From: Deinococcus radiodurans R1 = ATCC 13939 = DSM 20539
Lineage (GTDB): Bacteria; Deinococcota; Deinococci; Deinococcales; Deinococcaceae
Direction: 5' to 3'
NCBI RefSeq assembly: GCF_000008565.1
Contig: NC_001264.1
Span: forward strand, 348,347 to 380,346
DNA length: 32,000 nt
How positions within the stretch are numbered: the first letter of the stretch is position 1; every line of letters begins with the position of its first letter. Below are positions 1-32,000 of this stretch, one piece after another. A program made the translations under genes and the position numbers. The notes beneath the pieces were generated by a model. That model was not told the origin of the DNA, searched no databases, and saw nothing but the letters and a program-made list of their open reading frames with translations.

Positions 1-1
1 G

Positions 2-475
2 AGCCTGGCGGGAACGGCCTGGCTGCTGCGGACCCCTTTCGGCTCGCTGCTCACCGCCGTGCGCGACAACGAAAACCGCACCCGCTTTCTGGGCTACAAC
101 CCGGCGGCGTTCAAGGTGGCGGCCTTCGTGCTCGGCGGCGTGCTCTCGGGGCTGTCGGGGGCGCTGTACACCCTGCACCTCGGCACGATTTCGCCCGCGA
201 TGATCGGCGTCGCCTTTTCCATCGAACTCGTCGTGTGGGTCGCTCTCGGCGGGCGGGCCAGCCTGTGGGGCGCGGCGGGCGGCCTGGTGCTGGGTGAACT
301 TGCCAAAGACCGCATTTCGAGCGCCGCCCCCGACGCTTGGCTGTATGTCATGGGCGGACTGTTTGTCGGCGTGGTGATGTTCCTGCCGCAGGGGGTGGCG
401 GGGCTGCTCACTCGCCGCCGGACGCCGGTTCCTCTCCCTGCGCCCGAACTGCGCGAGGTGCGCGATGTCGCCTGA
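2..475 (+). CDS. urtC: HAAT-family (urea/branched-chain amino acid type) ABC transporter permease, C-terminal part; the 5' end lies outside the window
   Basis: The frame is open from position 2 with no stop. The sequence is hydrophobic and TM-rich, with the LivM/UrtC-type signature RDNE..R..FLGYN....K..AF.L.G.LSGLSGALY. It overlaps the downstream ATPase gene by 11 nt. Confidence 0.8.
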   Translation, partial: SLAGTAWLLRTPFGSLLTAVRDNENRTRFLGYNPAAFKVAAFVLGGVLSGLSGALYTLHLGTISPAMIGVAFSIELVVWVALGGRASLWGAAGGLVLGELAKDRISSAAPDAWLYVMGGLFVGVVMFLPQGVAGLLTRRRTPVPLPAPELREVRDVA

Positions 476-1220
476 GCTGCTCGAGGTGCGCGGCGTGACA
501 GTGTCTTTCGGCGGCTTCAAGGCGCTGCAAGACCTCTCGCTCTCGGTGCAGCCGGGCAGCCTGCGGGTGCTGATCGGCCCCAACGGCGCGGGCAAAAGCA
601 CCCTGCTCGACACCATTATCGGCAAGGTGCGCCCGGCGGCGGGCGAGGTGTATTTCCGGGGAGAAAAGATTTCTGGCCTGCCCGAACACCTGATCGCTCG
701 CCGGGGCATCTGCCGCAAGTTTCAGGCGCCGGGGGTGCTCGACGGCCTGAGTGTCCGTGACAACCTGCGGCTGGCCGTGCGCGCCGACAAGGGGGTGCTG
801 GCCAGCTTTTCCCCCCGGCGACGGCAGGAGGAAGAAGCCCGAACCGACGAACTGCTGGCCCTGACCGGCCTGGGTGAACGTCAGGACGTGATGGCGAGCG
901 AACTCGCGCACGGCGAAAAACAATGGCTGGAAATCGGCATGGTGGTGGCGGGCCGGCCCGCCCTGCTGCTGCTCGACGAACCCACCGCCGGCATGACGGC
1001 CCAGGAGACGGCGCAGACCGCCGAGCTGATTCGCTCGCTGGCCGGCAAACACGCGGTGCTCGTCATTGACCACGACATGCAGTTTGTCGAGTTGCTCGCC
1101 GCTCCCGTCACGGTGCTGCACCAGGGGCAGGTGTTCCGGGAAGGCGACCTCGACCACCTGAGAAATGACCCCGACGTGATGGAAATCTACCTGGGCCGTC
1201 CCCGAGAAGCGGCGGATTAG
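465..1220 (+). CDS. urtD: ABC transporter ATP-binding protein, UrtD/LivG-like
   Basis: Walker A GPNGAGKST, ABC signature and Walker B LLLLDEPTAGM are present. The GICRKFQAPGV segment and the 251-aa length resemble UrtD more than LivG. ATG start. The stop codon TAG (1218-1220) lies inside the terminal TTAGAG of the adjacent repeat. Confidence 0.85.
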   Translation: MSPELLEVRGVTVSFGGFKALQDLSLSVQPGSLRVLIGPNGAGKSTLLDTIIGKVRPAAGEVYFRGEKISGLPEHLIARRGICRKFQAPGVLDGLSVRDNLRLAVRADKGVLASFSPRRRQEEEARTDELLALTGLGERQDVMASELAHGEKQWLEIGMVVAGRPALLLLDEPTAGMTAQETAQTAELIRSLAGKHAVLVIDHDMQFVELLAAPVTVLHQGQVFREGDLDHLRNDPDVMEIYLGRPREAAD

Positions 1221-1348
1221 AGCCTTTGACAAAAAGATGGCACAGCTTTTTGGCGAGCGAAGCGAGTACAAAACACGGAGCAGGACGAAGAATGCAGCGG
1301 GTGGCGGTGCTGTTTGGACACCCGCGTAATTCGGAGAACTGCTCTAAG
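1217..1348 (-). repeat. Small non-coding repeat (Deinococcus SNR/MITE-like), copy 1, inverted and internally deleted relative to copies 2 and 3
   Basis: Termini TTAGAG...CTCTAAG. It shares the blocks TTTGACAAAAAGATGGCACAGCTT...GGCGAGCG and CGCGTAATTCGGAGAACTGCTCTA with the elements at 10184-10376 and 13422-13592, in reverse complement. Confidence 0.85.
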
Positions 1349-1365
1349 AATAAGAAGGAGAAGAC

Positions 1366-2070
1366 ATGCTCAAGCTCGAACACGTCAGCGCCGCTTACGG
1401 CCAAAGCCCGGTGCTGTTCGACATCGACCTGGAAGTGCGCGACGCCGAGGCGGTGGCATTGATCGGGCGCAACGGCGTCGGCAAATCCACCCTGCTGCGA
1501 ACCATCAGTGGCCTGCACCCGGTCACGGCGGGTGGGGTCCGGCTGGGCGGCGAGGCCGTCGAACACGCACCGGCTTTTGCCCGCGCCCGCGCCGGGCTGG
1601 CCTACGTGCCGCAGGGCCGGGGCCTGTTTTCCCACCTGACCGTCGAGGAAAACCTGCTTATGGGCCTCTCGGCGCTCGGCGGGCGGCCCGCGACGAAAAA
1701 GGAGATTCCTCCTCTGGTGTACGACCTTTTTCCCATTTGCCACGACATGCGGGCCCGCAAGGCCGGCAACCTGTCGGGCGGGCAACAGCAGCAGGTCGCC
1801 ATCGGGCGCGCGCTGGTCACCCGGCCCGCCTACCTGCTGCTCGATGAGCCCACCGAGGGCATTCAGCCGAGCATCGTGCAGGACATCGAGGCCGCACTGG
1901 GCCGCATCCGCGCCGAGTTGCGGGTGGCGGTCTTGCTGGTCGAGCAGTACCTCGATTTCGCCTGGGCCTTTGCCGACCGCTATTACGTGCTGCAACGCGG
2001 GCGCGTGGTCGAAAGCGGCCTGACTGCCGACGTGCAGCCGAGTGCGGTGCAGCGTTACCTGAGCGTGTAG
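1366..2070 (+). CDS. urtE: ABC transporter ATP-binding protein, UrtE/LivF-like
   Basis: Walker A GRNGVGKST, signature LSGGQQQ and Walker B LLLLDEPTEG. Length 234 aa. RBS GAAGGAG lies 6-7 nt upstream of the ATG. Confidence 0.85.
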   Translation: MLKLEHVSAAYGQSPVLFDIDLEVRDAEAVALIGRNGVGKSTLLRTISGLHPVTAGGVRLGGEAVEHAPAFARARAGLAYVPQGRGLFSHLTVEENLLMGLSALGGRPATKKEIPPLVYDLFPICHDMRARKAGNLSGGQQQQVAIGRALVTRPAYLLLDEPTEGIQPSIVQDIEAALGRIRAELRVAVLLVEQYLDFAWAFADRYYVLQRGRVVESGLTADVQPSAVQRYLSV

Positions 2071-2085
2071 GTTAAAGCACCGAGT

Positions 2086-2117
2086 GGCCGTTCTGACACT
2101 GCAAAGTCAGGACGGCC
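2086..2117 (+). terminator. Stem-loop after urtE (12-bp stem with one G-U pair, 8-nt loop)
   Basis: GGCCGTTCTGAC-ACTGCAAA-GTCAGGACGGCC lies 16 nt after the urtE stop. There is no strong T-tract. Confidence 0.5.
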
Positions 2118-2261
2118 ATGATGTGTCTCTGGAGAAACCAATGTTACCGAGAAGTCCGACTTTTAAAGCAGGTTTGTCATTCCCCGAGCATCTGCGATAA
2201 GGTACCGGCCAACTTCAAGTTCAGCTCACGTCTCTCATAGAATAGACGTGCAGGAGGTCGT

Positions 2262-4226
2262 ATGCGCTTTACTCTTTCCGTCCTGTCCCTGACCTCTGTC
2301 TTGCTGCTCAGTGGATGCGGCCTGCTCAGTACCCCGAGCGATCCCAACGCGCTGACCGTTCAAACGGCCCAGGGCAATGTGAATCTCAGTGGAAAAAACG
2401 TCGTCGTGGTCAGCAAGGACACTCGCTCACCCGAAGGCGCTGCCATTTGGGCCGGCGACCTCAGCAAATTGCAGGGCGGCCCAGCAGACGTGACTTATCT
2501 GCTGCTCCCAGGAGGCGCAACTGCAACTGAGATTCAGGCCCGCGCTGACGAACTGCGCACCGCCGTCACGTCGGCGGGGCTGAGTGGCGTCAATGTGGTC
2601 GTGGCAAGTGCGCCGCCTGCCCCAGATTCGGCGCTCGGCAAATTGCTCGACCAGTGGGGCACGGACCTGCGCGACGTGAAAACGAGCTGGAATGGCGGCA
2701 GCTTGCAAGTCATCGCGCTCGGCGATTCGGGCATCGGCAAAAGCTTTACGGGCACGGTGGCCCTCGATGCTGTTCTGTACGGCAACGATGCCTGCGGTGA
2801 CAAGGCACCTGTCAACGACGTAGCGGGCAAGGCAGCGGTTATCCTGCGCGGCACCTGCGGCTTTACCGACAAGGTCAAGGCCGCTACCAAGCGCGGCGCG
2901 GCGGCAGTTCTGCTCATCAACAACGACAGTCCTCTGGGCGTCATCCGGGGCGCCTGCGACGACACCTGTAAGTCGGCTATCCTCGCCCTACTGCCCAACA
3001 AGGAAGGCACTCAGCTCGTCGGCGCCCTGCAAAGCGGCAAGACGGCGCGGGTGGAAGTGACCAACCTGCGCGTGTTACCCAGCGTCCTGCGTATCTCGCC
3101 CGACGGCACCGCAACCGATACTGGTCCGATTCCCTACGTGTTTAATTCCTACCTCGAAGAGGACGGAGTTAAGCCGGTGGACCCTTTCTCTTCAGTGCGC
3201 AAGGAAGGCGAGTACCTGAGTTGGGAAACGGCACTCAAAACCCGCCTCCAGAACGAGGACAAGAGCGGCAAAGTTACAGTTGTACCCGTCTTCAAGAGCC
3301 AGTTGGCCAAAGACCCCAGCTGGCGCAAAGAAATGATCTACGCCGACGTGACCTTGCCCGCCAACTTTGCGCAGTTCGACACCCTAGAACTTGACCGTGC
3401 CCTGGCCTGCGACGCTGCGCGCAAATCGGCCTGTCCTCCCTGGGACTACGAAACGAACCTCTATATTTGTGATCCTCTCGACCTCACCAAGTGCAATCAG
3501 GAACTTGCCCGTGACATCACGCCCTACTGGAACAGTGGCCGTTGGGTCACCGACATTAGTCCGCTGCTCGCCGTACTGCGCGAAAAGGCGGTGAACGGCA
3601 AGGTGCGCCTCGCTTACTGGACGGTGCAGCCTTACAAGGTGACGATGAATCTGCGCTTCCAGAACAAAGGCAATGCCCTGATTCCCGTCTGGGCCGCGCC
3701 ACTCAAGTTCGGCGGGGCTTTCGGGGACGGGGCTTATAACACCCGGCAGGCCCCAGTAACCTTCGAGCGCCCGGCCTGGGCCAAGAAAGTCGAGTTCTCG
3801 ACGCTGGTCACGGGACACGGCTTCAACGATTCCAAGAGCTGCGCTGAGTTCTGCAATACCGTTCACCACGTCACCGTGAACGGCAACGACTTCACGCTGA
3901 GCAGCCCGGTGACCGACAATCCGCTGGGATGCTTTGAGCAGGTCAAGGATGGAGTGGTACCCAACCAGTCCGGCACCTGGGTCTACGGGCGCAACAACTG
4001 GTGTCCCGGCCAGGGCGTCAAGCTGTGGAACAGCGACCTCAGCGCCGCCGCGACAGGTCCTGGACCTCATACCCTGACTTATAAGGCGCTGGTCGACGGC
4101 CAGGACCACTTATCCAAGCTCGAAGACGGCGCCGAGCGTGACGCCAGCATTCACATGACAAGCTGGCTGGTCTATTACGCCGAGCGTGGCGCGGCTCTGC
4201 CGAGCAAACCGAACGTCAAGCAGTAG
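2262..4226 (+). CDS. Lipoprotein with a protease-associated (PA) domain and a C-terminal peptide-N-glycosidase F (PNGase F)-like domain
   Basis: Lipobox signal MRFTLSVLSLTSVLLLSGC. PA-domain motif GKAAVILRGTCGFTDKVKAATKRGAAAVLLINND. The C-terminal half matches remembered PNGase F blocks: CPPWDYETNLYI (cf. CDEWDRYANVYV), ITPYW, TGHG...CAEFC..VHHV.VNG (cf. CAEWCFRTHTIAINN) and NWCPGQGV (cf. GWCPGMAV). RBS AGGAGG is upstream. Confidence 0.75.
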   Translation: MRFTLSVLSLTSVLLLSGCGLLSTPSDPNALTVQTAQGNVNLSGKNVVVVSKDTRSPEGAAIWAGDLSKLQGGPADVTYLLLPGGATATEIQARADELRTAVTSAGLSGVNVVVASAPPAPDSALGKLLDQWGTDLRDVKTSWNGGSLQVIALGDSGIGKSFTGTVALDAVLYGNDACGDKAPVNDVAGKAAVILRGTCGFTDKVKAATKRGAAAVLLINNDSPLGVIRGACDDTCKSAILALLPNKEGTQLVGALQSGKTARVEVTNLRVLPSVLRISPDGTATDTGPIPYVFNSYLEEDGVKPVDPFSSVRKEGEYLSWETALKTRLQNEDKSGKVTVVPVFKSQLAKDPSWRKEMIYADVTLPANFAQFDTLELDRALACDAARKSACPPWDYETNLYICDPLDLTKCNQELARDITPYWNSGRWVTDISPLLAVLREKAVNGKVRLAYWTVQPYKVTMNLRFQNKGNALIPVWAAPLKFGGAFGDGAYNTRQAPVTFERPAWAKKVEFSTLVTGHGFNDSKSCAEFCNTVHHVTVNGNDFTLSSPVTDNPLGCFEQVKDGVVPNQSGTWVYGRNNWCPGQGVKLWNSDLSAAATGPGPHTLTYKALVDGQDHLSKLEDGAERDASIHMTSWLVYYAERGAALPSKPNVKQ

Positions 4227-4262
4227 ATTGATTGGCCACCGGTAGGACCGGCCCGGCACTCC

Positions 4263-4290
4263 CTCCCGGCAGAGCGCACCCTGCCGGGAG
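4263..4290 (+). terminator. Perfect 10-bp GC-rich stem-loop after the PNGase-like gene
   Basis: CTCCCGGCAG-AGCGCACC-CTGCCGGGAG lies 37 nt after the stop at 4226. It falls inside the implausible N-terminal extension of the track ORF 4232..5548. Confidence 0.5.
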
Positions 4291-4426
4291 CTGTCATGCC
4301 CAGTCGCCTCGCTCCCCTCACCCGTCTCAGCAAACCGGTCAGTCCCACAGGGACAAAAACTCTAGACTGAAGAATGTCAGCTTATTTGCACCGGGCGGGC
4401 GGCACCCCGCGTCCAGGACGCTGCCC

Positions 4427-5548
4427 TTGACGGCCTACCTCATCTCCGCCGCCACCGCCGTGCCCGGCACCGCTTATCCCCAGACCCTGATTCGTGACCT
4501 GCTTCGGGCGCAGCCGCAAATGGACCGGCTGGCACAGCGGCTCATTCCCAGTGCCTTCAATGCCTCGGGCATCGACACCCGCTACAGCGTAATTCCCGAT
4601 TACCTGGGCGCGGGCGGCCCCTTTTTCGACGCCGTGAGCGGGCAGATGCTCTCGCCGGGCACCGGCCTACGCAACGAGGTCTACACCCGCGAGGTCACGC
4701 CACTGTTTATCGATGCCGGGCGGCGGGCACTGGAGGGCAGCGGACTGGCGCCGGAGGACATCACCCATGTCGTCACGGTGTCGTGCACGGGCTTTTTCGC
4801 GCCCGGCCCCGATTATCTGGTGGTGCGGGCGCTGGGCCTGCCCGCCACGACCCAGCGCTTTCACGTCGGGTTCATGGGCTGCTACGCGGCGTTTCCGGCG
4901 CTGCGGATGGCGCGGGCCTTTTGCGACGCCGACCCGCAAGCCAACGTGCTCGTCATCTGCGCCGAGCTCTGCACCCTGCACGTCAAGGTGTCGCCTGACC
5001 CCGACGATATCGTGTCCAGCGCGGTCTTTGCCGACGGCGCGGCGGCGGTGGTGGTGAGTGCTCAGCCTCCCGTCACGGGTCGGACGGCGCTGCGCTTCGA
5101 CGCCTTCGAGACGGCGCTCACCCCGCCCGACCAGGGCGAAAAGGACATGGCGTGGACGATTGGCGACCAGGGCTACCAGATGGTCTTGAGCAGCTACGTG
5201 CCGCGCCTGATCGAAACCCACCTGCACGGCGCGGTGGGGCCGCTGCTGCACACGCTGCCGGGCGAACTCGCGCAGGCGGGCGAGCACATCGAGCACTGGG
5301 CGGTGCACCCCGGTGGGCGCAGCATTCTGGACAAGGTGGAAGGCAGCCTGGGCCTCAGCGAAACGCAGATGCACGCCTCGCGTGAGGAGCTGAGGCGCTA
5401 CGGCAACATGAGCAGCGCGACGGTGCTGTTTATTCTGCGTGACCTGCTGGAAGAGGTCAGGGACGGCGAACGGGTCTGCGCGATGGCCTTCGGGCCGGGC
5501 CTGACGGTGGAATCGGGGCTGATGACCGCGGTGGGGGCGAGTGAATAG
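4427..5548 (+). CDS. Type III polyketide synthase (chalcone synthase superfamily, bacterial alkylresorcinol/alkylpyrone synthase-like)
   Basis: The Cys-His-Asn triad contexts are VSCTGFFAPGPD, WAVHPGGRSILD and YGNMSSATVLF, with a conserved N-terminus YLISAATAVPG. The start is uncertain. In-frame TTG at 4427 gives 373 aa. The track start at 4232 is also TTG and would add a Pro/Arg/Ser-rich 65-aa extension that runs through a terminator-like hairpin. Confidence 0.88.
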   Translation: MTAYLISAATAVPGTAYPQTLIRDLLRAQPQMDRLAQRLIPSAFNASGIDTRYSVIPDYLGAGGPFFDAVSGQMLSPGTGLRNEVYTREVTPLFIDAGRRALEGSGLAPEDITHVVTVSCTGFFAPGPDYLVVRALGLPATTQRFHVGFMGCYAAFPALRMARAFCDADPQANVLVICAELCTLHVKVSPDPDDIVSSAVFADGAAAVVVSAQPPVTGRTALRFDAFETALTPPDQGEKDMAWTIGDQGYQMVLSSYVPRLIETHLHGAVGPLLHTLPGELAQAGEHIEHWAVHPGGRSILDKVEGSLGLSETQMHASREELRRYGNMSSATVLFILRDLLEEVRDGERVCAMAFGPGLTVESGLMTAVGASE

Positions 5549-6251
5549 GACTTGGCCCGATTTCAGTCGCCGTGAGCAGAACGTCCCGGAGCTGATGGAC
5601 GACCCGGCGTGCGACCTGCGCCAGCTTGAGCGCACCTACGCGCAGTTCGAGCAGGTCAACGCGCTGGTTTCGGGCTGGGAAGTGGTCTACCGGCGCGAGC
5701 TGCGGCCCCGGCTGCGGCGGGACCGGGCCATGACGCTGCTCGACATCGGCTGCGGTGGGGGCGACCTGGCGCGGCAATTGCTTCGCTGGGCGGCGCGGGA
5801 CGGCTTTTCCCTGCGGGTGCTGGGCATCGACGCCGACGAGCGGGCCATTCACTACGCCCAGGCGCAGCCGCCGCGCTCCGGCCTGAGCTTCCGGGCCGCG
5901 CTGAGCGGGGAGCTGCTGCGTGGGGGCGAGCGCTTCGACTTCATCGTTTCCAACCACGTGCTGCACCACCTTACCGACGCCGAGGTGCCGGAGCTGCTGC
6001 GCGACTGCGAGGGTCTGTGCCGGGGCGTCACGCTGCACAGCGACATCGAGCGGCACCCGCTGGCCTACGCGGGCTTTGCGCTGCTCGCCGCGCCGCTGTT
6101 CCGCGACTCGTTCATCCTTTATGACGGCACGCTTTCCGTGCGCCGCAGCTTCCGGGAGGACGAACTGCGGCGCCTTGCCCCGGCGGGCTGGCAGGTCACG
6201 CGGCCCTTTCCGTTCCGGCTGCTGCTGAAACATGAGGCCGGGCGTGCTTGA
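5541..6251 (+). CDS. Class I SAM-dependent methyltransferase
   Basis: SAM-binding motif I is LLDIGCGGGDLARQL. The GTG start overlaps the PKS stop by 8 nt. Length 236 aa. Confidence 0.8.
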   Translation: MNRTWPDFSRREQNVPELMDDPACDLRQLERTYAQFEQVNALVSGWEVVYRRELRPRLRRDRAMTLLDIGCGGGDLARQLLRWAARDGFSLRVLGIDADERAIHYAQAQPPRSGLSFRAALSGELLRGGERFDFIVSNHVLHHLTDAEVPELLRDCEGLCRGVTLHSDIERHPLAYAGFALLAAPLFRDSFILYDGTLSVRRSFREDELRRLAPAGWQVTRPFPFRLLLKHEAGRA

Positions 6252-7386
6252 CGTGCTGGTGGTGGGCGGCGGGCCGGTGGGGACATTTCTGGGAGCGCTG
6301 CTGGCAAAAAGCGGCCTGAGCGTGCAGGTCTGCGAGCGGCGCACGGCACCCTGGGAACATTCCCGCGCCATCGGGCTTCACCCACCGGCTCTGCGGGCGT
6401 TCGAGTCCATCGGCCTGACCCCGGCCATCGTGGAGGCCGCCGTCAAAATCCGGCGCGGGCTGGTCATCGGGGAGACGGGCGTGCTCGGCGAACTGCCGAT
6501 GACCGGGGCGGGACGGGATTACCCGTTCATCCTGGCGCTGCCGCAGGTGGAAACCGAGCGGCGGCTCTGGGAGCGCCTGGACGACCTCGCCCCGGACGCC
6601 CTGCGGCGCGGCTGCGAGGTGCGCGAGGTGCGTGACCTGGGAGGCCACTGCGAGGTCACGGTCACCCAGGACGGACGCGAGGAGCGCCTGAGTGCCCGCT
6701 TCGTCGTGGCGGCGGACGGCTGGCGCTCGGCGGTGCGGACGGCGGCGGGAATCGGGTTTCACGGCGGCCCCTACCCCGACCCCTACCTGATGGGCGATTT
6801 TCCCGACACCACACCCTTCGGCGACGACGCTGTGGTGTTCATCAAGCCGGGCGGCGTGGTGGAATGTTTTCCGCTGCCGGGCCGCCTGCGACGCTGGGTG
6901 GTGCATCTCGGTCAAGCTCTGGCTGACCCGCTGCCTGAGGACCTCACCCGCATCATCCGCGAGCGCACCGGCCTGCCGGTTCCGACCTCCGAATGCCGGA
7001 TGCTCAGCGCCTTCGGGGTGCAGCGCTTTCAAGCGGCGCGAATGTGGCAGGGCCGGCTGCTGCTCGTCGGCGACGCCGCGCATGTGGTCAGCCCCATCGG
7101 CGGGCAGGGCATGACGCTCGGGTGGCTGGACGCCCTGGCCCTCGCGCCGCTGCTCACGCGGGCGTGCCGGGGAGACACCGTGACTGACCGCGACTGGCAC
7201 GCCTTCGAGCGCCGCCGCCTGCGGTCCAGTGCGCTCGCCAGCCGGCAGGCCGAGCTGAACATGGCGGCGGGGCGCCCGGCCCGGGGTGGGCTGACCCAGC
7301 CGCTGCGCGAGGCGCTGCTCGCCGGCCTGCTGAAGTCGCCCGCACAACCGCTGCTCGCCGCAACATTCACCATGCGCTGGCTGTGA
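6232..7386 (+). CDS. FAD-dependent aromatic-ring monooxygenase (class A flavoprotein hydroxylase, UbiH/PHBH-like)
   Basis: N-terminal dinucleotide fold VLVVGGGPVGTFLGALLAKSG. The DG motif ADGWRS and the GD motif LLLVGDAAHVVSPIGGQGM are present. It overlaps the methyltransferase gene by 20 nt. Confidence 0.85.
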   Translation: MRPGVLDVLVVGGGPVGTFLGALLAKSGLSVQVCERRTAPWEHSRAIGLHPPALRAFESIGLTPAIVEAAVKIRRGLVIGETGVLGELPMTGAGRDYPFILALPQVETERRLWERLDDLAPDALRRGCEVREVRDLGGHCEVTVTQDGREERLSARFVVAADGWRSAVRTAAGIGFHGGPYPDPYLMGDFPDTTPFGDDAVVFIKPGGVVECFPLPGRLRRWVVHLGQALADPLPEDLTRIIRERTGLPVPTSECRMLSAFGVQRFQAARMWQGRLLLVGDAAHVVSPIGGQGMTLGWLDALALAPLLTRACRGDTVTDRDWHAFERRRLRSSALASRQAELNMAAGRPARGGLTQPLREALLAGLLKSPAQPLLAATFTMRWL

Positions 7387-7399
7387 GAAAGTCATCCTG

Positions 7400-8656
7400 A
7401 TGCGCATCCTCATCGCCTCGCAGCCCATCGCCGGACACGTGTTGCCGCTCCGGGAAATCGCCCGCGAACTCGCCCGGCGCGGCCACGAGCTGCGCTGGTA
7501 CACCGGGCGCAAGTTCCGGCCCCAGGTCGAAGCGGCAGGCGCCGTGTGGGAGGGCTTCGTCCACGCCCGCGACTACGACGACGCGAATTTCGACGCCGCC
7601 TTCCCTGGCCGCAGTGCCCGGCGCGGGCTGGCGCAACTGCTGTTCGACCTGCGGCACGTCTTCGTGGGGCAGATGGAAGGGCAGTTTTACGACCTGCGCG
7701 ACCTCGAGCGGCGCTGGCGACCCGACGTGGTGCTGGCCGACCAGACGGTGGGCGCGGCGCTGCTGCGCGAGGAACTCGGCGGCCCGCCGGTGGCGCTGCT
7801 CGGCGTGTTGCCGCTGGGGATTGCCAGCCGGGACACCGCGCCTTTCGGGCTGGGCCTCGCGCCGCTGGGGGGGGCTGCCGGTCAACTCAGGAACAGGGCT
7901 TTACAAGTGCTGACTGAGCGAGTCGTGTTCCGGGGCATCTCCGCGCAGCTCGCCGACCTTTGCACGTGGCTGGGACTGCCGGCTCGTTCTTTTGCGCCGC
8001 CCGTCGCCCCCTCGCTGATGCTGCAACCGAGCGTGCCGCGCCTGGAATACCTCCGGCGTGACCTGCCGCCGCAGGTGCGCTTCATTGGACCGCTGGTGCT
8101 GCCCGCTGGCGAGTTCACGCCGCCCGCGTGGTGGAACGACATTCTGACTGCTGAGCGGCCCGTGGTCCTCGTCACGCAGGGCACGCTGGCGACCCGGCCT
8201 GAGCAACTGCTGCGCCCAGCCCTGGCCGCGCTGGCCGACGAGGACGTGCTGGTGGTGGCGGCGGGCGTGGCCCCTGAGCGCCTCGGCCCGCTGCCTGCCA
8301 ATGCGCGTGCGGCGGCGTTCGTCCCCTTCACGGCGCTGCTGCCGCACGTCGCGGTGTCCCTCACCAACGGCGGGTATGGCGGCACCGTGCAGGCGCTGAG
8401 CCACGGCGTGCCGTGCGTGGTGGCGGGCCGCAGTGAGGACAAGGCCGAGGTCGCGGCGCGGGTGGCGTACAGCGGCGCGGGCCTGAACCTGGGCACGGCC
8501 ACGCCTTCACCTGCCCGAATTCGTGCGGCGGTGCGGCGGGTGCTGCGCGAACCGGCCTTCCGCGAGCAGGCGGGCGAGCTGGGGCACGAGCTGCGGCAGC
8601 ACGACGCGCCGCGTGAGGCGGCAGACTGGCTCGAAACCCTGGGAGGAAAGAAATGA
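7400..8656 (+). CDS. GT1-family (MGT/UDP-glycosyltransferase-like) glycosyltransferase
   Basis: The N-terminus MRILIASQPIAGHVLPLREIARELARRGHEL and the C-terminal nucleotide-sugar binding block TNGGYGGTVQALSHGVPCVVAGRSEDKAEVAARV are typical of macrolide/sterol-type GT1 enzymes. Confidence 0.8.
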   Translation: MRILIASQPIAGHVLPLREIARELARRGHELRWYTGRKFRPQVEAAGAVWEGFVHARDYDDANFDAAFPGRSARRGLAQLLFDLRHVFVGQMEGQFYDLRDLERRWRPDVVLADQTVGAALLREELGGPPVALLGVLPLGIASRDTAPFGLGLAPLGGAAGQLRNRALQVLTERVVFRGISAQLADLCTWLGLPARSFAPPVAPSLMLQPSVPRLEYLRRDLPPQVRFIGPLVLPAGEFTPPAWWNDILTAERPVVLVTQGTLATRPEQLLRPALAALADEDVLVVAAGVAPERLGPLPANARAAAFVPFTALLPHVAVSLTNGGYGGTVQALSHGVPCVVAGRSEDKAEVAARVAYSGAGLNLGTATPSPARIRAAVRRVLREPAFREQAGELGHELRQHDAPREAADWLETLGGKK

Positions 8657-10139
8657 AAAGGCGCCTGCTGCTCGCCCTGGCCCTGTGCCTGACCCCGGGG
8701 AGCGCCCATGCGCAGGGCTTTCGCGTCCTTGGCCTCAACGTCCTGCCCGGGTCGCTGCCGCCCGCCGACCTGAACGTGCTCGACGGGCTGGGCACGGCGT
8801 CCTGCCCACCGCCGGCTGGCCGCCTCGACCGGCTGCTCTCCCAGGAATTGCAGGGGCAAGGGGCCAACCTGAGCTGCGGCAACCGCTTTGAGGCGCTCAT
8901 CGAATTTCCCGGCCCTGCCGCCGCGCACCCCTGGGGCAGCTACGCCGAGCTCGCCCGCCGCATTCAGGAGGCGAAAAGCAGTGTCCTGCTGGCGAACATG
9001 GTGTGGGACGAGGGCCAGGGCGCACCGGGCCAGCTTATCGCTGCCGCGCTGGCCGACTTGCGCCGCAATGTCCTGGCCCACCCCGAACAGTACCCGCAGG
9101 GCATGAGCGTGCGCGTGCTGCTCGGCAACTCGGTGCGGCCTGACCGCCCGGCAGATCCCCGCGCCAATCTGGATTACGCGGTCAAAGACCTCCTCGGCGC
9201 GGGACTCGACCTCAGCGGTCAGGCAGAGGGCGGCTGGCGGCTGGACGTGGCGAACTTCAGCTACGCCGCGCCGCACAGCCACCTCAAACTGCTGGTGCTC
9301 GACGGTGAGGAGGTCGTGGCGGGGGGCTACAACATCAGCACCCTGCACCTGTCACCAGAAGCAGGGGGCAAGGGCCTGCGCGACCTCGGGCTGGTGGTGC
9401 GCGGCCCCATCGCCCGCAACGCGGTGGCTGCGTTCTACGACACCTGGCAACTGAGCGAGCGCCTGACCTGCCCAGCGGGCACGCGCCCCGGCACCGCCCT
9501 GAGCGTGCGCCGGGCCTGTCCGCTGGGCGGCGAGAGTGCGCCCTTCACGTTGCTGTGGCCGCCCGCCGCGCCCGCCGGCACCGCCAACGTCTATTCGCTC
9601 TACCGCCGCAGCGGCGTGACGGCTGCCGACCACGCCCTCACCGCGCTGCTGGGGGCGGCGAAGACCTCCATCGACCTGCTGCAAACCCAGGTCAGCGGCG
9701 ACCTCAGTTGCGACCTCACGCTGGGCACGCCGCAGGGCTGCGACCTCGCCACGCACGGCTTCCGGCGTGGCAGGCCGTGGCCGACGCGCTGCGCCGGGGA
9801 GTCCACGTGCGGCTGGTGCTCGATCAGGCCTATCCGATGAAGTTCGAGGCCGCCGCCCTGGTCCGCAGCCTGCAAGACGCGCTGGCGGGAACCGGGGCCG
9901 CAGACCGGCTGGAAGTGCGCTGGGCCGGGCACCCGATGCACACCAAAGCCATCGTGGTGGACGGAGAAATGGCGGTCTTCGGCAGCACCAACCTGCATTT
10001 TTCCTCGTTCGGGCCGGCGGGACTGAGCGAATACACGCTGGCGACGAGTGACGCCGGGGCCATTGCCCGGATGCAAGACATCTTCGAGGGGGAGTGGAAG
10101 ATGGCCCGGCCTTTCACTTTTCCCTGGTGGGCACGGTGA
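8653..10139 (+). pseudogene. Secreted phospholipase D / cardiolipin synthase-superfamily protein with two HKD motifs; the frame is broken by an apparent 1-nt deletion near 9750-9765
   Basis: Signal peptide MKRRLLLALALCLTPGSAHA. HKD-1 is HSHLKLLVLDGEEVVAGGYNIS, in the 8653 frame. HKD-2 is HPMHTKAIVVDGEMAVFGSTNL, preceded by WQAVADALRRGVHVRLVLD, in the 9555 frame. The two halves join naturally around ...DLATHG / PAWQAV.... The ATGA overlap with the GT gene indicates coupling. Confidence 0.75.
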
Positions 10140-10183
10140 GGGCGGCGCCCGGCTGAACGGCTGAACTCTCGCCTACCGCGCTC

Positions 10184-10376
10184 CTAGAGCAGTTCTCCGA
10201 ATGACGCGTGCGTCGGCAGCGGCGCCGCTGGCCGCTCCATTCTCTCCTGAGGAGCTGTACCAGTCTGCTTCGCAGCTTTGCAAGTCCGTCCTGCTCAACG
10301 TTTTGCACTCGCTCTCTGCGAGCTGTACCAGTCCGCTCGCCAAAAAGCTGTGCCATCTTTTTGTCAAATGCTCTAG
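10184..10376 (+). repeat. Small non-coding repeat (SNR/MITE-like), copy 2, the longest copy
   Basis: It runs from CTAGAGCAGTTCTCCGAATGACGCGTGCGTCGG to GCTGTGCCATCTTTTTGTCAAATGCTCTAG. It aligns along its length with copy 3 but carries an extra internal segment of about 22-30 nt. Confidence 0.85.
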
Positions 10377-10462
10377 TAAATCCGCGTGAGGCCCCGGCTC
10401 ATGGCCGCTTTGTCCCGGCACCTATACTTGCCCACAGAAATTGCACGCAAGGAGCGCTGAAT

Positions 10463-11845
10463 ATGCTAGAGGCCAAGCTGAAACCCCACCGTGAATACCT
10501 GCTGGCGCAGTCCGCCGGCCAGAAACTCTTTCTGACCCTGACCGTGAAGCCCACCGCCGAGGCGCGGCAGGCGCGGCCCGACCTGAGCGTGGTGTTCGTG
10601 GTGGACACCTCCGGCTCCATGCGCGAGGTCGTGACCGAACCCACCGAGCGCACCGGGCGCACGACGCAGGTGGACGGTCAGGTCTACGAAGTCGTCAAGG
10701 GCGGCAAAAACAAGATGCAGCTGATGATCGAGGCGCTGCGCGGCATCGTGACCTCCACCCTGATTCGGCCGGGCGACCGCCTCGCGCTGGTCAAGTTCGA
10801 CGACACCGCCGAGGTCCTTGTCCCATTCATCACCGCCAGCAATCAGGCGCAGCTCGCCGCCGCCGTGGACAAGCTCGACTGGTACTCGGGCGGCACCCAC
10901 ATGGGCGCGGGAATGCGCGCCGGGGCCGGCCTGCTCACGGGCGAGCGCGGCAGCCGCCGCATGGTGCTGATCAGCGACGGGCAGACCTTCGACGCGCCGC
11001 TGGTGGAAGACCAGATCGGCGCCCTGGCAGGGCTGCAAGTGCCCGTGACGGTGGTGGCCGTGGGCGACGAGGTGAACGCCGACCTGCTCACCGCCATCGC
11101 CGACCGCACGCAGGGGCAGCCGCTCGACATCGTGCCCGACACGCAAAATCCGCAGCCGCCCGCCATCCGCGCTTCCGAGTTGCCTGCCGCGCTGCTCGGC
11201 GACCTGCAAAAAGCCGCCGCCGAAGTGGTCACGGGCGTGGCCCTCTCGGTCCGCACCGTCAAAGACGTGGTCCTCGAGCGCGTCACCCGCGTGCAGCCCA
11301 CCCAGACCGAGGTGGCGCTGCGGGCCGACGGGCCTCTCCCGCTCGGCAACGTGGACGCGGGCAGCGGGGCGACCTTCGTGCTGGAGTTCACCCTGCCTGC
11401 CCGCCCGGCGACCAAGATGCGGCTCGCGCAGCTCGGCCTGACCTACGAGGTGCCCGGCGCGAACTACCGGGGCGAGATTCCCCCGCTCGACGTGGTGGTG
11501 GAATTTACCGGCGAGGAAGCCCTGGCCGCCCGGATAGACCCCGAGGTCATGGGCTGGGTGCAGCAGCGCAACATCGAGGGGCTGGTCGCGCAGGCCACCC
11601 GCGAGGCGAACCAGAACCCCGAACAGGCGGCCAAGACGCTTGAGCAGGCCCGCGCCATGACCCAGCGCCTCGGCAACGGCGCCATGACGCAGGCACTCGA
11701 CCGCGCCATCGGCGAACTCGGCAGCTCCAAGACCATCAGCCTCGGCACCGCCAAGACGCTCAAAATCGGCGCCAAGACCCAGACCCTCAGCAGCGACGCC
11801 GCCCTGCCGTCCGATGAGGACATCCGCCGCATGACCGGAGCCTGA
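10463..11845 (+). CDS. Cytoplasmic von Willebrand factor A (vWA) domain protein with intact MIDAS, plus a C-terminal beta-rich and helical extension
   Basis: MIDAS elements are VVDTSGSM, GGTHMG and LISDGQ. No signal peptide or TM segment is visible. The ATG at 10463 is preceded by AAGGAG. The longer track ORF start at 10208 lies inside the repeat. Confidence 0.85.
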   Translation: MLEAKLKPHREYLLAQSAGQKLFLTLTVKPTAEARQARPDLSVVFVVDTSGSMREVVTEPTERTGRTTQVDGQVYEVVKGGKNKMQLMIEALRGIVTSTLIRPGDRLALVKFDDTAEVLVPFITASNQAQLAAAVDKLDWYSGGTHMGAGMRAGAGLLTGERGSRRMVLISDGQTFDAPLVEDQIGALAGLQVPVTVVAVGDEVNADLLTAIADRTQGQPLDIVPDTQNPQPPAIRASELPAALLGDLQKAAAEVVTGVALSVRTVKDVVLERVTRVQPTQTEVALRADGPLPLGNVDAGSGATFVLEFTLPARPATKMRLAQLGLTYEVPGANYRGEIPPLDVVVEFTGEEALAARIDPEVMGWVQQRNIEGLVAQATREANQNPEQAAKTLEQARAMTQRLGNGAMTQALDRAIGELGSSKTISLGTAKTLKIGAKTQTLSSDAALPSDEDIRRMTGA

Positions 11846-11850
11846 AGCGG

Positions 11851-13425
11851 GTGACGGCCCCCCAGACCTGTCCTTTTTGCGGTTCGCCCGCCGCGCCGAC
11901 CGATACGGTGTGCCATGTCTGCGGCGCGGCGCTGGGCCGGGGCGGGGCCACCGCGCTGCTCACGCTGCCGCCCGGCACCACGTTGCAGGGCGGGCAGTAC
12001 GTGCTCGACCGGGTGCTCGGGCAGGGCGGCTTCGGCATCACCTACGACGCCCGCGACACCCGGCTGGGGATGCGGGTCGCCGTCAAGGAACTGTTCGTGG
12101 ACGGGTCCACCCGGCGCGGCCTGAACGTGATTCCGCCGCTCAGCCAGGGCGCGGAGGTGTTCGCGGCCACCCGGCGCGGCTTTCTGGAAGAGGCGCAGGT
12201 GCTCGCCCGCTTTGGCGACCCCAGCATCGTGCGGGTGCTCAATTACTTTGAGGAGAACGGCACCGCGTACCTCGTCATGGAGTTTCTGGAAGGCGAAACG
12301 CTCGGCGAGGCCATTCAGAAGCGGGGGCCGCTCCCGCCGCTCATCGCCGCGCAGGTGGCCGACTCGGTGGCGCACGCGCTCGAGGTCGTGCACGCCGCCG
12401 GGCTGCTCCACCGCGACATCAAGCCCGACAATATTTTTCTGCACCACTCGGGCCGCATCATTTTGATTGACTTCGGCTCGGTGCGCGCCTTCGACAGCGG
12501 CAAGACGGTGGCGCATACCCGGCTGGTCACGCCCGGCTACGCGCCGCTGGAGCAGTACAGCAGCGCCGCCAAGTTCGGGCCGTACACCGACCTCTACGCG
12601 CTCGGGGCGACCCTGTTTCACGCCCTGACCGGCCAGATGCCGCCCGCCGCTACCGACCTCTCGCTCGGCACGCCGCTGCCGCCGCTGCCCCCCGGAACCC
12701 CGCCCAACCTGCGTGAAGCGGTGCTGAGCTGCATGGCGCCGCGCATCGAAAACCGGCCTCAGAGTGCTCAGGCCCTGCGGCGGATTCTGCGCGGAGAGGG
12801 AACGGTGACGGTCACGGCGGCGCCCGCCGCTGCGCCGGCTCCACAGCCCCAATCTCAGCCGGTGCGTCCAAGTCCAGCGCCTACTCCGACTCCGATGCCC
12901 AACCCGCAAACGGACCGGGAGGTGGAAAAACGGCTCCGGGAGCTGGAAAAAGAAGTCCGCAAGGAGGCGCGGAGGCAGTCCCGGCGCCCTGCACCGGCAC
13001 CCGCTCCCATTCCCATCCCTGCGCCAGCGCCCCAGCGCCCTGCGCCCCCTCCCACCCCCTTTCCTGGCCCCAGGCGCCCCGCCGCGCCCCGTGACGGAAC
13101 GCTGGGGCGGCGGCTGGTCGTGGTCGCCATCACTGTGCTCAGCGCCTTGAGTGGCGGCATACTCATGGCGCAGACGCCGGCCTGGCAAATCATTTCTCCA
13201 CCTGAACTCAGTGTGATGGCGGGCGCCGGGATCGGAGCCCTCGCCGGGCTGGCGCTCGGGCAGTTGCTGTGGTGGGCGTTGCCGGTGGCGCTGCCCATCT
13301 TCGCGGCGGCGATTACCTCCAGCGTATGTCAAAACCTTGGCTATAGGCCGCCCACTGTGATTGCCGCGAGCGTCGCCGCTATCGTGGTCTCGCTCATTCT
13401 GATGCGGCTGATTCGGCGCATCTAG
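11851..13425 (+). CDS. Hanks-type Ser/Thr protein kinase with an N-terminal zinc ribbon, a Pro-rich/charged linker and a C-terminal multi-TM region
   Basis: Zinc ribbon CPFCGSPAAPTDTVCHVCG. Kinase motifs GQGGFG, VAVKEL, HRDIKPDN, DFGS and TPGYAPLEQ. The hydrophobic C-terminus has about 4 helices. GTG start. The stop TAG (13423-13425) lies within the first bases of repeat copy 3. Confidence 0.9.
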   Translation: MTAPQTCPFCGSPAAPTDTVCHVCGAALGRGGATALLTLPPGTTLQGGQYVLDRVLGQGGFGITYDARDTRLGMRVAVKELFVDGSTRRGLNVIPPLSQGAEVFAATRRGFLEEAQVLARFGDPSIVRVLNYFEENGTAYLVMEFLEGETLGEAIQKRGPLPPLIAAQVADSVAHALEVVHAAGLLHRDIKPDNIFLHHSGRIILIDFGSVRAFDSGKTVAHTRLVTPGYAPLEQYSSAAKFGPYTDLYALGATLFHALTGQMPPAATDLSLGTPLPPLPPGTPPNLREAVLSCMAPRIENRPQSAQALRRILRGEGTVTVTAAPAAAPAPQPQSQPVRPSPAPTPTPMPNPQTDREVEKRLRELEKEVRKEARRQSRRPAPAPAPIPIPAPAPQRPAPPPTPFPGPRRPAAPRDGTLGRRLVVVAITVLSALSGGILMAQTPAWQIISPPELSVMAGAGIGALAGLALGQLLWWALPVALPIFAAAITSSVCQNLGYRPPTVIAASVAAIVVSLILMRLIRRI

Positions 13426-13592
13426 AGCAGTTCTCCGAATTACGCGTGCGTCGGAACAGCACCGCCACTCGCTCCATTCTCCGCTTCGCGGCTTTGCAAG
13501 TCCGTCCTGCTCAGTCTTTTGTACTCGCTCTCTGCGAGCTGTACCAGTCCGCTCGCCAACAAGCTGTGCCATCTTTTTGTCAAATCCTCTAA
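13422..13592 (+). repeat. Small non-coding repeat (SNR/MITE-like), copy 3
   Basis: It runs from CTAGAGCAGTTCTCCGAATTACGCGTGCGTCGG to GCTGTGCCATCTTTTTGTCAAATCCTCTAA. It has the same family and orientation as copy 2. Confidence 0.85.
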
Positions 13593-13639
13593 ACGCACAC
13601 CCTGACTTTCCCCCTTCACTCAGCCCCAGGAGGCCTCCC

Positions 13640-14584
13640 ATGAGCATCACCTGCGAAGTTTGCGGCACCGTCAACCCCACCGGCACCCAGTTCTGCGAAG
13701 GCTGCGGTGTGGAGCTCAAAGCCAGCACCGCGACCAGCGACACGACCGCTCAGGCGGCGGCCCCGGAGGCGTCGGCCATGACGACGAACGACGCTACCGT
13801 CAGCCAGCCCGACCTCGGGGCGCCCAACATTCCCCCTGCCCCCAGCATTCCCGACGCCCCGGTGATGCCCGCACCGGCGCTGGACTCGCAGGCGAGCGTG
13901 CCGAGCGGCCTGGAAGCGCCCGCGACCGACAGCGCGACTGGGGACAACACGACGAACGAAACGGTACCGGCAGCGCCCACCGCGACCCCGGTGATGGACG
14001 AGTCGGTGCCCGCCGACACTGGCGCCAACGAGGTGGAAGCCGCCCCCACTGGTACTGAATCCGAGCCGGCCCCTACCGTCAACCCTGACCTGACGAGCAC
14101 CGCCGACGCCCCGCTGACCGACGCCGCCGTGAGCGCCAATGCCCCTGAGATGTCCAACCCCGAAGCGGCGGCGATGGAGACGGCAACGACCGAAACTCCT
14201 GCTGTGGCTGCCGCTCCCACCGCTTCGGGCACCCCCCGCACCGGCGAGGCCAAACTGGGCATCAAGAAGTTCGGCAGCGCGACCGGCGACTTTATTCCGC
14301 TGCAAGGTGAGCGGCTGATGGTCGGGCGCTTCGATGCGTCGAGCGGCCCGGTGGACATCGACCTCTCCTCGCTGCCGGGCGCCGAGCACATCTCGCGTCA
14401 CCACGCCGAGCTCTACCGCGAGGGCAGCCAGTGGTTCGTGCGCGACCTCGGCTCCACCAACGGCGTGTTCGTGCGCAAGGGCGGCCAGAGTGCCTTCTCA
14501 CCGCGCTTGCAGGAGCCCACGGCGCTGTCGGACGGCGACGAACTCGCCTTCGGCAACCTGATGCTCACCTTCCACCAGGACTGA
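13640..14584 (+). CDS. FHA-domain protein with an N-terminal zinc ribbon and a long acidic Thr/Pro/Ala-rich linker
   Basis: Zinc ribbon CEVCGTVNPTGTQFCEGCG. The C-terminal FHA signature is LMVGR...DIDLS....HISRHHAEL......WFVRDLGSTNGVFV. The ATG at 13640 is preceded by CCAGGAGG. Confidence 0.88.
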   Translation: MSITCEVCGTVNPTGTQFCEGCGVELKASTATSDTTAQAAAPEASAMTTNDATVSQPDLGAPNIPPAPSIPDAPVMPAPALDSQASVPSGLEAPATDSATGDNTTNETVPAAPTATPVMDESVPADTGANEVEAAPTGTESEPAPTVNPDLTSTADAPLTDAAVSANAPEMSNPEAAAMETATTETPAVAAAPTASGTPRTGEAKLGIKKFGSATGDFIPLQGERLMVGRFDASSGPVDIDLSSLPGAEHISRHHAELYREGSQWFVRDLGSTNGVFVRKGGQSAFSPRLQEPTALSDGDELAFGNLMLTFHQD

Positions 14585-14585
14585 C

Positions 14586-16436
14586 GTGAACGAGAACCAC
14601 CCGCGCATTGACATCCAGTTCGGCGACGACGCGAGTGGGGCGGCCCCTGAGCCTGCTCCCCCGGCCCCGGAAGGCGCCCCGCCCAGCGAATTGCCGCAGA
14701 CCCTGGTGGTGAGCGCCGACCCGGACGCCACGCCCGAGGCTTCCGCGACCGAGGCGGACGAAGCCTTTACCCCCGAGGAAAAGGCCATCAACCGCTTCGA
14801 GAGCGAGAGCCCGGCGCCTGACCCCGAGGAGTTGGAAGAGCTGGCGCAGGAAACGGACGCCGCTGAAGTTCCCGCCGAGGAACCGGCAGAAGCGGCCCAG
14901 CCGACTGAGCCTGCCGCCGCCGCGCCCGCCGAGGAACCCGCGCCCGTCACCGCTCCGCAGGCCGGCGTCACCAACGACCTCGAAGAGCAGGTCTACGAAC
15001 CCAGCGTGCCGGCGCAGGGGCCGCAGCCCGGCGACGTGCTGGGCGAGTGGACGCTGCAAGACGACCTCGGGCGCGGCTGGTTCACCGCCCGGTCGAGCGG
15101 CGAGCAGACGGAGGGGGAAACGCAGCCCCAACTCGTCTACGTCCGCCCCGACCCGCAGTGGGCCACGCTGCGCCCGCACCGCCTGCTGCCGCGCACCCGG
15201 CAGGCCGGTGAGGTGCAGGTGGTCGAGCCGGTGAGCGGCGAGGAGCTGCCCGCGACCCTGCCCACTCCGCAGGCGCTGGCTTCCCTCGGCGACCTCGCCC
15301 GGCTGCTGTTCGCGCTGGAAAAGCAGGGCTACGCGCTGACCGACCTCGACCCGCAGCAGCTCGTGCGGGGGGAGGGCGGCCTGAAACTGCGCCAGCCTCC
15401 CCGCGTGGTGCGGCTGGGCGAACCCGATCCTGGTGCCCTGCGCGACGGCTTGACGGCGCCCGAAGTGCTCGCGGGGCAAGCGGCAGACGGAGCGGCGGGC
15501 GTGTACCTGCTCGGCGCGCTGCTCTACCGCTGGCTGACCGGGGAGACGCCCCCACCCGGTGGTCCCTCTCTCATCGAACTCGGTAGCCTCAAGGTGCCGG
15601 GCGTGCCGCAACTGCTCGCGGGGATGCTCTCCCCCGCGCCGGTCAGGACGCGCCCGCAGGAGCTGCTCACGGCTCTGACCCGGCTCAACGCCGCGCCGCT
15701 GCCCATCTACCGGGTGGCCGCCCGCACCACGGTGGGCCTCAACCCCGACCGCCCGGCCAACGAAGACTCCTACGGCTACTGGCAATATCAAATGGAAGCC
15801 GACGCCGAGGAAACCCTCGTCCTGCGGGCCTGCGTCTGCGACGGCATGGGCGGCATGGCGGCGGGCGAGGTGGCGAGTCAGGCGGCGGTGCAGGCCTTCC
15901 TGAACTCCGACAAGACGGACCTTCCCGGACAGGTCTGGGACGCCAACGCGGCGGTGCTCACGGCCATGAACGGGCGCGACGGCGGCTGCACCATCAGCGG
16001 CGTGGAGCTGCGCGGCACCAAGCTGCAACTCGGGCATGTGGGCGACACCCGCGCTTACCTCCGCATGGACGGCGAGGTGCGGCAGCTCACGCAGGACCAC
16101 TCCTTCGTCGCGGCGATGGTCGCGAGCGGCCAGATGACGCCCGAGGAAGCGCAGGTCAGCCCCGAACGCAACAAGGTGCTGCGCTCGCTCGGGAGCCTGC
16201 GCCAGCCACAGCCCGACTATGTGCAGACGCTCGCCGAGCCGCTGGAACTGCCGGTGGGCAGCCGCGTGTTGATCGTCACCGATGGCGTGTGGGGCGAGGT
16301 GGAACCGGCTACCTTGAACGAACTGCTGCTCGGAGAAAGCGACCCGCAGGCGCTGGCCGACCGGCTGGTGCAGCTTTCGCTGGACGCCGGGGCGCCCGAC
16401 AACGCCACCGCGCTGGTGATCGAGAGAACGGCGTGA
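14586..16436 (+). CDS. PP2C-family Ser/Thr phosphatase fused to an N-terminal acidic region and a degenerate kinase-like (pseudokinase) domain
   Basis: PP2C motifs are NEDSYG, VCDGMGGM, GDTRAYL, TQDHS, VTDGVW and DNATALVI. The middle region aligns by eye to kinase subdomains (YALTDLDPQQLV in place of HRDIKPDN; TAPEVL; GALLYRWLTGETPP) but lacks the catalytic HRD and DFG residues. The GTG start lies 1 nt after the FHA stop. Confidence 0.85.
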   Translation: MNENHPRIDIQFGDDASGAAPEPAPPAPEGAPPSELPQTLVVSADPDATPEASATEADEAFTPEEKAINRFESESPAPDPEELEELAQETDAAEVPAEEPAEAAQPTEPAAAAPAEEPAPVTAPQAGVTNDLEEQVYEPSVPAQGPQPGDVLGEWTLQDDLGRGWFTARSSGEQTEGETQPQLVYVRPDPQWATLRPHRLLPRTRQAGEVQVVEPVSGEELPATLPTPQALASLGDLARLLFALEKQGYALTDLDPQQLVRGEGGLKLRQPPRVVRLGEPDPGALRDGLTAPEVLAGQAADGAAGVYLLGALLYRWLTGETPPPGGPSLIELGSLKVPGVPQLLAGMLSPAPVRTRPQELLTALTRLNAAPLPIYRVAARTTVGLNPDRPANEDSYGYWQYQMEADAEETLVLRACVCDGMGGMAAGEVASQAAVQAFLNSDKTDLPGQVWDANAAVLTAMNGRDGGCTISGVELRGTKLQLGHVGDTRAYLRMDGEVRQLTQDHSFVAAMVASGQMTPEEAQVSPERNKVLRSLGSLRQPQPDYVQTLAEPLELPVGSRVLIVTDGVWGEVEPATLNELLLGESDPQALADRLVQLSLDAGAPDNATALVIERTA

Positions 16437-16476
16437 GGGACTTCGCCGCGCGTGTCGAGTCAGGGAGAGGCCACCC

Positions 16477-19440
16477 GTGAACTGCCCCACCTGCGGCTCG
16501 CCCGTTCCGGCGGGCGCGACCAACTGCCCGGTCTGCGGCTCGCCGCTGGGGGGCAACAGCCAGACATTGCCGCCCGGCACCACGTTGCAGGGCGGCAAGT
16601 ACCGGCTGGAGCAGGTGCTGGGGCAGGGCGGCTTCGGCATCACCTACCTCGGCAGCCAGACACAGCTCGGGGCGCGGGTCGCCATCAAGGAACTGTTCCC
16701 GAGCGGCTCTACCCGGCAAAGCGGCCAGTACGTGCTGCCGCCTGCGGGCACCGACCCGGCGGGCTGGGCGCAGGCCAAGCAGGACTTCACGGCGGAGGGC
16801 CGCACCGTCGCCCGCTTCAACCACCCCGACATCGTGCGGGTCATGGACCTGTTTGAGGAAAACGGGACCGCCTACCTCGTCATGGAGTTTCTGGAGGGGC
16901 AGACCCTCGGCAGCGCGATTGAAAAGCGCGGGCCGCTGCCCCCGGACGAAGTGGTCAACATCGCCAAACGCGTCCTCGGCGCCCTGAGCGTGGTCCACAG
17001 CGCGGGGATGCTGCACCGCGACATCAAGCCCGACAACATCTATCTCGACAAGGCGGGGCGCACCGTCCTGATTGACTTCGGCTCGGCGCGCACCTTCGCG
17101 GCGGGGCAGACGGTGAGTCACACCCGGCTGGTCACGCCCGGCTACGCGCCGCTGGAGCAGTACAGCGGTTCGGCCAAATTCGGACCGTACACCGACATCT
17201 ACGCACTCGGGGCGACCCTCTACCACGCCCTGACCGGCCACCCGCCCACCCCCGCCACCGACCGGACGATGGGGACGCCGCTTGCGCCGCTGCCGCCGAA
17301 CACACCCCCGGCGCTGCGCGAGGCGATTGAGCGCAGCCTCGCCATCAAAATCAACGAGCGCCCGCAAAGCACGCAGGAAGTGCTGGCGCTGCTCAATCAG
17401 GTGTCGGTGGCGCCTCAATCTGCGCCCGCTGCCCCGGCGCCCCGGCCTACGCCCCCGCAGCGCAACCAGACCTTTCCCCCTGCCCCGCAGCCGACGCCCC
17501 AGCGGCAGCCGCAGCGCCCACCTCAGCCCGTACCCCAGCCGCCAGCCCAGCGGCGCCGGGGGCCGGGGTGTGGGTGCCTGTTTCCGCTGCTCCTCCTCGG
17601 CGGTCTCGCGCTGTACGGGATGAACGTGCTCGGGCCGCTGCTGTCGCCCTCTCAGACAGAGACTACCACCACCAGCGAGCAGACCCAGCCCGAGCCACCT
17701 GCCCAGACGCCGACCACACCTACCGAAGACCCCACCATCCCCCAGGCGCCCGGTACCACCGATTCGGGGCAAGACTGGCAAAGCGGCGACTCCATTGATC
17801 TGGGCTTGCCCGGCAGCAACGGGGAAACGCCCGCCCAGACCGACAATACGGCAACGCCTGAAACCACCACTCAGGGCAACGCGGGCACTGAAACAAATCC
17901 CACCACAACTCCGGAGACGAACACCAGCACTGCGCCGACCAGCGGCGAACTCGTCGTCACCGCACCGAACGTCACCCTGCGCTCGGCGGCGGACGCGGCG
18001 GCAAATAGCCTCGGAACGCTGGCGGCGGGCAGCACCGTGCAGATTCTCCAGACGCAGGACGGCTGGTACGAGGTGCAGACGACGAGCGGACAGCGCGGGT
18101 GGGTGGGCACGGACGCGGCCCTGCCGCCTGTCAGCGCCGAAGCCCTGAAAGCATTGCAGACGGCGGCGGGACAGGGCGGCGACGTGCAGCTCTCCCCCGG
18201 CGTCTACCGCCTTCAGGAGCCGCTGGTGCTCTCGCAGGATGCCCACCTGACCGGGGCCGGGCGTGACCGCACCTGGATCACCTCGGCGGCGGGGAACGCC
18301 GTACTTACCACGCGCGGCAACGTCTCTCTGCAAGGCGTCACCGTGGGGTGGACGGGACAGACGCCGGGCGGAGCGCTGCTGGCCGAGGGCGGCACCGTCA
18401 CTCTGCGCGACGCCCGGCTGACTGGCGGTGTGCGCGACGAGACGCGCAACGAGTCCGGCAGCGGCTTACAGCTTTCGCAGGGCGCGCAGGGCGACGTGCA
18501 GGGCAGCGACCTCGTTGGCAACGCTTACGGCGCGTCTGTCAGTGATACAGCGCAGCTCAAGCTGAAAGACAGCACCCTGAGCGACAACTCGCTCGGCGGG
18601 GCCATCTTTCTGGACAGCTCGGGCGGCGAGGTGCGCGGCAGCACGCTGGAGCGCAACGGCGGCGACGGTCTGACGGTGCGGCACACGGCGGCCCCGGTCA
18701 TTGTGGACAGCGAGCTGCGCGACAACGGCGAGCGCGGCCTGAGTGTGGAAGGTCAGGCCAAACCAACCGTCAAGCGCGTGACCGCCAGCGGCAACACACT
18801 GCAAGGCATCGGCGTGCAGGACGACGCGCAGCCGCAGCTCAGCAACAACAAGCTGACGGGGAATGGGCAAGAAGGCCTGACCTACGCCGACCGCGCCGGA
18901 GGCCGCGCCAGCGAGAACGAGCTGAGCGGCAATCAGGTCGGCATCGCCGTGCAGGGCAGCGCCGCGCCGGAGCTGCGGACGAACATCATCCGCGACAGCC
19001 GCGACGCGGGCCTGAGCTACGCCGGGCAAGCGGGCGGCACGGCAAGAGGCAACACCATCACCGGCAGCGCCAAACCCGGCATCTCGCTGTGGGGCGAAGC
19101 GCAGCCCACCCTCAGCAGCAACGTGATTCAGGGCGGCGCCCAGAGTGGCATCGTCTTTGCCGAACACGCGGGCGGCACCCTGGACAGCAACGAAGTCCTC
19201 GGCAACGCGCTCAGCGGCCTGGTCGTCAGGGACACGGCGGCGCCCGAGGTGCGCGGCAACACCTTCCAGGACAACGGCAAGGCGGCCATGGTCTACGAAG
19301 GCGAGGCGGGAGGCCGGGTCAGCGGCAACACCTGCCAGGGCAACGGCAGCGACGTGATCGAGCTGCACCTGACCAGCGTGCTCGCCGGGCCGGACCTCTC
19401 CGGGGCGAGCTGCGCGGTACAGACGCAGGGAAACTGGTAA
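16477..19440 (+). CDS. Receptor-type Hanks Ser/Thr kinase: zinc ribbon, kinase domain, Pro-rich linker, single TM, Thr/Pro-rich spacer, SH3b-like domain and about 12 parallel beta-helix (PbH1/CASH-like) repeats
   Basis: Zinc ribbon CPTCGSPVPAGATNCPVCG. Kinase motifs VAIKEL, HRDIKPDN, DFGS and TPGYAPLEQ. The TM segment is CGCLFPLLLLGGLALYGMNVLGPLL (about 17566-17643). The SH3b-like segment is LRSAADAAANSLGTLAAGSTVQILQTQDGWYEVQT.SGQRGWV (about 17941-18110). Units of about 22-23 aa recur as G..V......P.L..N.I..N...G across 18200-19380. Confidence 0.9.
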   Translation: MNCPTCGSPVPAGATNCPVCGSPLGGNSQTLPPGTTLQGGKYRLEQVLGQGGFGITYLGSQTQLGARVAIKELFPSGSTRQSGQYVLPPAGTDPAGWAQAKQDFTAEGRTVARFNHPDIVRVMDLFEENGTAYLVMEFLEGQTLGSAIEKRGPLPPDEVVNIAKRVLGALSVVHSAGMLHRDIKPDNIYLDKAGRTVLIDFGSARTFAAGQTVSHTRLVTPGYAPLEQYSGSAKFGPYTDIYALGATLYHALTGHPPTPATDRTMGTPLAPLPPNTPPALREAIERSLAIKINERPQSTQEVLALLNQVSVAPQSAPAAPAPRPTPPQRNQTFPPAPQPTPQRQPQRPPQPVPQPPAQRRRGPGCGCLFPLLLLGGLALYGMNVLGPLLSPSQTETTTTSEQTQPEPPAQTPTTPTEDPTIPQAPGTTDSGQDWQSGDSIDLGLPGSNGETPAQTDNTATPETTTQGNAGTETNPTTTPETNTSTAPTSGELVVTAPNVTLRSAADAAANSLGTLAAGSTVQILQTQDGWYEVQTTSGQRGWVGTDAALPPVSAEALKALQTAAGQGGDVQLSPGVYRLQEPLVLSQDAHLTGAGRDRTWITSAAGNAVLTTRGNVSLQGVTVGWTGQTPGGALLAEGGTVTLRDARLTGGVRDETRNESGSGLQLSQGAQGDVQGSDLVGNAYGASVSDTAQLKLKDSTLSDNSLGGAIFLDSSGGEVRGSTLERNGGDGLTVRHTAAPVIVDSELRDNGERGLSVEGQAKPTVKRVTASGNTLQGIGVQDDAQPQLSNNKLTGNGQEGLTYADRAGGRASENELSGNQVGIAVQGSAAPELRTNIIRDSRDAGLSYAGQAGGTARGNTITGSAKPGISLWGEAQPTLSSNVIQGGAQSGIVFAEHAGGTLDSNEVLGNALSGLVVRDTAAPEVRGNTFQDNGKAAMVYEGEAGGRVSGNTCQGNGSDVIELHLTSVLAGPDLSGASCAVQTQGNW

Positions 19441-19456
19441 CTCTTCCCGCGTGGCG

Positions 19457-19488
19457 CAGGCCCCCAGGCCCTCAGCGGTGGGGGCCTG
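19457..19488. terminator. Stem-loop between the convergent STK and LysR genes (9-bp perfect stem)
   Basis: CAGGCCCCC-N14-GGGGGCCTG is followed by TTT. It overlaps the last codons of the minus-strand LysR gene. Confidence 0.45.
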
Positions 19489-20374
19489 TTTCCTGCATGT
19501 CGCCCACCAGCGCTGTGAAGTTGAGCACAGTGGCCGCCCGTTCGTGTGGGCGGCACAGCAGCGTGAGGTCCACAGTGGGCACCGGGGGCCGCAGCTCCAG
19601 ATACTCGCAGCCCTCCAGATTCAGGCGCCGCATCGCGTCGGGGACCAGCGACACGCCAAGCCCGGCGGCAACGAGGCTGACGATGGAGAGCATCTGCGGC
19701 GCGAGCTGCCCCAGCCGGGGCTCAAAGCCGGCGGCGCGGCACGCCTGCCACACGGTGTCGTAGATGAGCGGGCCGAATTCGCGCGGCGTGGTGATGAACG
19801 TCTCGTCGCGCAGCCGTTCCAGCGGCAGAGGCCGGGTCTGCGCCGCCGGGTGTCCGCGCGGCACCACCGCCACCATCGGTTCGCGGGCGACCAGGGTCAG
19901 CGTGAGGTCGCCGAGGTGCTGCGGCAGCGGGCGGGCGAGCACGGCGTCGAGCTGGTGCGAACGCAATTCATCGAGCAGGGTGACGGTGTTTTTCTCGGTC
20001 AGCGTCAGCCGCACGTCGGGGTACAGGTCGCGGTAGCGGCGCAGCAGCCCCTGCACCTGCGGGTTGATGCTCGCCGCGCCGGTAAAGCCCACCCGCAGTT
20101 CGCCCGTTTCACCGCGCCCGGCCCGCCGCGCTTCGTGGGTGGCGCCCTCCACCTGCGCCGGAATGGACTGCACCAGCCGCAAAAAGGTGTGCCCGGCCTC
20201 GGTGAGTTCCACCCCACGCGGTACGCGGTGAAACAGCGGCGTGCCGATTTCGCGCTCCAGCTCGCGGATTTGCTGACTGAGCGGCGGCTGCTGAATGCCC
20301 AGCCGGGCGGCGGCGCGGGTCACGTTGCGCTCGTCCGCCACCGCCAGGAAGTAACGCAGGTGCCGCAGCTCCAT
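19472..20374 (-). CDS. LysR-family transcriptional regulator
   Basis: The N-terminal wHTH is MELRHLRYFLAVADERNVTRAAARLGIQQPPLSQQIRELE, followed by a substrate-binding domain. The start is taken at ATG 20374 because the family-typical MELRHLRYF begins there. It is divergent from gcdH. Confidence 0.9.
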   Translation of the reverse strand: MELRHLRYFLAVADERNVTRAAARLGIQQPPLSQQIRELEREIGTPLFHRVPRGVELTEAGHTFLRLVQSIPAQVEGATHEARRAGRGETGELRVGFTGAASINPQVQGLLRRYRDLYPDVRLTLTEKNTVTLLDELRSHQLDAVLARPLPQHLGDLTLTLVAREPMVAVVPRGHPAAQTRPLPLERLRDETFITTPREFGPLIYDTVWQACRAAGFEPRLGQLAPQMLSIVSLVAAGLGVSLVPDAMRRLNLEGCEYLELRPPVPTVDLTLLCRPHERAATVLNFTALVGDMQETGPHR

Positions 20375-20378
20375 AGGA

Positions 20379-20393
20379 ATACACACAGCGTAT
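20379..20393. promoter_or_regulatory. Candidate LysR-type operator ATAC-N7-GTAT (T-N11-A core)
   Basis: ATACACACAGCGTAT lies 5 nt upstream of the LysR start, in the 168-bp divergent LysR/gcdH intergenic region. Confidence 0.45.
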
Positions 20394-20542
20394 CGCAAAG
20401 GCGCTAGGCAGCTATTGGACATCTCGCAGCCGCTCTCCTACAGTGAGGCCGTTTCAAGCCCAGCTCAACGCCTTCCCGCCCTGGCCCCGGCAGCCTGTGG
20501 CCCCACTGCCCCTTCCTCAAACCCCCTCAGGAGAGTGCCCCC

Positions 20543-21703
<1,161 letters not shown>

Positions 21704-21706
21704 GGC

Positions 21707-21859
21707 GAACTCCGATTGAACTGTTCGTGTCAACGGTTCAATCCGAGCGGAGCGAGAAGGAGCAAAACGGGTTCCGGGCGTGCAGTTGGCAAACTGGCGC
21801 CTTCCCAGTTTGTCAACGGAACAGACGGAATCCGGACAAGTCAGCGTTCTATTCGGAGC
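21707..21859. repeat. Highly structured non-coding element, possibly a second SNR family; single copy in this window
   Basis: The ends are imperfectly inverted (CTCCGATTGAAC... versus ...GTTCTATTCGGAG). Internal hairpins are CTCCGATTGAAC-N14-GTTCAATCCGAG (21710-21747) and CAAACTGG-N7-CCAGTTTG. No plausible ORF is present. Confidence 0.4.
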
Positions 21860-21898
21860 GGGGGCAACAGCGCGGCGATGGCCGGGGCGGTTGCCCCC
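21860..21898 (+). terminator. Stem-loop GGGGGCAAC-N21-GTTGCCCCC downstream of gcdH
   Basis: The 9-bp stem is perfect and GC-rich, but the loop is large and the T-tract is weak. Confidence 0.35.
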
Positions 21899-22046
21899 GC
21901 TTCCCTCTTGTTGCCTTGCTGAAATGAGTCGGCCCAGCCCAGCGGCTATCATGCGGACTCGAAACAGAGCCACAAAAGCTTCAGGCCCTCGCCGCGTCCC
22001 TTGCCGGCGTCTGCCTGCCGTCTCGCTCTGCCTGGAGGAACCGACC

Positions 22047-23279
22047 ATGACCACCCTGCTGCCCGCGCTCGACCTTGCCCAGCTCGACGCCCTCGATGCC
22101 CGCGACCCCCTCGCCCACAAGCGGGCCGAGTTCGACCTGCCGGGGGACATCATCTATCTCGACGGCAACAGCCTGGGCGCCCTACCCCGGCGCGTGCCCG
22201 CGCGGCTCTCGCAGGTGGCGACGGAGGAATGGGGCCACCACCTGATTCGCTCGTGGACGCGCAACGCGGAGGCGGCGCAGGACTGGATGGCGCTCCCAGA
22301 CCGGGTCGCGGCCAAGCTCGCGCCGCTGCTGGGGGCCGGGGCGCACGAGGTGGCGGTGGGTGACTCCACCAGCGTCAACACCTTCAAGGCGCTGGCCGCA
22401 GCGCTGCGGCTCAGTGGACGACGGGTGATTCTCAGCGACGCCGATAACTTTCCCACCGACCTCTACGTGGCGCAGGGCCTCGCCCGGCTGCTGGGGGACG
22501 TGGAAGTGCGGACTGCGCCGGGCGACGAGATGACGCAGCATTTCACCGACGACGTGGGCGTGGTCCTGCTCACCGAAGTGGACTACCGCACCGGGCGCCG
22601 GCTCGACATGCGGGCGATTACGGCGGCGGCCCACGCGCGCGGCATCGTGACGGTGTGGGACCTCGCGCACTCGGCGGGCGCCTTCGCGGTGGACCTCGGC
22701 GGGGCGGGGGCCGACTTCGCCATCGGCTGCGGGTACAAGTTTCTGAACGGTGGCCCCGGCGCCCCAGCCTTTCTGTACGTGGCCGAGCGGCACCTCGACC
22801 GCGCCGAGGTCGTCCTGAGCGGCTGGATGGGCCACGCCGACCCCTTCGAGATGGCCCGCGCCTACGCTCCCGCCCCCGGTGCCCGGCGCTTCGTGGTGGG
22901 CACGCCGCAGGTGCTGAGCCTGAGTGCGCTCGACGCCGCGCTCGACGTGTTCGGAGACGTGGACCTCGGCGCCCTGCGCGAGAAATCGCTCTCGCTGACC
23001 GACACCTTTATCCGGCTGATGGAGCCTCTGGCGGAGCAATACCCCCTCGAACTCGTCACGCCGCTCGCCCACGCCGAGCGCGGCAGCCAGGTCAGCTACC
23101 GGCATCCCCATGCTCAGCAGGTGATGGCGCAGCTGATTGAGTGCGGCATCGTCGGCGATTTCCGCACGCCCGACATTCTGCGGTTCGGGTTCACGCCGCT
23201 CTACCTCTCGCACGGGGACGTGGGGCGGGCCGTGGCAGGCATCGCCGCCGTGCTGGACGAACTGGAAGGGCCGGCGTGA
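22047..23279 (+). CDS. kynU: Kynureninase (PLP-dependent)
   Basis: Typical kynureninase N-terminus (F.LP.D.IYLDGNSLGALP) and aminotransferase class V fold blocks (WDLAHSAG, GCGYKFLNGGPGAPAF). The ATG at 22047 is preceded by GGAGG. The track start at 21780 lies in a structured non-coding region. Confidence 0.9.
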   Translation: MTTLLPALDLAQLDALDARDPLAHKRAEFDLPGDIIYLDGNSLGALPRRVPARLSQVATEEWGHHLIRSWTRNAEAAQDWMALPDRVAAKLAPLLGAGAHEVAVGDSTSVNTFKALAAALRLSGRRVILSDADNFPTDLYVAQGLARLLGDVEVRTAPGDEMTQHFTDDVGVVLLTEVDYRTGRRLDMRAITAAAHARGIVTVWDLAHSAGAFAVDLGGAGADFAIGCGYKFLNGGPGAPAFLYVAERHLDRAEVVLSGWMGHADPFEMARAYAPAPGARRFVVGTPQVLSLSALDAALDVFGDVDLGALREKSLSLTDTFIRLMEPLAEQYPLELVTPLAHAERGSQVSYRHPHAQQVMAQLIECGIVGDFRTPDILRFGFTPLYLSHGDVGRAVAGIAAVLDELEGPA

Positions 23280-24139
23280 GCGGCGAACCCAGTTGCCCCT
23301 TCGGTGGCCCGGCGCCCGAACACTCCGCCGAGCAGGCGCACCGCGATTTCAGCCGCTCGCTGAGCTACGGCGACTACCTGCACCTCGACGAGCTGCGCTC
23401 GGCGCACCAGCCGATCACCGACGCCCACGACGAGCATCTGTTTATCGCCATTCACCATGTGTCCGAGGTGTGGCTCTCGCTCATCGTGCGCGAGTTGCAG
23501 GCGGCGATGAGACTGCTCGACGCCGGCATCACCGACGCGCCGCTGAAGATGCTGACCCGCGTGGTCCGCGCTCAGGAACAGCTCACCGCCGCCTGGGACG
23601 TGCTCAAGACGATGACGCCCGCCGACTACCTCCAGTTTCGCGGCGCCTTTGGGCAAGCGTCGGGGTTTCAGTCGCAAAACTACCGCATGGTCGAATTCCT
23701 GCTCGGCAACCGCAACTCCACGCTGCTGCGCCCGCACGAGCACCGCGCCGACCTGCACCGCCCCCTCGCCGCCGCGCTGCACGCCCCCAGCGTGTACGAC
23801 CTCACCCTGCGCCTCCTCGCCGCGCGGGGGCTGCCGGTGCCCGCCGAGGTGCTGCAACGCGACTACGCCCAGCCTTACCAAACGAACGAAGCGGTCCTGG
23901 CAAGCTGGCTGAGCGTGTACTGCGACACCGAGACTTACTGGGACCTCTACGAACTCGCCGAGAAGCTGGTGGATGTGGAGGACAACTTCCGGCGCTGGCG
24001 TTTCAACCACCTCACCACCGTGGAACGCACCATCGGCTTCAAGCGCGGCTCGGGCGGCACCAGCGGCGTGGGCTACCTGCGCGGGGCCCTTGACGTGGTG
24101 CTGTTTCCCGAACTGTGGGACGTGAGGACGCAATTGTGA
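23276..24139 (+). CDS. kynA: Tryptophan 2,3-dioxygenase
   Basis: The blocks YGDYLHLDELL/R..Q, HDEHLFI..HQ/H.SE.W, FR...G.ASGFQS.QYR..EF and RTIG.K.GTGGSSG-like (GSGGTSGVGYL) are TDO hallmarks. The GTG start overlaps the kynU stop (GTGA). Confidence 0.9.
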   Translation: MSGEPSCPFGGPAPEHSAEQAHRDFSRSLSYGDYLHLDELRSAHQPITDAHDEHLFIAIHHVSEVWLSLIVRELQAAMRLLDAGITDAPLKMLTRVVRAQEQLTAAWDVLKTMTPADYLQFRGAFGQASGFQSQNYRMVEFLLGNRNSTLLRPHEHRADLHRPLAAALHAPSVYDLTLRLLAARGLPVPAEVLQRDYAQPYQTNEAVLASWLSVYCDTETYWDLYELAEKLVDVEDNFRRWRFNHLTTVERTIGFKRGSGGTSGVGYLRGALDVVLFPELWDVRTQL

Positions 24140-24945
24140 GCCGACCAGAACTGTTCGACCCTGCCGTCAACGCCGAATACATGCCCAGCCGACGGGTGCC
24201 GAATGCGCGGGATTATTTCGCGGCCTGGACGGAACGCAGCGCGGAAGTGCGCCGTCAGCACCCTCCCCGCGAGCTGCGCTACGGCCCCGGTGAACACGAG
24301 ACGATGGACATCTTCGAGCCGTCCGGGTCGGCAGCGGGCACCCTGCTGTTCATTCACGGCGGGTACTGGGTGGCGTTCTCCAAGGACGATTTCTCGTTTG
24401 TCGCGCCGCCGCTGCTCGCGCTGGGCTGGCGGGTCGCGGTGATGAGTTACGACCTCGCCCCGGCGGTCTCGCTGCGGCACATCGTGGGGCAGGCACGGGC
24501 GGCAGCTTCGGCGCTGGGGCAGGCGTATCCGGGGCCGCTGGTGGTCGCCGGGCACTCGGCGGGCGGGCATCTCACCGCCATGCTGCACAGCACCGACTGG
24601 GCCGCCGAGGGGCTCCCGGCACCTCTGCTCACCGCCAGCGTCGGCATCAGTGGCCTGTACGACCTCGCGCCCCTCCGGCAGACCGAGTTGCAGGCCGACC
24701 TGCGGCTGAGCGAGGAAGAAGCCCGCGCCCTCAGCCCGCTCTGCGCCCAGCCGACCACCGCCGCGCCGTTTCTGGCCGCTGTGGGAGCACTCGAAAGCGG
24801 GTCGTTCCAGCAGCAGTCGCGGCGACTCGCTGAACTCTGGCCGCGCACACGGCTGCTCGAACAACCTGGGCGGCATCACTTCGATGCGCCGGACGACCTG
24901 GCTGGGCTGCTGGGAGAAGTGCTGAATGAGAAGACGCACGATTAG
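24136..24945 (+). CDS. Alpha/beta-hydrolase arylformamidase (kynurenine formamidase of the AFMID/eukaryote-like type)
   Basis: The oxyanion block is FIHGGYW and the nucleophile elbow is GHSAGGHL. Its position directly after kynA, with another GTGA start/stop overlap (GTG 24136), supports the role. An alternative in-frame GTG lies at 24115. Confidence 0.75.
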   Translation: MSRPELFDPAVNAEYMPSRRVPNARDYFAAWTERSAEVRRQHPPRELRYGPGEHETMDIFEPSGSAAGTLLFIHGGYWVAFSKDDFSFVAPPLLALGWRVAVMSYDLAPAVSLRHIVGQARAAASALGQAYPGPLVVAGHSAGGHLTAMLHSTDWAAEGLPAPLLTASVGISGLYDLAPLRQTELQADLRLSEEEARALSPLCAQPTTAAPFLAAVGALESGSFQQQSRRLAELWPRTRLLEQPGRHHFDAPDDLAGLLGEVLNEKTHD

Positions 24946-25201
24946 ACGGGGCACTGAATAGGTTGCCGCCCCTCCACAGTTGCCAATTCAAACGACATAC
25001 GAACAATCTGTAAAAATGGACCGAGTGTAGACTTTATAGGCAAACCTGACACTCCCTGTTTCTTTAAGAAAAATTAGGATAGGTTAAGACCAACGCAAGA
25101 GGCTTGTGTAAGAGAAGAAAAAGATGTGACTTCGTTCTGCCTCTGTGTGCCCGCTGCAGCTCCGTCGGCTTTCCGTCCTTCATCCCACAAGAGGTCCTCA
25201 C

Positions 25202-26509
25202 ATGTCGAAGCTCTCCCTCACCCTCCTGGCTTCCCTCACTTCCGCCCTGCTGCTTGCCGGGTGCGGACAGGTCGCTCCGACCATCGCCCGCCCTGTTGCC
25301 ACGCAGGCTGCCACTGTGGCGACGGTCAGCATCAAGCCGGGCGATACGCCCGCAGCTGTGGAGGCCATGACCGGGGGCAAGGTCCTGCTATGGAACGCCG
25401 AGGGCTGCGACGATCACTGCACCGCTGTGGTCAGCCTGACTCAGTCAAAGTTGATGGCGCAGGGCCTTAACGTGGGCCGCCACATTTCTGTCGAAGCCAA
25501 CCACAACCGAGTCAAGAACCTGGGTGCCCGGCCCATCTGGATCTGGTCGGTAGGGATGCAGTCAGCCGAGCCCATGCGGGGCTTGGGCGCCCGGCCCATC
25601 TGGATCTGGGGGGGCAACCTCTGGCAAGACGGGCAGTACCAGCCCTTGCCGGAAAATACGGCGGCGTGGCAGCAGATCGGTTTGCCCGCCGCGCAGGCCA
25701 GTGCCCCCAATGCGGGCAAATCGCAGGTCATCGCCGTGATCGACACTGGCGTCGACCTGGAGCACCCCGCTCTCAAGGGCGCCCTGACCCCCGCCTCGAC
25801 CTGGCTCGATCTGGTTGACGGCGACACGCTGCCGCAAGACGACGGGGAACTCGGCACGGGCGGCGTGGGCCACGGTACGGCGGTCGCCGGCATCGCGACC
25901 CAGGTGGCTCCGATGGTCCAGATCATGCCTGTTCGTGCGCTGGGGACCGACGGCTCGGGCGACATCAGCGCGGTGGTGCAGGCGATCGTGTGGGCGGTCG
26001 ATCACGGCGCCAACATCATCAACTTGAGCCTGGGCAGCAATGAAGCCTCGGAAGCCCTGCAAAGTGCCGTGCGCTACGCCGACGAAAAGGGAGTCGCTGT
26101 GGTCGCCGCCGCAGGAAATGCGGGCAATAATGAACTGACCTACCCCGCCGCTTATGCCCGCACGAGTGCTGGCCTGCTGAGCGTCGGCAGTGTCTCAGAC
26201 AGTGACGTGAAGTCGGGCTTTTCCAACTACGCCGCCTCGCTGGAGGTGCTGGCACCCGGTGAACGGATCGCGACCTACGCGCCGAACAATAAGCTCGCCC
26301 TGTGGACTGGAACGTCCATGTCGGCTCCAGTCGTTGCCGGGCTGCTGGCCCTGATGCAGGGCGAAAGACAGGCGGCCGGCGGGGAGAACGCTGTCACCGC
26401 ACACGCACATGACATTTCCGGTATTGCCCTGAACCAGCCCTTTACCGGTGGCCTGGGCTACGGACGAATTGACGCGGCCGCCACTGTGCTGGGGTGGAAA
26501 CAGCAGTAA
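25202..26509 (+). CDS. Subtilisin-like (S8) serine protease lipoprotein
   Basis: Lipobox MSKLSLTLLASLTSALLLAGC. The catalytic triad contexts are VIAVIDTGVD, GHGTAVAGIA and GTSMSAPVVAG. The ATG at 25202 follows AGAGG. Confidence 0.9.
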   Translation: MSKLSLTLLASLTSALLLAGCGQVAPTIARPVATQAATVATVSIKPGDTPAAVEAMTGGKVLLWNAEGCDDHCTAVVSLTQSKLMAQGLNVGRHISVEANHNRVKNLGARPIWIWSVGMQSAEPMRGLGARPIWIWGGNLWQDGQYQPLPENTAAWQQIGLPAAQASAPNAGKSQVIAVIDTGVDLEHPALKGALTPASTWLDLVDGDTLPQDDGELGTGGVGHGTAVAGIATQVAPMVQIMPVRALGTDGSGDISAVVQAIVWAVDHGANIINLSLGSNEASEALQSAVRYADEKGVAVVAAAGNAGNNELTYPAAYARTSAGLLSVGSVSDSDVKSGFSNYAASLEVLAPGERIATYAPNNKLALWTGTSMSAPVVAGLLALMQGERQAAGGENAVTAHAHDISGIALNQPFTGGLGYGRIDAAATVLGWKQQ

Positions 26510-26521
26510 GGACAGTAGGGT

Positions 26522-29104
26522 ATGTTGCTCAGGCTCCCTCTCCTGGACCTCACGCCCTTGCCCGCTCCCTTTTACGAACTGGCAAAGGACGTCGAGCAGT
26601 CCCTGATCACTGATCCTGAAAAAGCCAGAGAAGTCGCCGCCAAACTCCACGCCGCTACCGATACTGCTCAGGGACTGCACCGGGCCTACGCTGAACTGCT
26701 GCTGGCCCGGACCCTGCTGTCGACCCGGCAATGGCAGGCGGCGCTGGAAAGTTTTGAGAAGGCGCGGAAAAGTCTTCTCGCTCTTGAGCGCGCAGCACTC
26801 GTGGCACATGCCGTACTGGGCCGCGTTTATATTTTGCTCGGAACCGGACAGTACGCGGAGGCGAGTGCAGAAGCGGCAGAGCTCGAAGCCCAGCTTGCCA
26901 ACGGACCCGTTCAGGCTATGGAAATCCGTGCTTTGGCTCTCAATGCCATCGCTTACGCTGAATACGCTCAGGGACGACCTGTTCAGGCAATCAATCATCT
27001 GAAAGAGGCCCTGAAACTTCGTGAGCAACTCAGCCCCATTATCATTGCGGCGTGCCTCTGTAACCTTGGCATCAGCAACATTGAACAGGGCAACTACCGC
27101 GAGGCGATCTACTGGTTGATGGAAGCCTACCGGGCACATCCGGATTCCAACGAAGATCGCCAGCTCGAACTCGCCACGCTGACGAATCTGGCCTATGCGC
27201 ACTACCTCGCGGGGGACCTGTCGCTGGCGACAGAAATTACCCAGAAAGCCTATGCTGCCGCCGGCGAATGGCAAAGCTACAAGGTACGCGCCTACTCCGC
27301 GCTTAATCTGGGAACCTACAACACAGAACTTCAGCAGACCGGGCGCGCGCGCTCCTACCTGCAAGAAGCCCTGGTGCTTTCACAGACCCAGCCTGAGCTG
27401 ACCGCCGACGCTGTTTTACGTGCCAGCATTCTGGACAGTTTGGGCACCCTGGAACATCAGGACGGCAACAGTGAAAGCGCCCTGGAGCTGTATACCCGGG
27501 CACGGGAGATCGCGCAGAGAGACGAACTGCCCGCAGTAGAAGCCCTGACCCAGCTGAATATTGGGCGGATGCTGGGACAACTGGGAAGACCGGAGGCCCG
27601 GGCAGAACTGGAACGCGCCCTGGAACTGGCCGTGGCGGCGTGCCTATTCAAAGAACAGTTCGAGGCGCACACTGCCCTGGCCGAGCTGACTGCGGCGGCG
27701 GCGGACTGGCGCAGTGCGTACCGGCACCAGCAGGAGCTGACCCGCCTCAAATTGCACCTGCTCGAAGGCGAACACGAGCGGCAGCGCAAGGAGTTGAGGG
27801 CCGAACTCGACCTCGAACAGATGCGCCGTGAGGGTGAGCTATCGCGTGAGCGGCTCAAGATCGAGGTCGCGGCCCGCGAACGCGCCGAAGCCGAAACGCT
27901 GGAACGGACCCAGCAACTGGCGCAGGCGCAGCGGGAAGTGGTGCTGTGCCTCGCACTGGCTGCCGAGTACCGTGACAGTATTACCGGAGAGCACATCAAG
28001 CGGGTGGGCACCTTTGCAGCCCATATTGCGCTGGCGCTGGGCTGGAGCCAGGCTGACGCCGAACTGCTCATGCTTGCCTCAAGGCTGCACGACGTGGGCA
28101 AGATCGGGATTCCCGACAGCATCCTGCTCAAGCCCGGTAAGCTGACCGAAGTCGAGTACGTGCAGATGCAGGCCCACACATTGATCGGCAGTCAGATCCT
28201 GGGTCAAGGCAATTCGGCGCTGCTCAAACTTGCCCAGACCATTGCCCTGAGCCACCACGAACGCTGGAACGGCGAAGGCTATCCTTACGGTCTACATGGA
28301 GAAGCGATTCCACTGGCGGGGCGTATCGTGGCGGTCGCAGACGTGTACGACGCCCTGATTCAAAGACGTCCTTATAAAGCAGCTTGGACCCCAGAGCAGG
28401 CCGCCGCCGAACTCTCTGCCCAGGCCGGGCGCCACTTTGACCCGGCCCTCGTCGAGGTAGCACTGCGGATTCTCAATGACGTGCATTATTCGGTGGACGA
28501 GCTCAAGGAACTTGGACCCCCGACGGTGGGCCCAGCAGCAGCCTCACTGGAACGCGAACTGGCGCTCAGGACGCAGGAATTGCAGGAAGCCCGGAAAAAT
28601 GCCGGGGAGCTCCTGCAACTTGCCCTGTCGGACAGTTTGACCGGCCTGCACAACAGACGGGCGCTCGAACTTGACCTCGAGCAGCGGATTTACCCCGGCG
28701 CGGTGGACTTCTACATGACGTCGCTCGATCTGGACAGCCTGAAGGAAATCAACGACTCGCAGGGCCACCAGTACGGTGATCAGTTGCTGCGGCAATTTGC
28801 GTTGTGCTTGCGCCAGAGTTGCGCTGCCGGCAAGACTTACCGCATCGGCGGCGACGAGTTCGCCGTTTTGTGGAATCTGGACGTCACCGAGCAGGACATC
28901 GTCCAGGTCCTGCGGCGGTTGCCTCAGAATTTGCGGGTTACTGGACAGCCTGGTATCAGCTTCAGCTATGGGAGCGCCTGCTACAACAGAGATGCTGCCA
29001 CCGCCGGTGACCTGCTGCGCGTCAGCGACGCCCGGATGTACCGCATGAAAGTGGGGCGGCGCGGGGAAGAAACTGATTCTATATGGTTCAAGGAAGATCA
29101 CTGA
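26522..29104 (+). CDS. Multidomain c-di-GMP signalling protein: N-terminal TPR-like repeats, coiled coil, HD-GYP phosphodiesterase domain and GGDEF diguanylate cyclase domain
   Basis: The HD-GYP region has HDVGKIGIP and HHERWNGEGYPYGL. The GGDEF region has LTGLHNRR, an intact YRIGGDEF and SDARMYRMK. TPR-like helical repeats cover about the first 400 aa. The start lies 12 nt after the S8 gene stop. Confidence 0.88.
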   Translation: MLLRLPLLDLTPLPAPFYELAKDVEQSLITDPEKAREVAAKLHAATDTAQGLHRAYAELLLARTLLSTRQWQAALESFEKARKSLLALERAALVAHAVLGRVYILLGTGQYAEASAEAAELEAQLANGPVQAMEIRALALNAIAYAEYAQGRPVQAINHLKEALKLREQLSPIIIAACLCNLGISNIEQGNYREAIYWLMEAYRAHPDSNEDRQLELATLTNLAYAHYLAGDLSLATEITQKAYAAAGEWQSYKVRAYSALNLGTYNTELQQTGRARSYLQEALVLSQTQPELTADAVLRASILDSLGTLEHQDGNSESALELYTRAREIAQRDELPAVEALTQLNIGRMLGQLGRPEARAELERALELAVAACLFKEQFEAHTALAELTAAAADWRSAYRHQQELTRLKLHLLEGEHERQRKELRAELDLEQMRREGELSRERLKIEVAARERAEAETLERTQQLAQAQREVVLCLALAAEYRDSITGEHIKRVGTFAAHIALALGWSQADAELLMLASRLHDVGKIGIPDSILLKPGKLTEVEYVQMQAHTLIGSQILGQGNSALLKLAQTIALSHHERWNGEGYPYGLHGEAIPLAGRIVAVADVYDALIQRRPYKAAWTPEQAAAELSAQAGRHFDPALVEVALRILNDVHYSVDELKELGPPTVGPAAASLERELALRTQELQEARKNAGELLQLALSDSLTGLHNRRALELDLEQRIYPGAVDFYMTSLDLDSLKEINDSQGHQYGDQLLRQFALCLRQSCAAGKTYRIGGDEFAVLWNLDVTEQDIVQVLRRLPQNLRVTGQPGISFSYGSACYNRDAATAGDLLRVSDARMYRMKVGRRGEETDSIWFKEDH

Positions 29105-29135
29105 GCGGTCAGCAGTTTTCGGAAGAATCAACATC

Positions 29136-29183
29136 AAAAGTGCCGCTGTCATCCAGTCGAACCTGGGACAGCAGCACTTTTTT
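29136..29183. terminator. Bidirectional rho-independent terminator between convergent genes
   Basis: AAAAGTGCCGCTGTC-N16-GACAGCAGCACTTTT forms a 15-bp stem with one mismatch. An A-run lies on the left and a T-run (TTTTTT) on the right. Confidence 0.75.
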
Positions 29184-29199
29184 CAACAGGGGCGCTCGC

Positions 29200-30633
29200 T
29201 CAGCCAGCGACCTGCGCGGGCTTTTGCTTGGTCGGGAAAGCGCGCACCAGCTTCTGGTTGGTGAATTCGAGCATTCCCATCGAGGACAGCTCACGCCCGA
29301 AACCCGAGCGTTTGACGCCGCCGAAGGGCAGGTCAGCGGCGGAGGACGTGGGGTGGTTGATCCAGACCATGCCGGTGTCGAGGCGCTCGGCCACCCGCTG
29401 CGCCCGGTCGAGGTCGCTGCTGAACACCGCGCCGCCCAGCCCATAGGTCGAAGCGTTCGCCAGCGCTACGGCTTCGTCCTCGTCGCGCACGCGGTAGACG
29501 ACCGCCACCGGGCCGAACAGTTCCTCGTGGTAGGCGCGCATGTCGGGTGTCACGTCGGTGAGCACGGTAGGCTGCACGAAGGCGCCGGGATGCTCGGGTC
29601 GCTGCCCGCCCGCGACGACGGTCGCACCTTTGTCGATGGCGTCTTGCACCTGCGCCTGCAAGTCACGGGCGGCCTGTTCGGAAGACAGCGGCCCCAGGCG
29701 GGTCGAAGGGTCGGCGGGGTCGCCGGGCACGAAGGCCGAGAAGGTCTGACCCAGCCGGGACACGAACTCGTCGTACAGGTCGTCCACGACCATCAGGCGC
29801 TTGGCCGCGATGCAGGCCTGCCCGGTGTTGCTCAGGCGCCCCGTGGCCGCCGCCTTGACCGTCGTGTCGAGGTCCTCGGCGTCGAGCACGATGAAGGGGT
29901 CACTGCCGCCGAGTTCCAGCACGCACTTTTTCAGGTGCCGCCCCGCCAGTTCGGCCACGCTCGCCCCGGCGCGCTCGCTGCCGGTGAGCGACACGCCCTG
30001 TACGGCGGGGTGCGCGATGACCTGTTCGATGTCGGCAATCCGCAGAAACAGGTTGGTGTAGGCCCCCTGCGGCACGCCCGCGTCATGGAACAGTTGTTCG
30101 AGGGCGAGCGCCGACTGTGGGCAGAGTTCGGAGTGCTTGAGCAGCACCGTGTTGCCGACGACGAGGTTGGGCGCAGCAAAACGCACGACCTGATACAGCG
30201 GGTAGTTCCACGGCTCGATGCCGAGCAGGACGCCCAGCGGCGCGTGCAGCACGGCGGCTTCACCCTGCGGCACCGGGATGGTCTTGGGTTCGAGGAAGCT
30301 CGGGCCCTGCTCGCCGTAGTAGTTGAGGATGCTGGCGGCGAGCGCGACTTCGCCCTTGGCCTCGCGCAGCAGCTTGCCCATTTCGAGCGTGATCAGGCTG
30401 GCAAGTTCATCAGTGCGCTCGAGCATCAACTCGGCGGCGCGGCGCATGATCGCGGCCCGCTCCGTCACCGGGCGTTGGCCCCACTCGCGGTAGGCCTGGT
30501 CGGCGCGCTCGATGAGGGCCGGAATTTCGGCGCTCTCCAAAAAGGGAAAGGTCTTGACCGTTTCGCCGGTGTAGGGGTTGACAGTGGCAAAGGGACGCTC
30601 GGGACGGGCGGACGCTTGGGGGGTGGCAGTCAT
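29200..30633 (-). CDS. NAD(P)-dependent aldehyde dehydrogenase, succinate-semialdehyde dehydrogenase-like
   Basis: ALDH-superfamily motifs are present: catalytic Glu in [12 protein letters not shown], catalytic Cys in GQACIAAKR, and PWNYP. Length 477 aa. Confidence 0.85.
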
Positions 30634-30813
30634 GGCTTCTCCTCAGTGCCTGGGGCGCGCCCAGGACAACACCGCGCACTAGACTCCCCCGGCGCGGCAA
30701 GGGTATGAGTGCCGGGTAAAGCCTTGAAGATACTGCTCTCTGTGGCCGCTCCTGGTTGTTGCCGACATTCCCGACAATGACACCTGCCCGAGCCGTGCGG
30801 GACAGTCGAGCTT

Positions 30814-31446
30814 CTACTCGGTCACGCGGTGGCTCACGCGCGGCGCCCCGACCCCGACGCGCCCCACCATTCGCCCCTGCACCTGCACCTGCTCGGCGGG
30901 AAAAGACAGGCGCGGCATGGCGGGGTTCTCGCTCGTCAGGAGGATGTCCTGGCCGAAGTGGTACAGCCGCTTGAGGGTCGCCGCATTGTCGCCGGGCACG
31001 AGGACCACCGCCACCTCGCCGTCGTGGACCTCGGGCGCCGGGCGCACCACCACGTAGTCGCCGTCCATCACGCCGATGCCGGTCATGCTTTCGCCGCGCA
31101 CCCGCAGCAAGAAATCGCCCGCTTTCAGGCCGAGCAGCGCCTCGATGCTGGGGGTAAAGTCCTCGGGCGACTGCTCGGCAAGGGCCGGGATGCCGGCGGC
31201 GATCTGGCCGTAGATCGGCAGCCCTTCGCCCAGCGCCGCCCGCGCCCGGTCCGTGACCTGCAACGGGCCGTAGCGCGTTTCGGCCGGCTGGAGGTAGCCG
31301 AGCTTGCGCAGGATGTTCACCTGCTGGCTGATTGCCTGCTTGGTGATGCCCACTTCCTGCGCCACCTGCCCCGCCGTGGCCCCCGCGCCCAGACGCAGGG
31401 TGGCTTGCAGGATGGAGCGGCGGGTGGGCGTCAGTTCAGGCGGCAT
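30814..31446 (-). CDS. lexA: LexA-family repressor / S24 autopeptidase (second LexA paralogue if this is D. radiodurans)
   Basis: The N-terminal wHTH is TPTRRSILQATLRL...TAGQVAQEVGITKQAISQQVNILRKLGYL. The Ala-Gly cleavage site context is GQIAAGIP. Catalytic Ser sits in RGESMTGIG and Lys in ATLKRL. The start is taken at ATG 31446. Confidence 0.88.
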   Translation of the reverse strand: MPPELTPTRRSILQATLRLGAGATAGQVAQEVGITKQAISQQVNILRKLGYLQPAETRYGPLQVTDRARAALGEGLPIYGQIAAGIPALAEQSPEDFTPSIEALLGLKAGDFLLRVRGESMTGIGVMDGDYVVVRPAPEVHDGEVAVVLVPGDNAATLKRLYHFGQDILLTSENPAMPRLSFPAEQVQVQGRMVGRVGVGAPRVSHRVTE

Positions 31447-31498
31447 GTGCGCGCAGTTTGCCGCACGCCTTGTCACGGGTCAAGCGGCGGCCCAACCG

Positions 31499-32000
31499 TC
31501 AGAATTGGCCTACGAGGAGCGCACCGTTCAGAAACGGGAGGTCAGAGAGTTTGAACGGAAAAGAATAGGGCTGACCGTCGTCCCTGACTGACAACTGGGT
31601 GGCCGCAGCTTCCGTGAGTTCGGAAGAAGGCACCAGAAAAGTCTCCTCTGCGGCGCCCGGATAACTGGCGATGAAGGCGTAGCGCTCGCCTAGGCGGCGG
31701 CTGACGTGCGCCCCGGCGCCCCACCAGTCGAGCGTCTGAGCCCCTATCTTCTGGGCCCCCATCTTCATACGGCTGAGCGGGCGTTGCAGGTGCAGGTTGT
31801 GGGCGAAGACCAGCGTCGGCCCGCACCGCTGCTCGCGCTCGGCAATGGCGAGCAGGTGCCCGGCCATCAGCAGGTCACGCGCGGCGAGCATCCGGGCAAT
31901 GCGGTCCGGGGCGGGGTCCGCCATCACCGCGTGGTAGCGGAGCAGGCCGGCAGCGGTGCGGGCGGCGAGTTGCGCCTCCCAGAAATCCGGCTGCTCGGCC
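31499..32000 (-). CDS. Erythromycin esterase (EreA/ChaN-like) family protein, C-terminal part; the gene continues past the window end
   Basis: The frame is open to position 32000 on the minus strand. The block RDLLMAGHLLAIAE....PTLVFAHNLHLQR resembles the family block RD..MAENL.W.......K.vvWAHN.H. Confidence 0.5.
   Translation of the reverse strand, partial: AEQPDFWEAQLAARTAAGLLRYHAVMADPAPDRIARMLAARDLLMAGHLLAIAEREQRCGPTLVFAHNLHLQRPLSRMKMGAQKIGAQTLDWWGAGAHVSRRLGERYAFIASYPGAAEETFLVPSSELTEAAATQLSVRDDGQPYSFPFKLSDLPFLNGALLVGQF

Follow-up and report, generated by a model that had tools for sequence, protein, structure and literature searches.

The window analyzed here is a 32,000-nt stretch of Deinococcus radiodurans chromosome II. 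An ORF check of the window revealed five genes in one orientation with overlapping or nearly abutting ends (Table 1), encoding a type III polyketide synthase (PKS), a methyltransferase (MT), a flavin monooxygenase (FMO), a glycosyltransferase (GT) and a phospholipase D-like enzyme (PLD). The PKS and MT genes overlap by 8 nt, the MT and FMO genes by 20 nt from the FMO ATG or by 8 nt from its RefSeq start; the FMO and GT genes are separated by a 13-nt gap, and the GT/PLD junction is an ATGA overlap. The same five genes are present in the RefSeq annotation of a second D. radiodurans assembly. The domain assignments of all five proteins passed curated cut-offs, and the enzyme classes had been named correctly in an earlier, sequence-only reading of this DNA. 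Values of dN/dS relative to the closest relative were 0.12–0.22 for all five genes; since the gene order is also kept across genera, the arrangement is far above chance. The locus is thereby confirmed as a genuine single, tightly packed five-gene operon, as proposed in that reading. In a literature search, no paper characterising the D. radiodurans operon was found. The operon is preceded by a perfect inverted repeat, which follows the stop codon (4226) of a PNGase-F-like gene and may act as a terminator or mark a boundary.

Table 1. Features of the five-gene operon and its upstream border (positions in the window).
Feature	Position	Strand	Remarks
Inverted repeat, perfect, 10 bp, 8-nt loop	4263..4290	.	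No T-run
Type III PKS, 373 aa, TTG start	4427..5548	+	PF00195, PF02797; triad Cys152/His294/Asn327
Class I SAM-dependent MT, 236 aa, GTG start	5541..6251	+	PRK06202 family
Class A FAD-dependent aromatic monooxygenase (FMO), 384 aa from ATG 6232	6232..7386	+	PF01494; RefSeq start 6244 (380 aa)
GT1-family (MGT / EryCIII-like) glycosyltransferase (GT), 418 aa	7400..8656	+	PF06722, PF00201
Predicted secreted two-HKD PLD-superfamily enzyme, 495 aa intact in other assemblies	8653..10139	+	Window ORFs 8653-9840 and 9555-10139, split by 1-nt deletion
Missing C (GGCC reads GGC), cause of the PLD frameshift	9758..9760 (~9759)	+	Comparison with other assemblies

The split of the last gene is confined to this assembly. 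The window reads 'cacggcttccgg' at the frameshift site versus 'cacggccttccgg' in four other D. radiodurans assemblies, where the 495-aa protein is intact, and the missing C is the sole internal difference from L001 across 15.5 kb. The frameshift, to which the mention of a 'repaired PLD' in the earlier reading alludes, is a one-base error or mutation of this assembly, and the PLD gene is not a decayed one.

According to the Pfam analysis, the PKS contains the Chal_sti_synt_N and Chal_sti_synt_C domains (96.9 and 80.9 bits, cut-off 27). Alignment with PKS18 and Steely1 identified Cys152 (GFMGC), His294 (HPGG) and Asn327 (GNMSS), which are invariant in 15 orthologues, so the triad is indeed intact, as had been noticed from the sequence. 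The exact protein is also encoded on ~412-kb D. radiodurans contigs. Among type III PKSs in the PDB, the top score was ~148 bits, and the best matches (Ectocarpus PKS1, Steely1 and PKS18) use long-chain acyl substrates. The D. radiodurans protein shares 38–40% identity with the PKSs encoded in the trios (Hid-type and related) of Paludisphaera, Roseomonas and Psychrobacter, and the Hid-like PKS of Paludisphaera (40% identity, E 2.5e-70) is closer to it than any PDB enzyme. The retrieved Streptomyces type III PKSs (plasmid records), which come from RppA-, DpgA- or MMPL-linked clusters, are 28–34% identical. The Paludisphaera locus is an MT-FDO-PKS operon; in the readable stretches of OCR-fragmented reference sequences, its MT and FDO are ~44–59% and its PKS ~38–52% identical to the genes of Gimesia maris and Rhodopirellula, which in C. 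glutamicum gave C15/C17 alkylresorcinols and methylated forms (PMC10896814). The D. radiodurans PKS is 36–41% identical to these OCR-damaged references. The nearest tested relatives are thus planctomycetal alkylresorcinol synthases at ~40% identity. On this basis, the PKS is predicted to be a long-chain alkylresorcinol (or alkylpyrone) synthase, and an alkylresorcinol- or alkylquinone-type phenolic lipid, the product class suggested earlier, is the best-supported reading of the product.

Many orthologues are named 'naringenin-chalcone synthase' in databases, and a CHS of Deinococcus sp. 43 has been assigned to a flavonoid pathway by annotation (PMC10386165). It is nevertheless extremely unlikely that the PKS is a genuine chalcone synthase that supplies the synthesis of flavonoids. 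The genes for 4CL, PAL/TAL and CHI are absent in or near the operon, plant CHS structures score below long-chain-acyl enzymes against the PKS, and its closest tested relatives make alkylresorcinols (PMC10896814). In addition, its obligatory partners, MT and FMO, are of the phenolic-lipid cassette type and are even found fused to PKS.

As for the MT, it matched the NCBIfam model PRK06202 (NF004851) with 334.5 bits (cut-off 243) and Pfam Methyltransf_25. All of its matches were class I Rossmann models (Methyltransf_25/23/11, PRK06202), and the ICMT and PEMT models were not matched. PRK06202 is the top NCBIfam model of the partner MTs of Deinococcus (334 bits), Arthrobacter (295 bits), Paludisphaera (232 bits), Roseomonas (136 bits) and Psychrobacter (107 bits). 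Identity with the trio MTs of Paludisphaera (27%) and Roseomonas is 27–32% over the full length, and with the Psychrobacter MT 29% over ~170 aa. These similarities place the enzyme among HidA-like soluble SAM methyltransferase partners of the PRK06202 family, whose members accompany type III PKSs in hierridin-like operons as well.

The FMO contains the FAD_binding_3 domain (PF01494, 168 bits) and matches the PRK08244, rifampin-monooxygenase and UbiH-type models; among solved structures, it is closest to rifampin monooxygenase, PgaE, PnpA and other aromatic hydroxylases of this kind. The best models for the Paludisphaera and Roseomonas flavoenzymes are geranylgeranyl-reductase/QhpG. Identity of the FMO with the Paludisphaera flavoenzyme is 26% with an E-value of only 2e-7, and pairwise comparison with the Roseomonas trio flavoenzyme gave no match. 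Judging from these comparisons, the FMO belongs to a different subfamily and is not orthologous to the Hid-type flavoenzyme; therefore, the tailoring order and regiochemistry are not transferable from Hid.

The hidABC cassettes of picocyanobacteria and Planctomycetota (HidC, PKS; HidA, SAM-MT; HidB, FAD oxidoreductase) resemble the first three D. radiodurans genes in combining a type III PKS, a soluble class I SAM-MT of the same PRK06202-type family and a flavoenzyme. The PKS>MT>oxidoreductase order has also been found in cyanobacteria (PMC8086630), and the planctomycetal Hid-like enzymes make C15/C17 alkylresorcinols and one methylated derivative (PMC10896814). However, the D. radiodurans proteins are 26–40% identical to Hid-like ones, compared with 48–55% between the cyanobacterial and planctomycetal versions, and a classical class A aromatic hydroxylase stands in place of the geranylgeranyl-reductase/QhpG-like flavoenzyme. 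Moreover, the characterised Hid clusters, as described in PMC10896814, PMC8086630 and PMC6836626, contain no GT or PLD.

The operon had also been likened to srsABC of Streptomyces griseus, and this comparison stands for the gene order (PKS, MT, flavoprotein hydroxylase), the pathway logic and, as a predicted product class, the membrane phenolic lipid. The srsABC operon, studied by Funabashi et al. in 2008, reportedly gives alkylresorcinol methyl ethers and alkylquinones. The comparison fails for the second gene: SrsB is a membrane enzyme of the isoprenylcysteine carboxyl methyltransferase (ICMT) family (PMC6669644), whereas the D. radiodurans MT is an unrelated soluble Rossmann-fold enzyme of PRK06202 type. 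Because of this difference, the operon would not be of the srsABC type; its likeness to srsABC is limited to pathway logic and gene order.

The PKS-MT-FMO order is identical in 72 of 80 related loci from Deinococcus, many Actinomycetota and one Acidobacteria MAG, and metagenomic sequences encode PKS-MT (P0186, P0266), MT-FMO (P0151, P0204) and FMO-MT (P0281) fusion proteins. By these comparative data, the trio is a functional unit. It occurs without GT or PLD in all Actinomycetota and in several Deinococcus (D. proteolyticus, D. psychrotolerans, QL22), so that outside a subset of Deinococcus the conserved unit is the trio alone. This would fit a pathway of the first three genes only, leading to a methylated alkylresorcinol or alkylquinone, with GT and PLD as co-transcribed passengers from other envelope pathways. 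Such a product could serve as a membrane lipid or as an alternative electron carrier, for which the polyketide quinones of mycobacteria and Streptomyces provide a precedent (PMC9927152, PMC5916927). We consider such a three-gene pathway possible but rather unlikely in view of the context of the two additional genes.

The GT contains the EryCIII-like_C (PF06722, 84 bits, cut-off 31.7) and UDPGT (PF00201, 39.7 bits, cut-off 19.5) domains; the TIGR01426 MGT model gave 127 bits, under its cut-off of 260. With CalG4, CalG1, Kcn28 and OleI as its nearest solved relatives, it is predicted to adopt a GT-B fold with a C-terminal NDP-sugar-binding domain. The GT gene follows the trio in at least 11 Deinococcus lineages, being located directly 3' of it in D. 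radiodurans, the bin8 MAG, D. saxicola, D. marmoris, two more MAGs, D. metallilatus, D. radiotolerans, AJ005 and D7000; a truncated GT remnant is found at the same position in D. radiophilus. In at least 10 lineages whose core genes are just ~60% identical, the GT gene lies on the same strand 13–80 nt after the FMO gene, and in D. metallilatus the rmlB/A/C/D genes are inserted in the operon between GT and PLD. Both facts speak against a passenger GT. In D. aquatilis, rmlB/A/C/D are located behind the GT gene.

In eight genomes, the GT is accompanied by a MacB/FtsX (DevC-like) permease and a PF18927 acyltransferase. If the GT were a passenger, these two proteins (a CrtO-like acyltransferase and a MacB permease) would be its partners in making a different glycolipid or a carotenoid. 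This is consistent with D. metalli, where the GT/CrtO-like/FtsX module is located together but away from the PKS, with the naming of PF18927 for the staphyloxanthin glycosyl-carotenoid acyltransferase, and with the orphan GT homologues of Actinomycetota (49–53% identity), which do not adjoin any PKS. On the other hand, the CrtO-like/FtsX pair is absent within the D. radiodurans window, which does not favor this role. Taken together, comparative genomics supports the tie of the GT to the phenolic-lipid pathway that had been assumed, and a glycosylated phenolic lipid is supported because the GT follows the trio, sits with dTDP-rhamnose genes in two species and often with a MacB/DevC-like permease.

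In the earlier reading, a glycosylated, possibly phosphatidylated phenolic lipid was not known to be described; however, both the bartolosides and glycosylated monoalkylresorcinols of heterotrophic bacteria have already been reported (PMC6836626). The bartoloside (brt) clusters of Synechocystis salina direct the synthesis of glycosylated dialkylresorcinol lipids and include GTs (xylose, rhamnose) and a DevBCA (MacB-type) glycolipid exporter (PMC6836626). In Deinococcus clusters, the rml genes and the MacB/FtsX permease that accompany the GT parallel this combination around a GT-decorated resorcinolic core. In contrast, the bartoloside core is made by a DarAB-type ketosynthase/aromatase and not by a type III PKS, the brt clusters lack tailoring enzymes of the MT or FMO kind as well as a PLD, and a counterpart of the DevBCA permease is missing from the D. 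radiodurans window.

The PLD carries a predicted signal peptide (MKRRLLLALALCLTPGSAHA/QG), and PLDc_2 was matched in two stretches (Pfam). The alignment of 29 homologues shows that the signal sequence is conserved, along with the invariant HxKx4D motifs H210-K212-D217 and H430-K432-D437, five invariant cysteines and one nearly invariant cysteine (≥90%). By sequence, a single weak match (7E0M) was found in the PDB, and cardiolipin-synthase models score far under their cut-offs. Its dN/dS (0.17) is similar to that of the other four genes. The AlphaFold2 model (pLDDT 90.3) suggests a two-HKD phospholipase-D-type fold; in the fold comparison, secreted Streptomyces PLDs rank first (E ~1e-21, TM ~0.6), and the significant matches include the PLD3/4 exonucleases and vaccinia F13 as well. 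The similarity to the Streptomyces enzymes (1F0I, 2ZE4) covers nearly the full length of the model and extends to the size (~500 aa), the Sec signal peptide and the two HKD motifs per chain, whereas sequence identity is just 16–18% and the D. radiodurans PLD family was found only in Deinococcus. Secreted Streptomyces PLDs are known for transphosphatidylation. The PLD would be extracytoplasmic, the other four enzymes cytoplasmic.

That the PLD belongs to the pathway is only partly supported. It is cluster-linked in one Deinococcus subclade only, and orthologues occur in unrelated contexts in D. deserti, D. aetherius, D. metalli and two metagenomic contigs. The cluster-linked PLDs are all on one side of the PLD tree; therefore, the linkage may reflect a single ancestral event. 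If the pathway ended with the trio, the PLD could be a general secreted phospholipase or phosphodiesterase, as orthologues standing alone in housekeeping contexts would suggest, but the overlap of its start codon with the preceding gene is kept in three different architectures.

The Deinococcus phosphoglycolipids (phosphatidyl-glyceroyl-alkylamine glycosides), for which no biosynthetic pathway is known to have been described, would need a transphosphatidylase of the PLD/Cls type together with a glycosyltransferase. As the PLD family was found only in Deinococcus, the PLD could be taken for the phosphatidyl transferase, with the GT adding the sugar. This link, raised in the sequence-only reading, is disfavoured and very improbable. 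Thermus thermophilus makes the same scaffold, N-(((GlcNAc-)acyl2Gro)P-2)GroA)alkylamine (PMC3398001), yet a search with the PLD gave no hit in Thermus at E≤1e-5. Several Deinococcus lack GT and/or PLD beside the PKS, and D. radiophilus has kept the PLD despite the loss of the GT. Furthermore, the PLD is predicted to be secreted, the GT is accompanied by rhamnose (rml) genes while the known phosphoglycolipids contain Gal, Glc or GlcNAc, and nothing in the operon would supply the glyceroyl-alkylamine.

We therefore favor, with a probability of roughly 0.55, an operon that would direct the synthesis of a membrane lipid of the alkylresorcinol type that is methylated, hydroxylated and subsequently glycosylated, with the PLD modifying an envelope phosphodiester. 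By homology, the PKS would take a fatty-acyl thioester starter from primary metabolism (a dedicated FAAL or ACP is absent from the D. radiodurans cluster) and extend it with malonyl-CoA to a cyclised 5-alkylresorcinol or, less likely, an alkylpyrone. The class A FMO would hydroxylate and the PRK06202-type MT would methylate the ring; like the Srs and Hid pathways, this would yield a lipid of the methoxy-alkyl-hydroquinone or quinone type. As suggested by the gene neighbourhood, the cytoplasmic GT1 enzyme would glycosylate a remaining phenolic hydroxyl. Its donor is probably a dTDP-6-deoxyhexose, e.g., rhamnose, since orthologous GTs sit with rmlBACD in two species, and the resulting phenolic glycolipid would be comparable to the bartolosides. 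At the weakest step, the exported disulfide-rich PLD might act outside the cytoplasm on an envelope phosphodiester, either by transphosphatidylation from a membrane phospholipid onto the glycolipid or by remodelling the phospholipid around the glycolipid. The core trio is a cassette of known kind, and the attached secreted PLD is the only unusual part of the operon.

The ORF coordinates at 4427-10139 bear out the five co-oriented genes that had been described from the sequence alone, together with their junctions. The genes for the type III polyketide synthase (PKS) and the methyltransferase (MT) overlap by 8 nt, and those for the MT and the flavin monooxygenase (FMO) by 20 nt or, from the start preferred in RefSeq (6244), by 8 nt; a 13-nt gap separates the FMO and glycosyltransferase (GT) genes, and the latter is joined to the PLD-like gene by an ATGA overlap. 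The five enzyme classes assigned earlier also hold, the Pfam and NCBIfam models agreeing for every gene above their curated thresholds. RefSeq gives the same five genes generic names. The operon is located on chromosome II, and an identical PKS protein is encoded in several D. radiodurans assemblies. No published characterisation of the operon was found in the literature searched.

Positions of the operon genes and of neighbouring features (window numbering)
Feature	Position	Strand	Remarks
PNGase-F-like lipoprotein gene	2262-4226		654 aa; LSGC lipobox; PA domain; peptide-N-glycosidase F N- and C-terminal domains
Perfect 10-bp hairpin	4263-4290		between lipoprotein gene and operon
Type III PKS	4427-5548	+	TTG start; Pfam/NCBIfam above curated threshold
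MT	5541-6251	+	Pfam/NCBIfam above curated threshold
FMO	6232 or 6244 to 7386	+	Pfam/NCBIfam above curated threshold
GT	7400-8656	+	Pfam/NCBIfam above curated threshold
PLD-like gene	8653-9840 and 9555-10139	+	two overlapping ORFs in different frames; Pfam/NCBIfam above curated threshold
18-nt direct repeat	10252-10269 and 10320-10337		two copies, 68 nt apart

Promoter, terminator and Rfam scans gave no signal above background. As for the upstream lipoprotein, enzymes of the peptide-N-glycosidase F type are unusual in bacteria other than Bacteroidota, and no homologue was found in the locus flanks of any other species examined. Downstream, the direct repeat GAGCTGTACCAGTC(T/C)GCT lies within the 324 nt of intergenic DNA that run from the PLD stop codon to the start of the VWA gene annotated in RefSeq; it may represent an operator pair or one of the small non-coding repeats found in D. 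radiodurans. The genes that follow (10208-11845 and further downstream, 16038-21122 in the D. radiodurans locus L001) encode a VWA-domain protein, a Ser/Thr kinase, an FHA-domain protein and a PP2C phosphatase, which form a signalling module. The kinase, FHA or PP2C genes are broken up differently among several assemblies, which suggests further indel errors.

Alignment of the window with four other D. radiodurans assemblies showed that one C is missing at 9758-9760 (approximately 9759), so that GGCC reads GGC; the base is present in all four. This is the sole internal difference between the window and L001 (GCA_041878445.1) over 15.5 kb, and with the C restored the PLD-like gene encodes a 495-aa protein (hereafter PLD). 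The frameshift implied by the earlier mention of a repaired PLD comes down to this single base. The compared loci L002 and L003 differ from the window by several other single-base indels apiece, among them those at 11858 and 12688. Against the closest relative, the metagenome-assembled genome (MAG) bin8, the PLD has a dN/dS of 0.17, with values of 0.12-0.22 for the remaining four genes, and the PLD is therefore a maintained gene. What splits it is either a sequencing error or a lesion specific to the strain. In addition, a D. radiodurans-like contig from metagenome ERZ926304 (L004) has a 333-nt deletion in the FMO gene (window approximately 6881-7213), with a product of 269 aa; its remaining four operon genes are intact.

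A search with the PKS alignment, using one genome per species, recovered 80 loci with a PKS identity of 51-83%. In 72 of them, the PKS is followed in the same orientation by orthologues of both the MT and the FMO; among the eight exceptions, three are Sinomonas loci without the MT and five lack the FMO, two of the latter reaching the contig end (L010 and L038). The hosts of this core trio are Deinococcus, many Micrococcaceae and Microbacteriaceae, and one Acidobacteria MAG. All-versus-all ORF clustering revealed no additional conserved neighbours of the trio beyond the genus level. An exhaustive search with the MT yielded 141 representative proteins at E ≤ 1e-30, and natural PKS-MT, MT-FMO and FMO-MT fusions were found among the MT relatives, indicating that the three enzymes act in one pathway. 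The metagenomic proteins P0151, P0204, P0281, P0186 and P0266 carry a PRK06202-type MT joined to a FAD_binding_3 monooxygenase, in either order, or to a type III PKS.

Individual trio loci have further genes at their borders. A 4HBT/hotdog thioesterase gene lies directly upstream of the PKS in D. radiophilus (L090, 3953-4378) and D. proteolyticus (L096, 6483-6893), and D. radiodurans lacks it. In D. aquatilis (L016, 13079-14563) and Deinococcus sp. QL22 (L109, 11061-12539), the position of the GT directly after the FMO is occupied by a serine hydrolase of approximately 490 aa with a beta-lactamase-family domain; this is of note because the phenolic lipids of the Streptomyces Srs system are tied to beta-lactam resistance.

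None of the solved type III PKSs is close to the Deinococcus PKS; the best matches (125-148 bits) are headed by Ectocarpus PKS1, Steely1 and PKS18, which are long-chain-acyl enzymes. The nearest structures of the FMO include rifampin monooxygenase, PgaE and PnpA. The cassette had been likened to srsABC of Streptomyces griseus, and the likeness stands for the gene order and logic, which are common to both, and fails for the MT. SrsB is an isoprenylcysteine carboxyl methyltransferase (PMC6669644), whereas the Deinococcus MT is an unrelated class I enzyme that passes the NCBIfam equivalog PRK06202 (334 bits versus a cut-off of 243), a contrast drawn solely from the published description of SrsB. 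The cassette is not srsABC. PKS matches on Streptomyces plasmids, considered as possible Srs relatives, were set aside: they are 28-34% identical and are RppA-type (with cupin and P450), DpgA-type (with enoyl-CoA hydratases) or MMPL-linked.

A nearer comparison is provided by the hidABC operons, which encode a SAM-dependent MT, a FAD oxidoreductase and a type III PKS, produce hierridins in picocyanobacteria, also occur in the order hidC>hidA>hidB, and are widespread in Planctomycetota, where the PKS forms C15/C17 alkylresorcinols, into which the MT introduces a single methyl group (PMC10896814, PMC8086630, PMC6836626). Since the experimentally tested Gimesia and Rhodopirellula genes in the supplement of PMC10896814 are OCR-damaged, with many frameshifts, a clean planctomycetal operon from a Paludisphaera plasmid was used instead; tblastn against the damaged genes still gave usable PKS and MT matches. 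Over the readable stretches of these OCR-fragmented genes, the Paludisphaera operon is approximately 44-59% identical in the MT and FAD oxidoreductase and 38-52% in the PKS. The Deinococcus PKS shares 40% identity with that of Paludisphaera (E = 2.5e-70), the MT 27% over its full length, and the flavoenzyme 26% (E = 2e-7). A Roseomonas plasmid has PKS>MT>FMO in the Deinococcus order, with 39% and 32% identity for the PKS and MT, respectively. PRK06202 is the top model for the partner MTs of Paludisphaera, Roseomonas and Psychrobacter (232, 136 and 107 bits). The MT lineage is thus common with the Hid cassettes, and the PKS lineage may be so too; the flavoenzymes differ, being geranylgeranyl-reductase/QhpG-like in Hid and a classical aromatic hydroxylase in Deinococcus. 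Judged by these comparisons, the Deinococcus cassette stands as a branch of its own within the alkylresorcinol-type family, as yet uncharacterised and with a hydroxylase from another subfamily.

A Deinococcus "CHS" has been assigned, on the basis of annotation, to flavonoid synthesis (PMC10386165). For the PKS, the operon context argues against this, as do the fusions of the partner MT with both the PKS and the FMO, and the nearest tested relatives make alkylresorcinols. We treat the core trio as a new branch of the known alkylresorcinol cassette family.

As for the GT, its nearest solved relatives are CalG4, CalG1, Kcn28 and OleI, natural-product GT1 enzymes acting on aromatic polyketides or macrolides. 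Orthologues with 57-77% identity are present in at least 20 Deinococcus species, and the gene lies directly downstream of the FMO in D. radiodurans, bin8, D. saxicola, D. marmoris, two further MAGs, D. metallilatus, D. radiotolerans, AJ005 and D7000. In D. radiophilus (L090, 7534-8004, CP086381), an annotated 156-aa protein without Pfam matches is the N-terminal third of a GT with unrelated sequence after it: over its first 102 residues it shares 55% identity with the D. radiodurans GT, and this decayed gene is flanked by an FMO and a PLD that are both intact. Rhamnose genes accompany the GT in D. metallilatus (L089, 4783-8004, CP038510), where a full rmlB-rmlA-rmlC-rmlD set is inserted between GT and PLD inside the operon with stop/start overlaps, and in D. 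aquatilis, where a divergent GT-rmlB-rmlA-rmlC-rmlD unit, GT first, lies 2.5 kb from the trio.

In eight genomes, a PF18927 ("CrtO") acyltransferase of the glycosyl-carotenoid type and a MacB/FtsX permease adjoin the GT (PF18927 membrane protein and MacB_PCD/FtsX at L089 9506-11187, L094 8457-10153, L011 14406-16109, L097 12376-14079 and L106 8254-9995). The pair is beside the PLD in one case, occurs even without an adjacent PKS (D. metalli), and is absent from the D. radiodurans window; it may be an acylation/export module for a glycolipid. The combination of GT, rml and MacB/FtsX genes parallels the bartoloside clusters, where xylosyl/rhamnosyl transferases and a DevBCA exporter go with a resorcinolic lipid core (PMC6836626). 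Since bartolosides exist, glycosylated alkylresorcinols are a known class. Against the link of the GT with the trio, the trio occurs alone in D. proteolyticus, D. psychrotolerans, QL22 and all Actinomycetota, D. metalli has its GT/acyltransferase/permease module away from the PKS, and the actinobacterial GT homologues (49-53% identity) are orphans. From comparative genomics across Deinococcus, the predicted role of the GT as a pathway extension with a known analogue is well supported.

The secreted PLD is an unusual, unexplained element of the operon. A search of 5.8 billion proteins returned only 29 clusters of this family, and every cluster with a named source is from Deinococcus. According to the alignment of 29 homologues, all members have an N-terminal hydrophobic signal sequence and both HKD motifs, with five invariant cysteines and one nearly invariant (≥90%). 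The high-confidence AlphaFold model (pLDDT 90.3, pTM 0.91) best matches the fold of secreted Streptomyces PLDs over nearly the full length (E of approximately 1e-21, TM of approximately 0.6), PLD3/4 and vaccinia F13 ranking lower. The order PKS-MT-FMO-GT-PLD is found in D. radiodurans, bin8 and, with a 211-nt gap before the PLD, D. radiotolerans; the D. metallilatus and D. radiophilus clusters are variants with inserted rmlBACD and a decayed GT, respectively. In D. radiodurans, D. metallilatus and D. radiophilus, the PLD begins within the end of the gene before it. Cluster linkage is also probable for two other lineages, which have PKS and PLD, and in one case GT, on contigs of the same size. 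Elsewhere the PLD lies in a conserved housekeeping context (D. deserti, D. aetherius and D. metalli), beside siderophore transport genes, or beside the PF18927 acyltransferase only. The cluster-linked PLDs all fall on one side of the midpoint root in a neighbour-joining tree, so the linkage may stem from one ancestral event and have been retained. A candidate partner protein was rejected: the 144-156-aa proteins following the PLD in D. deserti, D. aetherius and D. metalli are unrelated to the 156-aa GT remnant of D. radiophilus.

Membership of the PLD in the pathway is plausible, and its reaction can be proposed by inference only. The exported enzyme would act on the outer side of the cytoplasmic membrane, with a membrane glycerophospholipid as phosphatidyl donor and a glycosylated alkylresorcinol or hydroquinone as acceptor, giving a phosphatidyl-glycosyl phenolic lipid, a class not known to have been described; such a step, encoded in a polyketide gene cluster, would take place outside the cytoplasm and need no nucleotide. 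We give this reading of the PLD as a dedicated tailoring enzyme a probability of roughly 0.12. It is very improbable that the GT/PLD pair instead makes the phosphatidyl-glyceroyl-alkylamine glycosides of Deinococcus, a link raised in the sequence-only reading. Thermus thermophilus has the same scaffold (PMC3398001), yet the PLD has no detectable Thermus homologue; moreover, the GT is accompanied by rhamnose genes, and D. radiophilus retains the PLD without a GT.

Taken together, the initial observation is confirmed and its interpretation partly supported. Dozens of genomes from Deinococcus and the Actinomycetota (Arthrobacter, Cryobacterium, Leifsonia, Kocuria and others) carry the trio, which forms a large and experimentally unexplored part of the alkylresorcinol cassette family. 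Its accessory genes (GT, rml, MacB/DevC-like permease, PF18927 acyltransferase and secreted PLD) offer a comparative framework for the diversification of bacterial phenolic lipids. We know of no PLD-superfamily tailoring enzyme in such a cluster, and the PLD, if it belongs to the pathway, would be the first; if it does not, the operon would be an ordinary representative, though an uncharacterised one, of a biosynthetic family already known. D. radiodurans serves as a model of stress resistance, and the genetic basis of its unusual envelope lipids is understood only in part; for this organism the operon predicts a phenolic glycolipid, derived from the PKS and redox-active, for which apparently nobody has looked.

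Follow-up and report, generated by a model that had tools for sequence, protein, structure and literature searches.

A vWA, kinase, FHA and phosphatase cassette of Deinococcus radiodurans resembles the archaeal ArnA/ArnB module and recurs across bacterial phyla

Five co-oriented open reading frames on the forward strand of chromosome II of Deinococcus radiodurans, DRA0331 to DRA0335, encode a vWA protein, two Hanks-type Ser/Thr kinases, an FHA protein and a PP2C phosphatase. This combination raises the question of whether the genes form a single signalling module and, if so, which characterised system it most resembles. We analysed the locus within a 32,000-nucleotide stretch of the chromosome, referred to here as the window (Table 1). 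A sequence-only reading of this DNA had described five co-oriented and tightly packed genes, and the ORF limits together with the RefSeq CDS support that description: in gene order the intergenic gaps are 5, 214, 1 and 40 nt, the second of which holds a repeat. Pfam and NCBIfam searches likewise recovered all five of its domain calls. Between positions 10100 and 19600 the RefSeq record is identical to the window bar one base, and its CDS limits agree except at the FHA gene. That record divides the FHA gene into two CDS. Hydrophobic segments are predicted in the first kinase (four, all C-terminal) and the second kinase (one), and there are none in the vWA, FHA and PP2C proteins. A scan for the sigma-70 consensus, which says little for Deinococcus, gave no match anywhere. 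The hairpin that follows the fifth gene is a possible bidirectional terminator; it failed the T-run criterion of the terminator scan.

Table 1. Features of the DRA0331-DRA0335 locus, in window coordinates
Feature	Position	Strand	Basis or remark
MITE-like repeat, third copy	1218-1346	minus	far from locus
MITE-like repeat, copy A	10185-10375	+	in 323-nt spacer upstream of vWA gene; TAGAG...CTCTA ends
DRA0331, ArnB-like vWA protein, 460 aa, cytoplasmic	10463-11845	+	Pfam VWA 1e-17
Conserved Ser/Thr cluster, last helices and tail of vWA protein	11636-11836	+	orthologue conservation; candidate phospho-acceptor sites
DRA0332, Hanks Ser/Thr kinase, 524 aa	11851-13425	+	Pfam Pkinase 1.4e-36
MITE-like repeat, copy B	13423-13591	+	between genes 2 and 3
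DRA0333, ArnA-like protein, 314 aa	13640-14584	+	Pfam FHA 7e-14 and N-terminal zinc ribbon
DRA0334, pseudokinase-PP2C, 616 aa	14586-16436	+	Pfam PP2C; NCBIfam Stp1_PP2C 2.4e-41
DRA0335, receptor-type Hanks kinase, 987 aa	16477-19440	+	Pkinase 1e-39, SH3_3 5e-12, Beta_helix 5e-39
GC-rich hairpin	19458-19495	.	between end of gene 5 and convergent LysR gene; read by eye

The locus had also been described as bracketed and split by mobile repeats. The element concerned is MITE-like, about 130-190 bp long, with termini TAGAG...CTCTA. One copy lies upstream of the locus and another inside it, but the window contains none downstream of 19440, so the locus is split but only half bracketed. Similar copies are also present on other D. 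radiodurans replicons. Copy B is inserted exactly at the stop codon of the first kinase gene, such that its first three bases, TAG, serve as the stop; TA is duplicated at both of its ends, and D. wulumuqiensis has an empty site at this position. The copy carries no terminator-like site and its RNA structure is ordinary (z = 0.49). In an oxyR mutant DRA0331 is up 3.97x, DRA0333 4.28x and DRA0334 3.67x, indicating co-regulation across the internal repeat (PMC2225504).

To define conservation we treated a locus as informative if it holds a full-length vWA orthologue and as complete if STK, FHA and PP2C genes lie on the same strand within 6 kb. By this measure the set of vWA, STK, FHA and PP2C genes is complete in 23 of the 28 informative orthologue loci, which come from Deinococcota, Cyanobacteria, Chloroflexota and other groups. 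Because it recurs at this frequency, the arrangement is not due to chance, and the cassette is therefore not unique to D. radiodurans. The gene-neighbourhood comparison thus confirms the co-conservation beyond this strain that the reading from sequence had put forward for checking, and the view that the locus is one co-conserved signalling module is supported. By comparison, none of the roughly 48 loci with only a generic vWA match has the set beside its vWA gene. Among the incomplete orthologue loci, those of Anthocerotibacter and one Deinococcus MAG hold nothing of the set but the vWA gene, one lacks the FHA gene (L023) and two have only the kinase (L035 and L037). The gene order is vWA-STK-FHA-PP2C in nearly all Deinococcota loci, with the kinase elsewhere in two, and vWA-FHA-PP2C-STK in other phyla. 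The vWA and FHA genes are accordingly adjacent in the cyanobacterial, Chloroflexota and Acididesulfobacter loci, and in nearly all Deinococcota the kinase gene alone stands between them. All-against-all clustering of the flanking ORFs from the 28 loci found no conserved neighbour outside the cassette, save for a cyanobacteria-specific block. With the C-terminal half of the vWA protein as query, about 210 clusters at 50% identity were found. Within Deinococcota, the identity of orthologous proteins declines smoothly with taxonomic distance, which suggests vertical inheritance.

The vWA protein DRA0331 consists of a vWA/MIDAS domain (residues 41-224), a four-helix bundle (360-439) and a conserved tail (440-460). 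It has no TM segment and its MIDAS residues, D48-x-S50-x-S52, T145 and D172, are invariant across 38 orthologues, in agreement with its earlier description as a cytoplasmic protein with an intact MIDAS. [quoted passage not shown] In Foldseek searches with the full-length model the best match was Catenulispora 4FX5 (2e-25), followed by archaeal ArnB (8s05_A, 2.8e-23; about 450 aligned columns, target TM-score 0.77), with ArnE (5a8j, 6.5e-19) and then Sec23/24 chains further down. A profile of the DRA0331 family also matched 8s05_A (5.7e-12) and 5a8j (1.2e-8) in the PDB, in the vWA domain only (positions 102-228 for 8s05), and a Pfam search of the C-terminal half returned no family. Beyond the vWA domain the likeness to ArnB is thus structural only, as seen in the predicted model. 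Proteins without known phospho-regulation, among them 4FX5 and E. coli YfbK, share the tripartite fold (PMC12852372). Residues 392-458 of DRA0331 hold ten conserved Ser/Thr positions (T392, T400, T409, T424, S426, T429, T432, T439, T441 and T458), an enrichment relative to the rest of the protein (Fisher p = 8e-4), and these conserved positions are candidate phospho-acceptor sites.

The FHA protein DRA0333 points in the same direction. The FHA call made from the sequence proved correct (Table 1), and in this protein a low-complexity linker joins a C4 zinc ribbon (residues 5-23) to the FHA domain at the C-terminus (229-305), where the motifs GR, SxxH (SRHH) and NG occur; the N-terminus matches Pfam Zn_Ribbon/DZR. 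Among all PDB chains its best sequence matches are ArnA 5a8i and 8s05_C (3e-9), with both ribbon and FHA aligned. STRING and a recent preprint call DRA0333 FraH-related (10.64898/2026.01.23.701218). A search with the FHA protein of the cyanobacterial cassette returned 336 relatives, the 120 listed including proteins from Nostoc, Anabaena, Calothrix, Trichodesmium and Moorena. None of these 120 is named FraH, and all are shorter than FraH, whose length we take to be about 289 aa.

Both kinases retain the motifs GQGGFG, VA[VI]K, HRDIKPDN and DFG. Their kinase domains are about 60% identical and contain the peptides on which their earlier classification as paralogues had been based. In DRA0332 an N-terminal C4 zinc ribbon (residues 7-24) precedes the kinase domain (50-314), which a Pro-rich linker connects to four TM segments at the C-terminus (420-517), a region in which a Pfam search found no family. 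DRA0335 begins similarly with a zinc ribbon (3-20) and kinase domain (42-300), continues through a single TM segment (364-382) and a Thr/Pro-rich spacer, and ends in an ectodomain where a right-handed beta-helix (about 559-965) follows an SH3b domain (498-544). TM prediction and Pfam therefore agree with the multi-TM C-terminus and the large ectodomain that had been proposed for these two active kinases. A zinc ribbon of the form CxxC-x10-13-CxxC is present at the N-terminus of every cassette kinase but one, the N-terminally short second kinase of the Prochloron locus (L038). The same type of ribbon stands at the N-terminus of all FHA proteins inspected, with the exception of a frameshifted record (L006) and those of Acididesulfobacter (L002) and Prochloron. 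Only D. radiodurans, D. wulumuqiensis and one Deinococcus MAG have a DRA0335-type gene behind the PP2C gene. DRA0335 is a lineage-specific add-on, accessory to the cassette and outside its core, and we infer that it provides a Deinococcus-specific second input.

DRA0334 begins with a disordered stretch (residues 1-130), followed by a kinase-like domain (about 150-370, bases 15033-15695) and the PP2C catalytic domain (375-614, bases 15708-16427). The closest solved PP2C is PstP (1e-26), with PppA also among the PDB matches, and the metal-binding Asp residues are retained in 28/28 sequences. For the N-terminal domain, a family profile matched 813 kinase sequences in the PDB, with StkP and PknB (4e-13) the closest solved relatives, and distant homologues of the domain match Pfam Pkinase. 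Aligned by hhalign, a profile of residues 130-372 scored 97% probability against the first kinase (E 5e-11) and 0.1% against the FHA domain. An FHA fold N-terminal to the PP2C domain was thus not found: the predicted structure, with a largely helical C-lobe, has long helices at residues 227-246, 302-318 and 340-367 that do not fit an FHA beta-sandwich. The catalytic residues are degenerate. The HRD Asp is retained in 16/28 sequences, with Gly in 10; the DFG Asp is absent, replaced by Q, F or L; the catalytic-loop Lys and Asn are substituted; Arg takes the place of the VAIK Lys in 19/28; and the Gly-rich loop has become shorter. By contrast, 28/28 sequences keep the APE Glu. As judged from these sequences, the domain is best described as a catalytically degenerate kinase domain, which is better supported than the label 'KI-FHA' discussed below and matches the dead kinase-like domain fused to PP2C of the sequence-only reading. 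A 2005 listing already included a kinase and PP2C fusion from D. radiodurans (PMC1262709).

The statement that no function had been assigned to this locus in Deinococcus is now outdated. A January 2026 bioRxiv preprint covers DRA0331-0334, with biochemistry on DRA0332-0334, and reports Mn-dependent phosphatase activity for DRA0334, which removes phosphate from DRA0332, RqkA and DR1243 in vitro and in E. coli (10.64898/2026.01.23.701218). In the same work DRA0333 is a substrate phosphorylated by DRA0332 that stimulates kinase phosphorylation and antagonises DRA0334, and the N-domain of DRA0334, there labelled 'KI-FHA', gives selectivity; the arrangement is claimed to be unique to D. radiodurans (10.64898/2026.01.23.701218). 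The model drawn from these data holds that DRA0334 is a KAPP-like 'KI-FHA + PP2C' hub phosphatase that chiefly resets the DNA-damage kinase RqkA, that DRA0333 competes with KI-FHA for pThr sites on kinases and that the vWA protein is peripheral. The action of DRA0334 on three kinases, its opposition by DRA0333, the selectivity conferred by the N-domain and the stimulation of RqkA by the catalytically dead D394A protein all favour it. We nevertheless regard this model as quite unlikely to be the right account of the locus. The N-domain is not FHA by profile, PDB matches or predicted helices, and the reported effects suit a pseudokinase that docks on kinases or allosterically activates them. Moreover, the cassette is conserved in further phyla, Cyanobacteria and Chloroflexota among them, and the vWA gene is the most constant of its genes, which speaks for a role intrinsic to the vWA protein and against one specific to RqkA. 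Two claims about D. radiodurans are thereby corrected: the arrangement is not unique to the species, and the docking domain is a pseudokinase rather than FHA.

On balance, we consider it probable that the DRA0331-0334 core is a self-contained Ser/Thr phospho-switch, a bacterial counterpart of ArnA/ArnB encoded together with its own writer and eraser. In ArnA/ArnB the zinc ribbon docks on the beta-sandwich and helical bundle, Thr clusters of the bundle are phosphorylated by the Hanks kinase ArnC, the FHA domain binds them and PP2A resets the system (PMC12852372; PMC6509490). The roles previously assigned to the parts, namely two active kinases, a pThr reader and a PP2C eraser with a dead kinase-like docking domain, are reasonable. 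We envision a scenario in which the membrane kinase DRA0332, and in D. radiodurans also DRA0335, phosphorylates DRA0331 at the conserved Thr cluster of its helical bundle and tail. By analogy with ArnA/ArnB, the zinc ribbon of DRA0333 would dock on DRA0331 first and binding of its FHA domain to pThr would then tighten the complex; the matching N-terminal ribbons of the kinases could plausibly dock on the same vWA hub. The pseudokinase of DRA0334 would steer the phosphatase to activated kinases through contacts of the kinase-kinase type, resetting the switch, and the MIDAS face of the vWA domain or the released zinc ribbon could relay its state to a target. The joint induction of DRA0331, DRA0333 and DRA0334 in the oxyR mutant makes a stress or redox response the probable one. 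The module may not be insulated, since the phosphatase also accepts several kinases from outside the locus in vitro.

A bolder proposal, which we advance as possible but doubtful, is that the cassette is an ancient pan-bacterial homologue of the ArnA/ArnB switch and hence of the Sec23/24 core of zinc finger, trunk, beta-barrel and helical domain. Writer, reader and, indirectly, eraser would then share a zinc-ribbon docking code on the vWA hub, and in Deinococcus the cassette would serve as a redox or DNA-damage switch. There is a parallel in Saccharolobus islandicus, whose ArnA is a DNA-damage-response repressor.

The sequence-only reading had interpreted the locus as an expanded TerY-P triad. 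TerY-P was described by Anantharaman, Iyer and Aravind in 2012, appears as a stand-alone defence system in Gao et al. 2020 and is associated with CoCoNuT systems (PMC11090510). On such an interpretation, the vWA, PP2C and kinase proteins would form a conflict or anti-phage module with invasion or metal stress as its signal and a defence effector under its control. The two do share a vWA protein with an intact MIDAS, a PP2C phosphatase and a zinc-ribbon Ser/Thr kinase in one operon, and a phosphorylation switch has been proposed for both; MITE copies on one side of the locus, and a PIN/PhdYeFM pair and an IS605 element downstream of the Acididesulfobacter cassette, would also fit. PADLOC kinase models, mad6 and PD-T4-6 among them, give good scores for the kinases, but these matches reflect generic Hanks-domain similarity, and the same scan gave no match for the vWA and FHA proteins and only a weak one, PDC-M21C, for PP2C. 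PADLOC-DB v2 presumably includes TerY-P models, and the locus matched none of them. DRA0331 likewise had no match to PF10138, the TerF/TerY-type vWA family, at E <= 0.01; TerY is a short TerF-type vWA protein without beta-sandwich or helical bundle, whereas DRA0331 is 460 aa long and ArnB-like. TerY-P kinases carry a zinc ribbon or OB fold at the C-terminus (PMC11090510), whereas the ribbon is N-terminal in both Deinococcus kinases, whose C-termini are TM segments or an SH3b and beta-helix ectodomain. TerY-P lacks both an FHA protein and a pseudokinase and adjoins restriction or Ter genes; across the loci compared no nuclease, restriction or effector gene recurs beside the cassette, and its apparent vertical inheritance in Deinococcota also counts against a defence role. 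The expanded-triad interpretation is therefore not supported, ArnA/ArnB being closer, and we judge a defence module to be very improbable.

A further alternative is that the locus is an envelope-sensing pathway comparable to mycobacterial PknB/PstP/FhaA-FhaB or to the PpkA/PppA/Fha1 pathway of the type VI secretion system (T6SS), in which the SH3b/beta-helix ectodomain and the multi-TM kinase read wall or polysaccharide signals and a surface machine, division or wall synthesis is the output. Each of the two kinases is a membrane protein, and the ectodomain of DRA0335 pairs SH3b with a pectate-lyase/NosD-like beta-helix, folds that are typical of glycan binding. Beta-helix kinases have also joined the cassette in Trueperaceae, apparently independently, and in a proteobacterial MAG. 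The Acididesulfobacter locus has a T2SS-E/PilB-type ATPase upstream, and ArnA/ArnB itself governs a type-IV-pilus-like machine. Yet no cell-wall, division or secretion genes recur beside the cassette, its kinase in cyanobacteria is soluble with TPR repeats, and most Deinococcus loci lack DRA0335. We consider this explanation unlikely, although it concerns input and output and is as such compatible with an ArnA/ArnB-type phospho-switch. The T6SS pathway of Pseudomonas aeruginosa similarly joins a Hanks kinase, a PP2C, an FHA reader and a vWA domain in one circuit, but the vWA domain of PpkA is periplasmic and fused to the kinase whereas DRA0331 is separate and cytoplasmic. In addition, Fha1 lacks a zinc ribbon, and the genes for PpkA, PppA and Fha1 belong to a T6SS gene cluster, whereas the annotation of the 31.5 kb around our locus shows no T6SS genes. 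PknB/PstP/FhaA-FhaB and GarA resemble the cassette in pairing a Hanks kinase with PP2C and stand-alone FHA proteins, but these mycobacterial systems lack a vWA partner, zinc ribbons and a phosphatase-fused pseudokinase and are tied to cell-wall and division genes.

The closest characterised system is the ArnA/ArnB module, which represses motility in Sulfolobus acidocaldarius (PDB 8S05, 5A8I and 5A8J; kinases ArnC and ArnD, phosphatase PP2A). In both, a vWA domain is inserted in a beta-sandwich that is followed by a Thr-rich helical bundle; the second partner consists of a C4 zinc ribbon, a flexible linker and FHA; writing is done by a Hanks kinase and erasing by a Ser/Thr phosphatase; and the partner genes are linked. 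ArnB ranks near the top of the structural matches to DRA0331, and no PDB chain matches DRA0333 better by sequence than ArnA. There are also differences. DRA0331-0334 are bacterial and their operon holds the kinase and phosphatase genes as well, erasure falls to a PP2C with a fused pseudokinase rather than to PP2A, the Deinococcus kinases are membrane-anchored with a zinc ribbon of their own, and the C-terminal half of the vWA protein has no detectable sequence similarity to ArnB. The target cannot be the archaellum, and the likeness is known here from sequence and predicted structure. The cassette thus adds to the few bacterial Hanks-kinase cases in which a single gene cluster, shared between phyla, specifies writer, reader and eraser along with a candidate substrate or scaffold, and its link to the solved ArnA/ArnB yields predictions about the phosphorylated residues and the roles of the zinc ribbon and the pseudokinase. 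The COPII core Sec23/Sec24 combines a zinc finger, a vWA-like trunk, a beta-barrel and a helical domain in a similar way, albeit with correspondence to DRA0331 at the level of fold only (about 10% identity, Sec23/24-normalised TM-score of about 0.35), and DRA0331 has neither a gelsolin domain nor a GTPase partner. The authors of the ArnAB work draw the same Sec23/24 comparison (PMC12852372), and the cassette described here extends the ArnB and Sec23/24-core architecture, within a phospho-regulated system, into Bacteria.

The five genes DRA0331 to DRA0335 form a real and coherent module of a known class, the Ser/Thr signalling modules, and its components have been partly characterised. As the sequence-only reading described, they are co-oriented and tightly spaced (gaps of 5, 214, 1 and 40 nt in order, the 214 nt gap holding a repeat), and Pfam and NCBIfam return the domain set that it assigned: vWA, kinase, FHA, PP2C and a second kinase with an ectodomain. 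The region 10100-19600 matches the D. radiodurans chromosome II record NZ_OV024759 (filed among plasmids) over its full length with one base differing. This difference falls in a C homopolymer (14231-14237) in the linker of the FHA gene; the tract is one base shorter in the DRR11 record, where the reading frame is shifted and the annotation divides the gene into two CDS (‘hypothetical protein’ and ‘FHA domain-containing protein’), reflecting either a sequencing error or a slippage-prone tract.

Genes of the locus and MITE-like copies (window coordinates; domains from Pfam / NCBIfam)
Feature	Position	Strand	Content or location
Gene 1, DRA0331	10463-11845	+	vWA
Gene 2, DRA0332	11851-13425	+	Hanks kinase
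Gene 3, DRA0333	13640-14584	+	zinc ribbon + FHA
Gene 4, DRA0334	14586-16436	+	PP2C, Stp1-type, 2.4e-41
Gene 5, DRA0335	16477-19440	+	Hanks kinase + SH3b + right-handed beta-helix
MITE-like copy	10185-10375		upstream of gene 1
MITE-like copy	13423-13591		between genes 2 and 3
MITE-like copy	1218-1346		inverted

The repeat is a MITE-like element of roughly 130-190 bp with ends TAGAG...CTCTA, present in three copies in the window. Its internal copy begins right at the stop codon of kinase 1: the first three bases of the element, TAG, replace the ancestral stop, TA is duplicated at each end, and the end of the protein (...LIRRI) is unchanged. In D. wulumuqiensis pDrdA all five genes are present, the insertion site is empty and the kinase-1 end is unaltered (locus L007, 8990-9050). 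The locus had been described as bracketed and split by repeats; the split and the upstream copy stand, but no copy lies 3′ of gene 5, so it is not bracketed. No terminator-like site or unusual structure was found inside the internal element. In an oxyR mutant DRA0331, upstream of the insertion, and DRA0333 and DRA0334, downstream of it, are each up about 4-fold (PMC2225504), and thus the insertion does not obviously uncouple the genes.

Full-length DRA0331 orthologues (44-95% identity) occur in Deinococcus, Deinobacterium, Meiothermus, Trueperaceae, Gloeobacter-like cyanobacteria and Ca. Acididesulfobacter, and a search with the C-terminal half of the vWA protein alone returned 210 clusters at 50% identity among 1.8 billion representatives. 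A genome scan and contig look-ups yielded 32 non-redundant loci with a full-length orthologue, 28 of them with enough flank to judge, and content was scored by tblastn with the window’s domains. Kinase, FHA and PP2C genes lie beside the vWA gene, on the same strand and within 6 kb, in 23 of the 28; three have an incomplete set and two the vWA gene alone. This result, which spans several phyla, bears out the proposal of one co-conserved module, and we reject the statement in a January 2026 bioRxiv preprint on DRA0331-0334 that the arrangement is unique to D. radiodurans (10.64898/2026.01.23.701218). None of about 48 loci having only a generic vWA match has the full set beside the vWA gene, and the association is therefore specific to the DRA0331-type family. 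Nearly all Deinococcota loci have the order vWA-STK-FHA-PP2C, the exceptions being L020, with the kinase upstream of the vWA gene, and L027, with vWA-FHA-PP2C-STK; the latter order is that of Cyanobacteria, Chloroflexota, Acididesulfobacter and unclassified MAGs. This wide phylogenetic spread is new here.

No gene outside the cassette recurs except for one cyanobacteria-specific block of two further vWA proteins and an ARC6-like protein. In filamentous cyanobacteria (L026 122-16079, Scytonema; similarly L029, L032, L036 and L038) the cassette forms the end of a co-oriented array of 12 genes, which also encodes the two additional vWA proteins, an ARC6-like IMS-domain protein, a beta-lactamase-family protein and several products that match no Pfam family, and the cassette kinase ends in TPR repeats rather than TM segments. 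In Ca. Acididesulfobacter (L002 3823-9807, 16642-19501) the vWA gene is closely preceded by genes for a T2SS-E/MshE-type ATPase and two more zinc-ribbon proteins, and the downstream flank contains an IS605-type element and a PhdYeFM/PIN toxin-antitoxin pair. The unclassified MAG locus L023 (7166-8524, 10001-11326) has two tandem ArnB-like vWA paralogues and no FHA gene between vWA and PP2C. Upstream neighbours differ within Deinococcus: D. wulumuqiensis has the DNA-damage-response genes pprA and lexA directly upstream (L007 4179-5762), whereas D. radiodurans has a co-oriented type III polyketide synthase, SAM methyltransferase, FAD oxidoreductase, glycosyltransferase and PLD-like protein (window 4232-10139), resembling a small lipid or phenolic-lipid biosynthetic operon. 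Both species have acyl-CoA dehydrogenase, kynU and kynA genes downstream.

The two kinases are, as proposed, close paralogues (about 60% identity in the kinase domains) of active type, both retaining the Gly-rich loop, VA[VI]K, HRDIKPDN and DFG. Kinase 1 has the multi-TM C-terminus read earlier (four hydrophobic segments) and kinase 2 has one segment; the vWA protein, taken to be cytoplasmic, has none, nor do the FHA and PP2C proteins. A CxxC-x10-13-CxxC ribbon starts every cassette kinase inspected except one N-terminally short second kinase at the Prochloron locus, and every FHA protein inspected except those of the frameshifted DRR11 record, Acididesulfobacter and Prochloron; this common zinc ribbon is also new here. 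DRA0335 is an accessory to the cassette: only D. radiodurans, D. wulumuqiensis and one Deinococcus MAG have a second kinase after the PP2C gene, and a rough NJ tree places these kinases in a clade sister to kinase 1, suggesting that the gene was duplicated within Deinococcus. The cassette has also acquired beta-helix kinases in Trueperaceae and a proteobacterial MAG (L017 7797-9563, L033 4210-6042, L035 2217-3988). The Trueperaceae copies lie upstream of the vWA gene and group in the same tree with their own lineage’s cassette kinase, not with DRA0335; they apparently arose by independent duplication, and this type of sensor thus seems to have been recruited more than once.

According to the preprint, DRA0334 is an Mn-dependent PP2C acting on DRA0332, RqkA and DR1243; DRA0333 is a phosphorylation target of DRA0332 that stimulates kinases and antagonises the phosphatase; and the DRA0334 N-domain, of which residues 210-368 are labelled ‘KI-FHA’, confers selectivity, with a phosphatase-dead mutant stimulating RqkA (10.64898/2026.01.23.701218). 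We reject this label, a correction new here. The N-domain profile matches 813 PDB kinase sequences, the best being StkP and PknB (4e-13); in hhalign it pairs with kinase 1 at 97% probability and with the FHA domain of DRA0333 at 0.1%; more distant homologues have Pfam Pkinase at this position; and long helices typical of a kinase C-lobe are present in the model. A D. radiodurans kinase-PP2C fusion already appears in a 2005 list (PMC1262709). Among 28 sequences the HRD Asp is present in 16 and Arg mostly takes the place of the VAIK Lys; the DFG Asp is missing, and other residues occupy the Lys and Asn positions of the catalytic loop. The APE Glu and the four metal-binding Asp of the PP2C domain do not vary. 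The sequence-only reading of a pseudokinase was thus right, because kinase homology is combined with degenerate catalytic residues. Since the N-domain gives selectivity and the phosphatase-dead mutant stimulates RqkA, we infer that the preprint data fit a pseudokinase that docks on kinases or activates them allosterically.

The MIDAS of DRA0331, previously read as intact, is invariant in 38 orthologues. The AF2 model of this protein (pLDDT 88.9) comprises N-terminal strands, the vWA domain, strands completing a beta-sandwich, a four-helix bundle and a disordered yet conserved tail. Residues 440-460 (window 11780-11842; pLDDT below 50) are nearly invariant across phyla (LP..eeIR..TGA) and resemble a short linear motif for docking; a role as an acidic MIDAS ligand is also conceivable. 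Foldseek against the PDB ranks first the Catenulispora vWA protein 4FX5 (2e-25), then the ArnB chains of the archaeal ArnAB complex 8S05 (2.8e-23, target TM-score 0.77, about 450 columns), the ArnB paralogue 5A8J, an inter-alpha-inhibitor heavy chain and a pilus protein, and further down many Sec23/Sec24 chains; by sequence, the family profile matches ArnB over the vWA domain only. The best sequence matches of DRA0333 in the whole PDB are ArnA (5A8I and 8S05_C, 3e-9), spanning the C4 zinc ribbon and FHA core, with a low-complexity linker between them in both proteins. ArnA docks through its zinc ribbon on the beta-sandwich and helical bundle of ArnB; once the Hanks kinase ArnC has phosphorylated a bundle Thr cluster, the FHA domain binds tightly, and PP2A reverses this state (PMC12852372, PMC6509490). 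Conserved Ser/Thr number 10 in the 67 residues of the last helices and tail of DRA0331 vs 14 in the other 393 (Fisher p = 8e-4), candidate phospho-acceptor sites described here for the first time.

We envision a scenario in which DRA0331, the ArnB-like hub, would be phosphorylated at its Thr cluster by DRA0332 and, for this lineage, also by the receptor kinase DRA0335. The ArnA-like reader DRA0333 would bind the hub first by its zinc ribbon and afterwards by FHA-pThr contacts. The kinase zinc ribbons may dock similarly. The pseudokinase domain would bring DRA0334 to active kinases and so reset the system, and the intact MIDAS could remain free for a downstream ligand. A stress-response output is our leading guess, because of the oxyR induction (PMC2225504) and because in S. 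islandicus ArnA is a DNA-damage-response repressor (PMC10470591).

The locus had been read as a likely expanded TerY-P triad (vWA, PP2C and kinase), an affiliation that we reject on vWA type and kinase architecture. The T6SS PpkA/PppA/Fha1 and mycobacterial PknB/PstP/Fha systems have components in common with the cassette but are without an ArnB-like hub, zinc ribbons and a pseudokinase. Both partner architectures of ArnA/ArnB, together with their gene linkage, are found at DRA0331/DRA0333, a link that is new here.
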